DNA of 64,000 nucleotides from a virus. Where the stretch lies: the IMG/VR virus record IMGVR_UViG_3300021364_003460, positions 126,866 to 190,865 of that record. One strand, written 5' to 3'. The position numbers and the translations under genes are program-made. The notes under the pieces were generated by a model. The model was not told the origin of the DNA. It saw only the letters and a list, made by a program, of their open reading frames with translations, and made no database searches. Of this stretch, positions 1 through 64,000 are shown in pieces; the first letter of the stretch is position 1, and every line of letters starts with the position of its first letter.

Positions 1-1
1 T

Positions 2-274
2 AGATTCAATCAAAATAGCACCAATGAAGGAACTACCCTTTATAAAGAAACTATAGATTTAAGTAAATATCCTAAAGAGCTCAAACCTGTATTAGCTGAG
101 ATCCACTCCCAAGGTTCACTAGGTCTATCTAAATGGTATGAAGTAGTCTACTTTGATTCAGACATTAGATACTGTTGGTGTAGCTATGCTGGTAGTGATA
201 CCTTTAAGAAAGGTGAGCAAGTGGTAGCCTGGGAGTATGTTGACAATATTGAGTTAAGTAATAAAGTAAACTAA
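2..274 (+). CDS. Hypothetical protein, 5'-truncated by the window edge
   Basis: Frame open from nt 2 to TAA at 272-274 (manual translation RFNQNSTNEG...SNKVN); co-oriented with downstream small genes. Confidence 0.6.
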   Translation, partial: RFNQNSTNEGTTLYKETIDLSKYPKELKPVLAEIHSQGSLGLSKWYEVVYFDSDIRYCWCSYAGSDTFKKGEQVVAWEYVDNIELSNKVN

Positions 275-279
275 TGTAG

Positions 280-287
280 GCGATCGC
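280..287. repeat. HIP1 octamer (cyanobacterial highly iterated palindrome)
   Basis: GCGATCGC in an intergenic position, in a sequence where CG is otherwise very rare. Confidence 0.7.
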
Positions 288-315
288 TAACAATCAATAA
301 AATAAAGGAGGTTAC

Positions 316-807
316 ATGACTAAACCCATTATTGGAGAAATTTACATATATAAAGATGAAGAGTATACTTACACAGAAGAATGTGATAAGTTACAGAAAA
401 CCCCTTATTCTGAACTATATGTAGAAAGAGATGAACAGATAACTACAATACCTAATGGTAGCTATAAAAAGAAAACTGAAGTTGACTTATATAATGAACT
501 GTTTAAGTTAACTAACTATTATTGGTATGTTGAACCTATTACAGTTAAGACTAAAAATAATAGAAACGTTACCAGAGGTTATAGATTTAGTAGAACTTTA
601 AATCTAGTTAACTTAGAAGGCTTCTATTGTTTAGAAGATAGTAAATGGGAATCTAAATATAAGTTAACTATTAGGTATAAAGATACTGAAGAAAGAGGAT
701 ATATCTTAGAAAGTGTTAAGTCAGATAACTCTCTTGAAGAAGTTATAAATCAAACAAAAGAATACTTAGTTAACTTATACAAAGCAGACTTAAAGGAGCT
801 TGCATGA
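316..807 (+). CDS. Hypothetical phage protein (163 aa)
   Basis: ORF with AAGGAGG SD upstream; ATGA overlap with next ORF. Confidence 0.8.
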   Translation: MTKPIIGEIYIYKDEEYTYTEECDKLQKTPYSELYVERDEQITTIPNGSYKKKTEVDLYNELFKLTNYYWYVEPITVKTKNNRNVTRGYRFSRTLNLVNLEGFYCLEDSKWESKYKLTIRYKDTEERGYILESVKSDNSLEEVINQTKEYLVNLYKADLKELA

Positions 808-1019
808 ATTACACTAAAGAGTTTGAAGACTGGTGGACATATACCTACAAAGGAAAGTTAAACCCTACTCCTAGTTTAGAAGAAGCCTTTAAAGAGGTAG
901 CTTATGCAGCTTGGCAACATCAGCAAACTGAAATACAAGAAGCTAGAAATATAGCTGAAAAAGTTAGAGATGAATTAAATGAAGAAGTATCAAAATATTA
1001 CAAGTTTAGTTGGGAGTAA
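804..1019 (+). CDS. Hypothetical phage protein (71 aa)
   Basis: ORF coupled to the previous gene; FEDWW...AYAAWQ pattern typical of small phage proteins. Confidence 0.7.
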   Translation: MNYTKEFEDWWTYTYKGKLNPTPSLEEAFKEVAYAAWQHQQTEIQEARNIAEKVRDELNEEVSKYYKFSWE

Positions 1020-1025
1020 TTAAAC

Positions 1026-1361
1026 ATGACTATACAAAAAGGTAGCCCTCTCTACATAGCTCAAAGACAGTATAGAAAAGGGCTAAAAGAAGCAAAAAGA
1101 ATTATTGAACTAGAGTTATCTCAGTTTGATGAAAATGGAGAGTATAATAGAAAGTTTCCTCCTAGTATCTATAACAACTTATATCAGTTAACTACATTGT
1201 CAGCTAAGTTTGAAGCACTATTAGAAGTAGAGGAAGAGATAAAAAGTTCTTCTTTTGAAGTTGTTAGTAACCCTACTAATGCAATTATTGAGAAACTTAA
1301 ATCTACTCAGATCCCTTTTATAGATAAAGAAGGTAATGAATGGTATAGATTAAATCAGTAA
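1026..1361 (+). CDS. Hypothetical phage protein (111 aa)
   Basis: ORF; 3' end overlaps the end of the convergent virion operon. Confidence 0.7.
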   Translation: MTIQKGSPLYIAQRQYRKGLKEAKRIIELELSQFDENGEYNRKFPPSIYNNLYQLTTLSAKFEALLEVEEEIKSSSFEVVSNPTNAIIEKLKSTQIPFIDKEGNEWYRLNQ

Positions 1362-4156
1362 ACAACTCCCTTCAGTTTCATAATATAAGGTACTACTTCA
1401 GCATTCTGACTACTAAACTCTATCTTTAAAGTTAACTTAGTCCTGAGTATTCTAGAAGTATTACCATTGATATCTGTACTTACTGTAGTGGGGTCTAAAT
1501 CCTTAACTACCCAAGTACCCTTACTCAAGGGAATATTGCCATTTACTAACTCTACAGTATCCTCATCTAATTGAATAGCTTGCCAGGTTTCTCCAGCATT
1601 AGAGCTAAAGCTAACTGTAATATCAGTACCAGTAGGTTTATAATAGTCAAACTCTACTTCTACATTTCTATAACCTTTTTTGTAATCTATAGTTCTGCTA
1701 ACCCAAGTCCCAGTCTTCTTATTCTCTTGAATAGTAAAGTCAGACTGATTTAGCAACACTATAGGGAACAAGTTAGTAGTCCCACTTAAAACTAACTTAA
1801 TATCAACTTCACTTCTGTTACCTTCTATTGGCTGACTAGAATTAAGAGATAACCAACTACCATTAACATTTCTATAAAAGTATTCTACTCTAGTTGCTTG
1901 AGGACAAATAGTTTTAATATTTCTATTAATAAAATGAATGTTACCCAGAGGATTACTAATCTTGTAAACTACTTCACTATTGCTAACTGAAGGTACTGCT
2001 TGTACTAACTGAAATGTTAAGTCTTTAGATAAATCCCTTACCCATTGATTCTGTTGTTTAAATAATAGGTCTCCTGCAATTAAAGGCTGCAAATCAGATA
2101 CAGAGGTAGAATTAATACTTCTTTGACCTGCTTGAGCATAATAGAATTCTAAAGGCTGCCCATTAGTTAGAGGAGCTATTACTAAAGCATACTGTCCTGT
2201 AGATGTTAAAGGTATTGGGATATCAAAGTTAATTGAACTAAACCTTGTACCATCTGAAGATAAGTTAACATCTACTAATTTTAGTATTCCTTGACCTAAT
2301 GTCTCTCCAGTAGGTAAATCAGAATTAGCTTTTACTACAGAAACCAAAGCTACATTAATATCAGGATTAGTAAACTGAGGTACTCTCCTTAAAGCCAAGT
2401 TTACTTTGCTCAACATTAACGGGGCTTCAACAGTAAAAGTTTGAGCAATACTAGAGTTGTAATCTAGTTTTGTTAACTCACCACCTTTATCTCTAAACAA
2501 TACATTAGCTGACTGGTTACTGTTAGATACGGTAATAGTGTATTGTTTGTAAGATAAGTTAGTTGGCACATTAAAAGTTAATCTAAAGCTGCCATCTTCA
2601 CTAGCTTTAATAGTGTTAACATTAGTTCCTAAAGTTCCTTTAAGTAAGTTAAACTCAGTAATCTGAACATTACCAAATACTATTCTTAAATTATCTGCAT
2701 TAGAGTTAAAACCATAACCCTCTAAAGTTACTAAAGTAGTTTCTAAAGTAGAAGTAATTACTACATTACTAGGAGTTTGTACTTCTAATTCATAAGAGCT
2801 AAAAGGTTCTAATTCTGCTAAAGATTGATATTCTTTAGTTAATGTATTAGGTCTACCATTAGGAGGATTAACTGTGATAGTAGCTTTAGATGTAGTATCA
2901 GTTAAACTAATAAAACCAGTAGCTCTATTTTGCTCTATTACTATATTCTCACTAAGAATAGGAGTAATAGTGTAAGGTAATCCATTCTTACTATTTACAT
3001 CTATACCTGTAGAAAGTACCTGAGTCAAGTTACTAAAGTTAATAGTATTAGAAGTCAGCCCGTTTCTTAGCAAACCATATTTAGGAATTATAGAAGCATT
3101 GTAATCTATATTATTAATATCACTATTGTTTAGGTTAACAAAAGAGTCAGCTATAATACCTAACAAATTAGAATCTTCAAAAGTAAATTTATCTACAGAT
3201 TGTTTGTTAAGTATATTCTCTAAATAGATTTCTTGGTTTAACTTATCTCTAGAAAGCAGTAACTTTAAATCTGAGTTAGTTACAGGTCTAGCTTTAGTAG
3301 ACAGCACTTGAAGTTTACTATCTACTCTTTCTATTAATCCTAAGAATATAGAATTAAACTTAGAGGTAGGTGCAGCCTTTTCCAATATCAGTCCCCCATA
3401 ATAAGTTAAATAAACAGAATATTGTACCGTGACTTCTCTATCTATCTTAAAAGAAGAGGGATAGTATAATTCCACTAATCTACCGTTTATATAGGCTTTC
3501 CCAACAGTAATGCTAACTGTATTAATAGAAGTAATAGATAATTCTAATCCCTCAGCTACAAAGTCACCAACCTCTTCATATATTCTCTGAGCTAAATAAT
3601 CAGTAATTAAGGAAGTAATATATTGATTACTATATTGTAATGAGTAACCTTCCTCTTTATAGTAAAAAATATGAGGATAATTACTAATAGATTCTCCTTG
3701 AACTACAGCTATAGGAAAGCTATCTGCATTTAATATAATTTCAGAACTAACTACCAATCTATCTGCTCCTAAGTCTCCACATAACTCACCTCCTGTTAGA
3801 GGATCTCTAAACTCAGTAACAGTAGTAAACTTAGGATTAATTCCTACATAAGTTCTTTCTCCATATAAAGCTAAAAAAGTAATTTCAGGTATATCTACAA
3901 AGTAACCTTTATTCTCAATTCTAATAAACACTTGACCTTTAGATAACTTCATTAAGTACCCTTCAGAAGTAAAACTATCTAAAGTAATCTCTAATCCTTT
4001 TATAATTCTATAGTTAGAAAATAAGTAATCAAAAGCTTGAGTGTGCTGGTAATTAATTAAAGATTGTATTTCATTAAACTCAGCAGCTTGAGACTTTTTA
4101 TCAGGTCTAAATAATATTTTTTGCCAACTATTATCAAATCTATCAAAATAAGTCAT
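1355..4156 (-). CDS. VrlC/DUF4815-like virion (baseplate/tail) protein, 933 aa
   Basis: N-terminal YFDRFD..WQKILFRPDKKSQAAEFNEIQS matches the family N-terminal pattern; beta-rich; paralogous to 4164..8564. Confidence 0.7.
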   Translation of the reverse strand: MTYFDRFDNSWQKILFRPDKKSQAAEFNEIQSLINYQHTQAFDYLFSNYRIIKGLEITLDSFTSEGYLMKLSKGQVFIRIENKGYFVDIPEITFLALYGERTYVGINPKFTTVTEFRDPLTGGELCGDLGADRLVVSSEIILNADSFPIAVVQGESISNYPHIFYYKEEGYSLQYSNQYITSLITDYLAQRIYEEVGDFVAEGLELSITSINTVSITVGKAYINGRLVELYYPSSFKIDREVTVQYSVYLTYYGGLILEKAAPTSKFNSIFLGLIERVDSKLQVLSTKARPVTNSDLKLLLSRDKLNQEIYLENILNKQSVDKFTFEDSNLLGIIADSFVNLNNSDINNIDYNASIIPKYGLLRNGLTSNTINFSNLTQVLSTGIDVNSKNGLPYTITPILSENIVIEQNRATGFISLTDTTSKATITVNPPNGRPNTLTKEYQSLAELEPFSSYELEVQTPSNVVITSTLETTLVTLEGYGFNSNADNLRIVFGNVQITEFNLLKGTLGTNVNTIKASEDGSFRLTFNVPTNLSYKQYTITVSNSNQSANVLFRDKGGELTKLDYNSSIAQTFTVEAPLMLSKVNLALRRVPQFTNPDINVALVSVVKANSDLPTGETLGQGILKLVDVNLSSDGTRFSSINFDIPIPLTSTGQYALVIAPLTNGQPLEFYYAQAGQRSINSTSVSDLQPLIAGDLLFKQQNQWVRDLSKDLTFQLVQAVPSVSNSEVVYKISNPLGNIHFINRNIKTICPQATRVEYFYRNVNGSWLSLNSSQPIEGNRSEVDIKLVLSGTTNLFPIVLLNQSDFTIQENKKTGTWVSRTIDYKKGYRNVEVEFDYYKPTGTDITVSFSSNAGETWQAIQLDEDTVELVNGNIPLSKGTWVVKDLDPTTVSTDINGNTSRILRTKLTLKIEFSSQNAEVVPYIMKLKGVVY

Positions 4157-4163
4157 ATCTACC

Positions 4164-7100
4164 TCAAGCTACATAAGTTTTAATATTGAGTACATTAGGT
4201 TGAATAGCTAAATTATCTGTAGTAAACTCTACTCTCCATCTAAATCTATTTCTACCATCTCCATTACTCATATATAAAGTTTCATTAGATAGCTTCCAAG
4301 TAGCTTGCTTGATCTGTAAACCAGCATCTATAAACTTATCAGTAGTAGTATCTTTAGTTAACTCAAACCATTCTTGCCCTTGAATAGGTAATCCCTCATT
4401 AGGGCTGTAGTAAGCTTTAATATCTGTTCCAGCAGGTTGTAAGTAATCTAAAGTCACGTACACATCTTTATATAATCTGTTGTAAGTAGTTTGATTAGAG
4501 ATTATATGAGAACTAGCTAACCCTACGTACAAACTAACTGAAGATCCTTGAAGCACCAATGCAGGAGAAACATTATCTCTTAATGAAGACAACTTAGCTC
4601 TAATAGCTACATTAGTTACAGGGTTGTCCAAGCATACTAACCTATTAGAATCAAAGTTAATCCAAGTGTTAGTTCCAATAAGTTGATATTGGTATTGAAG
4701 GAAAGTATCTGAAGGAAGTATGTCCCTACTATTTAAACAGAAAGAAGTAACATAACTTAAATTATCTACTACACCATAGTTGCCTAAATCAACAATTACT
4801 TCATTAGCGATAGTAAAAGTAGCTTTTTGTAATTCATAAGTTAAGTCTTCTCTTTCTAACCTATTGAGAGACTTACCCTCATTAGAATAGAATAATTCTC
4901 CTTCTAGATAAAGTTGGTCTCCTACTGATCCTCCAGTAAGTAAATCAGTACCAGCAACTTCAGCACTAAATATTTCATACCCGCTACCTTTAGAGTAAAG
5001 ACTAATATTATAAAGTTTATTGGGGTTTATTAATATAGGATAACTAAAAGTAAACTCAGTCCAGTTAGTGCCATCTGTAGAAGGTTGATACAGATTACTA
5101 AAAGCACTAGAGTAATAACTTCTATTAGGGGCTTTGTCTACTAAATCAGATTCACCCAAATTAACTATTAAGTCTTCATTTAGATCAATAGAATTTAACT
5201 TTAGTTTTACCTTAGTTAAATAACAATAATCATATACTTTAAAAGTCTGATAAATAGAGTCAAACAGTATAGGGAACTGTTGTTCTGTAGTTAAAGAAGT
5301 TAAACTGACATTAGGTAACGTACCTGGATTAACTATACTACTGCTAAATTGAAAAGCTTGAGAATCATATTTACTAGACTTTAGTTTTAGTAAGAAAGAA
5401 TCAGCTATAGGTTTATTAAATGAAATATCCCAATTCTCTAAAGCAGAAATAACTATCTGACTAAATAAGTTATTGTAGACTCCTATTTGAGTTTTAGCAT
5501 AACCTTTACTGCCAGTTGGAGCTACTGATATAATTTCTAAGCTATGAGAACCAAAGACTAAATCAGTGGGTATATTAAAGCTAAAAGAAATAGTACCATC
5601 ACTTTTACTTCTTATACTACCTGGATACTCTACTGATAAAGGTGTACTGTCTAATAAAGTGTAGTTTCTTATCTCTGTCCCAGATAAGTATACTTTATAA
5701 CCACCATTGTTAGGAGGTAATCCTTCTACTTTTATCTTAATTAAGTTAGTATTAGATTTAACTAAGTTAGAAATATATCCAAGGAAACTAATTGTATTTT
5801 GAAATATATTTCCTACAGGAGTACCCTCTATAAAAGACTTATATAATTTCTCTCCAAAAGATTTAAATAATACTTGGTTGTTAGTAGATATTTTTTGAAG
5901 TATTAAAGGTTTATTTTCAGAAAGTCTAGTAAGTAGAGTAGTGGCTTTTGCTAATGGGTCACAAGAAGTAAACTTGCTAAAAGGTTTATTGTTAAATATT
6001 AATTCAGGATAAGCAGTAATTTTGGCTCTTTTATTAATATTTACTTGAGGAGAAACTGCTCTAGTTTTAGTTAATCTATTTTGAGATAATAGTACAGAGT
6101 TAGAGTAAGGTAATGTTACAAAGTAGTTGTCTCCAAACTCATTCTCACTTATTGTGCCTCCAGATACATATTTTAAGCTAACGTCTTTGTGGGTATAACC
6201 TCCAGTGAGTGATTGTATAGCAGGAGAGATAGCGCCTGTACTATTATCTAAATCTACTTTAGATAAGTCTTGAAGAGAAGTATTGTAGTAACCTATCGGA
6301 GTGACTTCATTATCAGCAGCATCTAATTGAGCAGCTACATCTAATCTTTGGTTTTCTAACTCACAAGTATTCTTTTTAACTAACTCTACAATACCTTGAA
6401 TCTCTTCATTTCTTAGTATCTTACAATCAGAAGGAGTTACTTCAGTAGAGTTAGCATATAGTTTAAAAGTAGCTAATGGTAATAAATTAGTGGCTACAAC
6501 AGGTAATTCAGCTACACCAGAAGAAGATAAAGTGTAGTTTAAATTACCTTCTTTATCTAAAGTTATTACCCCTACTTTAGAAAGATAATAAGTGTAGTCT
6601 ACATAAAACCTCTGATTAGGAGCAGGAGTAGTATTAATAAATTCAATAGAGTCAGTGGCTTGATTTAGTTGATAATCAGTTCCTTTTGCTAAAGGTTGAG
6701 TATATAGAAAAGACACATAATAAGTGGTTCCAGCAGCAGGTTCATTAGCACTTACAGAACTAAGAGACCAATCTATTTCAGATTGATTAACTAATTGATA
6801 ATCCACTCCCTCTACATAAGTAGTATCTCCTTGAAATACTTTAACTATTCTAAATATAGAGTCATCTCCTAACTTGTCTGATGTTCCCGGAGTAACTCCC
6901 CTGACAATAGGTTTATTGTATTCAGCTAACTCAGCAGTAACATTAACTATATCTGCTACTGGTCTAAATCCTAGTTGATAAGAGTTAGAGCTGCCTGCTC
7001 CTGATAAATTAGCAGAATTAACATCTACTAATAAAACTTCAGAGTCTCCTATAACTATATTATTTTCATCTCTTTCTTCAATAGTTATATTAAGTTCTAT

Positions 7101-8564
7101 CTGATTAGCTACTTCATTTAAAGTTGTAGAAGTAATCTCTAAAGCCGTACCCACTCTATCTATAACTAAGTTATTTTTAATAATAGTTCTTAATACTTCA
7201 CTACTTAATATTACAGTAGTAGAGCTAATAACTATAGAACTTAGAGCTTGGTTAATAGGTTTATTAATTTCTGTAGTTATAAAGTCAAGTAGACTCTCTA
7301 CACTATCAAAATTACTATTCTCTAGAGCTAACTCAAGTTTGATATCTACAAATTGTTGGTTATATAAAAGTTTAGTAAACTCAATTGTTAGTAAAGTGTT
7401 TTGATTAACTACATCAGCCCATAAAGAGCTATCTTCTAAACTAAAAGTTCTTAAAGTAGTAGCTTGATCACCAGCATAAGTAAAAATGGCTCCATTGACT
7501 CTACTAACTTCTAGGCTTTTAGGTACTTCTAATACTACTGGAGATAATATAGGAACTCTATAACCTTCTACATAAGCAACTCCAGGAGATATAGAAAAGT
7601 AAACTTTATCAGTAAGTAGACTCCTAGCACTAATTAAAGATTGTTCAGCTTTGTCTGAAATTAGTTTCTTACTTGTGTACAACCTAGATAACTCATTATA
7701 TCTAGCTGTAATATCTTCTAATCTTGATTCTAAATCTTGTAGTGCAATTAAATTAGAGTTAGTTGGAGTTCTATTGTAAAGTAAAGTAGTAGCTTGAACT
7801 TGAGAAGTTAAGTTATCTAAAGAAGCCTTAGCATTCAATACTTGGGAATAGACATCCTGAGTTTCATTAACTAAGTTAGCAGTATTTTCTTGTAGAGCAT
7901 TATACTTAGCTACATCTGTAACTGCTCTTTCACTAGCTTCAATAACAGATATTTCTAAACCTCCAGGTAAACAAAAGTTGCCTGTTCTAGCATAAGTATA
8001 GTTAGCTAGTGATTCATCTATTTTAGAGTAAATGTTAGTTTCTTTTTGTATTAAACCTCCGTTGACTACTCTAGCTAAAGTAAAAGCAGAAGCATTGTCT
8101 ATTACTAAAGTAGTATTCCAAATTAATCTAGCTGCACCAGGTAATCCATATAAGGCTCCTCCTTTAACAGGATCTCTTAAGCTAGGTACTTCCTCTTCAG
8201 TAATAATAGAAGGAACAATAGATAAACCTATGTTAAACTCTCCAGTATTATTAACTGTAATAGTTTGTCCTGGTACATCTAGTACAATGCCATCTACATA
8301 AAACTTACCAGAAGACATAGTAAACTCACTCTCATCTTCTGTTTTAGATAGCAATTCAAATTTGAGTCCATAGATAACAGAACCATTAGCAAACAAAGTA
8401 TCAAGACCTTGTTTCATAAAATCCTGCATTAGTGACTGCATTTCTATTAACTCAGCAGTTTGCAGAGGTCTTCCATGATTAAATAATAACTTTATCCAAC
8501 CTGTCTCTCTTGTGTATCTATCTCTATAATCACCAGAATTAAAGTTATATAAATTAGTTGTCAT
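4164..8564 (-). CDS. VrlC/DUF4815-like large virion (baseplate/tail) protein, 1466 aa
   Basis: N-terminal YRDRY..GWIKLLFNHGRPLQTAELIEMQS; internal FSISPGVAYVEGY motif; lies in the baseplate operon. Confidence 0.75.
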   Translation of the reverse strand: MTTNLYNFNSGDYRDRYTRETGWIKLLFNHGRPLQTAELIEMQSLMQDFMKQGLDTLFANGSVIYGLKFELLSKTEDESEFTMSSGKFYVDGIVLDVPGQTITVNNTGEFNIGLSIVPSIITEEEVPSLRDPVKGGALYGLPGAARLIWNTTLVIDNASAFTLARVVNGGLIQKETNIYSKIDESLANYTYARTGNFCLPGGLEISVIEASERAVTDVAKYNALQENTANLVNETQDVYSQVLNAKASLDNLTSQVQATTLLYNRTPTNSNLIALQDLESRLEDITARYNELSRLYTSKKLISDKAEQSLISARSLLTDKVYFSISPGVAYVEGYRVPILSPVVLEVPKSLEVSRVNGAIFTYAGDQATTLRTFSLEDSSLWADVVNQNTLLTIEFTKLLYNQQFVDIKLELALENSNFDSVESLLDFITTEINKPINQALSSIVISSTTVILSSEVLRTIIKNNLVIDRVGTALEITSTTLNEVANQIELNITIEERDENNIVIGDSEVLLVDVNSANLSGAGSSNSYQLGFRPVADIVNVTAELAEYNKPIVRGVTPGTSDKLGDDSIFRIVKVFQGDTTYVEGVDYQLVNQSEIDWSLSSVSANEPAAGTTYYVSFLYTQPLAKGTDYQLNQATDSIEFINTTPAPNQRFYVDYTYYLSKVGVITLDKEGNLNYTLSSSGVAELPVVATNLLPLATFKLYANSTEVTPSDCKILRNEEIQGIVELVKKNTCELENQRLDVAAQLDAADNEVTPIGYYNTSLQDLSKVDLDNSTGAISPAIQSLTGGYTHKDVSLKYVSGGTISENEFGDNYFVTLPYSNSVLLSQNRLTKTRAVSPQVNINKRAKITAYPELIFNNKPFSKFTSCDPLAKATTLLTRLSENKPLILQKISTNNQVLFKSFGEKLYKSFIEGTPVGNIFQNTISFLGYISNLVKSNTNLIKIKVEGLPPNNGGYKVYLSGTEIRNYTLLDSTPLSVEYPGSIRSKSDGTISFSFNIPTDLVFGSHSLEIISVAPTGSKGYAKTQIGVYNNLFSQIVISALENWDISFNKPIADSFLLKLKSSKYDSQAFQFSSSIVNPGTLPNVSLTSLTTEQQFPILFDSIYQTFKVYDYCYLTKVKLKLNSIDLNEDLIVNLGESDLVDKAPNRSYYSSAFSNLYQPSTDGTNWTEFTFSYPILINPNKLYNISLYSKGSGYEIFSAEVAGTDLLTGGSVGDQLYLEGELFYSNEGKSLNRLEREDLTYELQKATFTIANEVIVDLGNYGVVDNLSYVTSFCLNSRDILPSDTFLQYQYQLIGTNTWINFDSNRLVCLDNPVTNVAIRAKLSSLRDNVSPALVLQGSSVSLYVGLASSHIISNQTTYNRLYKDVYVTLDYLQPAGTDIKAYYSPNEGLPIQGQEWFELTKDTTTDKFIDAGLQIKQATWKLSNETLYMSNGDGRNRFRWRVEFTTDNLAIQPNVLNIKTYVA

Positions 8565-8565
8565 A

Positions 8566-9144
8566 TTAAAGTTTTAATAATAGTTGGAATATAGAAGTTT
8601 TATCAAGTATGTCACTCTTAAATATGGGTGTAAAGTAAGAAGCCCAATACAAATTCCCTTGGGTTTCTACAGATGTAGGTAGATACCTAATTTGCCCTTC
8701 AGTATCAAAAGTAATATCTTTAAACAACCCTACTGCTCTAAAGTTTTCTATATTAGCAAAAGTCAAATCACTCTCTTCAATTAGTATTCTAAAGTAAAGA
8801 TAATCTGGAGATATTGCTTCTAAAGTTTCTCTATTAGTAGTTTCTAAGTTAATAAGACTTAATTCTTCATTACCTATTACTTCACCACAACTTTCAAACT
8901 GAACATTACCACATTGACTTTTAGTTGCTAAAGTTTGAAATATAGGTTGTTTATATAATTTGATATCTGGGATAGTAGTTATAGTTTCTTCAGGAGCAGG
9001 AGGATTTTCTTCAGTTATATCAGTACCCCAACTACTATCCCAAGCTGTATCTTTACCTATAGCAAAGAAGTAAGTTGAATTTACTAAGTACAGTAGTCTA
9101 TCTACTTTACTAATAGTAGTATTTATATTTCTAAATATTGCCAC
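8566..9144 (-). CDS. Baseplate wedge protein, T4 gp8-like
   Basis: YFFAIGKDTAW...EENPPAP resembles the gp8-family YxxIGRxxPW..ExxPP motif; baseplate context. Confidence 0.55.
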   Translation of the reverse strand: MAIFRNINTTISKVDRLLYLVNSTYFFAIGKDTAWDSSWGTDITEENPPAPEETITTIPDIKLYKQPIFQTLATKSQCGNVQFESCGEVIGNEELSLINLETTNRETLEAISPDYLYFRILIEESDLTFANIENFRAVGLFKDITFDTEGQIRYLPTSVETQGNLYWASYFTPIFKSDILDKTSIFQLLLKL

Positions 9145-10252
9145 GCTCTATATCCTCTATAATTTCTTTAGCTGTAATACCTGCTGATATTAAAGAATGC
9201 TGTCTTGGTCCATCATAAGCAGTAGCTAGTATACCTGATACATACCAGTTGGCATTAGGATAGTTAACTTTAAAAGTATCAGTAATATCTGGAAAATTAG
9301 CTATGTAAGAATTAGTATTTACTTCTACAGGTAATGAACTTGAGTTAGGAATCAACCCAGTAACTAAACTAATATAGTCAATCTCTGCATTAATAACTTC
9401 AGAATAATCTCTTACTATTACTTTATTAAAGTTAGTATCTTTAAGTTTAGCTGCTATATAAGGAGTGATAGAAGGCTGCCATTGTTTAACTTTAAATAAG
9501 TAATCTAATCTGTCTTTATAAGTATTTAGACTTCTATAATAACTACCTAATGCTGACTTAGTACCCCATTCTCTATAGTTAGGAGCAGGATACTGATTTA
9601 CTTTAGGTTCTTTTTTAATAACCCAAGTCACCTCACCTTTTAAGTCACTACTAAAATAATTAACTTGTTCAGCAGCACCTTGACCTGACCCTAACACTAA
9701 CCATTTCTTATTAAAGTAATCTTCAGGTTTTTGTAATACAGTATTTAATTTAACTAATTTATCTTTTAGATTAGTATTCTTAATCCAGTTAGGTATATTA
9801 TCTTTACCTTTATATCCAGTGCAGAATACTACAGCATCTCCTTTTATAAACTTACCATTAGCTAAATTAACAGTATTACCTTCTACAGAAACTACTGTTT
9901 GTTTAATTAACTTTATCTTTTTATTAATAAGATAACTTAGTACCCATTCAAGATAGCTACAGAAATCCTTTCTCTTAACTTTAATATTACAAGATTCTAT
10001 AGCTGCCTGACTGTTAGTAAAAGGTAAATTGTAATCTAGATACTTACTCAGATTAAACTCTTGAAGCTCTTCTAAATAGGTTACTAAATCAAAAGTAAGT
10101 GGACTTCTCATTTCTAAATCTTCTATTAAGTAATCAGAAGTCCAAGTATGTAAAGGTAAAGGGTCTATTAAAGTAACTTTATGTCCTTTATATAAAGCAT
10201 ATAAAGTTACAGATAACCCCCTTGGTCCAGCTCCTACAATAGCAATCTTCAT
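9131..10252 (-). CDS. Flavin-dependent monooxygenase, lysine/ornithine N-hydroxylase-like
   Basis: FAD motif IAIVGAGPRG, then DP...W...MRSP; NAD(P)H motif VLGSGQGAAE; FCTG; C-terminal YVSG..A..DGP. Confidence 0.75.
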   Translation of the reverse strand: MKIAIVGAGPRGLSVTLYALYKGHKVTLIDPLPLHTWTSDYLIEDLEMRSPLTFDLVTYLEELQEFNLSKYLDYNLPFTNSQAAIESCNIKVKRKDFCSYLEWVLSYLINKKIKLIKQTVVSVEGNTVNLANGKFIKGDAVVFCTGYKGKDNIPNWIKNTNLKDKLVKLNTVLQKPEDYFNKKWLVLGSGQGAAEQVNYFSSDLKGEVTWVIKKEPKVNQYPAPNYREWGTKSALGSYYRSLNTYKDRLDYLFKVKQWQPSITPYIAAKLKDTNFNKVIVRDYSEVINAEIDYISLVTGLIPNSSSLPVEVNTNSYIANFPDITDTFKVNYPNANWYVSGILATAYDGPRQHSLISAGITAKEIIEDIERGNI

Positions 10253-11457
10253 ATAGAGTAAACTCCTATCTCATACTCTATTACAGTCCCATTACTATCT
10301 CCTATAACTTTAAACTTTTTATTAGCAGTATTTGTTATTGTAATAGTTTCCACATCTTTAGCTTTAAAGATATTGGTATCCCAAACAAAAGTGTATGGAG
10401 TTGTTCCTTGAATAAAGTTAAAAGTATAGTAACCAGACTGTAAGTTAGTTAAAGTAAATGAGGTAACATCTCCTATTAAAGTTAAATCATATATATTAGC
10501 TAAACTGGCATCTATAGTTACTGCTCCTGATATATTCTGATTTACTCTAACATTACCTTGGAAACCAGTATACTGTTGACTCACATTAGTTTTAGCACTG
10601 TTTAGAAAAATGGTATCTACATAAGATTTAACTGCATTCTGAGTAGGATATAAAGTATCAGAAGTACCTAAACTAACTAAAGTAGATTTATTACTAACAT
10701 TCTCAGGAGTAAAAGCTAAAGTATTTTGTTTACTATCTAAAGCTGTTTGGGTAGCGGTGCTAATTGGTTTATCTAAATCAGAAGTATTATCTACATTATT
10801 TAGATTAACATCTGCTTTATCTAATGTAACTGCTCCTACCTTACCTGACACAGAACTAACGGCTTGAGTTACAGGAGCAGGAATATTAAGTAAATCATTA
10901 TAATCACCACTTACAGCTACTCCAGCAAAAGTAGGAATATTAATTAGATCATTGTAGTCTCCTGAGGTAGCTACAGTAGCTAAATCAGCAGAATCAACTT
11001 TATCTAGTAAACCAGGAACAGTAGGGTTATCAGCAGTACCAGCTAAATCACCAGCTAACTGAATAATACCTTTTAATAAAGAAGTAGCATCTGGAATAAT
11101 AATATTAGTTGCATTATTTATAGCTGTATTTACAAAAGCTGTAGTTGCTAGTTTAGTAGTATTGTCTCCATTAGCAGGAGTAGGAGCAGTAGGAGTGCCT
11201 GTAAAAGTAGGTGAGGTTAAGTTAGCTTTTGATATTAGACCTGGTACTGTTGGATTTAATGCAGTACCTCCTAAGTCACCTGTTAACCTAATACTTCCTA
11301 AAACACTAGAAGTAGCATTAGGTACAGTTGTAGTTATATTACTTCTTTTAACTTTGTAGTTAATATAAGTTCCATTCTCTTCCCTTACAAAAGGGAACTC
11401 ATCGTTGGCTTCTAATATAGTTTTTTCTTCTAATTGAGATATCTTTTTATCTGCCAT
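10249..11457 (-). CDS. Tail fibre / fibre-like virion protein
   Basis: MADKKISQL start; duplicated AT..G.I.L.GDL.GTA.NPTVPGL; SPTFTGTPTAPT..NTTKLATTAFV; duplicated SGDYNDL.NIP; VSSVSGKVGAVTLDKADV, all typical fibre repeats. Confidence 0.8.
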   Translation of the reverse strand: MADKKISQLEEKTILEANDEFPFVREENGTYINYKVKRSNITTTVPNATSSVLGSIRLTGDLGGTALNPTVPGLISKANLTSPTFTGTPTAPTPANGDNTTKLATTAFVNTAINNATNIIIPDATSLLKGIIQLAGDLAGTADNPTVPGLLDKVDSADLATVATSGDYNDLINIPTFAGVAVSGDYNDLLNIPAPVTQAVSSVSGKVGAVTLDKADVNLNNVDNTSDLDKPISTATQTALDSKQNTLAFTPENVSNKSTLVSLGTSDTLYPTQNAVKSYVDTIFLNSAKTNVSQQYTGFQGNVRVNQNISGAVTIDASLANIYDLTLIGDVTSFTLTNLQSGYYTFNFIQGTTPYTFVWDTNIFKAKDVETITITNTANKKFKVIGDSNGTVIEYEIGVYSI

Positions 11458-11458
11458 A

Positions 11459-11890
11459 TTATATTCTTTCTAAAACTAAAGTTAAAGTTAAATCTGTTGC
11501 TGCATTGGAGCTACTAATAGAAATAGTTAAATTGCTTCCACTTAAAACATTTAAACTAGGTGAGAAATTAGTATTTAATAAAGTAGTAGTAACTCCTATG
11601 TCTTGTCCTAATATACTTAACATACAAGTACCACTCTCAAGTATAGTAGTAGCTCTAGTTATATTAAAGCTATAAGGAGAGTTAAGTATAATGTTATGAG
11701 TTTTATCAATTAAACTTCCAGCAATAACTACAGTTAAAGGATCTGGATTAATTATTTGAGATTTAAGACTACTAAAATCTATAATCTTATTTCTATTTTC
11801 TAGTAAGACTTCTTCAGGGTCTACATAAGGGATAATACTATTATTAGTTATAATATTATCAGAAATAAATTCACTTATCTTTCTACTCAT
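11459..11890 (-). CDS. Small virion protein, probably fibre-associated
   Basis: MSRKISEF start resembles the KISQL motif of the next gene; beta-rich C-terminus. Confidence 0.55.
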   Translation of the reverse strand: MSRKISEFISDNIITNNSIIPYVDPEEVLLENRNKIIDFSSLKSQIINPDPLTVVIAGSLIDKTHNIILNSPYSFNITRATTILESGTCMLSILGQDIGVTTTLLNTNFSPSLNVLSGSNLTISISSSNAATDLTLTLVLERI

Positions 11891-11892
11891 AT

Positions 11893-14415
11893 TTATTCAG
11901 TTAATAATTCATTGTTATCTTCTAATAATAAATTAGATAAATCTGTATTTACTGTTCCAGTATCCTCAGTAAAGATAACTAAGTCTGTTTCTTGTAAAGT
12001 AGTATCCCCAATCTCTCCTAAAATTGTAGAACTGTTTATAGTAGCGTCTAATAGTAAATAGAAGTTTTCATTAATGTTTTCTTCTAAACAGTTAGTAGAT
12101 TCTACTATAAAGTTCTCTAAAGTAATGACTTCATTTAGAAAACCCTTGGTAGATATAGGTAAACTTTTCTTAGTTTCACTTTCAATAACTGTATTTATAG
12201 GTTGTAATGCAGTGACTTCTGCAATATTAGTAGAAGCATAGTTATTACCTATATAGTAGTTATTTCCTAATAATGTTTGGTTCTTAGTAGAATTTAACTT
12301 TAGTATCTGGTTATAAGGCTCTGAGTTAGAGTTAGCAACATTGAATCTATTAATTTTCTTAGACAACCCTACAAGAGTTATACTATCTTCTTTTCCTCCT
12401 AATACAGAGCTAATATAACTAAATAATTCAGAGTCTAATTCTTGAGGTAATCTAAAGAATCCTAAAGACTTAATATAGTTTAGTAATCTAAAACCTTTTA
12501 AAGAGTTTAAATAATTATTGGAGATTATGTCTTTACTAAAAACACTAAATGTAGAAAGACTATTTCCTATACTCTTTAGTAACTTATACACATTGCCAGT
12601 AAACTGTAAAGCTTTCTTAGAAAACCATCCATAATCAGTAGGTAAATCTAATAGCTTATTTAATACTAAACTTCTTTCAAATGACAAATTAGAAGTTAAA
12701 TAGTAATCTCCTTTTTGAATAACTTCTAAGTTATATAAGCTAGGATCACTTAAACAAGAACAAACATATACAAAAGTATTAGTAGACTCCACCTCATTTA
12801 AAGTATCTAAAAAAGTAGTTATATAGTTCTGTAGTTTAAGAGATAGGTAATATTGATTAAGTTGAGATAACTGCAATGAGTAAACTAAAAGCAGATTATT
12901 ATTACTGATATCTAGTAAAGAAGTATAGGGGTTAGTTAAAGTAGTAAAGTTTAAAGAAGTAGGATTATTTTCTAAATAGTCTTGAGATAATTTATTTAAG
13001 TTGATTATATTAACTCCATCTAAAGATTCTTTAACCACTCCATAATTAATTGTTAGATTACTTTCTATTTTAGTAATAAGACTTTCCACTACATCTGCTC
13101 TATTTACTAAATTACTAAATAGTAGACCATAAGATATATCTTCTATACTAGAAGTGTTAAACTCTTTCTTTTTAAAGTTATAGAATGTTGACCAAATAGC
13201 TTCTTCTAAATTGGTGGTTGTTTCTAAATAACTAGAGTTAACTGTGTAATCATAATGCTTAAGTAGAGCAATATAAACTACTACAGCAGTTGATAAGTTA
13301 TATTCTATTATTTCCTCTGACTCAGTTAATACATCTGTATGAGTCCATCCTTTAGTGGGTAAATTATTAGTAGTATTAATTTGATTTATTAAATAGAAAG
13401 CTAGTAAATCTAAAAAATACACGTACTGAGAATTATCTAAATAAAGGCTATAAGTATAAATTAACAGATAAAACCAAGCTATAGCTCTAGTAGACACTTC
13501 TCTAGATGAAGTTATGTATACAGGTTTGTTAACTAAACACTCATCTTCAACACATTCTTGTTCTACACATCTAGCTATATTATCTAAATAAAATTTATCC
13601 TCATAAAGTAAATCTGGAGTTAGATAAGTAGTAAGAGTCTTAGGAATACTGTTTAGCCTTCTAGAAGTTGACTTAAAATCTACTAAATCAGCAATAGCAC
13701 TTATATTATCTTCTATTATTTTCTTAATGTAAAAGTCTAATTCACCCTTAGTAAAATACTTTACAGTATTAGCTTCTATAGACTTGTAAGTAGAAAATAT
13801 TAAGTTAATTAACCCTTGGGATAGTAACTCTAAATCAGATTGCTGATCTTCAGCATTATACTCTAGTAAATATCCAACTTTAGCTCTAGTTATTCTTCTA
13901 TTATTTCTGTACTCTCCAAATGAATGTAAAACAGAGATAGCTTGGTTATAAGATACTTTTCTTAATACAGCTAACTTTATACCCTCAGGTAAAGAAATTC
14001 TAGATTTAAAGTAACCACTATTGTTAATAGGTACTGATTTATCTTTAATTAAAAAATCTCCTGTAGTAGAAGATATAATACCTAAGTCTAGTACCCAAAC
14101 ATTACCTTCTGAGTCTAAAGACCCCGCTATCCAATATTCAATAACTCCATCATTGTTTCTACTAATATCAGAAGTGATAGCAGTAGTCCATATACCTCCT
14201 CCAACTACACAACCTTCCTCTACACAAAAAGGGTCTAATACAGCTTCACTTGATAAATTAAGATTACTAATAATACCTTCTAAATAAGACCTATCTGTAA
14301 ACTGACTTCCTTTAGTAAACTTAAGAGTAATCTTATTACTATCAAATAGAGTAGACTCTCCTCCAGGTTGGTGTAAGTTAACTAATCTTTCATAGCATAT
14401 ATCTTGGGTAGACAA
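11893..14415 (-). CDS. Baseplate wedge protein (P2 gpI/T4 gp7-like region) with extra domains, 840 aa; TTG start
   Basis: Directly follows baseplate J; FRLPQELDSEL..I..VLGG resembles the gpI-type RLPxESD motif; central aromatic helical block; C-terminal LLLED motif. Confidence 0.5.
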   Translation of the reverse strand: MSTQDICYERLVNLHQPGGESTLFDSNKITLKFTKGSQFTDRSYLEGIISNLNLSSEAVLDPFCVEEGCVVGGGIWTTAITSDISRNNDGVIEYWIAGSLDSEGNVWVLDLGIISSTTGDFLIKDKSVPINNSGYFKSRISLPEGIKLAVLRKVSYNQAISVLHSFGEYRNNRRITRAKVGYLLEYNAEDQQSDLELLSQGLINLIFSTYKSIEANTVKYFTKGELDFYIKKIIEDNISAIADLVDFKSTSRRLNSIPKTLTTYLTPDLLYEDKFYLDNIARCVEQECVEDECLVNKPVYITSSREVSTRAIAWFYLLIYTYSLYLDNSQYVYFLDLLAFYLINQINTTNNLPTKGWTHTDVLTESEEIIEYNLSTAVVVYIALLKHYDYTVNSSYLETTTNLEEAIWSTFYNFKKKEFNTSSIEDISYGLLFSNLVNRADVVESLITKIESNLTINYGVVKESLDGVNIINLNKLSQDYLENNPTSLNFTTLTNPYTSLLDISNNNLLLVYSLQLSQLNQYYLSLKLQNYITTFLDTLNEVESTNTFVYVCSCLSDPSLYNLEVIQKGDYYLTSNLSFERSLVLNKLLDLPTDYGWFSKKALQFTGNVYKLLKSIGNSLSTFSVFSKDIISNNYLNSLKGFRLLNYIKSLGFFRLPQELDSELFSYISSVLGGKEDSITLVGLSKKINRFNVANSNSEPYNQILKLNSTKNQTLLGNNYYIGNNYASTNIAEVTALQPINTVIESETKKSLPISTKGFLNEVITLENFIVESTNCLEENINENFYLLLDATINSSTILGEIGDTTLQETDLVIFTEDTGTVNTDLSNLLLEDNNELLTE

Positions 14416-14416
14416 G

Positions 14417-15478
14417 TTAACCTCCTGTGTTTAAAGTTAAGTCTATATTTCTAATCTTTAGCAAAGTGTCTTTAGGTGTGGTTACTTTAGAAGCAGAAGG
14501 ATCAACTATTCTTATATCTCTAATACCTTGAATGTTAGAACAAAGTACAGTTAGGTTTACTGGATATAATTCCTGTCCTAATTCTAAACCTTCAAAGTAA
14601 TCAAAACATATCTGTCTAATATTATCTGAAACACTTTCTGCAAACTCTACTGAAGTTAAAGTTACTACAAATCTTAAGTCAATAAATGTGGTTTGAATTG
14701 ACTTAATTTCAAAAGCAGTACCTATAGGTTTTATTAGCATTAGACTTTCTTCTATTAAATCTATTAAAAATTGATCTAATGTGTTTACATAAACAGTAAA
14801 GTACCCTGTGACAGGATAACTTTCTTTAATAAAAAACTTAGTAATGTTAAGTTCATTTAACTTATTAATTACAGCATCTATAGTACCTTTAGATTGATTA
14901 TTAATTTGAGATATAATTCTGCTCCTGAAAGAAGTATCTGATTCAGGACTTCTACCTCCCTCTAATCCTCCTATGTAATTTCCAGTTAAGTCTACAGAGT
15001 TAGCAACTACAAACTTTACATTAGGGTAAAAAGGAGAAGTTAATACTGTACCTGCGTTAAGGTTAGCTAACTCTGTAGCTAATAAAGACGTAATAGGTAT
15101 GTAAGCTCCAATAGCTGTAGATATTGCAGATTGAGTAGTTTGAAACTGATAATTAATATTAGGAGAGTTGAGTATAGTATTAACTGGAATTGTAGTATCT
15201 ACAGTAGATGTAGTAAATACATAACCAGAAGCAAAGCTACCTTGATTTCTAGTAATATTAAAATCTCTAGCTCTAGCATCTAAGTTATCTCCAGTAGCAC
15301 TAGCTAAAAAACTGTTTAAGTAATAGTTATCTAAGTCAGAATATTGCTGACTTATAACTGCTCCTATACTTCTAAATATCATAAAGATATTACTATAATT
15401 AGTAAAAGAAGATAAGGGAGAGCCTAAATTAGCAAGGTTAGCTTTAAAAGAATTAATTATTTCTGTAATAGATTTCAT
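14417..15478 (-). CDS. Baseplate J / gp6-like wedge protein
   Basis: FLASATGDNLDARARDFNITR..ASG.V; GGRSPESDTSFRSRI; ELYPVNL..GI.D. Confidence 0.9.
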   Translation of the reverse strand: MKSITEIINSFKANLANLGSPLSSFTNYSNIFMIFRSIGAVISQQYSDLDNYYLNSFLASATGDNLDARARDFNITRNQGSFASGYVFTTSTVDTTIPVNTILNSPNINYQFQTTQSAISTAIGAYIPITSLLATELANLNAGTVLTSPFYPNVKFVVANSVDLTGNYIGGLEGGRSPESDTSFRSRIISQINNQSKGTIDAVINKLNELNITKFFIKESYPVTGYFTVYVNTLDQFLIDLIEESLMLIKPIGTAFEIKSIQTTFIDLRFVVTLTSVEFAESVSDNIRQICFDYFEGLELGQELYPVNLTVLCSNIQGIRDIRIVDPSASKVTTPKDTLLKIRNIDLTLNTGG

Positions 15479-15484
15479 TTCTTA

Positions 15485-15907
15485 TCATAAAGGTAAAGAT
15501 AATAAAGAGTTTGTAGTTTGCTGATTATAAGTATAACTAACCTCTATATCTAAAGAATCTAAAGTGTAGTTAATTATGTTAACTGAGTTAAAAGTTAACC
15601 CAGGTACGTCTCTAATTGAGTTTAAACATCTATTAATATCAGCTTGGGCTTCTACTATAAAAGATAAAGTTAAAGGTTCTGATAATTTACTATATAAAGG
15701 GTTGCCATAATTTTTATCTAACCATTTAATATTGTTTTCTAATATAGCTTTCTTTATATATCCTAAAGGGGTTTCTAAAGTTCTTCTAACTAATTTAGCT
15801 ATAAACTGGTCTGTAGTTTCAATAGATAAATCATAGTAGTAAACATCTTGATTATCATACTCTATCTTATCTATTGAGATATCTCCATAATCTAACAACA
15901 AATCCAT
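15485..15907 (-). CDS. Baseplate gp25/gpW-like sheath initiator
   Basis: 140 aa directly upstream of baseplate J; GDI...RR.L.TP.G...YGN.L...L.EP pattern. Confidence 0.6.
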   Translation of the reverse strand: MDLLLDYGDISIDKIEYDNQDVYYYDLSIETTDQFIAKLVRRTLETPLGYIKKAILENNIKWLDKNYGNPLYSKLSEPLTLSFIVEAQADINRCLNSIRDVPGLTFNSVNIINYTLDSLDIEVSYTYNQQTTNSLLSLPL

Positions 15908-16282
15908 TTACATTAATGTGATAGGTGGGTACATTGAATATGGTATTCCAATAGCTAGGTAAGGTGTAGGTTGAATTAAACCTACTGTAAGCTGTCCTAC
16001 TTTAGGTTGCTGATCAGATAACATAGTCCCTCTAATAGTATAGAAACCTGCATTAAGAGTATTATCAGTTTGATAGAGAAATAAAGTACCAGCAGGATTG
16101 CCTTGTATAACTTGCTCCCATATCTTTAATTCAGACTTACTACAATTAACCCAATCAAACAGAGGATTATTTTCAGAGTAATATATTTCTAATTTAATAA
16201 GATATCTAGAGTTAGTTTCTATAGCAGGGAAAAACACAGTTATACCTTTAGAAAGAAAAGGTAGTATATCAATTGGTTGCAT
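15908..16282 (-). CDS. Hypothetical virion-module protein (124 aa)
   Basis: ORF abutting its neighbours in the operon. Confidence 0.6.
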   Translation of the reverse strand: MQPIDILPFLSKGITVFFPAIETNSRYLIKLEIYYSENNPLFDWVNCSKSELKIWEQVIQGNPAGTLFLYQTDNTLNAGFYTIRGTMLSDQQPKVGQLTVGLIQPTPYLAIGIPYSMYPPITLM

Positions 16283-16283
16283 A

Positions 16284-19200
16284 TTAAGCTAGTAAATAAG
16301 AGTCAACAATATCAAGGTTAAGAGAGTTACCTATAGCTTCAGTATTAAATTTATAAAGAATACCTTCTTCATTTTCTAATACTATAGAAGAGTAAGATTT
16401 ATCATAGTAAGCTACACCAACATTAGAGACAACATTGTACTGCTCAATAACAAAAGTATAAACAGAGGGTGTATATTGAAAGTCAGTTTGGTAAGGTACT
16501 AAATACTCTCTATTAGATAGAGAATAAAAACCAGCCACTCTAAGCTGAACTAAATCATTTCTCTTAGGTAGTAAGTAAATATCAGATTTAAGAATATCAA
16601 AATTAGTTAATTTGAATACTATGCTCTGAGGTCTTAATTCTATTACTTCTATTTCTGATTGGAATAAATTAAGTTTAGGTAATTTAAAACAGGTATCTAA
16701 TACTAAGTTAGAATTAAGTATTCTTTTGTACTCAACTAAGTCTATCTCTTCATCTAACTCTTCATTAAGTTGGTTATTAATTTCTTTTAAAGTAAAATCA
16801 TCTAAGCTGTCTAAAGTATTTTTTAGTTCAGTCAATCTACCAGCATCTTCTAAAAAAGCAGCAGTATTCTTACCACTACTTAATCCATTAACAGAATCTA
16901 ATAAACCTTTAGCTTTATTAAAGAGGTCTAAGCAATTAAGAGCTATGCCTACTTGATCTATAGCAGGTATATTATATTCATTCATTAAATTTAATAAGTC
17001 TGGTAATAATTTAACAGATTCTACCAAACCTATTCCATCTTTAACTAAATTAAATACTTTGCTAATTGTGCCTGCTGTTTCTGCTCCTAATACTTGATCT
17101 AGTAATCCATTTAAATTATTACCTGTAAGAACAGATAATATATCTCCATTACTTATATCTTTTAGTAATCCTTCAATCCCTTTATAAATAGAAGTAGCTT
17201 GAGATATAAATTCATTACCTCCTAGTACACCCGCAATGTCATTTATGTAATCTGTAGGATTAATAGCCTGACCTAACTTTACTTTATTAAAGATATCTAA
17301 TAAAGCTGGACTGAGAGAACCAAAATCACCTAATACTGTAGATAATTTATCTGTAAGAACCCCTTCAACTTTATTTAGTAATAAGTCTCCTACTCCAGAC
17401 AAATCTCCAGATAACAAAGACTGACCTATACTTAATAAATCAGGATTATTAAGTAGCTGACCAAAAGGAGTACCCTGTAATGCTGATCCTAAAAAAGGTT
17501 TAGCTAAATTAAATATCTCTCCTAAATTACCTCCCTGTACTACATTAATAACGTTAGTTATATTATTAAACGCTCCAACGCCACTACTAATAAACCCAGA
17601 TATATTACCTATTGCTCCTAGAAAACCTATGGCAGGTAATACTGTTAAGTCTTTAACTAACTTAACTATTTGTTCTTTTAATGAAGGGTATTCTTGAATT
17701 AAAGTTAGTATTTGCTGGACTATGTTTTTATCCGCACTAACAAAGTCTTCAATAGTTAGTGCAAAGTTTTCTAACTTTTCTATAGATACTTTAAATAAAT
17801 CTATGTAGAATTGTGCGTATTTTAAAGTATCTATAGTAAAACTAGGAACTATATCTTTTACATAATTAGTAATTACTTCTGAGGTTACTAGGTCTTCTGG
17901 ACTACCTAAACTAACAGCTATTTCTTGAAGTAAATCATCTTCTTGTAAAAAGTTAATAAAGTTATTAAACGTATACAGAGTTTCATCAGTAGATAAGTTA
18001 ACTATGTTATCTTTAGACTCAGAAGTATACCTAGTTGGTAATACTCCTGCTGCTGTCTGCCAGGGTATAAACAATGCAGAATTACTATCAGAAGTAATTG
18101 AGCTTACAGAAGGAGGAGGCAACTTACCACTGAATATATTTTCTCCATTAGGATCATAATTAGGAAAGGTTTCTGAGTCTTTTGGTAACTCTACTTTGTT
18201 ATTAGCAGAAGGTACTGCTGGAGGCTTAACCTCAGCTTGGTTACTATCAAAAGATTGAAGATTACTAAAAGTATCTGGATTGAATACAGCATCTTCTGTA
18301 GTACCTCCAGTTAGTATAGGTTCTTGCTCAGGATTAAAATCTTCAAAAGTATTCTTATTTTTAACTCCACTAGGTAAACAATTCTCTAACTGTTGTTGAG
18401 GTAAACTAGGTAATACAGGTAGTGAAGGTATATCTATTATTTCAGCTTGACCTAAATCTATAATAGGAAAAGATAGTTTACCTAAAAAGGATCTACCTCC
18501 TATAGTATAAGTACCTCCTTGAGGGTTGCCAAAATAAGTAAATAACTTAGAAGTCATAGCTGCTCCTTTATCTCCTACAGTTAGATTTAGGTCAGCAGAC
18601 AAGCTAAATTGACTTCCTGTGGTAGAAGATAAAATACCCTGATTACTCATAACTAGCATATCAGAATAATCACTTGAAGAATTGATAATAGATATAGTTG
18701 TAGGGGGGCTTAAGTTTTCTATAATCTCTTCACCTGATGCAGCTATATCTGAGAGTATATTTGGTTTGGTAGATAAGATAGCTATATTACCATTACTTTG
18801 CATTCCCATGTCACCATAAGAAGCTATCTGTGCAGTGTCACCAGAAACAGCCAGCAGGGTATTATCAGCTATTACTTTGTTAACTTTACCTAAACTACTA
18901 TTTTCTTCTACTCCTACAGTTCTATTTACTTTAGCTATGTTGTCATTAGTTGCAGTAGCTACATTAAGAGAAGTTTGGGACTGACTAATCTTAGTACCCT
19001 CTACAAACTTAACATCTTGTTTAAACTGGTTAAAGTTAAAATCTGTAACTAAATTAATAGAATTATTACTCTGAATAGAAGTATCTTGAGCAGACAAACT
19101 AAAGAAAGGTGATCTATTAACAGTAGCAGTATCACTAACTATATGGACTGAGTTACCACTGTTGATAAGAGCATTGAAAGCTCCATTAATAATATGACCA

Positions 19201-19637
19201 TTAGCTAACTCTAAAGTCTTAGCATGAGTTTGAGCAATAGTAGTACATTTCTTATTAGTCTTATCAATACAATCTTTAATTTGATTACTATTAATAGCTG
19301 AAGGATTCTGAGATAACTCAGCAGCTACTTCTAACTTTTCTTTAATAGGATTAACTATAGCCTGACCTAATACATTAACAGCAGCAATAGCAGCATTAAT
19401 AATAGACTCAGGACTAACTACTCTAATAGGTTCAGCTAGTATCTGATTACTAATATACTTGTTACCTATATTCTGTTTATCTTTAATCTCTTCAGTAGTA
19501 GCTTTAGTAGCTGCATTAGATTGTTGGGTAGCTACATCTTTGTTAACCTCAGCAGTTTGTTTTAAAGTATTAGAATCAGCAACCTTAGATTTCTCTACAA
19601 CTGGTTGAGGTTTCTGTATATCTGATGGTTTTGTCAT
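16284..19637 (-). CDS. Large baseplate protein with gp5/VgrG-like beta-repeat region and glycine-rich amphipathic helical region, 1117 aa
   Basis: Residues ~135-290 have short alternating beta-repeats; the central region has hydrophobic/Gly helices (LPAIGFLGAIGNISGFISSGVG). Confidence 0.45.
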   Translation of the reverse strand: MTKPSDIQKPQPVVEKSKVADSNTLKQTAEVNKDVATQQSNAATKATTEEIKDKQNIGNKYISNQILAEPIRVVSPESIINAAIAAVNVLGQAIVNPIKEKLEVAAELSQNPSAINSNQIKDCIDKTNKKCTTIAQTHAKTLELANGHIINGAFNALINSGNSVHIVSDTATVNRSPFFSLSAQDTSIQSNNSINLVTDFNFNQFKQDVKFVEGTKISQSQTSLNVATATNDNIAKVNRTVGVEENSSLGKVNKVIADNTLLAVSGDTAQIASYGDMGMQSNGNIAILSTKPNILSDIAASGEEIIENLSPPTTISIINSSSDYSDMLVMSNQGILSSTTGSQFSLSADLNLTVGDKGAAMTSKLFTYFGNPQGGTYTIGGRSFLGKLSFPIIDLGQAEIIDIPSLPVLPSLPQQQLENCLPSGVKNKNTFEDFNPEQEPILTGGTTEDAVFNPDTFSNLQSFDSNQAEVKPPAVPSANNKVELPKDSETFPNYDPNGENIFSGKLPPPSVSSITSDSNSALFIPWQTAAGVLPTRYTSESKDNIVNLSTDETLYTFNNFINFLQEDDLLQEIAVSLGSPEDLVTSEVITNYVKDIVPSFTIDTLKYAQFYIDLFKVSIEKLENFALTIEDFVSADKNIVQQILTLIQEYPSLKEQIVKLVKDLTVLPAIGFLGAIGNISGFISSGVGAFNNITNVINVVQGGNLGEIFNLAKPFLGSALQGTPFGQLLNNPDLLSIGQSLLSGDLSGVGDLLLNKVEGVLTDKLSTVLGDFGSLSPALLDIFNKVKLGQAINPTDYINDIAGVLGGNEFISQATSIYKGIEGLLKDISNGDILSVLTGNNLNGLLDQVLGAETAGTISKVFNLVKDGIGLVESVKLLPDLLNLMNEYNIPAIDQVGIALNCLDLFNKAKGLLDSVNGLSSGKNTAAFLEDAGRLTELKNTLDSLDDFTLKEINNQLNEELDEEIDLVEYKRILNSNLVLDTCFKLPKLNLFQSEIEVIELRPQSIVFKLTNFDILKSDIYLLPKRNDLVQLRVAGFYSLSNREYLVPYQTDFQYTPSVYTFVIEQYNVVSNVGVAYYDKSYSSIVLENEEGILYKFNTEAIGNSLNLDIVDSYLLA

Positions 19638-20911
19638 GTAAGTAAATCAAACTCCACTAATTTATTATCTTCATCTAGCTGACTAAGTATTCTCAAGTTA
19701 CTACCTATAAGTTGTAAGTGATTAAGATTAGTTTTCTTTAAACAGTAACCAGCATAAAATATTAATTTGTAAACTCTATCCATTAAATTAATTAACTCTT
19801 CATTATTGTCTAAGGGGTAAAGGTTACTATCAGCAAATTGAGAATAAGTAAGTATATATGCTCTGTTAACTAACTCAGCAGCTATAGCAACTAACCATTG
19901 ATTTAAACCTCCTACTAAGTTAATAGAGAGTAATCTATAGCTTTCTGCTGTTATAAACTCAGAAGTATTGTTAACTCTAATCTTAGTAAATAGTTTATTT
20001 AGTAAATTCTCTTCTTGTGTAATATTAGTAGTAATCTCAAATTGCTTTTGTTTTCTCAAATTAACTATAGCTTGAATACTATCTAAAACTAATAAATCTA
20101 TTTCTTGGTGTAAAAACTTATAAGGTAGGTTATTAAAAGATTCTAAGAATAAACCCAATCTAACTACAGATTGAGACATCTCCACTAGTAAACTAAAAGA
20201 TTTGTAAGCTGAAGTATTCTCTTTGTAAGGGTTAATTATATTAACTTGACTGACTCCTGAATACCATACTAATAGTTCCTGAATCCATTCCTCATAAAAA
20301 GTTAACTGATTGATAGCTTTAACTAAGTCTAATTCTCTAATTAGAGAACTACTCATCTGATATAAATTATAGTCATCTGCTAACTTATTTGATCTAATAA
20401 AAGATAATACTTTAGTTGAGAAATCAGGTAACTCTAATTTTTTAACTAACTCCTCTATAGATAATCTAATAAGTTTACTAGGGTGAGCAAAGTGAAGGTT
20501 ACTCTGAAACAAATATAGATAGTAGCCTAAACTACCATAATTAGTTCCCCATACTTTGTAGTTAGTATAGTTAAGATTTTCTAAGTAAGTAGAATTTATA
20601 GGCTGAAAGTAGTTAGGGTCTGCTGTTTTCTTTTTACTGTAAAAAGAACTAAGCTTACTATTGTCTAAGTTAGATATAGTTGTAGTAGTTAATAGAATAT
20701 AAAGATAACTTTCTATTACTAAATTTAGAGTCTTAACTGTATTAGGTCTTTGTTGAATATTACTATTTAAAGTAGTTAAATAATCACTAATATTGTTTAG
20801 AGCTTGTGTAGTATTAAAAGCTAAGTTTAATTGATTTTTATACTCTATAGAATTAGAATCTTCTATAGGATTAATAGGTAGTTGATTTAAGTTCAGTTGT
20901 TTAAATTCCAT
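19634..20911 (-). CDS. Hypothetical helical protein (425 aa)
   Basis: Long ORF overlapping both neighbours. Confidence 0.7.
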   Translation of the reverse strand: MEFKQLNLNQLPINPIEDSNSIEYKNQLNLAFNTTQALNNISDYLTTLNSNIQQRPNTVKTLNLVIESYLYILLTTTTISNLDNSKLSSFYSKKKTADPNYFQPINSTYLENLNYTNYKVWGTNYGSLGYYLYLFQSNLHFAHPSKLIRLSIEELVKKLELPDFSTKVLSFIRSNKLADDYNLYQMSSSLIRELDLVKAINQLTFYEEWIQELLVWYSGVSQVNIINPYKENTSAYKSFSLLVEMSQSVVRLGLFLESFNNLPYKFLHQEIDLLVLDSIQAIVNLRKQKQFEITTNITQEENLLNKLFTKIRVNNTSEFITAESYRLLSINLVGGLNQWLVAIAAELVNRAYILTYSQFADSNLYPLDNNEELINLMDRVYKLIFYAGYCLKKTNLNHLQLIGSNLRILSQLDEDNKLVEFDLLT

Positions 20912-21513
20912 ATCTCTATCTTATTAATTACTTGTTGAGTTAACTTAGTTGGGTAATTAAAGTATTCACAAAAAATAGCAGCCGCTTCAATTCTACTATT
21001 ATTAACTGCTATATCAATATATTTATCTAAGTTATCCATTTCAAAGTTAACTTCATTAAAAAACCTTTCTAATCTTTCTCTAGGTAACACTTCATCTTGA
21101 GTGGTAAACAAAGAGTTGCTACCTATTAACCCTATAGAATTAACTTGAGTAATAGTATTCTTAAAAAAGATATCTTCAGTTAAATTATAACCAAACAAGT
21201 TGTTGTACCTATCTAAGTTTAGCTTAGGAAGCAATAAAGAATGTGTAGTTGGAGATAAATCTCTGTTTAGTATGTTGTAAGTTAGCTGTAAAAGTCTAAC
21301 TGGCTCTATTAAATTAGTAGGTTCAGTTAACTGAAAGTCGTCTACTATTATTGATTCTAGTGTAGAAAAGATTTGAGCTAACCCTACTTGAATATAATAA
21401 GGAAATAAAAATAATAAAGATGCCCCTGCTCTGTAATCAAAATAGTTAGAAATAGATTGAGTTAATAAAAAGTTAAAGTAATCTTTGTGAGTTTGGTTGA
21501 GTGTGTTTATCAT
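20893..21513 (-). CDS. Hypothetical protein (206 aa)
   Basis: ORF in the tail operon. Confidence 0.7.
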   Translation of the reverse strand: MINTLNQTHKDYFNFLLTQSISNYFDYRAGASLLFLFPYYIQVGLAQIFSTLESIIVDDFQLTEPTNLIEPVRLLQLTYNILNRDLSPTTHSLLLPKLNLDRYNNLFGYNLTEDIFFKNTITQVNSIGLIGSNSLFTTQDEVLPRERLERFFNEVNFEMDNLDKYIDIAVNNSRIEAAAIFCEYFNYPTKLTQQVINKIEIWNLNN

Positions 21514-21515
21514 AA

Positions 21516-22865
21516 TTAGAATTTAATATAGTTGGCTGGGTTTACTGCACCTTTACCATTTAAGCGTATCTCATAGTGGATATGCGCTCCTAAACTTGAT
21601 CCCGAATTACCTATTCTACCTATCATTTGACCTTGTTTTACACTTTGACCTTGAGATACCAAGCTAGAACTTAAATGAGCATATAAAGTATGTGAACCTT
21701 GATGTCTTAAATAAATAATGTTTCCATATCCTCCAAAACCTGAAGTACCACATCCACTACCTTTGAAACCATTAACAGGACAACTGGTATGTACTCTTTC
21801 TACTATTCCATCAGCAGAAGCATAAATGGGAGTTCCTATAGAAGCAGCTAAATCTACTCCTCTGTGCATTCTTCCCCATCTTGGACCATAAGGTGAAATA
21901 AATCTGTAAGTACCTTTCTTCATAGGATTAATGAATCCACCAGGCTTTAACTCACCTTTATAAGGTTCACTAATACCAGCAGCCTGATTGTTAACTGATT
22001 GATTAGGTTGATTATTAATAGCATTTACTCCAGGAGCAGCAGCCCCGCTACCTAACCCATTACCAAAGATAGGATTAGCAGTCTTCTGTAAACAACCTGG
22101 ATAGATAATTCTATCTTGCTGAGTGTAAGGAGGTGGTGGACAATTCTGACCTGTAAGTAAAGCAGACTGTATACCTGAACTTAGAGTAGCTAATCCATTA
22201 GAAATAACTGAAGCAGCATCTTGAGCTAGAGAACCTACTTGGTTAGCTGCATTAATAGTAGTATTAGCTAAGTCTCCTAATACAGAGCTGCCTAACACTT
22301 GCTGAGTCTTAATGTCCATTCCTCTAGATGCAGAGTTAGCTGACCAATAGCCTCCTCCAGTTCTTCTTTTTAATCTAGGGTCATAATCAGTATACAAAAA
22401 AGAAGCTTGGGCAGTAGGCATCTTAGAATCTCTATTTAATCTACCAGCAGCTATATCTAAGTATCTAGCAGGCAGAATGTTTAACAACATTAATTCACCC
22501 TGAGTTTGAGGCTTTCTTTTAGCTTGTTTTAGCCAATAAGAAAGATGAGTTCTATCCCATATCTCTAGTTGTTTAGCAGGTCCAGCATTTTTAAACCCCT
22601 CAAAGCCCCCAACCTCAGCTATTCCTCCATTGGAAAGAATACTACTAACTGATCTACAAGCTTGTACAACCCCTACACAAGTACCACTATCTCTTCTAGC
22701 ATTAAACCCTTCAGCTTCTACCATAACCATTTTAACTATCCATTCTTCAGCTATTCCATGTTTAGCTGATATAGATTTAATAGTTTTCTTAACTTTTTCA
22801 CCTTCAGCAGCATCTATATATTTTTTTCTAATACTGTCTTCAACTGCTCTATCTAATAAACTCAT
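21516..22865 (-). CDS. Two-domain muralytic enzyme: lysozyme/SLT-like N-terminus plus M23 endopeptidase
   Basis: N-terminal MVMVEAEGFNA...CVGVVQ (catalytic E, GxxQ); C-terminal SPYGPRWGRMHRGVDLAA and GAHIHYE (HxxxD/HxH). Confidence 0.85.
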   Translation of the reverse strand: MSLLDRAVEDSIRKKYIDAAEGEKVKKTIKSISAKHGIAEEWIVKMVMVEAEGFNARRDSGTCVGVVQACRSVSSILSNGGIAEVGGFEGFKNAGPAKQLEIWDRTHLSYWLKQAKRKPQTQGELMLLNILPARYLDIAAGRLNRDSKMPTAQASFLYTDYDPRLKRRTGGGYWSANSASRGMDIKTQQVLGSSVLGDLANTTINAANQVGSLAQDAASVISNGLATLSSGIQSALLTGQNCPPPPYTQQDRIIYPGCLQKTANPIFGNGLGSGAAAPGVNAINNQPNQSVNNQAAGISEPYKGELKPGGFINPMKKGTYRFISPYGPRWGRMHRGVDLAASIGTPIYASADGIVERVHTSCPVNGFKGSGCGTSGFGGYGNIIYLRHQGSHTLYAHLSSSLVSQGQSVKQGQMIGRIGNSGSSLGAHIHYEIRLNGKGAVNPANYIKF

Positions 22866-22919
22866 ATACTAAAAATACCTCTATACAGTTAATTATATAA
22901 AGGTATCTTTAGTATATGT
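22863..22919 (-). promoter_or_regulatory. Hairpin covering the SD and AUG of the SLT-M23 gene, with an internal TATAAT
   Basis: 11-bp perfect arms 22863-22873/22909-22919, inner arms 22876-22881/22902-22907; minus-strand TATAAT at 22893-22898. Confidence 0.55.
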
Positions 22920-22934
22920 TTAATAAGTGAGTTG

Positions 22935-23351
22935 TTAGCTAATTACTACCATTCCTAATTTTAACTGTTCTATAGGAAACTTAGTTATATCTATTTCTCC
23001 TACACCTTCTAATTTAGGTAACTTATATGTTGCTCCAACTAAATCAAAGTTAGTATCTGTGGCAGGCATATAAGTATAGTCAATTAAGCATCTTATTATC
23101 TGATAGTTAGTATTCTCTAAATTATATTCAAGATTAATACACCTACGTCTGCTTACATAATTTTGTCTACTTCTACTATACTCTTGTTTAATAAAACTAC
23201 TGTATATAAAACCGTCTTCTAATAAAAAAGCAGTTTGAAGCTCTCCATTTAAGTAATCTATATTAGGGCAATTTAAATATTTAAAATAAATAGTAGCTTT
23301 ATCAAAACTTCCTATTATTTCTGAATTACATATTAAGTTAATTTTATTCAT
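22935..23351 (-). CDS. Hypothetical protein (138 aa; start revised to MNKINL)
   Basis: ATG at 23351 overlaps the amidase stop; the longer ORF-track start lies deep inside the amidase gene. Confidence 0.55.
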   Translation of the reverse strand: MNKINLICNSEIIGSFDKATIYFKYLNCPNIDYLNGELQTAFLLEDGFIYSSFIKQEYSRSRQNYVSRRRCINLEYNLENTNYQIIRCLIDYTYMPATDTNFDLVGATYKLPKLEGVGEIDITKFPIEQLKLGMVVIS

Positions 23352-23820
23352 TCTCAATAGCAAAAAAGATTTCTTTAGTTTTAGGATAACTATTCCATAA
23401 CTTCTCAAACTTAGCTCTATCAAAACTTCTGGGGTCTTGTCTGCTTCCACTTAGGTCAATATCTTTATGTAAAACTATTCTATCTAAAGATATCCCAGTT
23501 TTAGCAGTTAACCAAGCTAAAGAATAATACTGTAAATTAGTATATCCAGAGTGGTCAGTCACTTCTGGAATACTATCTAAAGGGGATTCTAAAGCTATAT
23601 GATAAGCAAACTCATCTACAGAGTTATCAATAGATTCTCCATTAAAAGAAGCATTATTACCAGCTTTAGCTATTTCATCCGGAGGTATTAAATAGGTTAT
23701 TTCTCCAGATAAAGAGATGATAACATGGTAAGAAATTGTATTAGGATTAGCTTGGATTATCTTAATTGCTTCTTCTTTAGAAGATATAGTCTCATGAATA
23801 ACTATAATTGGTTTATACAT
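23344..23820 (-). CDS. N-acetylmuramoyl-L-alanine amidase (Amidase_2 type)
   Basis: IVIHET, SYHVII, HIALES, HKD..and QDP provide the Zn ligands H/H/D and the catalytic E; resembles cyanobacterial homologues. Confidence 0.9.
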   Translation of the reverse strand: MYKPIIVIHETISSKEEAIKIIQANPNTISYHVIISLSGEITYLIPPDEIAKAGNNASFNGESIDNSVDEFAYHIALESPLDSIPEVTDHSGYTNLQYYSLAWLTAKTGISLDRIVLHKDIDLSGSRQDPRSFDRAKFEKLWNSYPKTKEIFFAIENE

Positions 23821-26125
23821 CTTTAGAGTTCTTAATAAAATTAATAATATCTTGAGTTGCTTTAGATATTACAGATTTAGCAGTAGGATTAAAATTAGTT
23901 CCATTAATATTAGTAAACATAGATATTATGTAAGACTTGTTATTAATACTAACTAAACCTGCGTTTCCAGTAACTTGAGTAGTAAAACCAGCTTTATTAG
24001 CTATTGCATTACTATAATTAAACTTATAAATATTAGTTTCTAAAGCATTTCTAACTACAGAAGTACCTGTTCTAGTAGAAGAGTAAATTTTATTTAAAGC
24101 AGTTGATATATCTGTAACTGTTGATTTATTATTACCTGGGTTTCTTTTATCAGCAGACATGTTTAAGTAATTTACAAATCTAGTAGAAGAATAACCACTT
24201 AATAGATTATTTATCTGGTTTAACCCTCCTAAATTTTTTATCAACATATTAGTTTCTAAATTTGTAGAGTTCTTTAACATTTGAATTAAACAGTTTTCTA
24301 CAGTTATAGATGTTCCTAAATTACCTCCTTCTACAGGAATTACATCTTCTGTTATATGAAGTAAAGTAGATAAACTTAAATTTCCACTTTGTAATTTATC
24401 TAAAATTAAATCAGCTACTATTAACTTAATAGTAGAAGCTGGTGTTAAAGGAGAACTATTAACATCAACACCATAAAAATTACTATTTGTTTTTACTCCT
24501 ATAGAGTGTAAATTATATTTGGTTTTTATCTGTTGTAAAAATATATTAAAATCTGAATTAGGATTACTAGTAGTTGATAAGTTTTGAGAAGTAGAGCAAA
24601 ACAAAGTATCCTTAGCTTTCTGATTACCTACAAACCTCCAATGCCAAGGCTCATAATCAATACCCTCTGAGTTACCTTTAAAATAGCTTAATTCTAAACC
24701 AAATTTAGTTGCATTCTTCTGAATAAACTTAAAAGCATCTGTTTGTTCAAAGGATTGATTAAGATTCTTTTTATCCAATCCATCATCTAAGTCCATAGCA
24801 TATCCTGTATGGTGTTCACTAAAACCAGGTTTTGCATTGACTTTAAATATTTGGGAGTCTGATTGACCTTCTTTTCTTTTTCTATTTATAATAGCTTGTT
24901 GGTCAGTAATACTTCTAAAACCAGAAACTAATATAATTTTAATGCCTTCTTTTTGAGCAGCTTTCTTTAAGTCAACAAAAGCTTTTGCAGCATCAGGATG
25001 TAACTTAACTCCATTCTCTACTTGAATTAGCTGAGTAGCATCTTTATATTTACATCCTCTAGGTTTAGTATTTACAGGGACTTTCTCTTCTTTAGGTTTA
25101 TAGTCAGGTTTATTTTGCTGCCCTTCTACATACTGCTCCCCTTGAGGTAACTCACTACCTAAAGCAGCTTGCATTTGTAATCCTACTAATTGTCTAGCTG
25201 CATCTCCTCTATTACAAGCCTGAGCTTGCTCTAAATACATCTGAGCTAACTTTTTATATTGGTCTATAAAATATGAGTTAGGAAAAGGACTTCTTAAACT
25301 AGACTGACTTTTAACATTACTTTGTTTACTAACTATAGGTTTTATTCCTGTAGTCTTTTTAGCTTCTTCTGGTGTAGTTTCTTTAATGATAGAAGTCTGA
25401 GCTAACAAGTCAGCTTGTCTATTATAATAATTAGCAAAGTCAACCAATTTAGCACATTTACTTTCAGCAGTACCCTCAGCTACATTAATAATATTAGCAG
25501 TGTAATTGATAATAGAATTAAAAGCATAGTTTACTTTATCTCCTACAGAAGTGGCTAAGTCTATAATCCCAGGTTGTCTATTAGCTTTAGCCTTGTCTTC
25601 TAAATTATCTGTAAACTCAGGAGAAGTAAAACTATCATATAGATTGTTAGTTCCATATAAGTTGATAGTAGCTGCTGGGTCAGTAATCCTATTTGGATGA
25701 CCTGAAGGTTGTTGAATTTCATATAACTGATTACTGTATTCTTCTAATTGAGCAAACTCTTGTAACTTACCTTCTTGATAGTATTTATCATAATTACCCT
25801 CAGTGTAAATAACTCCAGTAATAAACACTTCATCCCAACTACCATTAGCACAACTTAAAGAAACTAGAGTACCTTCATCTAAAGGAGCATATCTACCAAC
25901 TCCATTAAAACCCCCTGTAGGAGATATATATTTACACCCTAAGAATAATGACCCTGTTTCTAATTCCTGTACATCATAAACCTGAGCTAAATGGTTCTCT
26001 CTACTTACGTTAACTATAGTTCCTTGCTTAACTATAGGGGTGTTAGAGTTGTTTCCTCTGTAAACATTATTAAGAGCATTATTCCAAGTGTAAGTATCAT
26101 TAGGATTATATATTTGATCTAACAT
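23813..26125 (-). CDS. Spike-type OB-fold + VanY (M15B) D,D-carboxypeptidase + class A beta-lactamase-like serine hydrolase fusion
   Basis: N-terminal GTIV.V...AQV...G.GRYAPLDEGTLV.L..ANG; SGFRS..Q, PGFSEHHTGYAMD, YEPWHWRFVG; STIK (24425-24436), STN, KAG (23987-23995). Confidence 0.8.
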   Translation of the reverse strand: MLDQIYNPNDTYTWNNALNNVYRGNNSNTPIVKQGTIVNVSRENHLAQVYDVQELETGSLFLGCKYISPTGGFNGVGRYAPLDEGTLVSLSCANGSWDEVFITGVIYTEGNYDKYYQEGKLQEFAQLEEYSNQLYEIQQPSGHPNRITDPAATINLYGTNNLYDSFTSPEFTDNLEDKAKANRQPGIIDLATSVGDKVNYAFNSIINYTANIINVAEGTAESKCAKLVDFANYYNRQADLLAQTSIIKETTPEEAKKTTGIKPIVSKQSNVKSQSSLRSPFPNSYFIDQYKKLAQMYLEQAQACNRGDAARQLVGLQMQAALGSELPQGEQYVEGQQNKPDYKPKEEKVPVNTKPRGCKYKDATQLIQVENGVKLHPDAAKAFVDLKKAAQKEGIKIILVSGFRSITDQQAIINRKRKEGQSDSQIFKVNAKPGFSEHHTGYAMDLDDGLDKKNLNQSFEQTDAFKFIQKNATKFGLELSYFKGNSEGIDYEPWHWRFVGNQKAKDTLFCSTSQNLSTTSNPNSDFNIFLQQIKTKYNLHSIGVKTNSNFYGVDVNSSPLTPASTIKLIVADLILDKLQSGNLSLSTLLHITEDVIPVEGGNLGTSITVENCLIQMLKNSTNLETNMLIKNLGGLNQINNLLSGYSSTRFVNYLNMSADKRNPGNNKSTVTDISTALNKIYSSTRTGTSVVRNALETNIYKFNYSNAIANKAGFTTQVTGNAGLVSINNKSYIISMFTNINGTNFNPTAKSVISKATQDIINFIKNSKDV

Positions 26126-26167
26126 ATTAATTAAATTCTTCTTTATAAAACTTCCAACCTTTATATT

Positions 26168-28009
26168 CTAGACATCTGAAACAGAAAGTAGCTGGGTTAC
26201 AAAGCCTTTATCACCTTGAGCAGTCAGTCTATGCTGCACTACTCTAACTGTGTAGTAAGGAAGAATAAGATTGTTAATATCAGAAGGTAATCTGTTCACA
26301 CTATTGATAGTATCATTAACAAATTTAGAAGCAACAAGATTAGCTTCACCTCTTTGGTCTTGAGGTAAGTCTTTTACTGTAGCAGCTACTTTTTTAATCT
26401 CATCTCCTCTCTTAGTTTCTGTAAAGTTAACAGCATCAGCTTTACTATCTACTACAGTATACGTCTTAAAATCATGCAAGAAAGTATTGTAAACTCTGAT
26501 AGCTTCACCTGGACAGAAAGTAGGGTCCCCTACTACTGACATTTCTATACCTTGAGTATCTCTACTCCAGACTCTAGCATTAGCTAAAGCAATAAGTAAT
26601 GCACCATACTCTTGGTTAGGATAGGTAGCTAAACCCCCATCATAGATAATCTGTGTTTTACAAGGTGGAGCTACTGACCTATTAGCTAACTTAGGGTCTA
26701 ATACAGAGTAGCCAAACCTTAGTGAGCCTATTAATGAAGTTGCAGATCCTTTAGTAGTAGAGCTGTCTACAATTACAAAGTTATTAAAACTAAACAATGA
26801 AGAGCTAACCACTCTCATAGATTGAATCATTGCATTGAAACTAGGCGGTTTAACATCAGGTACATCTTTAGGATAAGTTCTATGGAAGTAAGTTCTATAT
26901 TGTCTGTCTACATCATCAAACCCTGATTCATCTTTCACTCTTGGACCTAATATAAAATCTCCATTAATGTGACTAGCAAAGAAATCCATAGGTCTCTCTT
27001 CAGTCTTAGCTATGTAATCTACTATCTCTAATGGAGTTTTATTAAGAACTTGTAAACTAGCTTTAGGTTCACCTTTAACTATAGGAGGTTTCTCTACCCA
27101 AGTATTAAATCTAGGTTTGGCTCGGTCATTCATTATTCTACAAGTAGCAGTCTGAATCCAAGCTGCTGGATCTTGTTGAGGAAACTGTAAGTTAGTCTGT
27201 TCATTTTGTATAGTAAAACCTTTAACAGACATTCCTCTCTCAATCAGTCTCCAACATCTAGCCTTAGTTAAGTTTTCTCCAAAAGGATTACCACTAGCAG
27301 CATTAGCTAATTGTAATAAGATTTCTGTTCTATCTCCACTAGCTAACCCTGATAAAGTAGCTTCATTAGCAGCAGCCTCTTGATTAAGTGCATCTTTGTT
27401 AACTTTGCCTTGGAATGCTTTAAGACTAAGAACTCTAGTATCAGCAAAAACTCTAGTTCTATCTCTACATTGGAGAGTTACTTTAAAACCTTGAGGGTTG
27501 GCATCATAAGTAATGTTATCTATAAATCCCCAAAAGATAGGGCAAAGTGGTTTATCTGGATTGTGAGTTACTTCTTTATTACTATTATTAATATCAGTAA
27601 AGTTAAAAGGTACTTCATCTAGTAAGTCAGCAGTAATAGGAGTAGTTGAAGAAGATACATAACCTGCATATATTCTTATTTCATCTTCTCTATCTAAGTA
27701 AGGATAATCACCTCCTCTATACAACTTTACATCAGGTAAAGAAGGTAGGAACATAGCAGTGTCAGGTAACTCACAAGTTAATGTTATCTGTGCTCGACTA
27801 GTTCCCCAATCTCTAGTTAAGTTAACAATAATTTCTTTAAGAGTCCACTCTAACTTAACTTTTTTCTTTTCATTAGGATTCTCTGGGTTAATGTAATCCC
27901 CTTTATCCCCAAAGTGATTAGTAAATAGAATAGGTTGGGTATTAGACTCTGCTGTAGCTAATGTGATTGCAGCAGCAGGAGTAGCAGCTTCAGGTGAGTA
28001 TATTTTCAT
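26168..28009 (-). CDS. Baseplate hub protein (gp27/Mu gp44-like)
   Basis: IFWGFIDNI, TLQCRDRTR; C-terminal VVGDPTFCPGEAIRV...Y.V..VQH......FVTQL. Confidence 0.7.
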   Translation of the reverse strand: MKIYSPEAATPAAAITLATAESNTQPILFTNHFGDKGDYINPENPNEKKKVKLEWTLKEIIVNLTRDWGTSRAQITLTCELPDTAMFLPSLPDVKLYRGGDYPYLDREDEIRIYAGYVSSSTTPITADLLDEVPFNFTDINNSNKEVTHNPDKPLCPIFWGFIDNITYDANPQGFKVTLQCRDRTRVFADTRVLSLKAFQGKVNKDALNQEAAANEATLSGLASGDRTEILLQLANAASGNPFGENLTKARCWRLIERGMSVKGFTIQNEQTNLQFPQQDPAAWIQTATCRIMNDRAKPRFNTWVEKPPIVKGEPKASLQVLNKTPLEIVDYIAKTEERPMDFFASHINGDFILGPRVKDESGFDDVDRQYRTYFHRTYPKDVPDVKPPSFNAMIQSMRVVSSSLFSFNNFVIVDSSTTKGSATSLIGSLRFGYSVLDPKLANRSVAPPCKTQIIYDGGLATYPNQEYGALLIALANARVWSRDTQGIEMSVVGDPTFCPGEAIRVYNTFLHDFKTYTVVDSKADAVNFTETKRGDEIKKVAATVKDLPQDQRGEANLVASKFVNDTINSVNRLPSDINNLILPYYTVRVVQHRLTAQGDKGFVTQLLSVSDV

Positions 28010-28096
28010 ATAGTAATTTCATAAACAAATAACACCTAGTTAGTTAAACTAAGTGCTATTTTAAGAGTTTAATTAAGGTATTAAATAGGAAGTTAA

Positions 28097-28834
28097 TTAA
28101 ACCACATTACTATTTGAGTTAGTAGTATCAATTCCTTGTTGAATAGTAGAACCTCCAAACCTATTTGTTACATTAAAAGGTTTAAAGCTCTGTTGATAAC
28201 TTCCAGTTGGGTCTATAATATATCCTTCAGCTACACCTTCCCATCTGTTAGCAATAATACGTCTACCAGGCATAATACCTTCAGACATACTATCTAATTT
28301 ACATCTAACTAAATGAATTCTTCCTCTATTTTTAGTTTGTTCAGGAGGATTCAGAAAAGTAGAATTTTTTAATCCAGCCTCAATAGGATTAAAATACCCT
28401 TCTGAAGGTCTAGGTCCAGACTCAGCTACATAAACATTTTGATTTATGCCTGTAGTACCTTGTAAACCTATAGCATTATAATCAATTGTAATTTGAAATC
28501 TTGGACCTCTTCCTATGTAAACATCTCTATTAAGATCATTTGTTCCAAACCATGCAGATAAATTATCTACATTAATTTTACCCCTTTCTAGTACCCAGGC
28601 TATCTGAATCTCCCCATCATAGTATGTAGGAATTCTTTGACCTAAAGTAAGATAAGTTTCCGTAGCATTTCTAATAGTAAAAGTACAAGATTGAAATTGA
28701 CCAACATCTAATACTTGTCCTGTTGATAAGTCAGTAGCCCATACTTCTACATCAAACCCTTGCATAGGGTCTATCTGAGTATTGTTAACTACTGCTCTAA
28801 AAGGATTTCCAGTTAAACTGCCTCTTATAGTCAT
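28097..28834 (-). CDS. Tail tube protein
   Basis: Directly follows the sheath; VGQFQSCTFTI....ETY..LG....Y.DGE..I...LERG pattern. Confidence 0.75.
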   Translation of the reverse strand: MTIRGSLTGNPFRAVVNNTQIDPMQGFDVEVWATDLSTGQVLDVGQFQSCTFTIRNATETYLTLGQRIPTYYDGEIQIAWVLERGKINVDNLSAWFGTNDLNRDVYIGRGPRFQITIDYNAIGLQGTTGINQNVYVAESGPRPSEGYFNPIEAGLKNSTFLNPPEQTKNRGRIHLVRCKLDSMSEGIMPGRRIIANRWEGVAEGYIIDPTGSYQQSFKPFNVTNRFGGSTIQQGIDTTNSNSNVV

Positions 28835-28856
28835 ATTATTTTTTTTATTTAGTTAT

Positions 28857-31091
28857 TTAAATACCTTGAGAAGCTAATCCATCATCATTATTTCTAATAA
28901 TAGATATCTCAATTTCTCTGATTGAATATAGAGGTAAGAATCTGAAGCTTACATTGAGTTGTCCTAATGTATAAAGTCCAGGTGGATTATTTTCATTACC
29001 TACTAAAACACTGCTGTAATTAGCTATTTTTCCTTCTATAGAAAGCTGTCTTAAGTATTGCTCCACAGCTACTTGAACCTGACTTCTTACTCTTAAAGTA
29101 TGAGTTTCCCCAATATAGAAAGAAAGAACATCATATAAATCTTGTCTGATAGCGTCATAGCTTCTTCTAATATAGATATACTCCCAAGCAGGATCAGAAG
29201 TAAGAGTTCTACCTGTAGTAAATAAAAACGCTTGAGTAGCAGGATCTACATGAAGGACTTCTAACTTAGCATCTGTGTATAATTGCAATGCTGTAGAACT
29301 AGAGTTTCTAAAAGTATCTACTTCAGTAATATTTCTAACTGAACCAGCAGTTCTTCTAGCATTAGGAGATACATAAAAAGGAATAGCTGCAAGTACACCA
29401 GCATACAGAGCATCAGGAGACAAACCAAATCTAGGTGCATTAGGTTGACCAGCATAGGTAGCCCAACCAGCAACTTTAACCCCTCTTTGACTATTCAAAC
29501 CTACAGTTTCTTGTTTAGCAGCATTAGGAGATAGGTTAGGTCTAGCATTTAAGATTGCCACCCTTAAACCATCTTTGTCTTTAGCTTTCTCACAATGAGT
29601 AATAAGAGCTTGCTGAATAGCAGCACTAAACTTACCTGGAGTTAATACAATGTGAACTGGATAAGCTTCTAAAGCATTGATAGCTTTAATATAGTCATCA
29701 TCAGTTACAGAAGGACCATCATAACCATCTTCAAGTGATACATCTAGTAACTTAGAAGGTCCATAGTAATCTACATGTCTAATGTCATCTACATCAGTTA
29801 CAGTTACATCAGCAGGAGCCAATCTAACAGGAGACTGGTTAACTAGGTTAACCTCATAACCTACGGGGTCTACAAACTTAGGTAAGAAAATACCTTTAAT
29901 ATAGATAGATTCAGATAACTGATTTAGTAATCCATCTTTGTCTAAATCATTAAAGTTAAGTACATAAGATTCTGTACCTAATCTAGGGTTAAAGTTTCCA
30001 GCATTTAAGTCTGATACTTCTAACCTAAAAGAGTTTTGTGAATCTGGATATAAATTAACTCTAATATTATTACCATAGTCTCCAACATAATTAGCTTGAA
30101 GTCTAAGTAAAGGAGTACCGTTAATAGAATAAAAATCTCTATAAGCTACTCTTGCACCATCTTCACCTCCAGACATAAATACAGCATTAGCTGAAGTTAA
30201 AGCAGGTGTAGTTGTAATACCAGGACTAACTGTATCTAGTAACTCAAAGTAATAGCTAAATCTATTACCAATAGTACCTACAATATCAGTTTGATTACTA
30301 TCTAATTCAAAGACAACTCCATTGTTAGCATCATTAAGAATTATCTCTTCTAATACTTCTAAACCTGAGACTGCACTAATAAAATTAGTAGCTATTTGAT
30401 AAGGAATATCATTTTCATTAATAGGAATTGTAAATATATAAGAGTTAACTCTAACTTTAAATTCATCATCTTCAACTAGAGCTAAATCATTAGTTTGACC
30501 TACTTGACCAAAAGTAACTTCTACACCATTTGCTACTGTCTGAGTAATACCCTTGTCAGCAGTTAAGTCAACTGTAATGTTATCTGTTACAGTAGCCCAA
30601 TCAATAGTTTCATCTTCACCTAGTACAATAAATTTATAATTAATAGTAGCAACATTAGTAGTAATGTCAGTTACTTTAAAAAAGTATCTACCACTAACTG
30701 AGCCAGTATATTTTCCAGATGTTACTATTACTTCCTCAATGTTAGTAACTTCTTGAGGTAAGCCAATAAACTTAAGATTAAAGTAAAGTGTGTTTGCTTT
30801 GGTTGCTACACCAGTAAAACTAACTTGACCTTTAGCTGGTGTAGCATTACCTAATACTCTTACACAAAGAAAGTCTTCTGCCCCTTGGTCTCTAGCAGCC
30901 TGATATGCAAGTGAACCTATTGAAGTATCATATCCATAGTTGTTAGCAAAAAAGCTATCTCCAGTAATGAAAGTTGGAGTAGTAGACCCTCTGCTAAAAG
31001 TAGAAACAATTCCAATTCTATTTCTAATATTCTGCCTTATAGGAGTAAAACCAACATTATTCTCTATAAAGCTAATGGAGGGAATTCTCAT
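28857..31091 (-). CDS. Contractile tail sheath protein
   Basis: IGIVSTFSRG..PT.I; ANYVGDYGNNI.V; sheath C-terminus (G+TL, YIYIRR..D.I, FRFLP..I..I). Confidence 0.92.
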   Translation of the reverse strand: MRIPSISFIENNVGFTPIRQNIRNRIGIVSTFSRGSTTPTFITGDSFFANNYGYDTSIGSLAYQAARDQGAEDFLCVRVLGNATPAKGQVSFTGVATKANTLYFNLKFIGLPQEVTNIEEVIVTSGKYTGSVSGRYFFKVTDITTNVATINYKFIVLGEDETIDWATVTDNITVDLTADKGITQTVANGVEVTFGQVGQTNDLALVEDDEFKVRVNSYIFTIPINENDIPYQIATNFISAVSGLEVLEEIILNDANNGVVFELDSNQTDIVGTIGNRFSYYFELLDTVSPGITTTPALTSANAVFMSGGEDGARVAYRDFYSINGTPLLRLQANYVGDYGNNIRVNLYPDSQNSFRLEVSDLNAGNFNPRLGTESYVLNFNDLDKDGLLNQLSESIYIKGIFLPKFVDPVGYEVNLVNQSPVRLAPADVTVTDVDDIRHVDYYGPSKLLDVSLEDGYDGPSVTDDDYIKAINALEAYPVHIVLTPGKFSAAIQQALITHCEKAKDKDGLRVAILNARPNLSPNAAKQETVGLNSQRGVKVAGWATYAGQPNAPRFGLSPDALYAGVLAAIPFYVSPNARRTAGSVRNITEVDTFRNSSSTALQLYTDAKLEVLHVDPATQAFLFTTGRTLTSDPAWEYIYIRRSYDAIRQDLYDVLSFYIGETHTLRVRSQVQVAVEQYLRQLSIEGKIANYSSVLVGNENNPPGLYTLGQLNVSFRFLPLYSIREIEISIIRNNDDGLASQGI

Positions 31092-31095
31092 GTTA

Positions 31096-31124
31096 TATCT
31101 AATTTATAAAATCTAAATTAGATA
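31096..31124. promoter_or_regulatory. 10-bp inverted repeat just upstream of the sheath start
   Basis: TATCTAATTT/AAATTAGATA with a 9-nt spacer, 4 nt from the ATG at 31091. Confidence 0.4.
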
Positions 31125-31156
31125 CTAAAGAATACTTAATTGTTATTGGTATGCAA

Positions 31157-31900
31157 TTACTTCATTAAGTCAACTTCTAAAGATATATCTTCAAGAGGAA
31201 ACTGCCATATCTTTCTCCAATCTCTTGTCATATATCCATTTAATCTTATTAGTAGATAACCTCTAGTATCTAATACTGAAGTTCCTTTTTCCCAGGGTAT
31301 TGTAGGTAAGTTAATATGTATAGGCTCCACTTTACCTAATGTACTATATATATTATTTCCTAAAGGGAATCTCCATTGATGAGAAGTATCTTCTAAAGCT
31401 AACCTAGTTAATTCTATATATTGAGTAACAACATCTAAAGCAGGATTAATATATAAATCTACTTCTTTAGTTTCTCTATTTACCTTACCTATATCTTTAG
31501 GAAACACTACATGATTCTTGGGTACTTTAATTAAAGCTTCATCTTCAATTCTATTCTGACCATCTACATTAATACTTCTATAACTGTAGTCAATAATAAA
31601 GTGATATTTAGCTTCATCTTCATTAGCAACCCCTAAATTATAGCTACTATAAATAACTGAAGCATTAATAGTAGCAGGACTAGTTAAGTTATTATCAACA
31701 AATAAAGGATAGATAGAGCAAGTTAATCCATCATTAAGTGGAAATCCCCCTAAACCTAACCTATACTGAGATATTTCTATAGGTTCTCCAGTTAAAGTAT
31801 GTTTAACTAATCCATTATTAAGTAAAGGGTGGTTTACTAAAAAATAGTAAATAGAATAGTAAAGAGTAGTTATAGAAGGTGCAGCAATATTATCTAACAT
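31157..31900 (-). CDS. Probable neck/tail-terminator protein
   Basis: Position between head genes and sheath; size 247 aa; no diagnostic motif. Confidence 0.45.
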   Translation of the reverse strand: MLDNIAAPSITTLYYSIYYFLVNHPLLNNGLVKHTLTGEPIEISQYRLGLGGFPLNDGLTCSIYPLFVDNNLTSPATINASVIYSSYNLGVANEDEAKYHFIIDYSYRSINVDGQNRIEDEALIKVPKNHVVFPKDIGKVNRETKEVDLYINPALDVVTQYIELTRLALEDTSHQWRFPLGNNIYSTLGKVEPIHINLPTIPWEKGTSVLDTRGYLLIRLNGYMTRDWRKIWQFPLEDISLEVDLMK

Positions 31901-33950
31901 ACCAGTAACCTATTCCTTTCTGTTGAGTAAAACTAATTTTGTCTTTAATTGCTTGAATAGTAGAATTAGGAGTAAAGTTAACTTTTTCTGCACCTAACTT
32001 TCCATTACTATTTCCACCATCTATAGTAGGATGTCTTCTTAATGAAGTGGGTATCAAGACAGCATCTACAATAAGTGACCTTGGTTTAGGTTTATAAGGA
32101 GTTCTTTCTATAAGACTTGTACCTGTAGCTATCTCTAAACCTTCAGGTATCTGCAATATATCAATTACTTCTTTAACTTCTTCTTTAGTTCTCTTAAATG
32201 CAGTAAACTCTAAAGCATGAGGATATACTAAAGCTGATAAAACATCTGTATACTGACTTATGGTATAAACTGCTTTTAATACTTCTAAAGCTACATCTTC
32301 AGCAGTAGCATTTACCAAATTAATATCTAGTGTTTTATCTGTAGAGTTTAAGAAAGAGAATATTTCAGGAACATCAGTTAATTTAGTAGAAGCACACCTT
32401 AATTTTAGTAATCCTGTTACTGAAGTAAATCCTTCTTCTAACTTAAAATAGAAAGTATTAATTAAACTATTAGAAGCTGCTGAACTCTCCCTACCTCCTA
32501 TAGTCTTAAGAGTACCTTCTTTAACATCTAATAGTAGGGATTTTGGTCCAAGTTTATCTAATTTAGTAAAATCATTTTCTAAACCATACAATAGACCTTC
32601 TACATAATCTTGAGATATGTTTCTATATGTACTTAAGTTCTCATGAGGGCTAAATAATAATTCCCAATAGTCAGCAGAACTATTAGGTACATTATCTAAA
32701 GAATCTTGTTTACATACATAGCTTCTAGAGTTGTAGTCTACTATATTACCTATAGAGTAGTTAGTAGAGTTATCCCAAGTCCCTATATAAGTAAAACTGG
32801 GTATATTAAGTTGAGATAACTTAGTAGTAGCTAAACTAACTTTATCTAAAGTATAAAACTTCAGAATAATAAGCTCTCTGTTAATTACTGAAGATACTCT
32901 TCTAGGACTAAAAGATAAGTAGTCTATTCTAGGTTGTAATTTAAAAGTGGCTGGCTTTCTATCATAAGTTTTATCTACTTCATTTGAATATAACTTCTGT
33001 TTAAAAGTAGATATAGAAGTAGATAGTAGAGTACCAAGGTTAGGTGCAGCTATTATATTAGTATCTCTAGTTAAGCCAGCATCATTTAAACTATCAGCTA
33101 GATTAGTAATTATATCTTCTGAAGTATCTCCAGATTTAATAGTAAATGTATCTTCTAATGGAGGGAATATAGTTAACTCTGGATTTAAGAATCCTGTATC
33201 TGTAGAACTAACTGACTCAAATTCTGTACCTGATATAAAATAATATCCAAATGCTATTTTGTCTGAAGAAATAGTTAAAGATTCTAGAATCTTAACATTA
33301 GCAGAAGGATATGCTTGCTCTATTACAATTCTTTCATCTACATTACCTACATTAAACCAGTTAGCAGGTAATGTAGTCTTATCAATATCTAATGAAATAT
33401 AAATACTTTGCTGAAGAGTTGTTTCAGTATTTATAGTAGATGCAGCAACATTTAATTCATTTCCTTTATATAACTCTACTATTCTATCTAAGTCTTCAAA
33501 TGCTCTCTTTTCAATATTCTCTCCTAAATCAATATTCTTAATATCTGTATTGATAGGAATACTTTTTATTAAAATAGCAGCAGTTAAGGAGGCAGCTACA
33601 TTAGTAATACCTTCTGAATAAGGACTACTAACATCAGTCATTAACCTTATGATATTCTCATAAAGAGTATGCCTTAAACCATCATTACCTGGAGAAGCTA
33701 ACTGAGATTGAGCAAAAGCTAAAGTAGCAAACAGAGGAGAGTTATCTAGGTTCTTAGCAGCAGCCAATCTTAACCCTATTCTTGGATAAACTTGTCTAAT
33801 AGCTATATTGATAACATCATTAGGTCTTCTTTGGTAGCTTTCAAGAATGACTGAATTAGAAACTACCATATTAACAAAATCTGTTGATATGGAATTAACA
33901 AATGCTTCTATATCTGGATTGCCTGAAAAACCACCAAAAGAGTTAACCAT
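31890..33950 (-). CDS. Probable head-tail/neck protein with inserted CBM5/12-like module
   Basis: Position; GTWDNSTNYSIGNIVDYNSRSYVC...DYWE at 32655-32789. Confidence 0.5.
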   Translation of the reverse strand: MVNSFGGFSGNPDIEAFVNSISTDFVNMVVSNSVILESYQRRPNDVINIAIRQVYPRIGLRLAAAKNLDNSPLFATLAFAQSQLASPGNDGLRHTLYENIIRLMTDVSSPYSEGITNVAASLTAAILIKSIPINTDIKNIDLGENIEKRAFEDLDRIVELYKGNELNVAASTINTETTLQQSIYISLDIDKTTLPANWFNVGNVDERIVIEQAYPSANVKILESLTISSDKIAFGYYFISGTEFESVSSTDTGFLNPELTIFPPLEDTFTIKSGDTSEDIITNLADSLNDAGLTRDTNIIAAPNLGTLLSTSISTFKQKLYSNEVDKTYDRKPATFKLQPRIDYLSFSPRRVSSVINRELIILKFYTLDKVSLATTKLSQLNIPSFTYIGTWDNSTNYSIGNIVDYNSRSYVCKQDSLDNVPNSSADYWELLFSPHENLSTYRNISQDYVEGLLYGLENDFTKLDKLGPKSLLLDVKEGTLKTIGGRESSAASNSLINTFYFKLEEGFTSVTGLLKLRCASTKLTDVPEIFSFLNSTDKTLDINLVNATAEDVALEVLKAVYTISQYTDVLSALVYPHALEFTAFKRTKEEVKEVIDILQIPEGLEIATGTSLIERTPYKPKPRSLIVDAVLIPTSLRRHPTIDGGNSNGKLGAEKVNFTPNSTIQAIKDKISFTQQKGIGYWYVR

Positions 33951-33951
33951 T

Positions 33952-34422
33952 TTATTTATATTCTTTTTCTAATATGTACTCAATAGCATTAACTTTATTA
34001 GTATAGAGTTCTAAACCTAAACCTTCTGCAATAACTCTAACTTCAGCAGCTTTCATTTCTTCAAGCTCATTTTTTCTATCTTCTAAAGAAATAGTAGGTT
34101 CTGTTACTTTAGACTCTTCAGCTAACTGTTCTTGAGTTTTAATTACAGGAGCTTTAACTTCAATAGGTTCTACTTTAATTTCTGTAGTTACTATAGAAGT
34201 ATCAGCAAATATACCAACTCTATTTTTAAAATCTTGTTTAATGTTTTCTTCTACATACAGCCAACCCTTCTTCATATAAGAGCTATCTAAAATAAACTTT
34301 AGTTCTTCTAGCTGCTCTGATAAAGAAGGGTCAAAGTACATACTATCTCCACATTGTTTATAGCTAGGAGAGCCATAAGTGTATGTGAAGTTAGTCATTA
34401 CTAAAACCCTAACTTCATTCAT
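33952..34422 (-). CDS. Head-associated protein with C-terminal HeH/Rho-N-like domain
   Basis: LEEMKAAEVRVIAEGLGL...K..AIEYIL after a charged linker. Confidence 0.5.
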   Translation of the reverse strand: MNEVRVLVMTNFTYTYGSPSYKQCGDSMYFDPSLSEQLEELKFILDSSYMKKGWLYVEENIKQDFKNRVGIFADTSIVTTEIKVEPIEVKAPVIKTQEQLAEESKVTEPTISLEDRKNELEEMKAAEVRVIAEGLGLELYTNKVNAIEYILEKEYK

Positions 34423-34426
34423 TTAT

Positions 34427-35530
34427 CTATAGTCCTGTGTCATAAGTATAGTTAATTGCAGAGATAGCAGTGCCATCCCAAGTAATTCTTGCTAACTCAC
34501 AAGGATAAGCATATTGAGTGAGTCTCTTTAACTCAGGTTGAGGCAAACGTACTGTACCTGACAATGCTTGGTTATCTAAGAAAATAGGATTCATTCTACC
34601 TAAGAAACTAGATACTTGTCTGTCTAACCATTTAGTTACAATGTAACCTTTATAAGTTTGACCAATATCAGTTGTACCAGGAAGGATGTACTCTTGAATT
34701 ACATAGTGAGAAGCAGAGAAAGTATAAGCAGTGCCAGCTTCATCAGCAGCTATAATAGCAGCACTTACATCAGTACCATTGTTATCTAACTGAGCATCAC
34801 TTAAAGAAGCATAAGATTTAGCAGTCTTAATAAGCCATAAAGCTGAACCAAACTGAGAAGTAGCATCAGCTCCAGTTAGGATTTTACGTACAGTATTAAT
34901 CTCTCCTAACTGAGACTTAAGAGTTCTAAACTCACTTCTTGTTTTACCAGGAAATACATTAGGAGAAGCAGTATTATCTACATATTGCAATTCACCAATT
35001 ACAAAATCATAACCTGTAGGAAGCAATGCTTTAATAGCAAATTTAGGATCTTGTAATCTTTCTACTTGTTGATAGTAAGCATCATAGTTAGCAATGTCAG
35101 CAGTAGTAGGATTAAAATATCTAGCTTGTTTAACCTTAGCAATTCCACCAGCAGCATTGATTTGAGCTAATACATCTGAAGGAAAGAATCTGTAAGCAAT
35201 AGCTTCACCTTTAGAATTTTGAGCCACATAGTAATCTAAATCAGCAGCTTCAGCAGCAGATTGGGAAGCAGGTTCAGTATAAGAAGCAACTGCAAAGATA
35301 GCATAATCTTTGTTAGCTTCCATTAGACTAGCTACGTTACCTAAATCTAAGGCTTTAGTTGCTTTGAATCTTTCACCATCTAACTCAACTTCTAAGTCAG
35401 TAAAAGTTACTGTATCTCCAGTGTAGGAAGCAGTTCCCTTGTCAGTAACCAAAGTAGTTACATAAGTTTTAGTAACCCCTTTAGTTCTACCTGCTTTCTG
35501 AATAAAATGAATTGGATCTAATAAAGGCAT
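34427..35530 (-). CDS. Probable capsid decoration/minor capsid protein (367 aa)
   Basis: Directly downstream of MCP; Ala/Thr-rich; shares the codon style of MCP. Confidence 0.45.
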   Translation of the reverse strand: MPLLDPIHFIQKAGRTKGVTKTYVTTLVTDKGTASYTGDTVTFTDLEVELDGERFKATKALDLGNVASLMEANKDYAIFAVASYTEPASQSAAEAADLDYYVAQNSKGEAIAYRFFPSDVLAQINAAGGIAKVKQARYFNPTTADIANYDAYYQQVERLQDPKFAIKALLPTGYDFVIGELQYVDNTASPNVFPGKTRSEFRTLKSQLGEINTVRKILTGADATSQFGSALWLIKTAKSYASLSDAQLDNNGTDVSAAIIAADEAGTAYTFSASHYVIQEYILPGTTDIGQTYKGYIVTKWLDRQVSSFLGRMNPIFLDNQALSGTVRLPQPELKRLTQYAYPCELARITWDGTAISAINYTYDTGL

Positions 35531-35566
35531 ATTTAATTTATCTCTAATATTTTAAATAGTTATGTC

Positions 35567-35588
35567 AGGAGACTTTAGGTAGCCTCCT
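35567..35588 (-). terminator. Stem-loop after MCP (attenuator/stabiliser)
   Basis: Minus strand AGGAGGCT-ACCTAA-AGTCTCCT; the G-U pair fits the minus-strand RNA; no strong U-tract. Confidence 0.5.
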
Positions 35589-35603
35589 TAAGTAGTTTCA
35601 GTA

Positions 35604-36902
35604 TTAGTAAATTCCTAAACTTGTATCACCTAAGATGACCAAACGTTTTTGGATATCTTCAACTTCACATACTGTCATGTGAACTACATTTTCTGGATAC
35701 TTCAGATAAACCATACCTGTGTTACCAATTTGGAAAGCATAACCAGGAGCATTTGGGGGAGGTACATCCATAGAAGTTCTAGTCCACAGACCAGGTTTTC
35801 CACCCATCTCTTCAGAAATACAGTATTGAGTTCTACCAGGTTGCTCACCTTGGTTAGATACAAAGATTACTTTATTCTTGGGCATGATACCGTGATAAGT
35901 ACCATCTCTAGGATCTTTGAACTTAACATTAACTGTATAAATAGGAATACCTGCAATAGCTGTAATGTTACCAGTATTATCTACAGCTAGACCATTTAAG
36001 CCTACTCCGGCTCTATCAATGATAGTAGGTTGAACAGAGACAGTAGAATCTCCAGCTTGTGCACCAATTTTAGGAATCCAACCACCTAAAGCTAATACAA
36101 TCTGTCTGTTCATAGACAGTACGTATCTCATTTCAGGGTGCATGTACATTGCTGTCAGAGGCTTTTCATAAGTCATCTGATACCAATGAGCAATGTTTCT
36201 AACACACTCTACAATAGCTGCATCTGGGTGAGTCCAGGGTACACCTAAGTTAGCTGCTGCTGGATCTTCAACATTACTATCTACAATGTTTCTAAACCAA
36301 GCATGTTCCTTTCTACCTTTATAACCATTGGTTACATTGTAGGCAAATAGGTTTCTAGCAGGAATGTTAGAAGGAATTTCTACATGATGATTAGTTCTAG
36401 GGTCATCAAACTCAAACCCACCACATAGCATATAAGTTCTGATTACATCCCATGTAAGTTCATGAGCCTGCATCATTTCTTTTACTTTGACTTGGATTTG
36501 TTCAGCAGGAGACCAACGTTGGTTAGTTGTACCTGGCTTAACTTTAGAGTTAATTTCACCATGATTCACATAAAATGAACCTCTCATGTAGAAAGGTTGA
36601 ACCATCCAACGTGACATCATTTTGCCAGACTGACTTAAGAAGGTATCTGGCATACCTCTTTGAACTAAAGGTAATGTTGTACCAATAGGTTCATGATATT
36701 GAACAATCTCTACTGTAGTAGCTTCTACAGTTTCTTCAGGGAATAATGTTTTAACTGCTGAGGTATCTAAAGTAGGTTTAATACTTTCAGCCAGTTCTGT
36801 AATGCTTAAATGACCACCATAATAATCTGAATCTACAATTACCTTATCAGTAACTAATGGTCCAAAGTTAGTTGGCAGCCCTTGTTGATAAATAGGAGAC
36901 AT
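35604..36902 (-). CDS. Major capsid protein (HK97 fold, lambda gpE-like)
   Basis: Follows protease/scaffold; IVQYHEP..TLPLV.RG, E.TWD.I...L.GG, IAGIPIYT, MPKNKVIF. Confidence 0.8.
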   Translation of the reverse strand: MSPIYQQGLPTNFGPLVTDKVIVDSDYYGGHLSITELAESIKPTLDTSAVKTLFPEETVEATTVEIVQYHEPIGTTLPLVQRGMPDTFLSQSGKMMSRWMVQPFYMRGSFYVNHGEINSKVKPGTTNQRWSPAEQIQVKVKEMMQAHELTWDVIRTYMLCGGFEFDDPRTNHHVEIPSNIPARNLFAYNVTNGYKGRKEHAWFRNIVDSNVEDPAAANLGVPWTHPDAAIVECVRNIAHWYQMTYEKPLTAMYMHPEMRYVLSMNRQIVLALGGWIPKIGAQAGDSTVSVQPTIIDRAGVGLNGLAVDNTGNITAIAGIPIYTVNVKFKDPRDGTYHGIMPKNKVIFVSNQGEQPGRTQYCISEEMGGKPGLWTRTSMDVPPPNAPGYAFQIGNTGMVYLKYPENVVHMTVCEVEDIQKRLVILGDTSLGIY

Positions 36903-36930
36903 ATTTTATTTTCTATAAATATTTATTTAA

Positions 36931-39024
36931 TTAAACAAGAGACTTTTTATTAGCTAGTGTTTTGTTTTCTTCTACTAATTGTTGAATAGATGCTTGCAGA
37001 GTATTAGCAGGAATTACAGCAGAAGTCTGACCAAACTGTTGCAATACAACTGGCTCAGAATTAACTGCACTAATCAACATATCTTTGATAGCTTTAACAA
37101 CTGGAAGTTCAGTTTCAACTACTTGACCATCAGCAGCTTTAGTAGATAACTTAACTACGGTTTGTTTGGTATTTAAAGCTTCTTGTACTTGTGAAAACTT
37201 TTGAATTAAAACAGGAGGAATACCATAGGAAGCTAACTCTTTTTGCTCTTGCAATTTAGCTTGATTAGTTAAACTTGTAGAGAAAGCTTGAGTTACTTGT
37301 TCTTGGTTAGCTAACTGAGATTTAAGAGCTTCAATTTGGCTATTTAAACCACTAACTACAGTTTCATATTTAGAAGTAACAGCATCTACAGCAGACTTGG
37401 TAGATTCAGCAGCTTGACTAGCAAACTTTTCAAATAGAGCATTAATGTCTACAGAAGGTGCAGCTACAGGTACACTAACCTCTTCTTCTTTTATAGCAGG
37501 CTCTTCATTAATAGTTTTATTAACAACAGGTGAATCTGCATTAGTAACACTTGGTTCTACTTTAGATTCACTCTCTTTAGTTAACTGAGATACTACTTCT
37601 TCAGCTAACTGATCTGGAGTTTTTTCTAATGTCATATTAAGTTCAGGTGGAGTTTCCTCTTGTATAGGAGGGTTATTATTTTCTTGTATATCTGTTGACA
37701 GTTTTATTACAAAGGGAACTGAGTTAGGTAGGCAATTGTCTTCTGTATTACTTTGTTGAGAAAGGGCTTCTACTTTAGTATCACCAAAGGGTATAAAAGG
37801 AGAGTTTGTCAAAGCTACTCTCATCAAAACAGTACCTTTATTAACTCCAGTAAACTTATCTTTGTAGTTTCTTAAAAACTCACCTGAAGAGTATTCATAT
37901 TCACCATTTTTAACTAAGTTAAATACATCTTCCTTAGCTTCAAATAAACCAAATAAAACATCATCATCTTCCTCCCAACCTTTTAAATCACCTTTCTTTA
38001 ACTCACCATCTACAGTTTTGTAAGGTAAGTCAGTTGGGTGCCCATAGGTAATATAAGGAGTAAAACCTAATACTTCTTTAGATGACTCTTTCTTAATCTG
38101 CTCAAAGTCTTGGTCAGTAAAGCTAACTAAACCATGTTGATCATGAAACCAACTACCTTTCTTAGCAATAGGAATCTTAACCATTCCATTAGAAAGTAAT
38201 AGAGGTAAATTAGGTAGTTTTGACTGAGATAACTTTTGTTTAGATTTCTTAGCTTTAGCTTTTTCTTTCATTGACTTGTATTTATTTAGAAGACTCTGAC
38301 CTTTAGCAGCTAGTCTTCTTACAGCAGCTAATGTAGTAGGTGCAGGTTCGCCCCATTTGGTTGCAGCCAAAGCAAAACGGGTTAATTTTCCATTAGGCTT
38401 TTTAAGAGGGGGTATATCTTTTCTGTTATAAAATCTAAGTAAGAATTTTGACTTCCTATAGTAATCATTTAAAGTTTTAGGAGTACCTTGTACACCAGAA
38501 CGCAACTTTGAGCCTGTTTCTCTATTTAGCTTACGGATGCCCTCAGGGGTTAATCCTCCATCTCTATCTTTATGTTTACCCATTTTTAAAGAAACAGATT
38601 TAGATGAAGATAACTCTTGAGTTTCTGTAGATAAATCATCAGCTAAATTTTCTAAGATAGCTTCAAACTTATAGTTTTCTAGTTTAGGGTCTTGAAGTAA
38701 ATCTAATATGTATAGAAAACCTTCATCCTCCTCTTCCAAATCAGCAATACTTTGAGATAAACTATAAGTTTCCTGTTCATCTTCAGGACAAGGTTGTACC
38801 CAAAACCTACAATGACCTTCAGAAGAGATAGTACCTTCTACTAACTCACAACTTTTAGCTTCTGCATTAAAGAAACAACACTTTTGGCAATCATGATCAA
38901 TCTCAGGAACTTCTACATACATAGCTTCCTCTTTAGACCATTGACCTGTTTCTTCTATAATCTCTTCAAAAGTATCTTCTAATATCTCTTCTTTATTACC
39001 ATCTAATTTATTATCAATCATCAT
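36931..39024 (-). CDS. Prohead protease/scaffold (Mu gpI-type) with N-terminal HiPIP-like and basic accessory domains
   Basis: IPIAKKGSW.H...F...F; YITYGH; YEYSSGEF...Y.DK.TG; VLMRVALTNSPF; C-terminal coiled-coil; C46/C49/C59/C72 motif. Confidence 0.8.
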   Translation of the reverse strand: MMIDNKLDGNKEEILEDTFEEIIEETGQWSKEEAMYVEVPEIDHDCQKCCFFNAEAKSCELVEGTISSEGHCRFWVQPCPEDEQETYSLSQSIADLEEEDEGFLYILDLLQDPKLENYKFEAILENLADDLSTETQELSSSKSVSLKMGKHKDRDGGLTPEGIRKLNRETGSKLRSGVQGTPKTLNDYYRKSKFLLRFYNRKDIPPLKKPNGKLTRFALAATKWGEPAPTTLAAVRRLAAKGQSLLNKYKSMKEKAKAKKSKQKLSQSKLPNLPLLLSNGMVKIPIAKKGSWFHDQHGLVSFTDQDFEQIKKESSKEVLGFTPYITYGHPTDLPYKTVDGELKKGDLKGWEEDDDVLFGLFEAKEDVFNLVKNGEYEYSSGEFLRNYKDKFTGVNKGTVLMRVALTNSPFIPFGDTKVEALSQQSNTEDNCLPNSVPFVIKLSTDIQENNNPPIQEETPPELNMTLEKTPDQLAEEVVSQLTKESESKVEPSVTNADSPVVNKTINEEPAIKEEEVSVPVAAPSVDINALFEKFASQAAESTKSAVDAVTSKYETVVSGLNSQIEALKSQLANQEQVTQAFSTSLTNQAKLQEQKELASYGIPPVLIQKFSQVQEALNTKQTVVKLSTKAADGQVVETELPVVKAIKDMLISAVNSEPVVLQQFGQTSAVIPANTLQASIQQLVEENKTLANKKSLV

Positions 39025-39105
39025 ATAAACAGATAATTATCCTAGTATGTAAAATCTGCTTATATTTATAGTGGCAGTGTAATTTATTAAAGTAGGCTAT
39101 TTAAA

Positions 39106-39591
39106 ATGAGGGGACCACTTCACCCAACTAGGATTGATATACCTTTAGAAACTAGAATTAAAGTAATAAATGAATTAGGAGTATTATTAGCTTCCTGTTC
39201 AGATATGTATGCACAAGCAAAGCAAGCTCACTGGAACATTAAAGGTAGTAGATTCCAAATGTTACATGAGCTATTTGATAAGGTAGCTGAACCTTTCCCA
39301 AGTTATGTAGACGCTTTAGGAGAAAGGATAACTGCATTAGGGGGCACTGCTATGGGAACTGTTAGGATGGCGGCTATTTCTAGCATCCTTCCTGAGTTCC
39401 CATATACTGAGTTTTCTGAAGAAACTTATCTTGATGCTATTGCTAATAGACTAGCTATTATGACAAAAGCTTTTAGAGAGAAAGGTAATATTATTAAAGA
39501 AGCAGGAGACCCAACTACAGAAAACTATCTGTTGGAGACTGCTATGGAAATAGATAAATTATTGTACTTTGTAGAAAGTCATCTGAATTAG
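39106..39591 (+). CDS. dps: Dps ferritin-like DNA-protection protein
   Basis: AKQAHWNIKG..F..LHELFD, D..GERI..LGG, DPTT, IDK.L.F.E.H. Confidence 0.92.
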   Translation: MRGPLHPTRIDIPLETRIKVINELGVLLASCSDMYAQAKQAHWNIKGSRFQMLHELFDKVAEPFPSYVDALGERITALGGTAMGTVRMAAISSILPEFPYTEFSEETYLDAIANRLAIMTKAFREKGNIIKEAGDPTTENYLLETAMEIDKLLYFVESHLN

Positions 39592-39613
39592 AAAACTATA
39601 ATATAATAAACTA

Positions 39614-39647
39614 AAAGAGAGCTGGCTGTAATAAGCTAACTCTCTTT
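39614..39647 (+). terminator. Probable intrinsic terminator after dps
   Basis: AAAGAGAG-C-TGGCT-GTAATA-AGCTA-A-CTCTCTTT. Confidence 0.55.
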
Positions 39648-39665
39648 GTCATTTGAGGAGATTAT

Positions 39666-40091
39666 ATGAAATACAAACTAGAAACATTACTGGCTTTTAG
39701 AGCATTAAAAGAGACTATTTGGAAGTCTATTAAGAATGCAACTATTACAGATAACTTAGTATTAGAATTTGAAGCAGACTTAAAGAGTAACAAGGGTAAA
39801 CATAAAAAACAACTTAAGAATTTACTAAAGCAGCCTATACAAGATGAATATAAAACTTTGTTAACTGCTGAAATGTTAGCTGAGGGGTACTTATGTATAC
39901 CTATTAAAGGAGGCTGGGTAGTTATCAACCCTCAAGGTGAGAAATATGACTTAACTGAGAATGACTGCTCCTGTAATGATAAGACTTTATTAAATTATGA
40001 TGGTCCTTGTAAACATCTTGTGTTTAGAGATGGTTTAAACTTATATAGAAGTAGAGTTAACCAAGAGAAGATTAAGAGAGGCTTAACCTAA
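39666..40091 (+). CDS. SWIM zinc-finger protein
   Basis: YDLTENDCSC...PCKHLVF (CxC...CxH); GAGGAG SD. Confidence 0.8.
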   Translation: MKYKLETLLAFRALKETIWKSIKNATITDNLVLEFEADLKSNKGKHKKQLKNLLKQPIQDEYKTLLTAEMLAEGYLCIPIKGGWVVINPQGEKYDLTENDCSCNDKTLLNYDGPCKHLVFRDGLNLYRSRVNQEKIKRGLT

Positions 40092-41474
40092 AGGAAACCC
40101 TAACAAGTCTTTAATATAATTTCTTTCAGCTTCAGTCTTATTAAGTTGGTAAGGTTCAAACAAGTTTTTAATACCATCTAATATAGTTTTAAGTTCAGTG
40201 TCTCTAGCTGGCTTACATTGAATAGTTCCTGGATGCAGTGCTTCAGGAATTAATCTAGCATCAAAGTTGTATTGGATAAGTTGTAAGATAGCCTGGTTAA
40301 GTATATGCTCTACAACAAAGTCAAACAAACTAGCAATCATTTTATTAAACTGCTCAATTTGTCTTTCTGAAGTACCTCCACTACCTAAGCCTCCTATATT
40401 GTCTTTCATAATAAGGTTAGGTAGTCCCAAAATAGCTCTCATGTTATCATCACATAAGTCAATAGCATTGATAAAACTATCTGAGAAGTTATTACCTGTA
40501 GTCAATGCTCCTACTTCAACAGGTTGGTCTTTTGATAACTGAGTAAATACTAATGCAGATTCATTCTCTACTCCATCTTGTAACATCTCTGTTACTTTTT
40601 CCTGCATGCTCTTAGGTCTTACTTCCCCATCAGGCTCAGTAATCATTTCATCTGTAGCAGTAGGCGGAACTTTAACATAGATAAGTGGAGTAGCATATCT
40701 CATAGAAGCCTTAAATAAGATTTCTACAAAGGCGTGTTTATAGAGATACCAATAAAGACAAGCATTGATTAAAGACTTACCATAAAGGTTAGTAGCCTCA
40801 GACCTATAAGCCATGTATACTCTTTTACTTCTAGGTAGTCTTACTAAACTACCTACAGTATCAGTATTCTTAGATTTAGCTAGTTGAGGTACTTTATGTG
40901 GAGGTAGTGGAACCCAGACACCTGATTTGTAGACTTTATCATATACCTGCTCACCATCTTTTAGTATTCCATAGTCATTGGGTACTAAAGTTACTTGCAG
41001 TGGGTGGAAACTAATAAGATCATCTATCCAAGTTTGTGTCTCTTCATTTTTACCTATCTTTTGCATCCAGTTGATTTCCTGTACAGAATAACCAGACCAT
41101 AATGCAGTTCTTAAAGCATCTCTAACCCATTTCTTTAATTTAGTTTCTATGTTAGCTTGTACAAAGTCATCTATCTGAGAATTAGGGTGTGAATAGTTTC
41201 CTAACCTAGAAATGACTGCTGACTCAATATATTCTAAACCTTGCTTTACTATGGGTTCTTTTTCTCTTAAAGAGTCAAGTGCTACTAACTGATAATAGTT
41301 AGGTTTGTAGGTAGGAAAGTAATTATCAGCTTGTTCATTAGGAGTATATGACCTAGCAAAACCTAGTTGTCTAAATGCAGCAGGCTGTCTTCTATAAACT
41401 GCACTAGTATTGACTGGAGGTTTAGTTTCTAAAGTAGATATGTTTCCTTGAGTTGGATGAAGGTCAACTGCCAT
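40083..41474 (-). CDS. Portal protein (Mu gp29/DUF935-like)
   Basis: ALWSGYSVQEI.W; NLYGKSL...YWY.K; RYATP.IY.K; F...I..CD..M..ILG; AAGGAGG SD. Confidence 0.85.
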   Translation of the reverse strand: MAVDLHPTQGNISTLETKPPVNTSAVYRRQPAAFRQLGFARSYTPNEQADNYFPTYKPNYYQLVALDSLREKEPIVKQGLEYIESAVISRLGNYSHPNSQIDDFVQANIETKLKKWVRDALRTALWSGYSVQEINWMQKIGKNEETQTWIDDLISFHPLQVTLVPNDYGILKDGEQVYDKVYKSGVWVPLPPHKVPQLAKSKNTDTVGSLVRLPRSKRVYMAYRSEATNLYGKSLINACLYWYLYKHAFVEILFKASMRYATPLIYVKVPPTATDEMITEPDGEVRPKSMQEKVTEMLQDGVENESALVFTQLSKDQPVEVGALTTGNNFSDSFINAIDLCDDNMRAILGLPNLIMKDNIGGLGSGGTSERQIEQFNKMIASLFDFVVEHILNQAILQLIQYNFDARLIPEALHPGTIQCKPARDTELKTILDGIKNLFEPYQLNKTEAERNYIKDLLGFPLG

Positions 41475-41566
41475 TAGCTAACCTCCTTACTATTTAATAG
41501 TTTAAGAAGGAAGCTAATTAAAGTTTCCATATTAGTATTATTCATATTGAAGTTTTATAAAACATT

Positions 41567-41585
41567 AGGAGGTAAATAACCTCCT
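41567..41585. terminator. Stem-loop between chaperone GT and portal
   Basis: AGGAGGT-AAATA-ACCTCCT. Confidence 0.4.
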
Positions 41586-41641
41586 TCTTAAAGTGATATT
41601 AAATAGTTTTAACAGAACAAAGATAGTTGATAATAGGGAGT

Positions 41642-42453
41642 TTATCCCATTTGAAATGTTGGTTTAGGCACTGTAGCAAAAGGACTAACATAAGGTGCAG
41701 ATTCCTGATTACCAGATATCTGTTTCATCAAACTATCTTTCTCTTCTTTTTCTTTCTTGTTTCTAGCTTCTATAACTGAAGAGACTGCTTGGTAGATAGC
41801 TTCCTGCCAATAAATATCTTTAGTTAGCCATTTATCTAAGTCCATTCCTGTTTGGTTAGCTACAATAACCCATTTTTCTAAACCTGCACTCTCTTTATAG
41901 TAAGTACCTACACTTTGGATTACTTGAAGTTTAAAACACTCAAACTCATAATCTGTAATGTAAGTATATAAAGATTCTCTTCCTAGTAAGCAGCCTCTAT
42001 ACTTGTAAGTTAAGTCTATTACTGGAGGCAGTAAAGTACCTCCATAATAGTTAGCAAATAGATTTAGCTTGCGCTCTTTCCAGTGGGTTGACTGGGTGCT
42101 GATTTCTTCTGAGTACCAACTAAGCTCTCTCCACTCAGTAGCTTTTTTGCAGCTTCTTTTGCGGTCTCTCTCTTCTCCATATCAGAGAAGTTTAATGCAG
42201 AGAAAATGTCAAAGTAGTAGAAAAAGTCATTTAAGTTCATTTGACCAATCAAAGTAACAGGGTCAATGTTAGCAGGAGTGGGTTCACCATCAATAGCTTC
42301 AATACATCTGATGGCAATCATGTCTTCTGCTGGTACACCTGTTTCTTTATCATAGTTTTTGTAAACTTCACTTTTATCTCTGTAGACTGCTGATCTAAAG
42401 GTAATTACTGCTTTGGAGTTAGGTAACTCAATTTGAAAAGGAGTTGTAGACAT
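41642..42453 (-). CDS. Tail assembly chaperone GT, product of a programmed -1 frameshift (~270 aa)
   Basis: A_AAA_AAG at 42148-42142; the -1 frame is open from there through the 67-aa ORF (MDLDKW...) to TAA at 41642. Confidence 0.75.
42064..42453 (-). CDS. Tail assembly chaperone G (129 aa; start revised to MSTTPFQ)
   Basis: IELP.S...ITFR...D; acidic helical C-terminus; in-frame slippery heptamer near the 3' end. Confidence 0.7.
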   Translation of the reverse strand: MSTTPFQIELPNSKAVITFRSAVYRDKSEVYKNYDKETGVPAEDMIAIRCIEAIDGEPTPANIDPVTLIGQMNLNDFFYYFDIFSALNFSDMEKRETAKEAAKKLLSGESLVGTQKKSAPSQPTGKSAS

Positions 42454-42460
42454 ATTTAAT

Positions 42461-42540
42461 TTTATACTCTTTTTAATAACTGTCTTTAATGTAGAGTTTA
42501 AAAAGAGTATAAAGTAGGCAAACTGTATATTGAGCCTACT
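42461..42540. promoter_or_regulatory. Tandem inverted repeats in the divergent chaperone/giant-gene intergenic region
   Basis: 16-bp perfect IR 42461-42476/42498-42513; 7-bp IR 42513-42519/42534-42540. Confidence 0.55.
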
Positions 42541-42603
42541 AGAACTAATGTAAATTGAGATAGCTTTATCAAAGTAATTAGCACAGCTTTCTCTAATTTC
42601 AGT

Positions 42604-45600
42604 ATGCAAGAACCATATAATTTTGAAGGGATATTTAAAAGTAGAGACAATGATAGTAAACCTAGCTTTCTAAGAGATGTAGTTAGGTTACACACTCATA
42701 ACTCTATGGAAGGTAATAAAGACTTTATCTTAGATAGGGAAGACCAGTTTGAAGGTTTCTTTTCTAAGAACTTTCAAGACCAAATAGAACAAAGAAGTAG
42801 AAACTTAGATTACAACAATAGAGAAAGGCTGACTAGAGAAGCTGTCTTTGAGCATGCTAATTACAGTTTTACAAGTAAACTACTTAACAATGCTAATGGA
42901 GTTATGGGAAGAATGTTTGCTTCTTTTGAGACTCCTAACTTGTTTGATGACTCTGATGAAAGTGAAAGGTTTGGTAGGGAGACTTTACATGAGTTTCTTA
43001 ATATACTAAAAGAGCCTGATGATATTAGAGAAAAGAGAATTAAAGAAAGTGTAGCCCCCAAACCTATAGCTGAAATGAACTATAAGTTTGATAACTACAT
43101 TAACAGTAATATTGAGAATGCTGAAAATGCTAGTAGACATATCAATAAAGATATTAGAGACTTTACTAATAGAGTTAATGCTCAAGACAGTATTATCAAC
43201 TATTTTACTAAAGGAGGACAAACTAGGTCTGTTAAGTTACTAGATAATGTTGGATACATCAACAGACCTGGTATTCTGCCTGCTATAAGTATGATTCATG
43301 ATGCTGAGAGTGAGTTATCTATTAATATCTTCCAGCTACAAAACAAACCTATTATTGACTATCTAACTTCTGACTTAGTTAACAGAGCAGAAGAGATTAG
43401 AAAACAAAGAAGACAGGGTGTTCAAGTTGATAACTTTAAATTCAGACTACAATTAGCTTGGAATGAAGAGTTAGCTAATGATGCTGCTGGTTACAATATC
43501 CTTGGACCTAACTTAACTGCTATTAGAACCTTTCAGAACTTAGCAACTAAGTATGCTGATGCTTTAGATATTACTGTGCAAACACTAGATAGAAGAAATC
43601 ATACTAAATTAATATTCAGTGACCAAGGGGCTTATATCTCTACACAAAACCAAACTGCTCCTGTAGGTAAGTCACTGTATCAAGCTGGTAGTAACTATGA
43701 ATCAGGTAGGTATGTTAGAAATCTACAGATTACTCAAGATAGTACAGTTAGTGAAAGAGGTGAAGCTAAACTCTACCAACAGGTAAAAGAGTTGCAAACT
43801 AAAATGTTTGGGCAGCAAAAGCTACTGCAAACTAATCAACCTAACATTAGTGGACCTGTAGAAACCTATGAGATGATGAGGTCTTCTTTAGATTACCTAC
43901 AAAAGAATAAAGGTAAAGGAGTTAAAGCAGACTTTATATTAGACCAAGTATTTCTCCTTCAATATGACAGTATGTTGTTTGATAAAGTTGCTGAAGGAGA
44001 AATGGGTCCTGAGTCTAAAGGTACTATAAAGAGAGTAATAACAGACTTAGATAAAAAGAAAGCTAAATATAGAGCTGATATACAAGAACCTTTAATGCTG
44101 GCTCTTATAGAAGGTAACGCTCATGTTACTACTGATGTTAGAAATTTTAAGCAAAATGTTCAAGAACCTATCTATACAGAGTTAATGAAATTAGATAGCT
44201 TTAGAGACAGTGGCTATAACTTAGATACCTTCTTAAATGATGATATATCTTTACCTACTGAAGAGAGAATTAGACGAGTAGAGGCTAAAGTAGGTAGTAG
44301 AAGTAGAGCTATCCAATTGTTAGCTATGACTTCTGGTAATATCCAAACAGCTAATGTACCAAGGCAGCACGTTAAAGCCAGTTTACTATACAGAACAAGT
44401 CCTAATGGTATTGAAGGTATAGCTGGTGAACTAAGCAGTTCTAACAGAGGTTTATACTCTATGTCATTAGTAGATAGTGACTTTGAAAGAGATATGACTA
44501 ACAATGAGTTAGGTATGATGTTCTACTCAGAAGACTTTGCTAAGGGACTTAAAGTGACTAAGCAAAGTCCTTACTCTTTAGAAAGTAATGAGGTTACTGA
44601 AGAGTTACAGGAATACACTAAACATTACATTTCTATGAAGTCTGATTTGTCTACAAGAAGAGTAGGTCAACTTGAGTATAGTAATGTTAACAACAGAGCT
44701 GAGTGGGAAAAGGATGTAGATAGAAAGAAACTAGCAAACTTGTTTGATAGCTTAAATGAGATGAACAAGTCTACTGGTGGAGATGCTATGAAAATTAGCT
44801 ATGACTATGATAGCAAAGGTCCTATTTCAATCTTAGTTGACTTAAACAATGGCTTAAAGTATAGGTTTACTGCATTACAAGGTGGAGTTAATAACCAAGG
44901 TTTTATCTATGAAATTAACAAGTCTAAAGTAATAGGTGAATCTGACTTTATTAACCAAAGTTCAGAAAGTATTAGAACTAGCTTTACTGATAATGGTAAT
45001 CCTTTGTTTATAAAAGCAGGTGAGAGGTTAACTCTAACTCCTATACAAACTACTATGTCTATGATTAGTAGTATTAGTTTAGAGGCTTCTCAAATAAGGT
45101 TAATCAGAGCACCCTTAATAGAATACCAAACTCATTATGCTCCAGGTGCAGAAGGTAGTGATAATTTTGATGCTGGTATCTCAAGGTATTTGTTAGCTTT
45201 ATCTGGTTATAGTGATAGAGGTGTTACTGATGTACTTAGCATTGACCAAGGTTCTATTATCAAAGGTGCATTAGAGAACTTACAACTAAGGATGCGTAAT
45301 AGTGATGCTACCTTAGATAAAGTTAGACAGTTTGCTGGTATAGATATTAATAATGAAGATAGACAAGCTAAACTACAATATCTAACTGATTTGATTCAAG
45401 TCTTTGGTAGTGTAAATGCTAATGATAGAAGACTGCTAATTACTGGAGAAGGCTTAGATGGCAGACAGAGTTTAAAGAGATTTATGTCTTCTCTGTTTAG
45501 CAGCCATGAGTATGCTGATGTACTTTATGACTTTATCCAATCTCAAGGAGACCCATTATACCAGCAAGCTACAGCTAATTATGTTAAAGAAGTAAGTAGT

Positions 45601-48600
45601 AGAGTGTTTGACCCTTATCTTAACAGAACTCAGGTTAGTGTATATGGTTCTACTCAAGCATATAGACAAAGACCTCTTTATGGTGTTAATGAAAGAAGAA
45701 CTGCCTTTGGTAGAGGAGTTAATAATGCTGCTCTTAGTAGTCTACAAGGTATGTTTAGATTAGGAGGCTATGCTTTAGCCGCTTCCCCCTTTGACCATAA
45801 TGCTACTGCTGACTTTGGTACTGACTTTAAAAATGGTAGTCTGCTCTTTATTCAGATTACTGGTACTGGAGGTAGTAGAGAAAAGTCAGGTTTAGAATAC
45901 TCTGGATATAATGAGTATGATAACTTGTTACCTTACTATCAGCATAAGAAGATAGGTACTGCTACAGGATTAGATATTATACAAGATGCTGGAGTAGGGT
46001 CTATTATAGATAAACAAAGTGTAACTGACTATAATAAGGCAATCGCCCACTTAGGACTTACTGTAGATTCAGATGACTTACTGCAAGGTAATGACAGGAT
46101 GTTGCTCTTTAACTTTGATGTTAAAAAGAAAGCATCTCAGATACCCCAGCGTATTAAGAATGTTATTGGTAGTAGACCTACTATGGAACTTACTACTCAA
46201 CTACAAGAATTAATAGAGTTAGGTAGCACCAAGTTTGCAGGTCAAGACATTAATAATATAGAAGCATTAAGGTCATCATACTTATCTAATCTTAGAAATA
46301 GAGTAGGAAATAAAGCTAACCTAATCACAGATATGTATGCTGTAGGTATAGAGTTTGGTGGACAGATTAGAGCTACCCTTAGTAATGATGTTGCAGAAGT
46401 TTTAGAATCTATTAGAGAAGATGTAAACACAGAGTTTGAAGGTGTAGATGAAGATACTAAAGCTGAAATATTAAGAGTTAGATTACTAAATGCAGACTTA
46501 TCAGGGCATTCTATTAGAAGCTTTACAGGTAGTTCAAAAAGAACAGGAAACTCATTTGTACTATTCCAACTTAGTGGAGCTTACTCAGATTACTCATTCT
46601 TAAACCCTGAGTTTGGCAGCACTGATACCTTAGATGGGATGCGAACTGGGTTTGCTGATAGAGCGGTTAAAGGTCATCAAGCTAGTAAGTTAAGTAGTCA
46701 AAGGTTGTTAGGTGCAGAAGGTGACTTTAACTTAGCTGATGAACTGCTTATCAAATCAGGTAGCTATATTAAGAGAGATAAAGAGACAGGTTTATTTCAT
46801 GTGTTCTCTTTTGATGAATCTCAGAATACTTATATTAGAGGGCAAGCTATCAGTTCTAGAAAAGAGTTTACTGTAGTTAGAAACCTGTTAGAAGCTGTTA
46901 AAGCAGAGCCTTCAATAGGTAGGTTAGGGGCAGTTAGTAATGCTGCTTCTTTTGAAGGAGAAATGGCTATAGAAATCCTTAGAGATGTAAGAATATTAGA
47001 AGGCGAAGTTACCTCTAATGAAATCAGAACTGAGATAGATTACATAAGAACTGGTAGAAGAGGTGGTAGTGCTAGACAGGAATCTCTATCAGGAGGACTA
47101 GCTAAGATGGTTCCTATTTACCTTTATGATGTAGACAATACTGAGAGAGGTAAAGGTTTACTCAGGCAAATGTTTGAACAATTTGAGAGAACATCAGGAA
47201 GAGTTGGTTCATTTGAAGGTGCAGGTAAACTAAGCTATAGTCAGTTTTATGGGGTAGTTAACCCAAGTAACCTTAAATCTTACTTCTATGAGCATGGTGC
47301 ACAGATACTAATAGATAGTAAGAAGAAAGCTGCACTATTAGGTACTGACGGTAAAACATTAGCTGCTGCTTTAGTAATGTCATTTGGTACTAGTAGATTT
47401 GCTAGTGGAGATAGAAATGGAGTATTAACTCAGTTAGCTAAAGTTGCTGGGAAAGGTCAATTAGGTCAGTTTTATCAAGACCAATATTTACTAAGCTTTT
47501 TACAACATAAAGGAGATGTTACTAAAGTTGGTGAAGGGTTTATTAATAGCTTTGTTGATAAGAAAACTAAAACAGAAAGTATATCCAACCTTCAAGTTAG
47601 AGCATTAGAATACATTGGTTTAGATTTAATCAGAGATGCTCTAACTGGAGCAAATCCTAATGCAGCTAGTGAAATTCAAAAGAGAGTAACAGACTTGTTA
47701 ACTGACACTACTGGGGTAGTAGGTAAAGAGTACCTTAATACAGGTAAAGATAGAGGTAGAGAGATGGCTATTATAGCTGCCTCTTTAGACTACTTTGTAC
47801 AGTTAACTCAAGCACAGGCTCATGATATAGCAGTAGTAAATACTACTAAAGATAGGTCAGCTTATTTGTCTTTAGGAACTATTGGAGGCATGAGCTATGA
47901 AGAATTAATTGAGAGAGAAAATGAAGGATTAAATCAACTAGTCAACCAATTAGGTAGAAGGTCATATACAGTTGGTATGTGGATGAGTTTATCTGGCTCT
48001 CAAAGTAAAGTAGCTATATCTAGTAAACTAGAATCCTTTATTGAAACTCAACATACTATCTTTGAACCTTTCTACACTAACTTAACTAAGTTTCAGAAAG
48101 GTGGTTCATTAGACTCACTTAGACAACTAATGGCAGGTTTCTATGGAGCTATGGCTGGTACTCATACAGGTGAGTTTCTTAATGCTATGTCTGGATTACA
48201 GCAAATAAACTTACTTGATACTAGAAACCCTATCTTTGCTTCTAAAATGGTTGGTTACTATAATGACCCCTTTACTTCAGATGCAGAGTTTAAAGAGTAC
48301 CAAAGAAATTATGAAATGTTTGGGGTGCTGCAATCTTTAGTAAGTAATGAGACAGGAGACACTATTAATGCAGCTTTACTAAAGAAAGTAATAGAAAAGT
48401 ATAGAAAGAATGCTGATGGATTAGACCTAAATCCAGATACCTTAAATACTGAACTTAGTAACCTAATAGAAGCTGCTGAAAACAACCAATTAGGTAGAGT
48501 ACAAGAAATCATTAATCAAGGTTATGAGTACAGTCTTTACCACTTTGAAAGAATGTATGCTGACTTTAGATTAAATCCTGATAAAGGAGATGCTAATGCA

Positions 48601-51600
48601 GGTCAAGCTATCTCTACAGGTTTACAAAGAAGTGCAGGAGCTAAAGGTAGGTTTGCATTCACTTTACCTGTAATGGAGTTTAATGATGATGGTAGTATTA
48701 AAGTTTATAAGAATAGTTTACAGAGAAGTTTCTCTCTAGCAGGTGAAGATTTAAAGATTATTGGTGAAAGCTTTGGTAACGTAGATGCTCCTATTCTTAA
48801 ATCTCAAGCTATCTTATGGCAAGCATTCTCTCCTAATAGTGCAGTAAGCAGGTTATTAGATAGAATCAATGATGGTAAGTCTATTAGTGAAATAGATGTT
48901 AGTGTAGAAGATTATGAAGAAATTATGAGATTCTACATTACAGCTATTAATATGCCTGTTGAGATAACAGAGGCTGTAGGTGTCTATGGTAATAAAATAC
49001 TAGGTAACAAAATAGGGTTTGCAGGAGGTACTACTACACCAGCAGCTTGGTTTATGGGAGGTACTCAAATGAGTATTCTACCTGAAACTATTATGGAGAG
49101 ACATGGTGCTGGTAGTAGTAATAGGAGAGATGCTTATGATAAAGTGTTGCAGCAGATTAAAGGTATAGATGAAACTTCTCAAACTATTTCTAATATAAGT
49201 GAAGATAAAAGAAACTTACAAATACTCAAAAAGTATTATTCTAATAGATTTGTAGACGCTGCTGAAAGAACCCCTTTAATCCAGGAAACTAAATCTAAGC
49301 AATACTTAACATATCTTGCTAGAACTCTTAACAAAGGTATATCAGCAGCGTCTACTTCTGAACTTAATTCATTAATTGAAAAGAGTAAAGAGTTTCAAGA
49401 GAGATTAAGTTTAGCAGGTAATAATGAACTTGAGCTTAATAGAATTATTACTGAAATAGAAGGTGGAATTTCTAATGAATCTAAATACTCTATTGCTTAC
49501 TACAGAAGAAGACTTCAGATTACTAATGTAGATGATAAAGAAAGGTTTGGAGTTAACTTAAATGAAGGTGGAGATCCCTTTGTTGACTTACTAGGTTTAT
49601 ATGAATTAAGAACTCTTAGGGCAGCAGCTATTAGTCAAGGAGGTACTTCTAGTAGGCTTAATGGTGAAGCTTTAGATAAAAGTCTAGAATTTGCTGAAAC
49701 TATGAAGCACTTTTACTCTCCTTTTAGAGGATTAATGATAGGTTCTCAAGCTGATACTAATCTACCTAAAGTTACCCCTGAAGAAATGGCACTTGAAATG
49801 AGAAGAGGTGCTAGTAAGTTAGAGAAAGCATTAGGTCTTAACTTTGATTCCATTAGCGGGTTAGAAAAAACAGCAGGTAAAATTTACTTTGAGAAAGTAA
49901 TAGGTAATATAGAAAACTTTGCTAAGGAAAGAATAGATGAGTTACAAAATAGATATAACTCAGAAGTTAATGGTGAGTTAGCTGAAGGTACTATAAAACG
50001 ACTACAAAAAATGATAGCTGATGTCAAATCTTATGGTAATAGATTAAGTGACGACATGAGTGAATATGATGTTAGAGATATAGCTTTATTACTAACAGGT
50101 GAAGTTGAGAAGTACCATGCTGAAATTAACTTAGGTATTACTCAGTCAATGAGACCTTCTCCTATGGGAGGTTCTTACTTAGGTAGAGCAGTCTATGACA
50201 CCTTTGGATTAGGAGATGTTAATAGATTAATGAGAAGCTGGGAGCTACCTATTAGCTTTACTCCAGGTGGACAAGAAGATGTAGACCACAGAAATAAGAC
50301 TCTTCACTTGTTTAACCCTTATAGCTGGTTAGTCAGTCACCTTGGAGACTTTGATGGAGACATGATAACTAATATGTTCAGAACTACAAGTCAACTAGAC
50401 TTGAGAGTGAGAACTTATGATGCTTCTATTGCTGCTGCTAAAGAAGAATTAATATTACTAGGAAATAAGATAAATGCTACAGTTCCAGATACAGAAGACT
50501 ACACTAAGTTAATTAAAACTAAAAGTGATACTGAAGATAGAATAGTAAACCTTGAGAAACAGAAAGCTGAGTTTAGTAGACTATCTCAGCAAACTAAAGA
50601 CAACACTACTTATAAAGAATATCAAATAGCTGCTGCTAAGTGGGTTGGCAACTACCTTAAAGTAGACTATAGAATGTTTCTAGATGAAAAACATGGTGGT
50701 TACAGATTAGAAAGTCAAGGTAATGTACCTCCAGAAGTATTGTTTACTTACACTGAACAAGGTAGAGGTTTGTTTGGTGGGATGGAAGCTATTGTTACTA
50801 AGTCAATGGATTTGTTTTATGACTTTAGAAAGTTAGCTGAGAATAAGTTGACTCTACAGACTTGGGGAGACGTACAGAATAGATTAGATAATCTTAATGA
50901 TTCTGGTTTAAAAGAACTAATACAAAAAGGTAATTTACCAGATGAACTTAGGGATGAAATCATTAGATTAAGTAGTGACTTTGAAGGAGACACTTTAGGT
51001 AGAGATGCTGCAATAGCTGAATATGTAGCTAGGTTATACAGTAGCCAATCAGGTTTAGAAACCTTACAAAAATACAACTTAAAAGGTATTGATGGATCCG
51101 CTATGACCCCTGACATCTTCATGGCTATGGAGAATACTTTAGGTCAAGCAGGTTCAGTAGTGTTAGGTAAATCATACAACACAATGGTTGGTATGTTGTA
51201 TACTGAGTCTCCTAACTTAGCTTTAAGTTATGCTTTACTAAATGACCCCGATGAGAAACTCCAAACTATTGTCAGGGAAGCTTATGGTGGTGGAGATATA
51301 GGTTTAGCTAAGTACAATGAACTAAAAGATGCTGCACAGCATAGCTTCCTTAAATCTCAGCAGATGGGTGAGTTTCTACAAGCTACTCAACAGATACTTA
51401 GAGATAGTATTAAGCCTAAAGATGCTGCTTTGTTTATTAAAGAGTTAGAAGAAGCTTTATTGAAGTATAGAAGTATAGAGGATGCTGATAAGAAACAGGA
51501 AGCTTACACTGAAATAGTTAACAAGTTTGGTCCAGGTAAAGGTTTAAAAGCTCTTATTCAAATGGAGTCTTTAGTACAAGATTTAACTATACTTAATAAT

Positions 51601-53628
51601 CAAATTAAAGATGACAATAAAGACCTACAATTACAGAAAACTTTAGAGAAGTATGAGTTAACTGATACTAAGAAAGAAGAGTTATTAAAGAGGCTAGGTT
51701 ATGATGAAACTACTGGTGATTATGATGTTTTCAGAGAAAGAGATGCTCAAGGTAATGTAATTGGCAGAGGATTCAATCAAAACATAGCTGCTGCTCAACT
51801 CACTAAAGAGTACATAGTAGCAGCTTACAAGACTAAACAAGATATGGTATCTGTGGTCTCTGACTTTGCTTACAGTAAAGGGCTAAATGATGGAGACTCT
51901 ACAGGTAGAAGTATGTTGTCTTCTTTTAGAGAAAACTTTAGTAAGTTTGATTCTACAGAGCAAGCTAGAATTACTAAGTTAGTACAAGCAGCAGATTCTT
52001 ATTTTACTGGAGGTGCAGACTTAGTTGGGTTAGCTGATGCTGAAAGTCAAGCCTTTATTGAAGCTTTGATAGATAGAGAGAACCAGCATAGGTCTTCTTA
52101 TGTTGATGAAGAAGGTAAGTTTGATAGAAAAAAAGCTAAAAAATGGTCTTGGACAACAGAAGACTATGAAGGTAAAACTGCTCAACAAGAAGAAGATTAT
52201 TATAAGAAACTATATGAAGCTCACGTTTATGCAACTACCTCTGATGCCTTTGGTAAGACTGTAGGTGACAATGGTGAAATGTTTATTAGGTTTGCTCAGT
52301 TTAACCAAGCTAGAAGAGATGTATATAGTGATAACCATTGGAGAGATACTGCTACTGGATTTGATATATTAAGTGACCCTCTAGCTATGGCTGAGATGTT
52401 AGGTATGGTATCAGGTAAGGTTACTCCTGAGTTCATAGGTAAAGCTATGAGAGTAGTAACTAATGCTGTTAGACAAAAAACTGGTGAAGCTAATCCTAGT
52501 TTAGAATCTATTACTAATGTAATCTTACAGGGTACTAGCATGAGTGAGACTCCTGAAGATAGAAAGATGAAGGAGATGTTTGCTTTTGTTCAGTCTAAAG
52601 ATAAGAGTGCTACAGAGCTATTAATGCAGACTGTAGAGAGCATGGCTTTAGGTAATATGTCTGCTACTGCTAAGGAGTTCATACAAAGAGGGCAGTTTGA
52701 TAACCAAGAAAACTTAACTCAAGCAGTCTTAAAAGAACACTTCTCTAAGATGGGATTTGATGCAGATGAATCTAATCTATTAGCTAACAGAGCTACTATG
52801 AGAGTTACTCAAGGTGCAGTAGCCCAAGTAGAAGCTAAGAAGATGATGGACAGAAACCAAATGGTTAATGTAATAGGTAGTCTTGGTAAAGATGCTGATG
52901 TGAAGGCTCAATCATTTATCTTTCCTGCATTAGGTCTCATAGGAGCAGCATTAGCTAGTGGTGACTTATCTCCAGAAGCCTTCCAAGTGGCAGCAGGTAC
53001 AGCACTAACCAACTTAAGTTATGTAAGGTGGAATAACCTTGAAAGTAATTTCAAAGGTACTGCTATGAATATGATTGGAGGTGGTGCTTTCAAGATGAGG
53101 TTAGCTCTACAAGAAAATGAAGGGGATGCAGGTAAAGCTATAGTCACTATGGCTACTAGAGAGTTAATAATGGGCAGTACAGCAGCTATAGTTAACAAAT
53201 ACGGCAGTGAGTATATTAATAAAGCTTTAGGGGGAATTAAGACTTTAGACTTTGATAGGTTTGAGTCTGCTAGAAATGTGGCTACCTCTACTATAACAGC
53301 AGTGGCATCTACTCTATTAGGTATGATGTTAGGTAATGGAGTGTTAGCCGCTGGAAAAATTATTAATAATGAGATTAATGAATCTGAACAAATAGTTAGT
53401 AAGATTAACCAAAGTATTCAACAAAGAGTATTCAATCAAGCTGCTGTTGAAGAGGAAGAAGAGTTAGCAGTTGAAGGGGATGGTGAATTCTTAGAATACA
53501 AAACTGTACATAACTGGGGAGAAGAAACTGATGTGGATTACACTACAGAAGAGTGGAGTATTAATGAAGAATTTAATTATGCTTTCAATAACACTCCTGT
53601 AGGTATGTACGCATTTGAACTTACTTAA
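42604..53628 (+). CDS. Giant 3674-aa protein: PLD-family domain + two-barrel RNA polymerase-like region + tape-measure-like C-terminus (candidate virion RNAP)
   Basis: H333-x-K335-x4-D340 and H589-x-K591; ILGNKIGFAG...Q..LP (~2132-2160), R2517-P, D2582FDGD2586; hydrophobic C-terminal helices. Confidence 0.7.
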   Translation: MQEPYNFEGIFKSRDNDSKPSFLRDVVRLHTHNSMEGNKDFILDREDQFEGFFSKNFQDQIEQRSRNLDYNNRERLTREAVFEHANYSFTSKLLNNANGVMGRMFASFETPNLFDDSDESERFGRETLHEFLNILKEPDDIREKRIKESVAPKPIAEMNYKFDNYINSNIENAENASRHINKDIRDFTNRVNAQDSIINYFTKGGQTRSVKLLDNVGYINRPGILPAISMIHDAESELSINIFQLQNKPIIDYLTSDLVNRAEEIRKQRRQGVQVDNFKFRLQLAWNEELANDAAGYNILGPNLTAIRTFQNLATKYADALDITVQTLDRRNHTKLIFSDQGAYISTQNQTAPVGKSLYQAGSNYESGRYVRNLQITQDSTVSERGEAKLYQQVKELQTKMFGQQKLLQTNQPNISGPVETYEMMRSSLDYLQKNKGKGVKADFILDQVFLLQYDSMLFDKVAEGEMGPESKGTIKRVITDLDKKKAKYRADIQEPLMLALIEGNAHVTTDVRNFKQNVQEPIYTELMKLDSFRDSGYNLDTFLNDDISLPTEERIRRVEAKVGSRSRAIQLLAMTSGNIQTANVPRQHVKASLLYRTSPNGIEGIAGELSSSNRGLYSMSLVDSDFERDMTNNELGMMFYSEDFAKGLKVTKQSPYSLESNEVTEELQEYTKHYISMKSDLSTRRVGQLEYSNVNNRAEWEKDVDRKKLANLFDSLNEMNKSTGGDAMKISYDYDSKGPISILVDLNNGLKYRFTALQGGVNNQGFIYEINKSKVIGESDFINQSSESIRTSFTDNGNPLFIKAGERLTLTPIQTTMSMISSISLEASQIRLIRAPLIEYQTHYAPGAEGSDNFDAGISRYLLALSGYSDRGVTDVLSIDQGSIIKGALENLQLRMRNSDATLDKVRQFAGIDINNEDRQAKLQYLTDLIQVFGSVNANDRRLLITGEGLDGRQSLKRFMSSLFSSHEYADVLYDFIQSQGDPLYQQATANYVKEVSSRVFDPYLNRTQVSVYGSTQAYRQRPLYGVNERRTAFGRGVNNAALSSLQGMFRLGGYALAASPFDHNATADFGTDFKNGSLLFIQITGTGGSREKSGLEYSGYNEYDNLLPYYQHKKIGTATGLDIIQDAGVGSIIDKQSVTDYNKAIAHLGLTVDSDDLLQGNDRMLLFNFDVKKKASQIPQRIKNVIGSRPTMELTTQLQELIELGSTKFAGQDINNIEALRSSYLSNLRNRVGNKANLITDMYAVGIEFGGQIRATLSNDVAEVLESIREDVNTEFEGVDEDTKAEILRVRLLNADLSGHSIRSFTGSSKRTGNSFVLFQLSGAYSDYSFLNPEFGSTDTLDGMRTGFADRAVKGHQASKLSSQRLLGAEGDFNLADELLIKSGSYIKRDKETGLFHVFSFDESQNTYIRGQAISSRKEFTVVRNLLEAVKAEPSIGRLGAVSNAASFEGEMAIEILRDVRILEGEVTSNEIRTEIDYIRTGRRGGSARQESLSGGLAKMVPIYLYDVDNTERGKGLLRQMFEQFERTSGRVGSFEGAGKLSYSQFYGVVNPSNLKSYFYEHGAQILIDSKKKAALLGTDGKTLAAALVMSFGTSRFASGDRNGVLTQLAKVAGKGQLGQFYQDQYLLSFLQHKGDVTKVGEGFINSFVDKKTKTESISNLQVRALEYIGLDLIRDALTGANPNAASEIQKRVTDLLTDTTGVVGKEYLNTGKDRGREMAIIAASLDYFVQLTQAQAHDIAVVNTTKDRSAYLSLGTIGGMSYEELIERENEGLNQLVNQLGRRSYTVGMWMSLSGSQSKVAISSKLESFIETQHTIFEPFYTNLTKFQKGGSLDSLRQLMAGFYGAMAGTHTGEFLNAMSGLQQINLLDTRNPIFASKMVGYYNDPFTSDAEFKEYQRNYEMFGVLQSLVSNETGDTINAALLKKVIEKYRKNADGLDLNPDTLNTELSNLIEAAENNQLGRVQEIINQGYEYSLYHFERMYADFRLNPDKGDANAGQAISTGLQRSAGAKGRFAFTLPVMEFNDDGSIKVYKNSLQRSFSLAGEDLKIIGESFGNVDAPILKSQAILWQAFSPNSAVSRLLDRINDGKSISEIDVSVEDYEEIMRFYITAINMPVEITEAVGVYGNKILGNKIGFAGGTTTPAAWFMGGTQMSILPETIMERHGAGSSNRRDAYDKVLQQIKGIDETSQTISNISEDKRNLQILKKYYSNRFVDAAERTPLIQETKSKQYLTYLARTLNKGISAASTSELNSLIEKSKEFQERLSLAGNNELELNRIITEIEGGISNESKYSIAYYRRRLQITNVDDKERFGVNLNEGGDPFVDLLGLYELRTLRAAAISQGGTSSRLNGEALDKSLEFAETMKHFYSPFRGLMIGSQADTNLPKVTPEEMALEMRRGASKLEKALGLNFDSISGLEKTAGKIYFEKVIGNIENFAKERIDELQNRYNSEVNGELAEGTIKRLQKMIADVKSYGNRLSDDMSEYDVRDIALLLTGEVEKYHAEINLGITQSMRPSPMGGSYLGRAVYDTFGLGDVNRLMRSWELPISFTPGGQEDVDHRNKTLHLFNPYSWLVSHLGDFDGDMITNMFRTTSQLDLRVRTYDASIAAAKEELILLGNKINATVPDTEDYTKLIKTKSDTEDRIVNLEKQKAEFSRLSQQTKDNTTYKEYQIAAAKWVGNYLKVDYRMFLDEKHGGYRLESQGNVPPEVLFTYTEQGRGLFGGMEAIVTKSMDLFYDFRKLAENKLTLQTWGDVQNRLDNLNDSGLKELIQKGNLPDELRDEIIRLSSDFEGDTLGRDAAIAEYVARLYSSQSGLETLQKYNLKGIDGSAMTPDIFMAMENTLGQAGSVVLGKSYNTMVGMLYTESPNLALSYALLNDPDEKLQTIVREAYGGGDIGLAKYNELKDAAQHSFLKSQQMGEFLQATQQILRDSIKPKDAALFIKELEEALLKYRSIEDADKKQEAYTEIVNKFGPGKGLKALIQMESLVQDLTILNNQIKDDNKDLQLQKTLEKYELTDTKKEELLKRLGYDETTGDYDVFRERDAQGNVIGRGFNQNIAAAQLTKEYIVAAYKTKQDMVSVVSDFAYSKGLNDGDSTGRSMLSSFRENFSKFDSTEQARITKLVQAADSYFTGGADLVGLADAESQAFIEALIDRENQHRSSYVDEEGKFDRKKAKKWSWTTEDYEGKTAQQEEDYYKKLYEAHVYATTSDAFGKTVGDNGEMFIRFAQFNQARRDVYSDNHWRDTATGFDILSDPLAMAEMLGMVSGKVTPEFIGKAMRVVTNAVRQKTGEANPSLESITNVILQGTSMSETPEDRKMKEMFAFVQSKDKSATELLMQTVESMALGNMSATAKEFIQRGQFDNQENLTQAVLKEHFSKMGFDADESNLLANRATMRVTQGAVAQVEAKKMMDRNQMVNVIGSLGKDADVKAQSFIFPALGLIGAALASGDLSPEAFQVAAGTALTNLSYVRWNNLESNFKGTAMNMIGGGAFKMRLALQENEGDAGKAIVTMATRELIMGSTAAIVNKYGSEYINKALGGIKTLDFDRFESARNVATSTITAVASTLLGMMLGNGVLAAGKIINNEINESEQIVSKINQSIQQRVFNQAAVEEEEELAVEGDGEFLEYKTVHNWGEETDVDYTTEEWSINEEFNYAFNNTPVGMYAFELT

Positions 53629-53902
53629 CTTCTTTCATGTAGTCTAATAATAACTTCAAAGGAACTGTATTAAGAACTGCTTTTAGGGTAACAGAAGCAG
53701 TTTGCTCATGAGAGCCCTTAATGAACTCACCATCTTGGTTATACAAGTTAAAAAAGCAATCTATAGGATGTTGTTTGTATTCACTAGGAATAGTAAGCTC
53801 ATTATCAAAGTGAAGATATTGAGTAGCTGGAGTAATAGCAGAATACAGTATTACATTAGGAAGAATAGTAATATGATAAGTCAAAGTAAAGTTATCTAGC
53901 AT
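53621..53902 (-). CDS. Hypothetical protein (93 aa)
   Basis: ORF in a coupled minus-strand run. Confidence 0.6.
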   Translation of the reverse strand: MLDNFTLTYHITILPNVILYSAITPATQYLHFDNELTIPSEYKQHPIDCFFNLYNQDGEFIKGSHEQTASVTLKAVLNTVPLKLLLDYMKEVK

Positions 53903-54186
53903 TAACCCTCCAAGTGTTCTACTGTATGTGATGTAAAGTTAAAGTTAGTAATATCAAGTGATATAAGAATTTCTATTATCTGTCCAATAGCTTCTACAAT
54001 ATCAAACTTATTACCTTCTAATGATAGTGAAATAGAAGTAGGAAACATATCTTTAATAGTGCAGTCTACATAGTCCAAATCTTTCTCTACTAAAAGAGGA
54101 AACTCATCTAGAATATCTATAAAAGCTTCCTCTGGATTACTAATAGTTATGTAAGCAGTCTGATTATAATTTTCATCTAAATACAT
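53902..54186 (-). CDS. Hypothetical acidic protein (94 aa)
   Basis: ORF with stop/start overlap. Confidence 0.6.
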   Translation of the reverse strand: MYLDENYNQTAYITISNPEEAFIDILDEFPLLVEKDLDYVDCTIKDMFPTSISLSLEGNKFDIVEAIGQIIEILISLDITNFNFTSHTVEHLEG

Positions 54187-54188
54187 TT

Positions 54189-54500
54189 TTATATATATCT
54201 CAACCTCTTAAGAAAGTGTCCAATAGTAGTGTAAATAGTTCTTAACATAATAATAAAGCTTCTATCTACACCTTGGAATAGTCTTTTAGAAAGCTGCCTG
54301 GAAAATGTATGCAAATGATATGTGTTATCTAGATAATAGTAGTCAAGTAAGTATTCTAAGACTTGTTGTTCAGTCAGATTTTTATCTTTAGTAAGTTGAA
54401 TTAATCTATTTTTATAGTAAGGAGATAATGTAGATTGAATAGTTAAGTTTAATTCCTCTTCTGGTATTAAATATTCTTTGTCTTCTATAGTTACAACCAT
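54189..54500 (-). CDS. Hypothetical protein (103 aa)
   Basis: ORF overlapping the upstream gene. Confidence 0.55.
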   Translation of the reverse strand: MVVTIEDKEYLIPEEELNLTIQSTLSPYYKNRLIQLTKDKNLTEQQVLEYLLDYYYLDNTYHLHTFSRQLSKRLFQGVDRSFIIMLRTIYTTIGHFLKRLRYI

Positions 54501-55381
54501 TGTGGGGTAGCAGTCCTCTCAGCTAGTTCAATATTAGGTAATTGGCCATAATTAGTATTCCAGAAGTTATCAGGTAGGTTAGCTAACCCAGGAGGTTTTA
54601 ACCTATTTTGATAAGGAGTATTGTAAGGGTGAACTAAAGTTAGAGGCTCCTGTTGGTTAAAAAGGTTAGCAGGCACATAAGTTCTGTAAGCATACTCCCC
54701 ATAGAAATTAACTGTAAGCTCTGTATGAGAATTAAGTGTAATATCTTTAAATGTAATCTCAAGGTAGGGTTTAGTTAAAAGAACAAAGTCTTTGTTAACT
54801 AATTCTCCAATATCAGAATCAGTGGATTTGAGTCTTACTTCTACAGGGTCAACTACCTGAATAGTAGCTCCTAATGCTTGTCCTACATTAATAAGTAAAG
54901 TGTAGTTTTCAGGTAGAGGCTCATACTCAACTAAGCTACTTTCACTATCTGTAGTGCTAGGTCTAGTCCAAGTAAGTGTATTAGTAATCTTATGTTTGTA
55001 AATAACCTCTTGTCTAAACTTAGTTTCTTGTTTAGTCCACTCATTGAAAGGTAAAGTGTACTTGTAGTGAGAAGAATAGCTAGTCTCTTGAAAGTAAGAA
55101 ATAATAGTGTAATAGAAATCAGCTTCCCATTGGGGGTCATAAGCACCTAACTCTATCTTTACTAACTTAGCTTCATTGTAGGGAAAAGAAAGTAATGAGT
55201 AGTTGCGGCTGACTATATTACCATTAGTATCTACTTGCTGAGTAGCTATCTCCCATGAGTCACCCCATTGTTCATAGAATTGAGTAAGAGTAGCTGTAGT
55301 AGTCTCTTCAGGTAAGTTAAGTTGAAAGTTATCTAATGGGTTATTTTTAATAGTTGGAATCATATAAATATTAGCTACCAA
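54491..55381 (-). CDS. Hypothetical, possibly virion protein (296 aa)
   Basis: Long ORF coupled to the PAAR gene. Confidence 0.65.
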   Translation of the reverse strand: MVANIYMIPTIKNNPLDNFQLNLPEETTTATLTQFYEQWGDSWEIATQQVDTNGNIVSRNYSLLSFPYNEAKLVKIELGAYDPQWEADFYYTIISYFQETSYSSHYKYTLPFNEWTKQETKFRQEVIYKHKITNTLTWTRPSTTDSESSLVEYEPLPENYTLLINVGQALGATIQVVDPVEVRLKSTDSDIGELVNKDFVLLTKPYLEITFKDITLNSHTELTVNFYGEYAYRTYVPANLFNQQEPLTLVHPYNTPYQNRLKPPGLANLPDNFWNTNYGQLPNIELAERTATPQWL

Positions 55382-55631
55382 TAAACACAGTTGAGGAACA
55401 TTGAACTATCACTCCACAGATAACTTTAGATTTCAGATGTGCAGCAGGCCTACCATCTACAAATACTGATGAGGAACCTGATATGCAGACTCCGGGTACA
55501 GACTTATCACCTAGTCTAACTTGCCCTCTACCATCTACAAATGAACTAAGTGAGGAAGTAAAGAAAGGTCCACTTGATCTAAAAGGACAAGTCTTAACTA
55601 CAAAGTCTCCTCTTCTAATTGCTCCAAGCAT
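55371..55631 (-). CDS. PAAR-motif spike tip protein
   Basis: S.FVDGRGQVRLGD...C...SSSVFVDGRPAAH...C...SSTVFIG. Confidence 0.88.
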   Translation of the reverse strand: MLGAIRRGDFVVKTCPFRSSGPFFTSSLSSFVDGRGQVRLGDKSVPGVCISGSSSVFVDGRPAAHLKSKVICGVIVQCSSTVFIGS

Positions 55632-55634
55632 ATA

Positions 55635-55898
55635 TTATTTTTTATCTAAATTGTGAGTATGATTAAATTCTTCATAAGGTATTTTATTTATATTACCTAA
55701 ATCAGAAATCATAATATTCTTAATTTCTCTATCAGTACAATTCTGAAAGATATATTTACCATTAACTATACAGTTTCTAGATGCAGCTAACTTAATATCT
55801 CCTTCTTTAGTAAATGTGAGCTGGCTGCCATTTAAAGTTAGTGTAATGTCTGTTGGAGTAAATAGTGATTTAATATAAGTGTATAGTAATTTAATCAT
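55635..55898 (-). CDS. Small protein resembling a gpV/gp5 spike C-terminal beta segment
   Basis: ITLTLNGSQLTFTKEGDIKLAA...VNGKYIF.NC; directly upstream of PAAR. Confidence 0.4.
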   Translation of the reverse strand: MIKLLYTYIKSLFTPTDITLTLNGSQLTFTKEGDIKLAASRNCIVNGKYIFQNCTDREIKNIMISDLGNINKIPYEEFNHTHNLDKK

Positions 55899-56272
55899 TA
55901 CATTAAGTAACCTCTATACAATTGTTCTAATCTTTCTAAATAAAGTAAGTGAGCATCTTTCATCATTACTCTATAAATAGAATGATCAACTGAAACATAA
56001 TCTTCTGTATTAATAAGTAGTCTTTCTAATTCTACTCTAATTTTAAAAATAAAATGGGATAGCATAGGAACATTATCATACAATCCATAATAATAAGTAT
56101 CACTAGCTTTACTTGTAGATGAATTAAAACTCTTATAAGTTAAACAAGAAGGAAATGTATCTATTTTAGATAACTGATTTAAATTATCTACTGTCCAACA
56201 TAAGTTATAAATATATTCTTCTAAAGTTTCTGCTTTAATAACAAAGAACTTTTCTAATTTAAGTGTATACAT
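55898..56272 (-). CDS. Hypothetical protein (start revised to MYTLKL)
   Basis: ATG at 56272 avoids overlap with the ligase start. Confidence 0.55.
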   Translation of the reverse strand: MYTLKLEKFFVIKAETLEEYIYNLCWTVDNLNQLSKIDTFPSCLTYKSFNSSTSKASDTYYYGLYDNVPMLSHFIFKIRVELERLLINTEDYVSVDHSIYRVMMKDAHLLYLERLEQLYRGYLM

Positions 56273-56281
56273 AATTGCTTT

Positions 56282-56893
56282 ATGAAATATAAGTATCCTA
56301 GAACCCCTCACTTACCTTTTAGTCCTGGTGCTACTTCAGATGACATCTTTAGTACAACTAACTTTAAAGGTAGGGAGATAGTTATTACTGAAAAGATGGA
56401 TGGTGAAAACACTAGTCTTTATTCTAATTACTACCATGCTAGAAGTATTGATAGTAAGCATAATGAGTCTCAATCTTGGTTAAAGAACTATCACTCTCAG
56501 ATAGCTTATAAGATTCCTCAAAACTGGAGGTTATGTGGAGAGAATCTTTATACAGTCCACTCACTTTCTTATACTAACTTAAAGAGCTATTTCTTACTAT
56601 TTAGTATATGGGAAGAAGAACTATGTTTAAGTTGGCAGGATACTGTAGACTTTGCTAGTGAATTGGAAGTAATTTTAGTTCCTGTACTTTACCAAGGTGA
56701 GTATAGTGAAAAGCTAGTTAAAGAGTTAGTGGCTAGTTTAGATTTGACTAAACAAGAAGGAATTGTAATTAGAATAGCTGACAGTTTTAAGTATAGTGAA
56801 TTTAGTAACTCAGTAGCTAAATGGGTTAGAAAGAATCATGTAACTACTGCTAATCACTGGAAACAAAGTAAGCTAGAACTAAACACTCTCTGA
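56282..56893 (+). CDS. RNA ligase (Rnl2-like nucleotidyltransferase domain only)
   Basis: KYPRTPHL..SPG...DD; motif I TEKMDGEN; HARS; GENL; F.LFSIW; EGIV.R; KWVR..H. Confidence 0.88.
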   Translation: MKYKYPRTPHLPFSPGATSDDIFSTTNFKGREIVITEKMDGENTSLYSNYYHARSIDSKHNESQSWLKNYHSQIAYKIPQNWRLCGENLYTVHSLSYTNLKSYFLLFSIWEEELCLSWQDTVDFASELEVILVPVLYQGEYSEKLVKELVASLDLTKQEGIVIRIADSFKYSEFSNSVAKWVRKNHVTTANHWKQSKLELNTL

Positions 56894-57367
56894 GACCTCA
56901 ACTATTTCATCTATGTCTACTTCTACTTGATTCTTACCGTCATTGCTATAAGTTTCTACAAGTAAGTCTTTTAGAGTTTGGTAAGCTTTAGAAGTAAGTA
57001 ATAACTTATTAGGGTCTTTGGGATGGAATTTAAAGTCATTAAAGGTAGGGTTAGCTGTTAACTTATCTTTAGGTTGGTTGCTAACTAGAAGGTAATATAA
57101 GTCATCTGCTGTTAACATAGGTGTCATAATAGCTCCATCTTCTTCAATAGTTAGAGAGTTGAGCCATTCATAATGGTTAGGATACTTATCAAACAAAGTA
57201 CCAATCACTTCATCCATTATTAACTCTACTATAGCTGGAGAATATATCTCAAGAAGGTGTTCTTGATAGTCTATTAAAGCATACTTATCTTCATTTCTAC
57301 ATACTTCTATGAGGTAGTTTTTAGCAGCATTAAACAGTCTTGTGTTAAATAGTTTTGTTTTACTCAT
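56879..57367 (-). CDS. Hypothetical protein (162 aa)
   Basis: ORF with AAGGTG SD-like sequence upstream. Confidence 0.65.
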   Translation of the reverse strand: MSKTKLFNTRLFNAAKNYLIEVCRNEDKYALIDYQEHLLEIYSPAIVELIMDEVIGTLFDKYPNHYEWLNSLTIEEDGAIMTPMLTADDLYYLLVSNQPKDKLTANPTFNDFKFHPKDPNKLLLTSKAYQTLKDLLVETYSNDGKNQVEVDIDEIVEVSESV

Positions 57368-57479
57368 ATCACCTTTGTCCTAAGTAGTATATCTACTATT
57401 CAATTGTCTACATACTAGTCTACCAGTATATGTAACCAATGTGTATTATTAAGATAGGATGTTTACCATGTATTAAATT

Positions 57480-58013
57480 ATGAAATCATTAATTAGTTTA
57501 GTTTTGTCAGGTTTGTTAGTTGTTAGTAGTGGTGGTGAGGCGATCGCTAACAGTAGAAAGAAACCTCTATGCAGCTACCCTATAGAGTCTAACTCTGATA
57601 CTAATAAAGTGTATAGATATCCTAAGTTTGGTATTTCTATGGTAATGCCAGATAACTTAGTCTCTATGCTGCTTCAGGATGGTAGTATTGATATCATTGA
57701 TAGGGGAACTTATAAGCTACTTCAATGTCCTAGAAGTGAAAGGATAGGTAGGGGTGCACCTGGTACTAGAATTAGCTGGGCTGATGATACTACCTATCAC
57801 TACTCTACTAACATAAAAGAGAATGTAGACTTATATATAAGAAAGGAGGGTGGAGAATACCCTACTTACTTAGTTATCCTCAGATTGGTTAATAAGAAAG
57901 GTCAGCTTATAGATATTAATATCTATGATGAAGGTCCTATAGATAGCAATAATGTAAAAGGATTTATTAAGGACTACATTAAGTTGGGTAGATCAATAGA
58001 GTTTATAGACTAA
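57480..58013 (+). CDS. Hypothetical exported protein with signal peptide
   Basis: MK + hydrophobic stretch + AIA-like cleavage region. Confidence 0.65.
   Translation: MKSLISLVLSGLLVVSSGGEAIANSRKKPLCSYPIESNSDTNKVYRYPKFGISMVMPDNLVSMLLQDGSIDIIDRGTYKLLQCPRSERIGRGAPGTRISWADDTTYHYSTNIKENVDLYIRKEGGEYPTYLVILRLVNKKGQLIDINIYDEGPIDSNNVKGFIKDYIKLGRSIEFID
57540..57547. repeat. HIP1 octamer
   Basis: GCGATCGC encoding A-I-A; shares GGCGATCGCTAACA with the copy at 279-292. Confidence 0.7.
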
Positions 58014-58075
58014 GAAAGGTTAGTATACATTGCTGAGTGGTAGTGTATACTAAAGAAAGTATAAGTTATTAATTT

Positions 58076-58438
58076 ATGATAAAACAAGTAACTTTAACTA
58101 GAAAACAGTATGACTTTGCTTCAAAAGAGTATACTAACTTAGAAGACATAAGTGACTGCTCTATTAAATTCTATAAAGATAATGAGGGCATAAGGGGTGC
58201 TGACTTAAAAGTACCTGTCACTACTCTTTTGAGAGAAGATATTAAAGAATATAAATTAGGTTACTTAAGGCTTCTTGGTAGTGTAGATAAGTTTAGCTTT
58301 AGTTGTACTATAGAAGATACTTATTATCTTTTTAGAAGGGGTTTACTAGAAAGTATAGAAGATAATACAGCTCTCTCTGACAAGAGAGATTCTTTAGCTA
58401 ACTTCTTTTTTATTGATGACAGAATAACAATAATATAA
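58076..58438 (+). CDS. Hypothetical protein (120 aa)
   Basis: ORF. Confidence 0.6.
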   Translation: MIKQVTLTRKQYDFASKEYTNLEDISDCSIKFYKDNEGIRGADLKVPVTTLLREDIKEYKLGYLRLLGSVDKFSFSCTIEDTYYLFRRGLLESIEDNTALSDKRDSLANFFFIDDRITII

Positions 58439-58614
58439 TGAATAAACCTTACTGTAGTAAAAGATATGGAGGAGGGTATTTGAGATATGGTTGAGAGAAA
58501 GTGTTAGGTGGAGAGTTGGGTTTACTATATCTTTGAGAATACCAGTTTTTGTGATTCATAAGGTACTTATATTAATAAAGTATAAATTTATTCAGGAGGT
58601 ATCTTAGGAAAAGG

Positions 58615-58729
58615 ATGAGAGGACTAAAAAGTATATAGGGTAAGGGTTCTAGCTATTTATTGAATAACCTATATCTCTTACTTCATATTATCTTCCTCTT
58701 ATTAGTCTCCTTACCTATAGTCCTCTCAT
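58615..58729. repeat. 12-bp perfect inverted repeat in a skewed non-coding region (candidate origin)
   Basis: ATGAGAGGACTA (58615-58626) / TAGTCCTCTCAT (58718-58729); purine-rich then pyrimidine-rich blocks. Confidence 0.5.
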
Positions 58730-58888
58730 ACCTGTCCTCTTAGTCCTAGCTCCCTCATCTCAGTCTCCTATAAGTCAGTTAGCGCAAAACAGCCATTTCA
58801 AGACTTAACAGAAATCCTTTAACTCTAACTTGGTATACTTTAACCCTGAAGATTCTCTAGCATAATCAATAGCTAATAACAAACTTTG

Positions 58889-60340
58889 TTATCCTGTATC
58901 ACCCCACTTAATAGTGAAAAGGTATGATACAGGATCTTTCTTATTTAGCTGGGTACTGTAGTTAACTTCTAGCCCCTTAACTCTAATCTTAAGCCTAGTA
59001 GAAGGAGTCTTAACTTTAAATCTTGTATCATACCTTTTCACTATTAAGTGGGGTGATACAGTTAACTCTTTATTAGGCTCTTCAACCTCAGAGCATTCAC
59101 TTACAGCAGCCTCTTCTAGAGGACTAACAGAAGTTAAGCCATTAAGAGTTAGTAAATCCTTATGTTTACTAATAGAGTTAATAGAAACCCCAGCTTCTTT
59201 AGCTAACAATCTATAAGTTACTTTTACTCCAGATTCTTTTAAGTTAACTAAAGCTTCAGCTATCTTAGCTCTAATCTCCTTTAACTTAATTAAATTCTTA
59301 TTCTCTTCTTCAGTCTTTTTAACATAAGTTTTCTGATTGAGTGAACCTAAAGGTCTATATTTCTTCCAAGCACACCTAGCCCACTCTGTACATCTCTTTA
59401 CTATTTCCTTTTGATGGTTACAAAATTGTTGATATCCAGGTAGAGTAGTAGCTGTTTCAATTACCATAGAAGCCAACTCTTCAACTGAACTAGCTTTAGT
59501 AAATATTCTATGTAATGCAGCTATATCTCCTAAAATATCATTAGTCTGGGATTTAGCAGTCCAACCTTCCTTTAATGTGGCTTGAAGGTTGTTATACCAA
59601 TTAGTTGACTTTTGACCTTTAGCTGTAAACCCACTTTTATTATTAAATTGATTATTACTTAACTTCCTGCTTTTAAACCAACTTCTAGCCTCTTCACTAT
59701 AAGATTCAAACAAGTCAGCATCATTTGAGTTAGCTGCTTCTTCCCAGTCTAATAAGAACCAATTTAGCTCATCTTTATTAGACTCAAATCCTGCTTGAAG
59801 AGGAAGTCTATGAGAGTTATATTTACTATTCCAACTTTTAGTATTAGGGAATATCTCTAGCTGTCCTTTAGCAATCTCAAATCCAGCAGTAGTCAAAGCT
59901 TGAGTCAGCACTACAGCCACAGTCCAAGTAGATATCTCTTTATTAAAAGGTATATACCCATGCCATCCTTCAGAACCAGAAGACTTATACCAATTAACTT
60001 GATTAATACCTACTTTAGTTAAAGCATCTTCAACTTTAATAATCTGATAATGAGGGTGATACTGAGAATCTACATCTATGTCTATAAGAGCATATTTAGT
60101 ATTTTTACCAAAAGTAACTCCTACAAACTTATTAGGATTCCTCCAATTGATAATTAACTCTTCATTTGTTAAATACTTTTGAGCAGTAATCCAGCTAACT
60201 CTTGTGCCATCTAAACTACCCACTCCTATGATAGGGTCATATCTATAAGGGAATAGCTCAGTAAACTTATCTTGTAAAGTAGGAGTGTAGATTTGCTTAA
60301 ATAGTTCTGTTAATTCTCTTTCCTGAAGTTGAATACTCAT
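58889..60340 (-). CDS. AEP-superfamily primase-like replication initiator, cyanobacterial plasmid type, with C-terminal HTH
   Basis: FPYRYD; G.TFG..TKYALIDID..S.YHP (DxD); SSGSEGWHGY; LEIFPN; RLPLQ; VTYRLLAKEAGVS. Confidence 0.75.
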   Translation of the reverse strand: MSIQLQERELTELFKQIYTPTLQDKFTELFPYRYDPIIGVGSLDGTRVSWITAQKYLTNEELIINWRNPNKFVGVTFGKNTKYALIDIDVDSQYHPHYQIIKVEDALTKVGINQVNWYKSSGSEGWHGYIPFNKEISTWTVAVVLTQALTTAGFEIAKGQLEIFPNTKSWNSKYNSHRLPLQAGFESNKDELNWFLLDWEEAANSNDADLFESYSEEARSWFKSRKLSNNQFNNKSGFTAKGQKSTNWYNNLQATLKEGWTAKSQTNDILGDIAALHRIFTKASSVEELASMVIETATTLPGYQQFCNHQKEIVKRCTEWARCAWKKYRPLGSLNQKTYVKKTEEENKNLIKLKEIRAKIAEALVNLKESGVKVTYRLLAKEAGVSINSISKHKDLLTLNGLTSVSPLEEAAVSECSEVEEPNKELTVSPHLIVKRYDTRFKVKTPSTRLKIRVKGLEVNYSTQLNKKDPVSYLFTIKWGDTG

Positions 60341-60389
60341 GTTATAATATCTCTAGTGTTATAATAGTTATAATTAGTTTATAGGCATA

Positions 60390-60413
60390 AGAGGAGAGGT
60401 AACAGTCTCCTCT
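60390..60413. terminator. Stem-loop between the 91-aa gene and Rep
   Basis: AGAGGAGA-GGTAACAG-TCTCCTCT. Confidence 0.5.
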
Positions 60414-60416
60414 ATT

Positions 60417-60692
60417 TTAATATCTAACTTTAGGTTTAGTGATGGCTTCATAAGGGGGCATACCATTTTCAATTCTCTTCATTACTGTAATGTATTTTAC
60501 TTCACAATTAAGTTTCTTCATAGCTTGAGGGATGGTATACTCAATTTCATCAATAACTATAGTTGTTCTTTTCTTAATTGGTTTAGCTTGTTCAAAAGCT
60601 TCCTCTTCACTTAAACCTCTATCTCTAAGTCTGTAGTAATTATCTAATGATTTACCTGCTTCTTTTACTCTCTTTACTGTAGACATATTCAT
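60417..60692 (-). CDS. Small DNA-binding-like protein resembling HNH-associated C-terminal repeats
   Basis: Two R...G....EA...(K)P units (RDRGLSEEEAF, KRIENGMPPYEAITKP). Confidence 0.55.
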   Translation of the reverse strand: MNMSTVKRVKEAGKSLDNYYRLRDRGLSEEEAFEQAKPIKKRTTIVIDEIEYTIPQAMKKLNCEVKYITVMKRIENGMPPYEAITKPKVRY

Positions 60693-60955
60693 AGTTATTC
60701 TTTTAGTTAAAATAATTATATATAACTATTATAGCAGAAAGTAAGCAACTATAAAATACTATATAAGCTTTAATTTTCAGATTTTATTACTGGCTATTTT
60801 TCAGATTGCTTAATTTAGTTTTCTATATGTTTAGTTGACTTTTAATTAGTGAAGTAGATATAGGAAGCTTTGTATTTAAGGTGTTTTATTATAGTTGGTT
60901 TTAACTACGTATCTTTAATATTTAGATTGCTGAGTTGAGTTAGCTTTATGTTAGA

Positions 60956-61915
60956 TTATACAATCTCTTCCCAATGTTTACCTCTAGCTATTCTTTTAAC
61001 ATAAGAATAGTCTATACCAAATTCTTTAGATAACTTTCTAAGACTGCCTCCATTCTTTTTAGTATCTCTAATTAACTTAACTTTTTCCTCTGTTAATATA
61101 GTTTTTCTCATGTTTCTACATTGCTGTTTAGGAGTAGCCCATCTAATATTTCCAGGTTCATAATTACCATCATTATTGATTCTATCTAAAGAATAAGGTT
61201 TTCCTGGAAATAAACCAATGGTACTTTTTAGGTAATTGTAAAAGTTTAAGAAATCTTCTTTCCAATCTTTAGACATAGTTATACCTCTTGCTCCATAATT
61301 ATGATAATTAGGATCTTTAGAGTTAAAGCATCTTATTTTTATACCTTTCCATATTTTCCATTCTGGAGTAGAACATAGCCCATGCTTAAATTGTTTACTT
61401 TTTGCTGCTTGTTTTTTTGTTAAACCTTTATGAGTGGGTATATTATTGTATTTAATAATTTTAGAAATTAACTTATAGTTTACCTTGTATTCTCTAGCTA
61501 ACTCAAAGATACTTATTTCATTTTTAAACTTTTCTATTATTTCTTCAACTTTACCTTGTACATTAATATGTTTAGGTAAGTTAATATTTAAATCAATATT
61601 ATTTTGAATACAGATATTTCTCAAAAACTTATCAGATATATTTAACTTTTTTGCTATCTCTTTAGAAGAGTAACATTGCTGTCTTAATTTAAATATTTGA
61701 GAAATATCTATATTAGTTTCTTTTTTTGTAGGAGGATTTCTTTTCTTTTTTGGAATGTTAAATTCTTTTAATAAAGCATTTACTCTATAGTCTGCTACCT
61801 TAAATTTACTAGATATTTCCGTTATACTTAACTTTGTATTCAAATATAAATCTAAAATTTCAGCTTTTTCATCTTCAGTAAATTCTTTTTTAGGTCTACC
61901 TTGTTTGTTAATCAT
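60956..61915 (-). CDS. Free-standing HNH homing-endonuclease-like protein with several HTH domains
   Basis: W..IK.RC.N.K...Y.NYG.RGI...W...F..F; SLDRINNDGNYEPGNIRWAT..QQ.RN; three N-terminal and one C-terminal HTH-like segments. Confidence 0.85.
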   Translation of the reverse strand: MINKQGRPKKEFTEDEKAEILDLYLNTKLSITEISSKFKVADYRVNALLKEFNIPKKKRNPPTKKETNIDISQIFKLRQQCYSSKEIAKKLNISDKFLRNICIQNNIDLNINLPKHINVQGKVEEIIEKFKNEISIFELAREYKVNYKLISKIIKYNNIPTHKGLTKKQAAKSKQFKHGLCSTPEWKIWKGIKIRCFNSKDPNYHNYGARGITMSKDWKEDFLNFYNYLKSTIGLFPGKPYSLDRINNDGNYEPGNIRWATPKQQCRNMRKTILTEEKVKLIRDTKKNGGSLRKLSKEFGIDYSYVKRIARGKHWEEIV

Positions 61916-62064
61916 AATACTTACCTTATTAATATACCTATATTTTAGCTTTCTTATAACTCAAAAACACTAAAAATTGCTGTATATTATGGGGATCTTT
62001 TACTTAATATATAGACTATAACCCCTCCCCCTGGTACTAGCTGATTCAAAATAACTATATGTCC

Positions 62065-62090
62065 GTTGGCAATTAAGCCAACCTTTTTTT
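62065..62090 (+). terminator. Intrinsic terminator-like hairpin with no upstream ORF
   Basis: GTTGGC-AATTAA-GCCAAC followed by a T7 run. Confidence 0.55.
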
Positions 62091-62136
62091 ATTTTCTTTT
62101 TGTGTTGTTAGGGTTAACAGCCCAAGGAGAAAAAAC

Positions 62137-62697
62137 ATGTCTACAGTAATATTTATTGTTTCCCAAAATCACATAAAACACTTTCTCTCCGAAAGGAAAA
62201 AAGGTGTTGTGGTCAAGGCTACCAATGTAGCCACCCAGGAGACTGGGTGGCTGTACATTGGCCATAATACCCATTGGAGGAACCATAAAAAATATCTGAA
62301 AGACAAGATAACATGGTCATTGTCATGTTATTGCTTAGAAAAAGAATTATCTCCTTTCTCAGGAGGTAATTCTTTTGAAATGGTAAAAACAACCTTTTTG
62401 CCTAATAATGGGTTACTAATAGCCCATAAAGTGAAAAGAAAATTACCTCAACCACCACCTATTACTCCTAACACAGACTCCTCTATTGAGGGTCTAGCAA
62501 ATCTGGAAGAAATTCCAGAAGAAGATAAAATAGGTTCTCCTATTGAAGATACATCTTTATTCCAGTCTTTAGACTGGACTAGAGTTAGACAATTAAATTA
62601 TGGATGTGTCAGAGGGAGATACTATTCAGAAAATAGATATTTTATACAAGGGAGTAATGGCGTTATAGAAGTCACCTCTTCCTTCTATAATAGATAA
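62137..62697 (+). CDS. Hypothetical early-type protein (186 aa)
   Basis: AAGGAG SD; terminator directly downstream. Confidence 0.75.
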   Translation: MSTVIFIVSQNHIKHFLSERKKGVVVKATNVATQETGWLYIGHNTHWRNHKKYLKDKITWSLSCYCLEKELSPFSGGNSFEMVKTTFLPNNGLLIAHKVKRKLPQPPPITPNTDSSIEGLANLEEIPEEDKIGSPIEDTSLFQSLDWTRVRQLNYGCVRGRYYSENRYFIQGSNGVIEVTSSFYNR

Positions 62698-62700
62698 AAG

Positions 62701-62729
62701 AAAAGGCAGCCTAACAAGCTGCCTTTTTT
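62701..62729 (+). terminator. Intrinsic terminator
   Basis: AAAAGGCAGC-CTAACAA-GCTGCCTTTT plus further T. Confidence 0.8.
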
Positions 62730-62771
62730 AATCTTCTGTTTATGTTTAGTTAACTCAACAGGAGAATTAAC

Positions 62772-63158
62772 ATGGTTATCACACCTTCTCAAGCTGCAAA
62801 TAAAGTCCTCAGTTTCTTGCAACATAATAAGTTAGAGATCCCAGACACTTGGTACTGGGATCATGATTTATTTCATGTCCTAGGAGAGTTTGATATCTCT
62901 CCTACAGGAGAGCTCTCTGTCTATTGCCTGATGGCAATGGCTAGTAATGAAGATTATTCCTATACTACTCTTGAAAGAGAGTGGGAGGTTAATAGAGAAT
63001 TATTTTTAATGCGGGATTATCCTGAATTTAATTTCTCTTTGTATGAAGAGATAGTTCAAAAATGTAGGAGTAAAATACCTATTATTGAAGAAATAATCCT
63101 TCAAGATAATTGGTATGATTCTTTTGTTGAAGCTTATAATAAGCTTGTTAATAAATAA
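62772..63158 (+). CDS. Hypothetical early-type protein (128 aa)
   Basis: AGGAG SD; terminator downstream. Confidence 0.75.
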   Translation: MVITPSQAANKVLSFLQHNKLEIPDTWYWDHDLFHVLGEFDISPTGELSVYCLMAMASNEDYSYTTLEREWEVNRELFLMRDYPEFNFSLYEEIVQKCRSKIPIIEEIILQDNWYDSFVEAYNKLVNK

Positions 63159-63165
63159 TTAAATT

Positions 63166-63193
63166 AGAGGAGGCTTAATGCTTCCTCTTTTTT
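63166..63193 (+). terminator. Intrinsic terminator
   Basis: AGAGGAGGC-TTAAT-GCTTCCTCT followed by a T-run; G-U pair fits the plus-strand RNA. Confidence 0.75.
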
Positions 63194-63222
63194 AATGTAG
63201 TCTATCATTACAGGAGGTTTAC

Positions 63223-63324
63223 ATGGAAGACTATGATGATTTGTTTACTAATGAGTTATCTTCTGAAGAGTTAGATAAACAAGTGTACATACTTGTGAAA
63301 GAAGAGTTCAATTCTCTTAGATAA
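63223..63324 (+). CDS. Small acidic protein (33 aa), absent from the ORF track
   Basis: AGGAGG SD 5 nt upstream; MEDYDDLFTNELSSEELDKQVYILVKEEFNSLR; terminator downstream. Confidence 0.65.
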   Translation: MEDYDDLFTNELSSEELDKQVYILVKEEFNSLR

Positions 63325-63335
63325 CTGTACAGTAT

Positions 63336-63361
63336 GGGAGACTAATAATCTCCCTATTTTT
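63336..63361 (+). terminator. Intrinsic terminator
   Basis: GGGAGA-CTAATAA-TCTCCC then TATTTTT. Confidence 0.7.
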
Positions 63362-63415
63362 AATTCTCTTGAACAGGCTGACTACAGCCATCTAATTGTT
63401 TAGGAGAAAAACATC

Positions 63416-63640
63416 ATGACCCGTGCACAAAGAGCTCAACAAATTTTTAATAAATATTCAAAAAAAGTTCAAATCTCTGTACGTAAACAGTTTGAATTAA
63501 GACTAGAGCTCAATAAGCCTGTAACAAAAGAATGTATAGAAGATTCTCTATTCTTTGCTTTTGTCTTCTATGATGAAAAATGGGAATTTTCTAAAGAAAA
63601 GTACCAACTATTAGAAGAACTGTTAACACTCTTCTTCTAA
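63416..63640 (+). CDS. Hypothetical early-type protein (74 aa)
   Basis: AGGAG SD. Confidence 0.7.
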   Translation: MTRAQRAQQIFNKYSKKVQISVRKQFELRLELNKPVTKECIEDSLFFAFVFYDEKWEFSKEKYQLLEELLTLFF

Positions 63641-63661
63641 ATTGTAAATTTAATAAACTAA

Positions 63662-63729
63662 ACTTACTCTATCTGGTGAAAGCAGGCGTACATTCCTGTG
63701 AAAGAAAGGTTCAATTCCTTTAGTAAGTT
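63662..63729 (+). ncRNA. tRNA-like element (intact acceptor and T arms, atypical D arm and anticodon loop)
   Basis: ACTTACT/AGTAAGT; AAAGG-TTCAATT-CCTTT; GCAGG-CGTACATT-CCTGT; 5-nt variable region. Confidence 0.55.
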
Positions 63730-63731
63730 AT

Positions 63732-63763
63732 TAAGAGGAGTCTATTAAGGCTCCCTTATTTTT
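63732..63763 (+). terminator. Intrinsic terminator after the tRNA-like element
   Basis: TAAG(A)GGAGTC-TATTAA-GGCTCCCTTA followed by a T-run. Confidence 0.65.
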
Positions 63764-63802
63764 CTTGTGCAAATTAGTTTACAGCACAAGGAGAACAATA
63801 TC

Positions 63803-64000
63803 ATGCCTAACCTGTATTATGCAGAAACCTCTATCAGTGGAAACATTGTTAGAATTTTTGTAGATACCTCTCATGAGGTGAGCTATACAATAAACCATAG
63901 CTTTGAAAAAGTGGAAAATTTAAATTGCAAAATAGCAGTTACTAAGTGGCTGCTAAAACAATTCAAACTTATCAAAGAACAATTTCTATACCTAAAAGCT
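63803..64000 (+). CDS. Hypothetical protein, 3'-truncated by the window edge
   Basis: AAGGAG SD at 63788-63793; frame open to the end (MPNLYYAETS...). Confidence 0.65.
   Translation, partial: MPNLYYAETSISGNIVRIFVDTSHEVSYTINHSFEKVENLNCKIAVTKWLLKQFKLIKEQFLYLKA

What the first reader, a model, noticed from the sequence alone, without database searches (positions are those of the whole stretch)
41642..53628. Giant gene sits head-to-head with the G/GT tail chaperone: possible inverted tape-measure/RNAP fusion
Established: frameshifted G/GT chaperones normally lie directly upstream of, and co-oriented with, the tape measure gene. Seen: here G/GT is followed by the portal and no tape measure follows tube or sheath. 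The giant ORF starts 150 bp away on the opposite strand. Its last ~250 aa carry hydrophobic Gly/Ala helices (FIFPALGLIGAALASG; TITAVASTLLGMMLGNGVLAAG) and an acidic tail. Inference: the giant protein is the tape measure carrying PLD and RNAP cargo, placed under separate divergent control.
Basis: inference. Interest (0 to 1): 0.72.

Follow-up and report, generated by a model that had tools for sequence, protein, structure and literature searches.

The report
Giant polymerase-nuclease gene beside tail chaperone
A 3,674-residue gene in a relative of the Microcystis bloom phage Ma-LMM01 sits back-to-back with a frameshifted tail chaperone and probably encodes an injected nuclease plus RNA polymerase, but the evidence leans against it being the tail's length ruler.

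Summary
The window is the structural block of a 190.9-kb cyanomyovirus related to Ma-LMM01. A 3,674-aa ORF (42604-53628, +) starts 150 nt from a divergent 129-aa gene. That gene has an in-frame A_AAA_AAG slip site and a 166-codon -1 extension (G/GT type), and a Mu-type portal follows it. The tube gene is followed by a beta-rich hub-like protein, not a tape measure.

Across at least 15 related loci the giant gene always lies next to G/GT: mostly divergent, and co-oriented upstream in two. The giant family (34 cluster representatives in 1.8 billion proteins) keeps two invariant PLD HKD motifs, an invariant R-x2-P-x-G plus D[FYW]DGD, and two C-terminal hydrophobic helices.

The tape-measure reading is not shown, and the evidence leans against it:
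- At 1.5 A per residue the ortholog would specify about 530 nm, against a reported 230-260 nm tail.
- It matches no tape-measure family.
- Its C-terminal module is found in no other protein.
- It is never downstream of G/GT.

It is not refuted either. I found no conventional tape measure, and the 1,117-aa candidate is ambiguous. Fold searches did not confirm the polymerase fold.

Best reading: an ejected nuclease-polymerase pilot protein. This scan has noted tape-measure-fused polymerases before, on other DNA.

The parts
42604..53628 (+). Giant ORF, 3,674 aa (P0001); ortholog of Ma-LMM01 gp080 (3,562 aa, annotated hypothetical)
   Evidence: PHROG phrog_31006 (unknown function), E 3.7e-221
43600..43650 (+). 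First HKD motif (H333, K335, N349), invariant in 28 family members
   Evidence: A weak motif-level match to poxvirus virion nicking-joining enzyme and PLD4 exonuclease. UniProt names the Ma-LMM01 ortholog a PLD phosphodiesterase domain protein
44368..44445 (+). Second HKD motif (H589, K591, N614), invariant
46150..46176 (+). Invariant basic motif R1183-x-K1185-N1186-x2-G1189; function unassigned, possibly part of the polymerase
50152..50361 (+). R2517-x2-P2520-x-G2522 followed about 60 aa later by G-D-F-D-G-D (D2582, D2584, D2586 at 50347-50361). This is the putative catalytic barrel of a two-barrel RNA polymerase
   Evidence: Invariant in all full-length members as D[FYW]DGD. Fold not confirmed
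52900..52971 (+). C-terminal hydrophobic Gly/Ala helix 1 (aa 3433-3456)
53278..53355 (+). C-terminal hydrophobic helix 2 (aa 3559-3584), followed by an acidic tail
42454..42603 (.). 150-nt divergent intergenic region between the giant gene and G
   Evidence: One weak sigma-70-like site faces G, no more than shuffled sequence gives
42064..42453 (-). G: 129-aa product of the zero frame (tail-assembly-chaperone type)
   Evidence: PHROG phrog_32670, unknown function. The nearest named Atlas clusters are all Phage_TAC families, scores 0.89-0.90, which is a lead only
42142..42148 (-). Slippery heptamer A_AAA_AAG in the -1 frameshift register
41642..42142 (-). T extension: 166 codons in the -1 frame, giving GT of about 270 aa. 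Its last 67 codons are the ATG-started ORF 41845-41642
   Evidence: alignment A5 of seven T parts
40083..41474 (-). Portal protein (Mu type), next gene after G/GT
26168..28834 (-). Tube-position gene (28834-28097, 245 aa) followed directly by a 613-aa hub-like protein (28009-26168). There is no tape measure between them
   Evidence: There are motif-level alignments to the N-terminal part of Mu gp44 and the C-terminal part of P2 gpD, with low probability. Pfam finds no Phage_GPD
16284..19637 (-). 1,117-aa protein (ortholog of Ma-LMM01 gp098). It is the best remaining tape-measure candidate, but ambiguous

Best explanation
The giant gene encodes a virion-carried, ejected 'pilot' protein rather than the tail's ruler.

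Proposed mechanism:
- It is made with the morphogenesis genes and built into the particle in a few copies.
- On infection it is unfolded and passed through the contractile tail.
- Its two C-terminal hydrophobic helices insert into the host membrane at the DNA entry site.
- Its N-terminal PLD-type phosphodiesterase acts on nucleic acid.
- Its single-chain two-barrel RNA polymerase (catalytic DFDGD at aa 2582-2586) transcribes the first phage genes.

The neighbouring G/GT pair is a genuine frameshifted tail assembly chaperone. Its client, the true tape measure, most likely lies in the baseplate cluster, with the 1,117-aa protein as the best candidate.

Shown:
- the ORF;
- the conserved motifs;
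- the conserved frameshift;
- the conserved synteny;
- expression of the ortholog at the middle/late time.

Inferred:
- packaging into the virion and ejection;
- polymerase and nuclease activity;
- membrane insertion;
- which protein G/GT serves.
For: 1. Family-wide invariance of two HKD motifs, of R-x2-P-x-G plus D[FYW]DGD, and of two C-terminal hydrophobic helices, in proteins that are always 3,500-4,400 aa long.
2. The Ma-LMM01 ortholog gp080 is silent at the first two sampled times. It then rises with the structural genes but to a lower level (log2 8.5, against 13.2 for gp081). That pattern fits a low-copy virion component and not an early enzyme.
3. Size and layout parallel known injected polymerases. 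P23-45 gp96 was recognised by the same DFDGD motif alone and then proven to be a polymerase (PMC10770324).
4. Against a ruler role: 3,562 aa x 1.5 A is about 530 nm, versus a 230-260 nm tail in MaMV-DH01.
5. No tape-measure family match in Pfam or PHROGs.
6. aa 1990-3150 is predicted as a compact fold at pLDDT 75.
7. The C-terminal module is unique to this family.
8. The tail module keeps its gene order, including a 1,041-1,177-aa protein, even in distant relatives.
Against: - Foldseek and VIA-align found no RNA polymerase match for the aa 1990-3150 model.
- hhalign against P23-45 gp96 aligned only the DFDGD motif.
- I did not identify a second barrel.
- I found no virion proteome for this phage group.
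- No conventional tape measure was found anywhere in the 190.9-kb genome.
- The 1,117-aa candidate folds poorly (pLDDT 46.5), and weak hits suggest a spike-like beta-helix in it.
- Tail chaperone genes are normally adjacent to the tape measure gene. Here the only large neighbour of G/GT is the giant gene, in every locus examined.
Confidence: 0.5

Rival explanations
1. One reading: the giant protein is the tape measure, or at least the tail-lumen protein served by G/GT. It would carry the PLD and polymerase domains as cargo, as in Thermus phage P23-45 gp96, but in a contractile-tailed phage and encoded apart from the tail genes.
For: - G/GT and the giant gene are neighbours in all loci examined, in two orientations.
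- No tape measure lies between tube and hub in any relative.
- No other protein in the genome matches a tape-measure family, apart from lysin domains.
- C-terminal hydrophobic Gly/Ala helices are typical of tape measures.
- P23-45 is a precedent, and this scan has notes of similar nuclease-polymerase rulers elsewhere (unchecked).
Against: - The length is more than twice what the reported tail of a close relative needs.
- The chain is rich in invariant polar residues and predicted folded domains rather than a variable helical ruler.
- No tape-measure family match.
- The C-terminal module is not shared with any other protein.
- The gene is never downstream of and co-oriented with G/GT, and one in-place inversion explains the kept adjacency.
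Confidence: 0.2
2. The D-x-D-G-D motif is not a polymerase active site. The giant would then be a structural or DNA-handling virion protein (for example an inner-body or ejection protein with a PLD nuclease), and its conserved acidic motif would bind metal for another purpose.
For: - No sequence or fold match to any RNA polymerase.
- The published Ma-LMM01 transcriptome found only host-type sigma-70-like promoters for all gene classes.
Against: - The motif and its surroundings (hydrophobic-P...LG-DFDGD-x-hydrophobic, with an upstream R..P) match the beta-prime pattern.
- The motif is invariant across 20-30% identity.
- P23-45 gp96 was equally undetectable by sequence and was then proven to be a polymerase.
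Confidence: 0.15
3. The giant protein is not packaged. It would act inside the infected cell as a middle/late transcription and DNA-processing enzyme.
For: The Ma-LMM01 study classed the ortholog as 'middle', with a predicted middle promoter.
Against: - The same class (B5) holds the portal and baseplate genes.
- The gene sits at the head of the structural block in every relative.
- Two conserved C-terminal membrane-type helices and the size fit injected proteins better than a soluble enzyme.
Confidence: 0.1

Closest known systems
Thermus phage P23-45 gp96 (also P74-26, G20c, TSP4): tape-measure-fused virion two-barrel RNA polymerase (Chaban et al. 2024, PMC10770324)
   Same: - A giant virion-module protein with a DFDGD motif and otherwise no detectable similarity to polymerases.
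- Hydrophobic membrane-type segments.
- Proposed coupling of DNA entry to first transcription.
   Different: - gp96 sits in the tape-measure slot of a siphovirus, after the chaperone, and its 5,002 aa fit its very long tail.
- In gp96 the polymerase is N-terminal and an M23 peptidase is present.
- Here the phage is a myovirus and the gene is outside the tail module, divergent from or upstream of G/GT.
- Here the polymerase motif is at aa 2582 of 3,674, a PLD domain is N-terminal, there is no peptidase, and the length does not fit the tail.
- hhalign aligns only the motif.
Coliphage N4 gp50 virion RNA polymerase (about 3,500 aa); comparison from my own knowledge
   Same: A similar-sized giant protein. 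In N4 it is carried in the capsid, injected, has a central polymerase, and has terminal regions used for injection and packaging. This is the functional model I favour.
   Different: N4 gp50 is a T7-like single-subunit polymerase in a podovirus and has no DxDGD two-barrel motif. The only N4 rows in the fold search were non-significant.
crAss-like phage phi14:2 gp66 virion RNA polymerase (PDB 6VR4; cited in PMC10770324)
   Same: A single-chain two-barrel polymerase delivered from the virion. It lies in a large protein encoded with structural genes.
   Different: It belongs to a podovirus, is 2,180 aa, and has no PLD or C-terminal membrane helices reported. No sequence or fold match was obtained here.
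Lambda gpG/gpGT, P2 gpE/E+E', Mu gp41: frameshifted tail assembly chaperones
   Same: - Size of both products.
- A -1 slip on an X_XXY_YYZ heptamer near the end of G.
- A long T extension.
- Conservation of the slip site.
   Different: - Here the pair lies at the head of the structural block, before the portal, not between tube and tape measure.
- No Pfam Phage_TAC match and no hhalign match to P2 gpE or Mu gp41.

Membership tests
Tail tape measure protein (functional class) | Gene lies downstream of and co-oriented with the G/GT chaperone, between the tube and the distal tail or hub genes | tested here: not met
   Divergent from G/GT in the window, Ma-LMM01 and most loci; co-oriented but upstream in L010 and L012. 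The tube is followed directly by a hub-like gene.
Tail tape measure protein (functional class) | Length proportional to tail length (about 1.5 A per residue) | tested here: not met
   The MaMV-DH01 ortholog is 3,562 aa, which gives about 530 nm. Its reported tail is 230-260 nm. The tail length of the window's own phage is unknown.
Tail tape measure protein (functional class) | Match to a tape-measure family profile | tested here: not met
   Pfam found nothing above noise. The only PHROG match is phrog_31006, of unknown function.
Tail tape measure protein (functional class) | Hydrophobic or transmembrane-like segments | tested here: met
   aa 3433-3456 and 3559-3584, conserved in position across the family.
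Tail tape measure protein (functional class) | Located in the tail tube lumen of the virion | not testable with these tools
   Needs virion mass spectrometry or cryo-EM.
Two-barrel (beta/beta-prime type) RNA polymerase | DxDxD metal-binding motif in the beta-prime-type barrel | tested here: met
   D[FYW]DGD is invariant in 30 full-length members, with an upstream invariant R-x2-P-x-G.
Two-barrel (beta/beta-prime type) RNA polymerase | Double-psi beta-barrel fold around the motif, and a second barrel with conserved lysines | tested here: inconclusive
   The AF2 model of aa 1990-3150 (pLDDT 75) gave no polymerase hit with Foldseek PDB, VIA wide or BFVD. A helical hairpin filled the VIA list. I did not identify a second barrel.
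P23-45 gp96-type tape-measure-fused virion RNA polymerase | Sequence or profile homology to gp96 | tested here: inconclusive
   hhalign of a 28-sequence alignment against gp96 aa 1-1200 aligned only 20 columns at DFDGD, probability 0.45%.
PLD superfamily (HKD phosphodiesterases) | Two HxK(x)4D...GSxN motifs in one chain | tested here: met
   H333/K335/N349 and H589/K591/N614 are invariant, and the consensus has the typical NHxK....D..A.IGS.N form. PDB profile hits to PLD nucleases are motif-level only, E 0.06-0.46. The Pfam PLD models do not fire.
G/GT-type tail assembly chaperone | Programmed -1 frameshift on a slippery heptamer near the 3' end of a gene of about 130 codons, giving a product about twice as long | tested here: met
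   A_AAA_AAG is in register and followed by a 166-codon -1 ORF. It is conserved in Ma-LMM01 and 12 IMG/VR loci, and appears as G_GGA_AAG in a distant relative.
G/GT-type tail assembly chaperone | Homology to a known chaperone family | tested here: inconclusive
   No Pfam Phage_TAC hit for any of 7 members. hhalign against P2 gpE and Mu gp41 gave nothing. The nearest named Atlas clusters are all Phage_TAC families at 0.89-0.90.

The most novel reading that the evidence does not exclude
The giant protein is the tail-lumen (tape-measure-equivalent) protein of a contractile-tailed phage. It would be folded back on itself in the tube and loaded by the adjacent G/GT chaperone. That would make it a nuclease-polymerase-ruler fusion in a myovirus, encoded apart from the tail genes. 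It would also mean that the Ma-LMM01 group of bloom-controlling cyanophages injects its own RNA polymerase, contrary to the published host-polymerase-only model.
Probability: 0.2. Interest if true: 0.8.

Novelty: new variant of a known kind. Interest (0 to 1): 0.6.

Why it matters
Ma-LMM01-type phages are the main cultured model for viral control of toxic Microcystis blooms. Their published transcription model uses only the host polymerase (PMC5780444).

A conserved, late-made giant protein with an RNA-polymerase-type catalytic motif, a PLD nuclease and membrane helices would change that model. It would also add a contractile-tailed lineage to the short list of phages that inject a cell-type polymerase.

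Separately, this phage group has a clear G/GT chaperone, unannotated in Ma-LMM01 where it joins gp081 and gp082, but no recognisable tape measure. That makes it a good system for asking how tail length is set when the usual gene order is broken.

Tried and rejected
- **613-aa gene after the tube as the tape measure.** This was my first guess. I rejected it on reading the sequence: beta-rich, 6% Pro, very conserved, with hub-like terminal motifs.
- **phmmer and profile searches of the giant against PDB sequences.** No polymerase was found.
- **hhalign against P23-45 gp96.** Only the motif aligned.
- **Fold searches on the aa 1990-3150 model.** Foldseek PDB, VIA wide and BFVD gave only helical noise and the protein's own Ma-LMM01 ortholog.
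- **AF2 of the 1,117-aa protein.** Too low in confidence (46.5) to settle its role. VIA gave only weak spike-type beta-helix hits, Z 5.6-7.8.
- **ESM Atlas on the 1,117-aa protein.** Nothing useful.
- **Pfam on the hub homologs.** No Phage_GPD.
- **hhalign of G against P2 gpE and Mu gp41, and Pfam on seven G proteins.** Nothing.
- **Search for the giant's C-terminal module in shorter proteins.** Only fragments of the same family turned up.
- **Search for a relative that has the tail module but lacks the giant.** The Elainella assembly gave no match to either the polymerase-region or the N-terminal (PLD-region) query, but it is incomplete. The Bdellovibrionota MAG does hold the giant's N-terminus, head-to-head with G, on a short contig.
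- **Other large ORFs of the genome.** The 2,796-aa protein (N-terminal nuclease, ten hydrophobic segments) is too long for a ruler. The 1,285-aa protein has only a 526-aa ortholog family.
- **Literature for tail lengths of Ma-LMM01 and MaMV-DC.** Not retrievable.

Full report
**What the window is**

- The major head protein, sheath, portal and the giant ORF all find their only phage relatives in Microcystis phages Ma-LMM01, MaMV-DC, MaMV-DH01 and related isolates, and in Microcoleus phage My-WqHQDG. Identities are 24-41%.
- The genome held for the window is a single 190,865-bp virus record. The window is its last 64 kb.
- The minus strand carries one long morphogenesis block, in this order:
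  - G/GT;
  - a Mu-type portal;
  - a 697-aa scaffold- or protease-like protein;
  - the major head protein;
  - four unassigned genes;
  - the sheath;
  - the tube-position gene;
  - a 613-aa protein;
  - a 770-aa baseplate protein with VanY and beta-lactamase-type domains;
  - an amidase;
  - a 449-aa M23 peptidase protein, whose N-terminal part looks transglycosylase-like to me (not matched by Pfam);
  - 206-aa and 425-aa proteins;
  - the 1,117-aa protein;
  - two small genes;
  - a Baseplate_J protein;
  - fibre-like genes.

- The giant ORF is 42604-53628 (+), 3,674 aa.
- G starts at the ATG at 42453, 150 nt from the giant's ATG on the other strand.
- Its codons GCA AAA AAG (42150-42142) give A_AAA_AAG in the slip register. 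The -1 frame is open for 166 further codons, to 41642.
- In Ma-LMM01 the same heptamer, in the same register, links the separately annotated gp081 and gp082.
- The heptamer recurs in twelve IMG/VR loci.
- A distant relative, on a contig binned with a Bdellovibrionota MAG, has G_GGA_AAG a few codons downstream and a -1 ORF of about 190 codons.
- One locus (L012) has lost the canonical heptamer.
- This is a real, conserved programmed frameshift of the G/GT kind.
- Homology to a named chaperone family could not be shown. The only pointer is that the nearest named Atlas clusters are all Phage_TAC families.

**The giant protein family**

- A full HMMER pass over 1.84 billion representatives with aa 2101-3200 found 34 clusters. 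Nearly all are 3,500-4,400 aa, and none is a known polymerase.
- In a 28-sequence alignment the invariant residues include:
  - H333, K335, N349 and H589, K591, N614, which are two HKD motifs of canonical PLD form;
  - R1183, K1185, N1186;
  - R2517, P2520, G2522;
  - D2582, D2584, G2585, D2586.
- Two hydrophobic helices lie about 240 and 110 residues from the C-terminus in nearly every member.
- A PDB profile search aligned the first HKD motif with a poxvirus virion nicking-joining enzyme and with PLD4 exonuclease. The E-values were not significant.
- BFVD shows that UniProt already labels Ma-LMM01 gp080 as a PLD-domain protein.

**The polymerase reading rests on the motif set only**

- An AF2 model of aa 1990-3150 was reasonable (pLDDT 75.4, pTM 0.61).
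- Foldseek against PDB, VIA-align against 48,161 chains and Foldseek against BFVD gave no polymerase match. A helical hairpin just after the motif filled the VIA list.
- hhalign against P23-45 gp96 aligned only the DFDGD stretch.
- P23-45 gp96 was itself recognised from that motif alone before it was proven experimentally. I therefore rate the polymerase reading as probable, not shown.

**Evidence against the giant being the tape measure**

- The ortholog in MaMV-DH01 is 3,562 aa. At 1.5 A per residue (the conversion is from my own knowledge) that is about 530 nm. The paper reports a 230-260 nm tail.
- The protein matches no tape-measure family in Pfam or PHROGs.
- Invariant polar residues occur all along the chain, and at least one third of it is predicted to fold compactly.
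- The C-terminal hydrophobic module is found in no other kind of protein.
- The gene is never downstream of G/GT.

**Evidence for the giant being the tape measure**

- In every locus examined the giant gene is the neighbour of G/GT.
  - It is head-to-head in the window, Ma-LMM01, most IMG/VR loci and the distant MAG contig.
  - It is co-oriented and directly upstream in L010 and L012.
  - A single in-place inversion would give both arrangements, so this alone does not prove selection for linkage.
- No relative has a tape measure between tube and hub.
- I could not find a conventional tape measure anywhere in the genome.

**The 1,117-aa protein is the best alternative, but ambiguous**

- It is kept at 1,041-1,177 aa in all relatives, including distant ones.
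- It evolves fast: only ten homolog clusters, against more than 129 for the 613-aa protein.
- At 1.5-1.7 A per residue, its orthologs of about 1,160-1,177 aa would give 174-200 nm.
- It has about 435 predicted helical residues, with a Gly-rich hydrophobic stretch at 657-687.
- Against it, the model is poor (pLDDT 46.5).
- Its aa 156-386 beta-hairpin repeats gave weak hits to central-spike beta-helices: phi92 gp138, VgrG and the phiKZ spike, at Z 5.6-7.8.

**Expression**

- In the Ma-LMM01 transcriptome table, gp080 has no reads at the first two sampled times. It then reaches log2 7.3 and 8.5.
- It falls in the same class (B5) as the portal and baseplate genes.
- gp081 reaches 13.2 and gp098 reaches 9.7.
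- This fits a low-copy protein made for the next virion. That paper recognised no phage polymerase.

**Verdict**

- The object is real, conserved and, as far as the searched literature goes, undescribed beyond an automatic PLD label.
- The most likely mechanism is an ejected nuclease-polymerase pilot protein with a membrane anchor (0.5).
- The tape-measure reading keeps about 0.2.
- The scan has noted tape-measure-fused polymerases in other lineages before. Those notes are unchecked and did not enter my scoring.

Noticed in passing
outside the window: genome G000 98094-106484 (-), locus L002:1095-9485: A second giant ORF of 2,796 aa, orthologous to Ma-LMM01 gp120 (2,898 aa). It has an N-terminal SNase-like nuclease match and ten Gly/Ala-rich hydrophobic segments. 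It closes the structural block just after the terminase, so the block is bracketed by two giants. It may be a second ejected protein.
   Followed up: partly
window 39106-39591 (+) and 39666-40091 (+): By eye, a Dps/ferritin-like gene and a small Cys-rich gene. They lie on the opposite strand between portal and scaffold. The same pair sits beside the portal in the distant MAG contig L021 (293-775 and 1488-1892).
   Followed up: no
window 23813-26125 (-): A 770-aa baseplate protein that carries both a VanY D-Ala-D-Ala carboxypeptidase domain (E 5.9e-40) and a Beta-lactamase2 domain (E 1.3e-20).
   Followed up: partly
window 16284-19637 (-): The 1,117-aa protein has an unusual predicted layout: N-terminal helices, spike-like beta-hairpin repeats (aa 156-386), a Pro-rich disordered linker, about 435 helical residues and a C-terminal beta domain (pLDDT 70-83).
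   Followed up: partly
L001 13446-14239 (Ma-LMM01 gp081 and gp082): The public Ma-LMM01 and MaMV-DH01 records annotate G and the end of T as two separate hypothetical genes. The -1 frameshift product is not annotated.
   Followed up: yes
L012 5363-5471: One relative has AAG GAG where the others have AAA AAG, so it lacks a canonical heptamer. Its -1 frame is still open. It may use another slip site, or it may be a sequencing variant.
   Followed up: partly
outside the window: genome G000 118015-119604 (-): A 529-aa serine-recombinase-type integrase (phrog_95, E 5.8e-51) lies inside the late region of this otherwise lytic-looking phage.
   Followed up: no
window 36931-39024 (-): The 697-aa protein between portal and major head protein carries DUF6321 (E 8.5e-16) and is much longer than its Ma-LMM01 counterpart gp085 (450 aa).
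   Followed up: no

Follow-up and report, generated by a model that had tools for sequence, protein, structure and literature searches.

The virion RNA polymerase of coliphage N4 is ∼3,500 aa long, with a central polymerase between large N- and C-terminal parts, and is a T7-like enzyme (right-hand fold) rather than a two-barrel one. Two-barrel virion RNA polymerases have been described from Thermus phage P23-45 and from phi14:2, a crAss-like phage. The P23-45 enzyme, gp96, is a fusion of a virion RNA polymerase with the tape measure protein; it is 5,002 aa long and carries DFDGD at residues 779–783 (Chaban et al. 2024, PMC10770324). It was discovered by searching virion proteins for DxDxD, and its activity, virion presence and structure are experimental (PMC10770324). 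The phi14:2 enzyme, gp66, is a virion RNA polymerase of a podovirus, with 2,180 aa and the motif DFDID (Drobysheva et al. 2021; PDB 6VR4). These papers agree with the initial annotation of the locus described here, which had cited both proteins as single-chain two-barrel virion enzymes.

Here we describe a giant protein of a Microcystis-phage-like myovirus, in which that annotation had placed a two-barrel RNA polymerase active site and which it took to be injected for early transcription. We conclude that the protein probably represents a new, very diverged phage two-barrel RNA polymerase family. It would be a very diverged single-chain two-barrel (cellular-class) RNA polymerase within a large virion-module protein. 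The full claim, that this polymerase is both injected and active, is plausible and in our judgement evenly balanced between right and wrong.

By function, the closest described systems are P23-45 gp96 and crAss phi14:2 gp66; by layout, the closest is N4 vRNAP, whose size is also similar, although this likeness is by analogy only. Like gp96, the present protein is a giant virion-module protein that contains DFDGD, otherwise shows no detectable similarity to known polymerases, and has membrane segments in its non-polymerase part (predicted here by hydropathy). However, the polymerase of gp96 is N-terminal, whereas the putative core is here central (aa 2582) and lies behind a PLD-type domain. Moreover, gp96 is a siphovirus protein in the tape-measure position, whereas this gene comes from a myovirus and is flanked by portal and baseplate genes, on the opposite strand. 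The P23-45 protein is an experimental enzyme; here, activity, virion presence and structure are predicted or inferred. With gp66 the protein shares a large single chain in the virion module, a DFDxD loop, and the absence of a recognisable homologue for most of the chain, but a ∼140-aa connector joins the two barrels of gp66, whereas here a variable insert lies inside the predicted beta'-like barrel. Unlike for cellular multisubunit RNA polymerases, no alpha or omega partners and no sigma factor were recognised in the phage genome. The family would be set apart in four ways: its occurrence in myoviruses, its PLD-type N-terminal domain, a barrel split by a hypervariable insert, and the lack of detectable sequence similarity to these described systems.

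Gene neighbourhood and protein family

The window, i.e. the whole 64-kb stretch of DNA analysed, forms the end of a virus record 190,865 bases long. Its gene order tracks that of Microcystis phage Ma-LMM01 (genus Fukuivirus). Translation of the window yields a single open frame of 3,674 aa (P0001; Table 1) that, judged by sequence, is the orthologue of Ma-LMM01 gp080. The frame lies on the plus strand, flanked by the Mu-type portal and PAAR/baseplate genes, and in distant relatives the giant gene still adjoins a Mu-type portal and PAAR/baseplate genes. In the BFVD/UniProt table, the Ma-LMM01 orthologue is labelled ‘PLD phosphodiesterase domain-containing protein’. A Pfam-based scan of the whole 190,865-base record recognised no RNA polymerase, with neither PF00623 nor PF00940 present, and no sigma factor, alpha or omega partner.

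Table 1. Features of the giant open frame and its neighbours (positions in the window)
Feature	Position (nt)	Strand	Details
Tail sheath	28857-31091	-	baseplate and spike genes come next, also on the minus strand
Major head protein	35604-36902	-	
Mu-type portal	40083-41474	-	
Giant ORF	42604..53628	+	3,674 aa, P0001; PHROG 31006 ‘unknown function’, E 4e-221; no Pfam family
PLD-type HKD motifs, N-terminal	43600..44451	+	H333-x-K335-x4-D340, H589-x-K591; nearly invariant in alignment A1
Conserved block, candidate position of a beta-like second barrel	46279..47463	+	aa 1226-1620: QLSGAYSDY..NP, R1491..K1501, NPSNLKSY..EHG
First half of predicted beta'-like double-psi barrel	48991..49113	+	aa 2130-2170: GNKIGFAGGTTTP ... 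ILP; G2141 nearly invariant
Helical insert in predicted barrel, poorly conserved	49114..50118	+	aa 2171-2505; helical, confidently modelled
Second half of predicted barrel	50119..50388	+	aa 2506-2595: R2517-P-S-P, NKTLHLFNP, GDFDGD, strand after
DFDGD, candidate Mg2+-binding catalytic loop	50347..50361	+	D2582, D2584, D2586
Long antiparallel helical hairpin after predicted barrel	50389..50643	+	aa 2596-2680; matches generic coiled-coil hairpins only
Conserved EQGRGLFG loop	50755..50778	+	aa 2718-2725
LGxAGxxxLGK(S/T)YN helix	51139..51201	+	aa 2846-2866; G2850, G2855, Y2858, N2859 invariant, K2856 nearly; modelled as a long helix
QQILRDSIKPK, basic/acidic cluster	51388..51420	+	aa 2929-2939; Q2930, R2933, D2934, K2937 invariant in 42 sequences
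Conserved C-terminal region	52900..53355	+	two hydrophobic, membrane-span-like segments (hydropathy), aa 3433-3456 and 3559-3584
PAAR	55371-55631		

Among phage records, tblastn matched only one Microcoleus phage and the Ma-LMM01/MaMV group, whose proteins are ∼25% identical and carry the label ‘hypothetical protein’. A word-index protein search returned 14 metagenomic relatives, and a profile search of 1.84 billion representatives returned 52 proteins, which stand for 52 representative clusters at 50% identity. All 52 are giant, and those that appear full-length span 3,000–5,400 residues. Scans of viral and metagenome contigs supplied further loci; neither the single protein nor the full-length alignment retrieved relatives from viral contigs, and alignment A2 retrieved none from genome contigs. 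The architecture of the protein is kept across the family: HMMs for the N-terminal part, middle blocks, motif region and hydrophobic C-terminus match 44–52 family proteins apiece (51 for aa 1226–1620 and 46 for aa 3400–3674), and an HMM of aa 2990–3400 matches just 29.

The DFDGD loop and the predicted split barrel

The translation contains GDFDGD at aa 2581–2586 (nt 50344–50361, with DFDGD at nt 50347–50361), where the initial annotation had put it, and the other strings that it quoted are likewise in place: FNPYSWLVSHL before GDFDGD, R2517 within SMRPSP, and ILGNKIGFAGGTTTP...SILPETIM at aa 2132–2163. We estimate from residue frequencies that DFDGD would arise by chance ∼0.002 times per protein of 3,674 aa; chance does not account for the motif, which occurs once per protein at a homologous position across relatives. 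It is single-copy and homologously placed in 16/16 first-round relatives, and G-D-[FYWL]-D-G-D is found once, at the same aligned position, in all ∼57 giant proteins that span the region, including Ma-LMM01 gp080 and reaching down to 16–20% identity. Retention of the motif in homologues, on which the annotated active site depended, thus extends to every region-spanning protein. In an alignment of 42 sequences over aa 1940–2990, down to 16% identity, D2582, D2584, G2585 and D2586 are invariant, as are R2517, G2850, G2855, Y2858, N2859, Q2930, R2933, D2934 and K2937. The family therefore has the invariant DxDxD loop, typically DFDGD, that characterises the two-barrel superfamily. An FG-GAP or other DxDxDG calcium loop was considered and rejected, because the motif is single-copy and no conserved Gly follows its last Asp.

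Sequence and profile methods recognised no polymerase in the protein. Pfam assigned no family to the 3,674 aa at E up to 1, bar a chance SLATT_5 row; RNA_pol_Rpb1_2 (PF00623) and the other curated polymerase families gave no match above cut-off, and PHROGs, run on the whole protein, gave no function (PHROG 31006). Searches of all PDB chains, by phmmer and by profile hmmsearch, returned nothing or coiled-coil noise, and hhalign of the family profile found nothing against phi14:2 gp66 (probability 0.1–0.2%) and no significant link to E. coli rpoB. Similarity to the gp96/gp64 or gp66 families was thus undetectable in the PDB searches and in the comparison with gp66. Against E. coli rpoC, the top local hhalign match sets DFDGD on NADFDGD, although weakly (E 0.014–0.017, 3% probability). 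The ESM Atlas was uninformative when searched by shape and by features, a weak feature match being to the ‘large polyvalent protein’ domain LPD38 (score 0.82). This failure of sequence methods agrees with the published remark that two-barrel families have little in common outside the DxDxD region (PMC10770324).

The same null results, together with the LPD38 match, would also suit a protein that is not a polymerase at all, but a structural, ejection, tape-measure or ‘polyvalent’ virion protein in which DFDGD binds metal otherwise (structural Ca2+/Mg2+, or a hydrolase) and the barrel described below is an AlphaFold2 artefact. Most of the region is helical and coiled-coil, as in tape measures, and the C-terminus bears hydrophobic segments. 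We nonetheless consider this reading unlikely, if still a serious competitor: the motif keeps its polymerase form (three Asp, Gly and aromatic residue) in every family protein that spans the region, and both conserved halves of the putative barrel stay together at any insert length.

The insert in the putative polymerase barrel is hypervariable. From GNK..LP (aa 2134–2160) to R2517 the spacer is 357 aa in the window protein, and across the family it ranges from 33 aa (L032) to ∼1,470 aa (L028); by our own reading of the rpoC sequence, the equivalent spacer in E. coli beta' is ∼55 aa. Distant members have spacers of 33–72 aa, too short to hold a separate domain, and the two conserved stretches must therefore form one domain. 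If modelled correctly, the catalytic double-psi barrel would carry inserts of more than a thousand residues. This range, the single chain, and the absence of a PF00623 match all distinguish it from the cellular beta'/Rpb1 barrel.

Structure prediction was carried out on the window protein and on a compact homologue. For aa 1940–2990 of the window protein (1,051 aa; 29 alignment rows), AlphaFold2 gave a mostly helical model (pLDDT 66.7, pTM 0.38) in which the conserved motif stretches fall below pLDDT 50, and comparison of this model with known structures by Foldseek and VIA yielded helical noise only, with no polymerase match. The homologue, P0015 (35–39% identical; insert 106 aa), was modelled over aa 2055–2569 from 38 rows enriched in trimmed fragments, with moderate confidence (mean pLDDT 71.6, pTM 0.47; the RxxP stretch is below pLDDT 50). 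Strands in the P0015 model coincide with the GNK and TLHL stretches and also lie ahead of the RxxP stretch and immediately behind DFDGD. In VIA-align, model residues 144–365 superpose on the catalytic barrel found in the largest subunits of RNA polymerases, chains of which account for ∼15 of the 50 matches listed among the Foldseek candidates that were re-aligned; the remaining matches listed are generic, to the helical hairpin (model 361–435) or the three-helix insert (model 199–279). Model residues 144–175 align to E. coli beta' from residue 344 (G344-K345, of the GKRVDYSGRS segment), and residues 282–365 align up to beta' residue 476, ending 12 residues past the last Asp on both sides. With GNK on GKR at beta' 344 and this common end point, the superposition is in register with the motif pairing. 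Foldseek matches of the P0015 model in the PDB were not significant, with a phage AR9 RNA polymerase subunit ranked second and Rpb1 and beta' chains in the top 50, and BFVD gave weak matches to jumbo-phage RNA polymerase subunits. An exhaustive VIA search of the same model returned helical hairpins and three-helix bundles, with no polymerases among the matches listed because helical matches filled the table.

The initial annotation had paired these stretches, in order, with segments of beta'. The pairing finds support in homologue P0015, where GNK..LP and RxxP..DFDGD form one predicted domain that superposes on the beta'/Rpb1 barrel and the loop lies inside a beta'-type double-psi barrel (DPBB-A), as it does in the two-barrel superfamily; the window's own model, however, is uninformative on this point. 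AlphaFold2, having seen many RNA polymerases, could have been drawn by the motif to a familiar barrel. Against a non-polymerase protein with an artefactual barrel, the sole non-helical matches listed after VIA re-alignment of Foldseek candidates are RNA polymerase barrels, from many lineages and in register at both ends. Given the fold evidence from P0015, aa 2130–2170 and 2506–2595 likely constitute a beta'-type catalytic double-psi barrel. The two stretches would fold together, the DFDGD loop is predicted to hold the catalytic Mg2+, and the helical insert that interrupts the barrel would be free to vary.

Candidate second barrel and downstream helices

The best-conserved part of the protein is the block at aa 1226–1620, where R1491, K1501, K1558, H1564 and G1565 are at least 90% conserved among 51 members. 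We conjecture that this block provides the beta-like half of the active site. The initial annotation had put forward RQESLSGGLAK as a candidate for the second barrel; its R and K are indeed conserved, but neither hhalign against rpoB nor the ESM Atlas feature search lent fold or profile support to the candidate or to a beta-like assignment of aa 1226–1620. A complex prediction that combined a block of this type with the barrel, both from homologue L003, speaks neither for nor against the assignment (ipSAE 0.01; the predictor gave ‘no answer’). By-eye pairings of aa 1320–1353 and 1491–1565 with beta motifs (GYNxED, GDK..RHGNKG, NPLGVPSR and GPYS..QQP) were dropped because they contradicted one another in order and had no statistical support.

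Downstream of the predicted barrel, the invariant residues of LGK(S/T)YN (2854–2859) and LRDSIK (2932–2937) sit on long predicted helices, for which structural comparison returned no match. These conserved helices may act as the bridge helix and trigger loop, the LGxAGxxxLGK(S/T)YN helix being the candidate bridge helix.

Expression, proposed delivery and the published view

Transcript data are available for Ma-LMM01, in which gp080 has log2 counts of 0, 0, 7.3 and 8.5 at 0, 1, 3 and 6 h and is assigned to class B5, ‘middle’; the portal gene gp083 shares this class, and the early genes gp054–063 are already abundant at 1 h (PMC5780444 supplementary file 4). With gp080 lacking transcripts at 1 h and the early genes high, its product must arrive with the particle if it drives early transcription. 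Such timing is compatible with a packaged enzyme, with an unpackaged middle/late enzyme, or with no role as a polymerase. We found no virion proteomics for the Ma-LMM01/MaMV group in the literature, and infer that the giant protein is packaged because its gene sits in the portal-to-baseplate module.

For a packaged polymerase, gene position and architecture suggest assembly into the particle late in infection and entry into the host with the DNA, either as an ejection protein or by way of the contractile tail. This entry may be aided by the hydrophobic segments at the C-terminus and the PLD-type domain at the N-terminus. The first phage genes would then be transcribed without the host RNA polymerase, as by crAss gp66, P23-45 gp96 and N4 vRNAP. 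More tentatively, Fukuivirus-like cyanomyoviruses (Ma-LMM01, MaMV and the metagenomic family) might inject through the contractile tail a ∼400 kDa multifunctional protein that comprises a PLD-type head, a complete fused beta-beta' core (∼aa 1226–2990) and a membrane-inserting tail.

Alternatively, a two-barrel RNA polymerase could remain unpackaged, as a middle-phase product that transcribes late genes in the manner of the non-virion enzymes of phiKZ/AR9 or P23-45 gp64. The ‘middle’ class of gp080, which rises before the major head protein peaks, would suit such an enzyme, but the portal gp083 falls in the same expression class and the gene always lies within the portal-to-baseplate module. 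Moreover, the family has conserved, besides the core, its size of 3,000–5,400 aa, its PLD-type head and its hydrophobic C-terminus, whereas the non-virion enzymes just named are far smaller. We therefore regard an unpackaged polymerase as improbable and retain the packaged one as our preferred reading.

The published view of these phages requires neither. In the Ma-LMM01 transcriptome study, the promoters of each of the three temporal classes were read as sigma-70-like and host transcription was reported to change little, and the three-phase programme was put down to slight differences among these promoters (PMC5780444). Sigma-70-like promoters and a little-changed host imply that no phage polymerase is needed, which counts against a polymerase reading of the giant protein. 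Ma-LMM01 and its relatives have been described as encoding no RNA polymerase and relying on host transcription (PMC9927357), and the MaMV-DH01 paper likewise describes a genome without an RNA polymerase. According to the initial annotation, such an enzyme is not known from a cyanobacterial myovirus, and the papers searched indeed tie the Fukuivirus giant protein to no polymerase. Because an invariant DFDGD loop lies in a predicted catalytic barrel, however, it is probable that this phage group, described in print as lacking an RNA polymerase, has one of its own.

As lytic phages of Microcystis, a toxic bloom-former, Ma-LMM01 and its relatives serve as models. If our proposal is correct, the early transcription of bloom-controlling phages would be independent of the host polymerase, against the published view, and a virion-borne polymerase would account for early genes firing without a visible change in host transcription. 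Giant virion RNA polymerases, known from N4, crAss and P23-45, would also gain a fourth independent lineage, and one from a contractile-tailed phage. The claim is directly testable in cultured phages. Very improbable is a two-barrel enzyme with another product, either a QDE-1-like RNA-dependent RNA polymerase or a DNA polymerase/primase of the archaeal PolD type, serving genome establishment: the two-barrel class contains such enzymes and the present data do not distinguish template or product, but the polymerase matches listed by structure are all DNA-dependent RNA polymerase largest subunits, with no QDE-1, RDR or PolD among them, and DFDGD is the motif form of DNA-dependent enzymes.

Motifs and inserts of the giant protein

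Near its N-terminus, the 3,674-aa giant protein, a candidate two-barrel RNA polymerase, carries two PLD-type HKD motifs (see table below). Both are almost unchanging across the family alignment. Pfam returned no match to either motif; the BFVD/UniProt table names the Ma-LMM01 orthologue 'PLD phosphodiesterase domain-containing protein'. The insert within the predicted barrel varies in length and exceeds 800–1,400 residues in some family members (L004, L008, L014, L022, L023 and L028, the last from IMGVR_UViG_3300047552_001097).

Positions of features in the window and in related loci
Feature	Location	Strand	Details
PLD-type HKD motif 1	window 43600-43656	+	HxKx4D...STQN; aa 333-351 of giant protein
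PLD-type HKD motif 2	window 44362-44451	+	HxK...SSSN; aa 587-616 of giant protein
Small ORF pair	window 41642-42609	-	head-to-head with giant gene
613-aa ORF	window 26168-28009	-	after sheath and probable tube gene
Ferritin/Dps-like gene	window 39106-39591	+	adjoins portal
Ferritin/Dps-like gene	L002:139-723		adjoins portal
Ferritin/Dps-like gene	L003:2027-2518		adjoins portal
Small-gene cassette	window 62065-63760		many intrinsic-terminator-like hairpins
44-nt direct repeats (two copies)	window 63277-63320 and 63680-63723		80% alike; each with GGTTCAATTC
Second large ORF of Ma-LMM01, gp064 (1,673 aa)	L001:34151-39172		adjoins early gene block and 42-bp repeat array

Tail genes and other neighbors in the virion module

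A pair of small ORFs adjoins the giant gene in the window phage, in Ma-LMM01 and in three further family members (L002, L003 and L019). The initial annotation reads this pair, from sequence, as a frameshifted tail chaperone; a PHROGs search with the pair returned an unknown family only. Should the pair indeed encode a chaperone, the giant protein might also serve as tape measure. Tape measure proteins generally span about 0.15 nm of tail per residue, and the tails of the Ma-LMM01-like phage group are reported as 170–260 nm. By this usual rule, the 613-aa ORF that follows the sheath and probable tube genes, which matched no known family, looks too short to measure such tails. The virion module also includes a ferritin/Dps-like gene, which is kept next to the portal gene in the window phage and at L002 and L003.

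Repeats and hairpins in the small-gene region

Intrinsic-terminator-like hairpins are abundant toward the end of the window, with 14 in positions 56000-64000 versus 3.2 expected. The small-gene cassette in this interval could be an early region; in Ma-LMM01 the early genes include gp054-063. A repeated element, GTT(A/T)ACAGC.CAAGGAGAA, precedes two genes (at 62113 and 63777). The GGTTCAATTC stretch inside both 44-nt repeats resembles a tRNA T-arm, and, judged by sequence, these repeats could represent either tRNA genes or elements resembling tRNAs.
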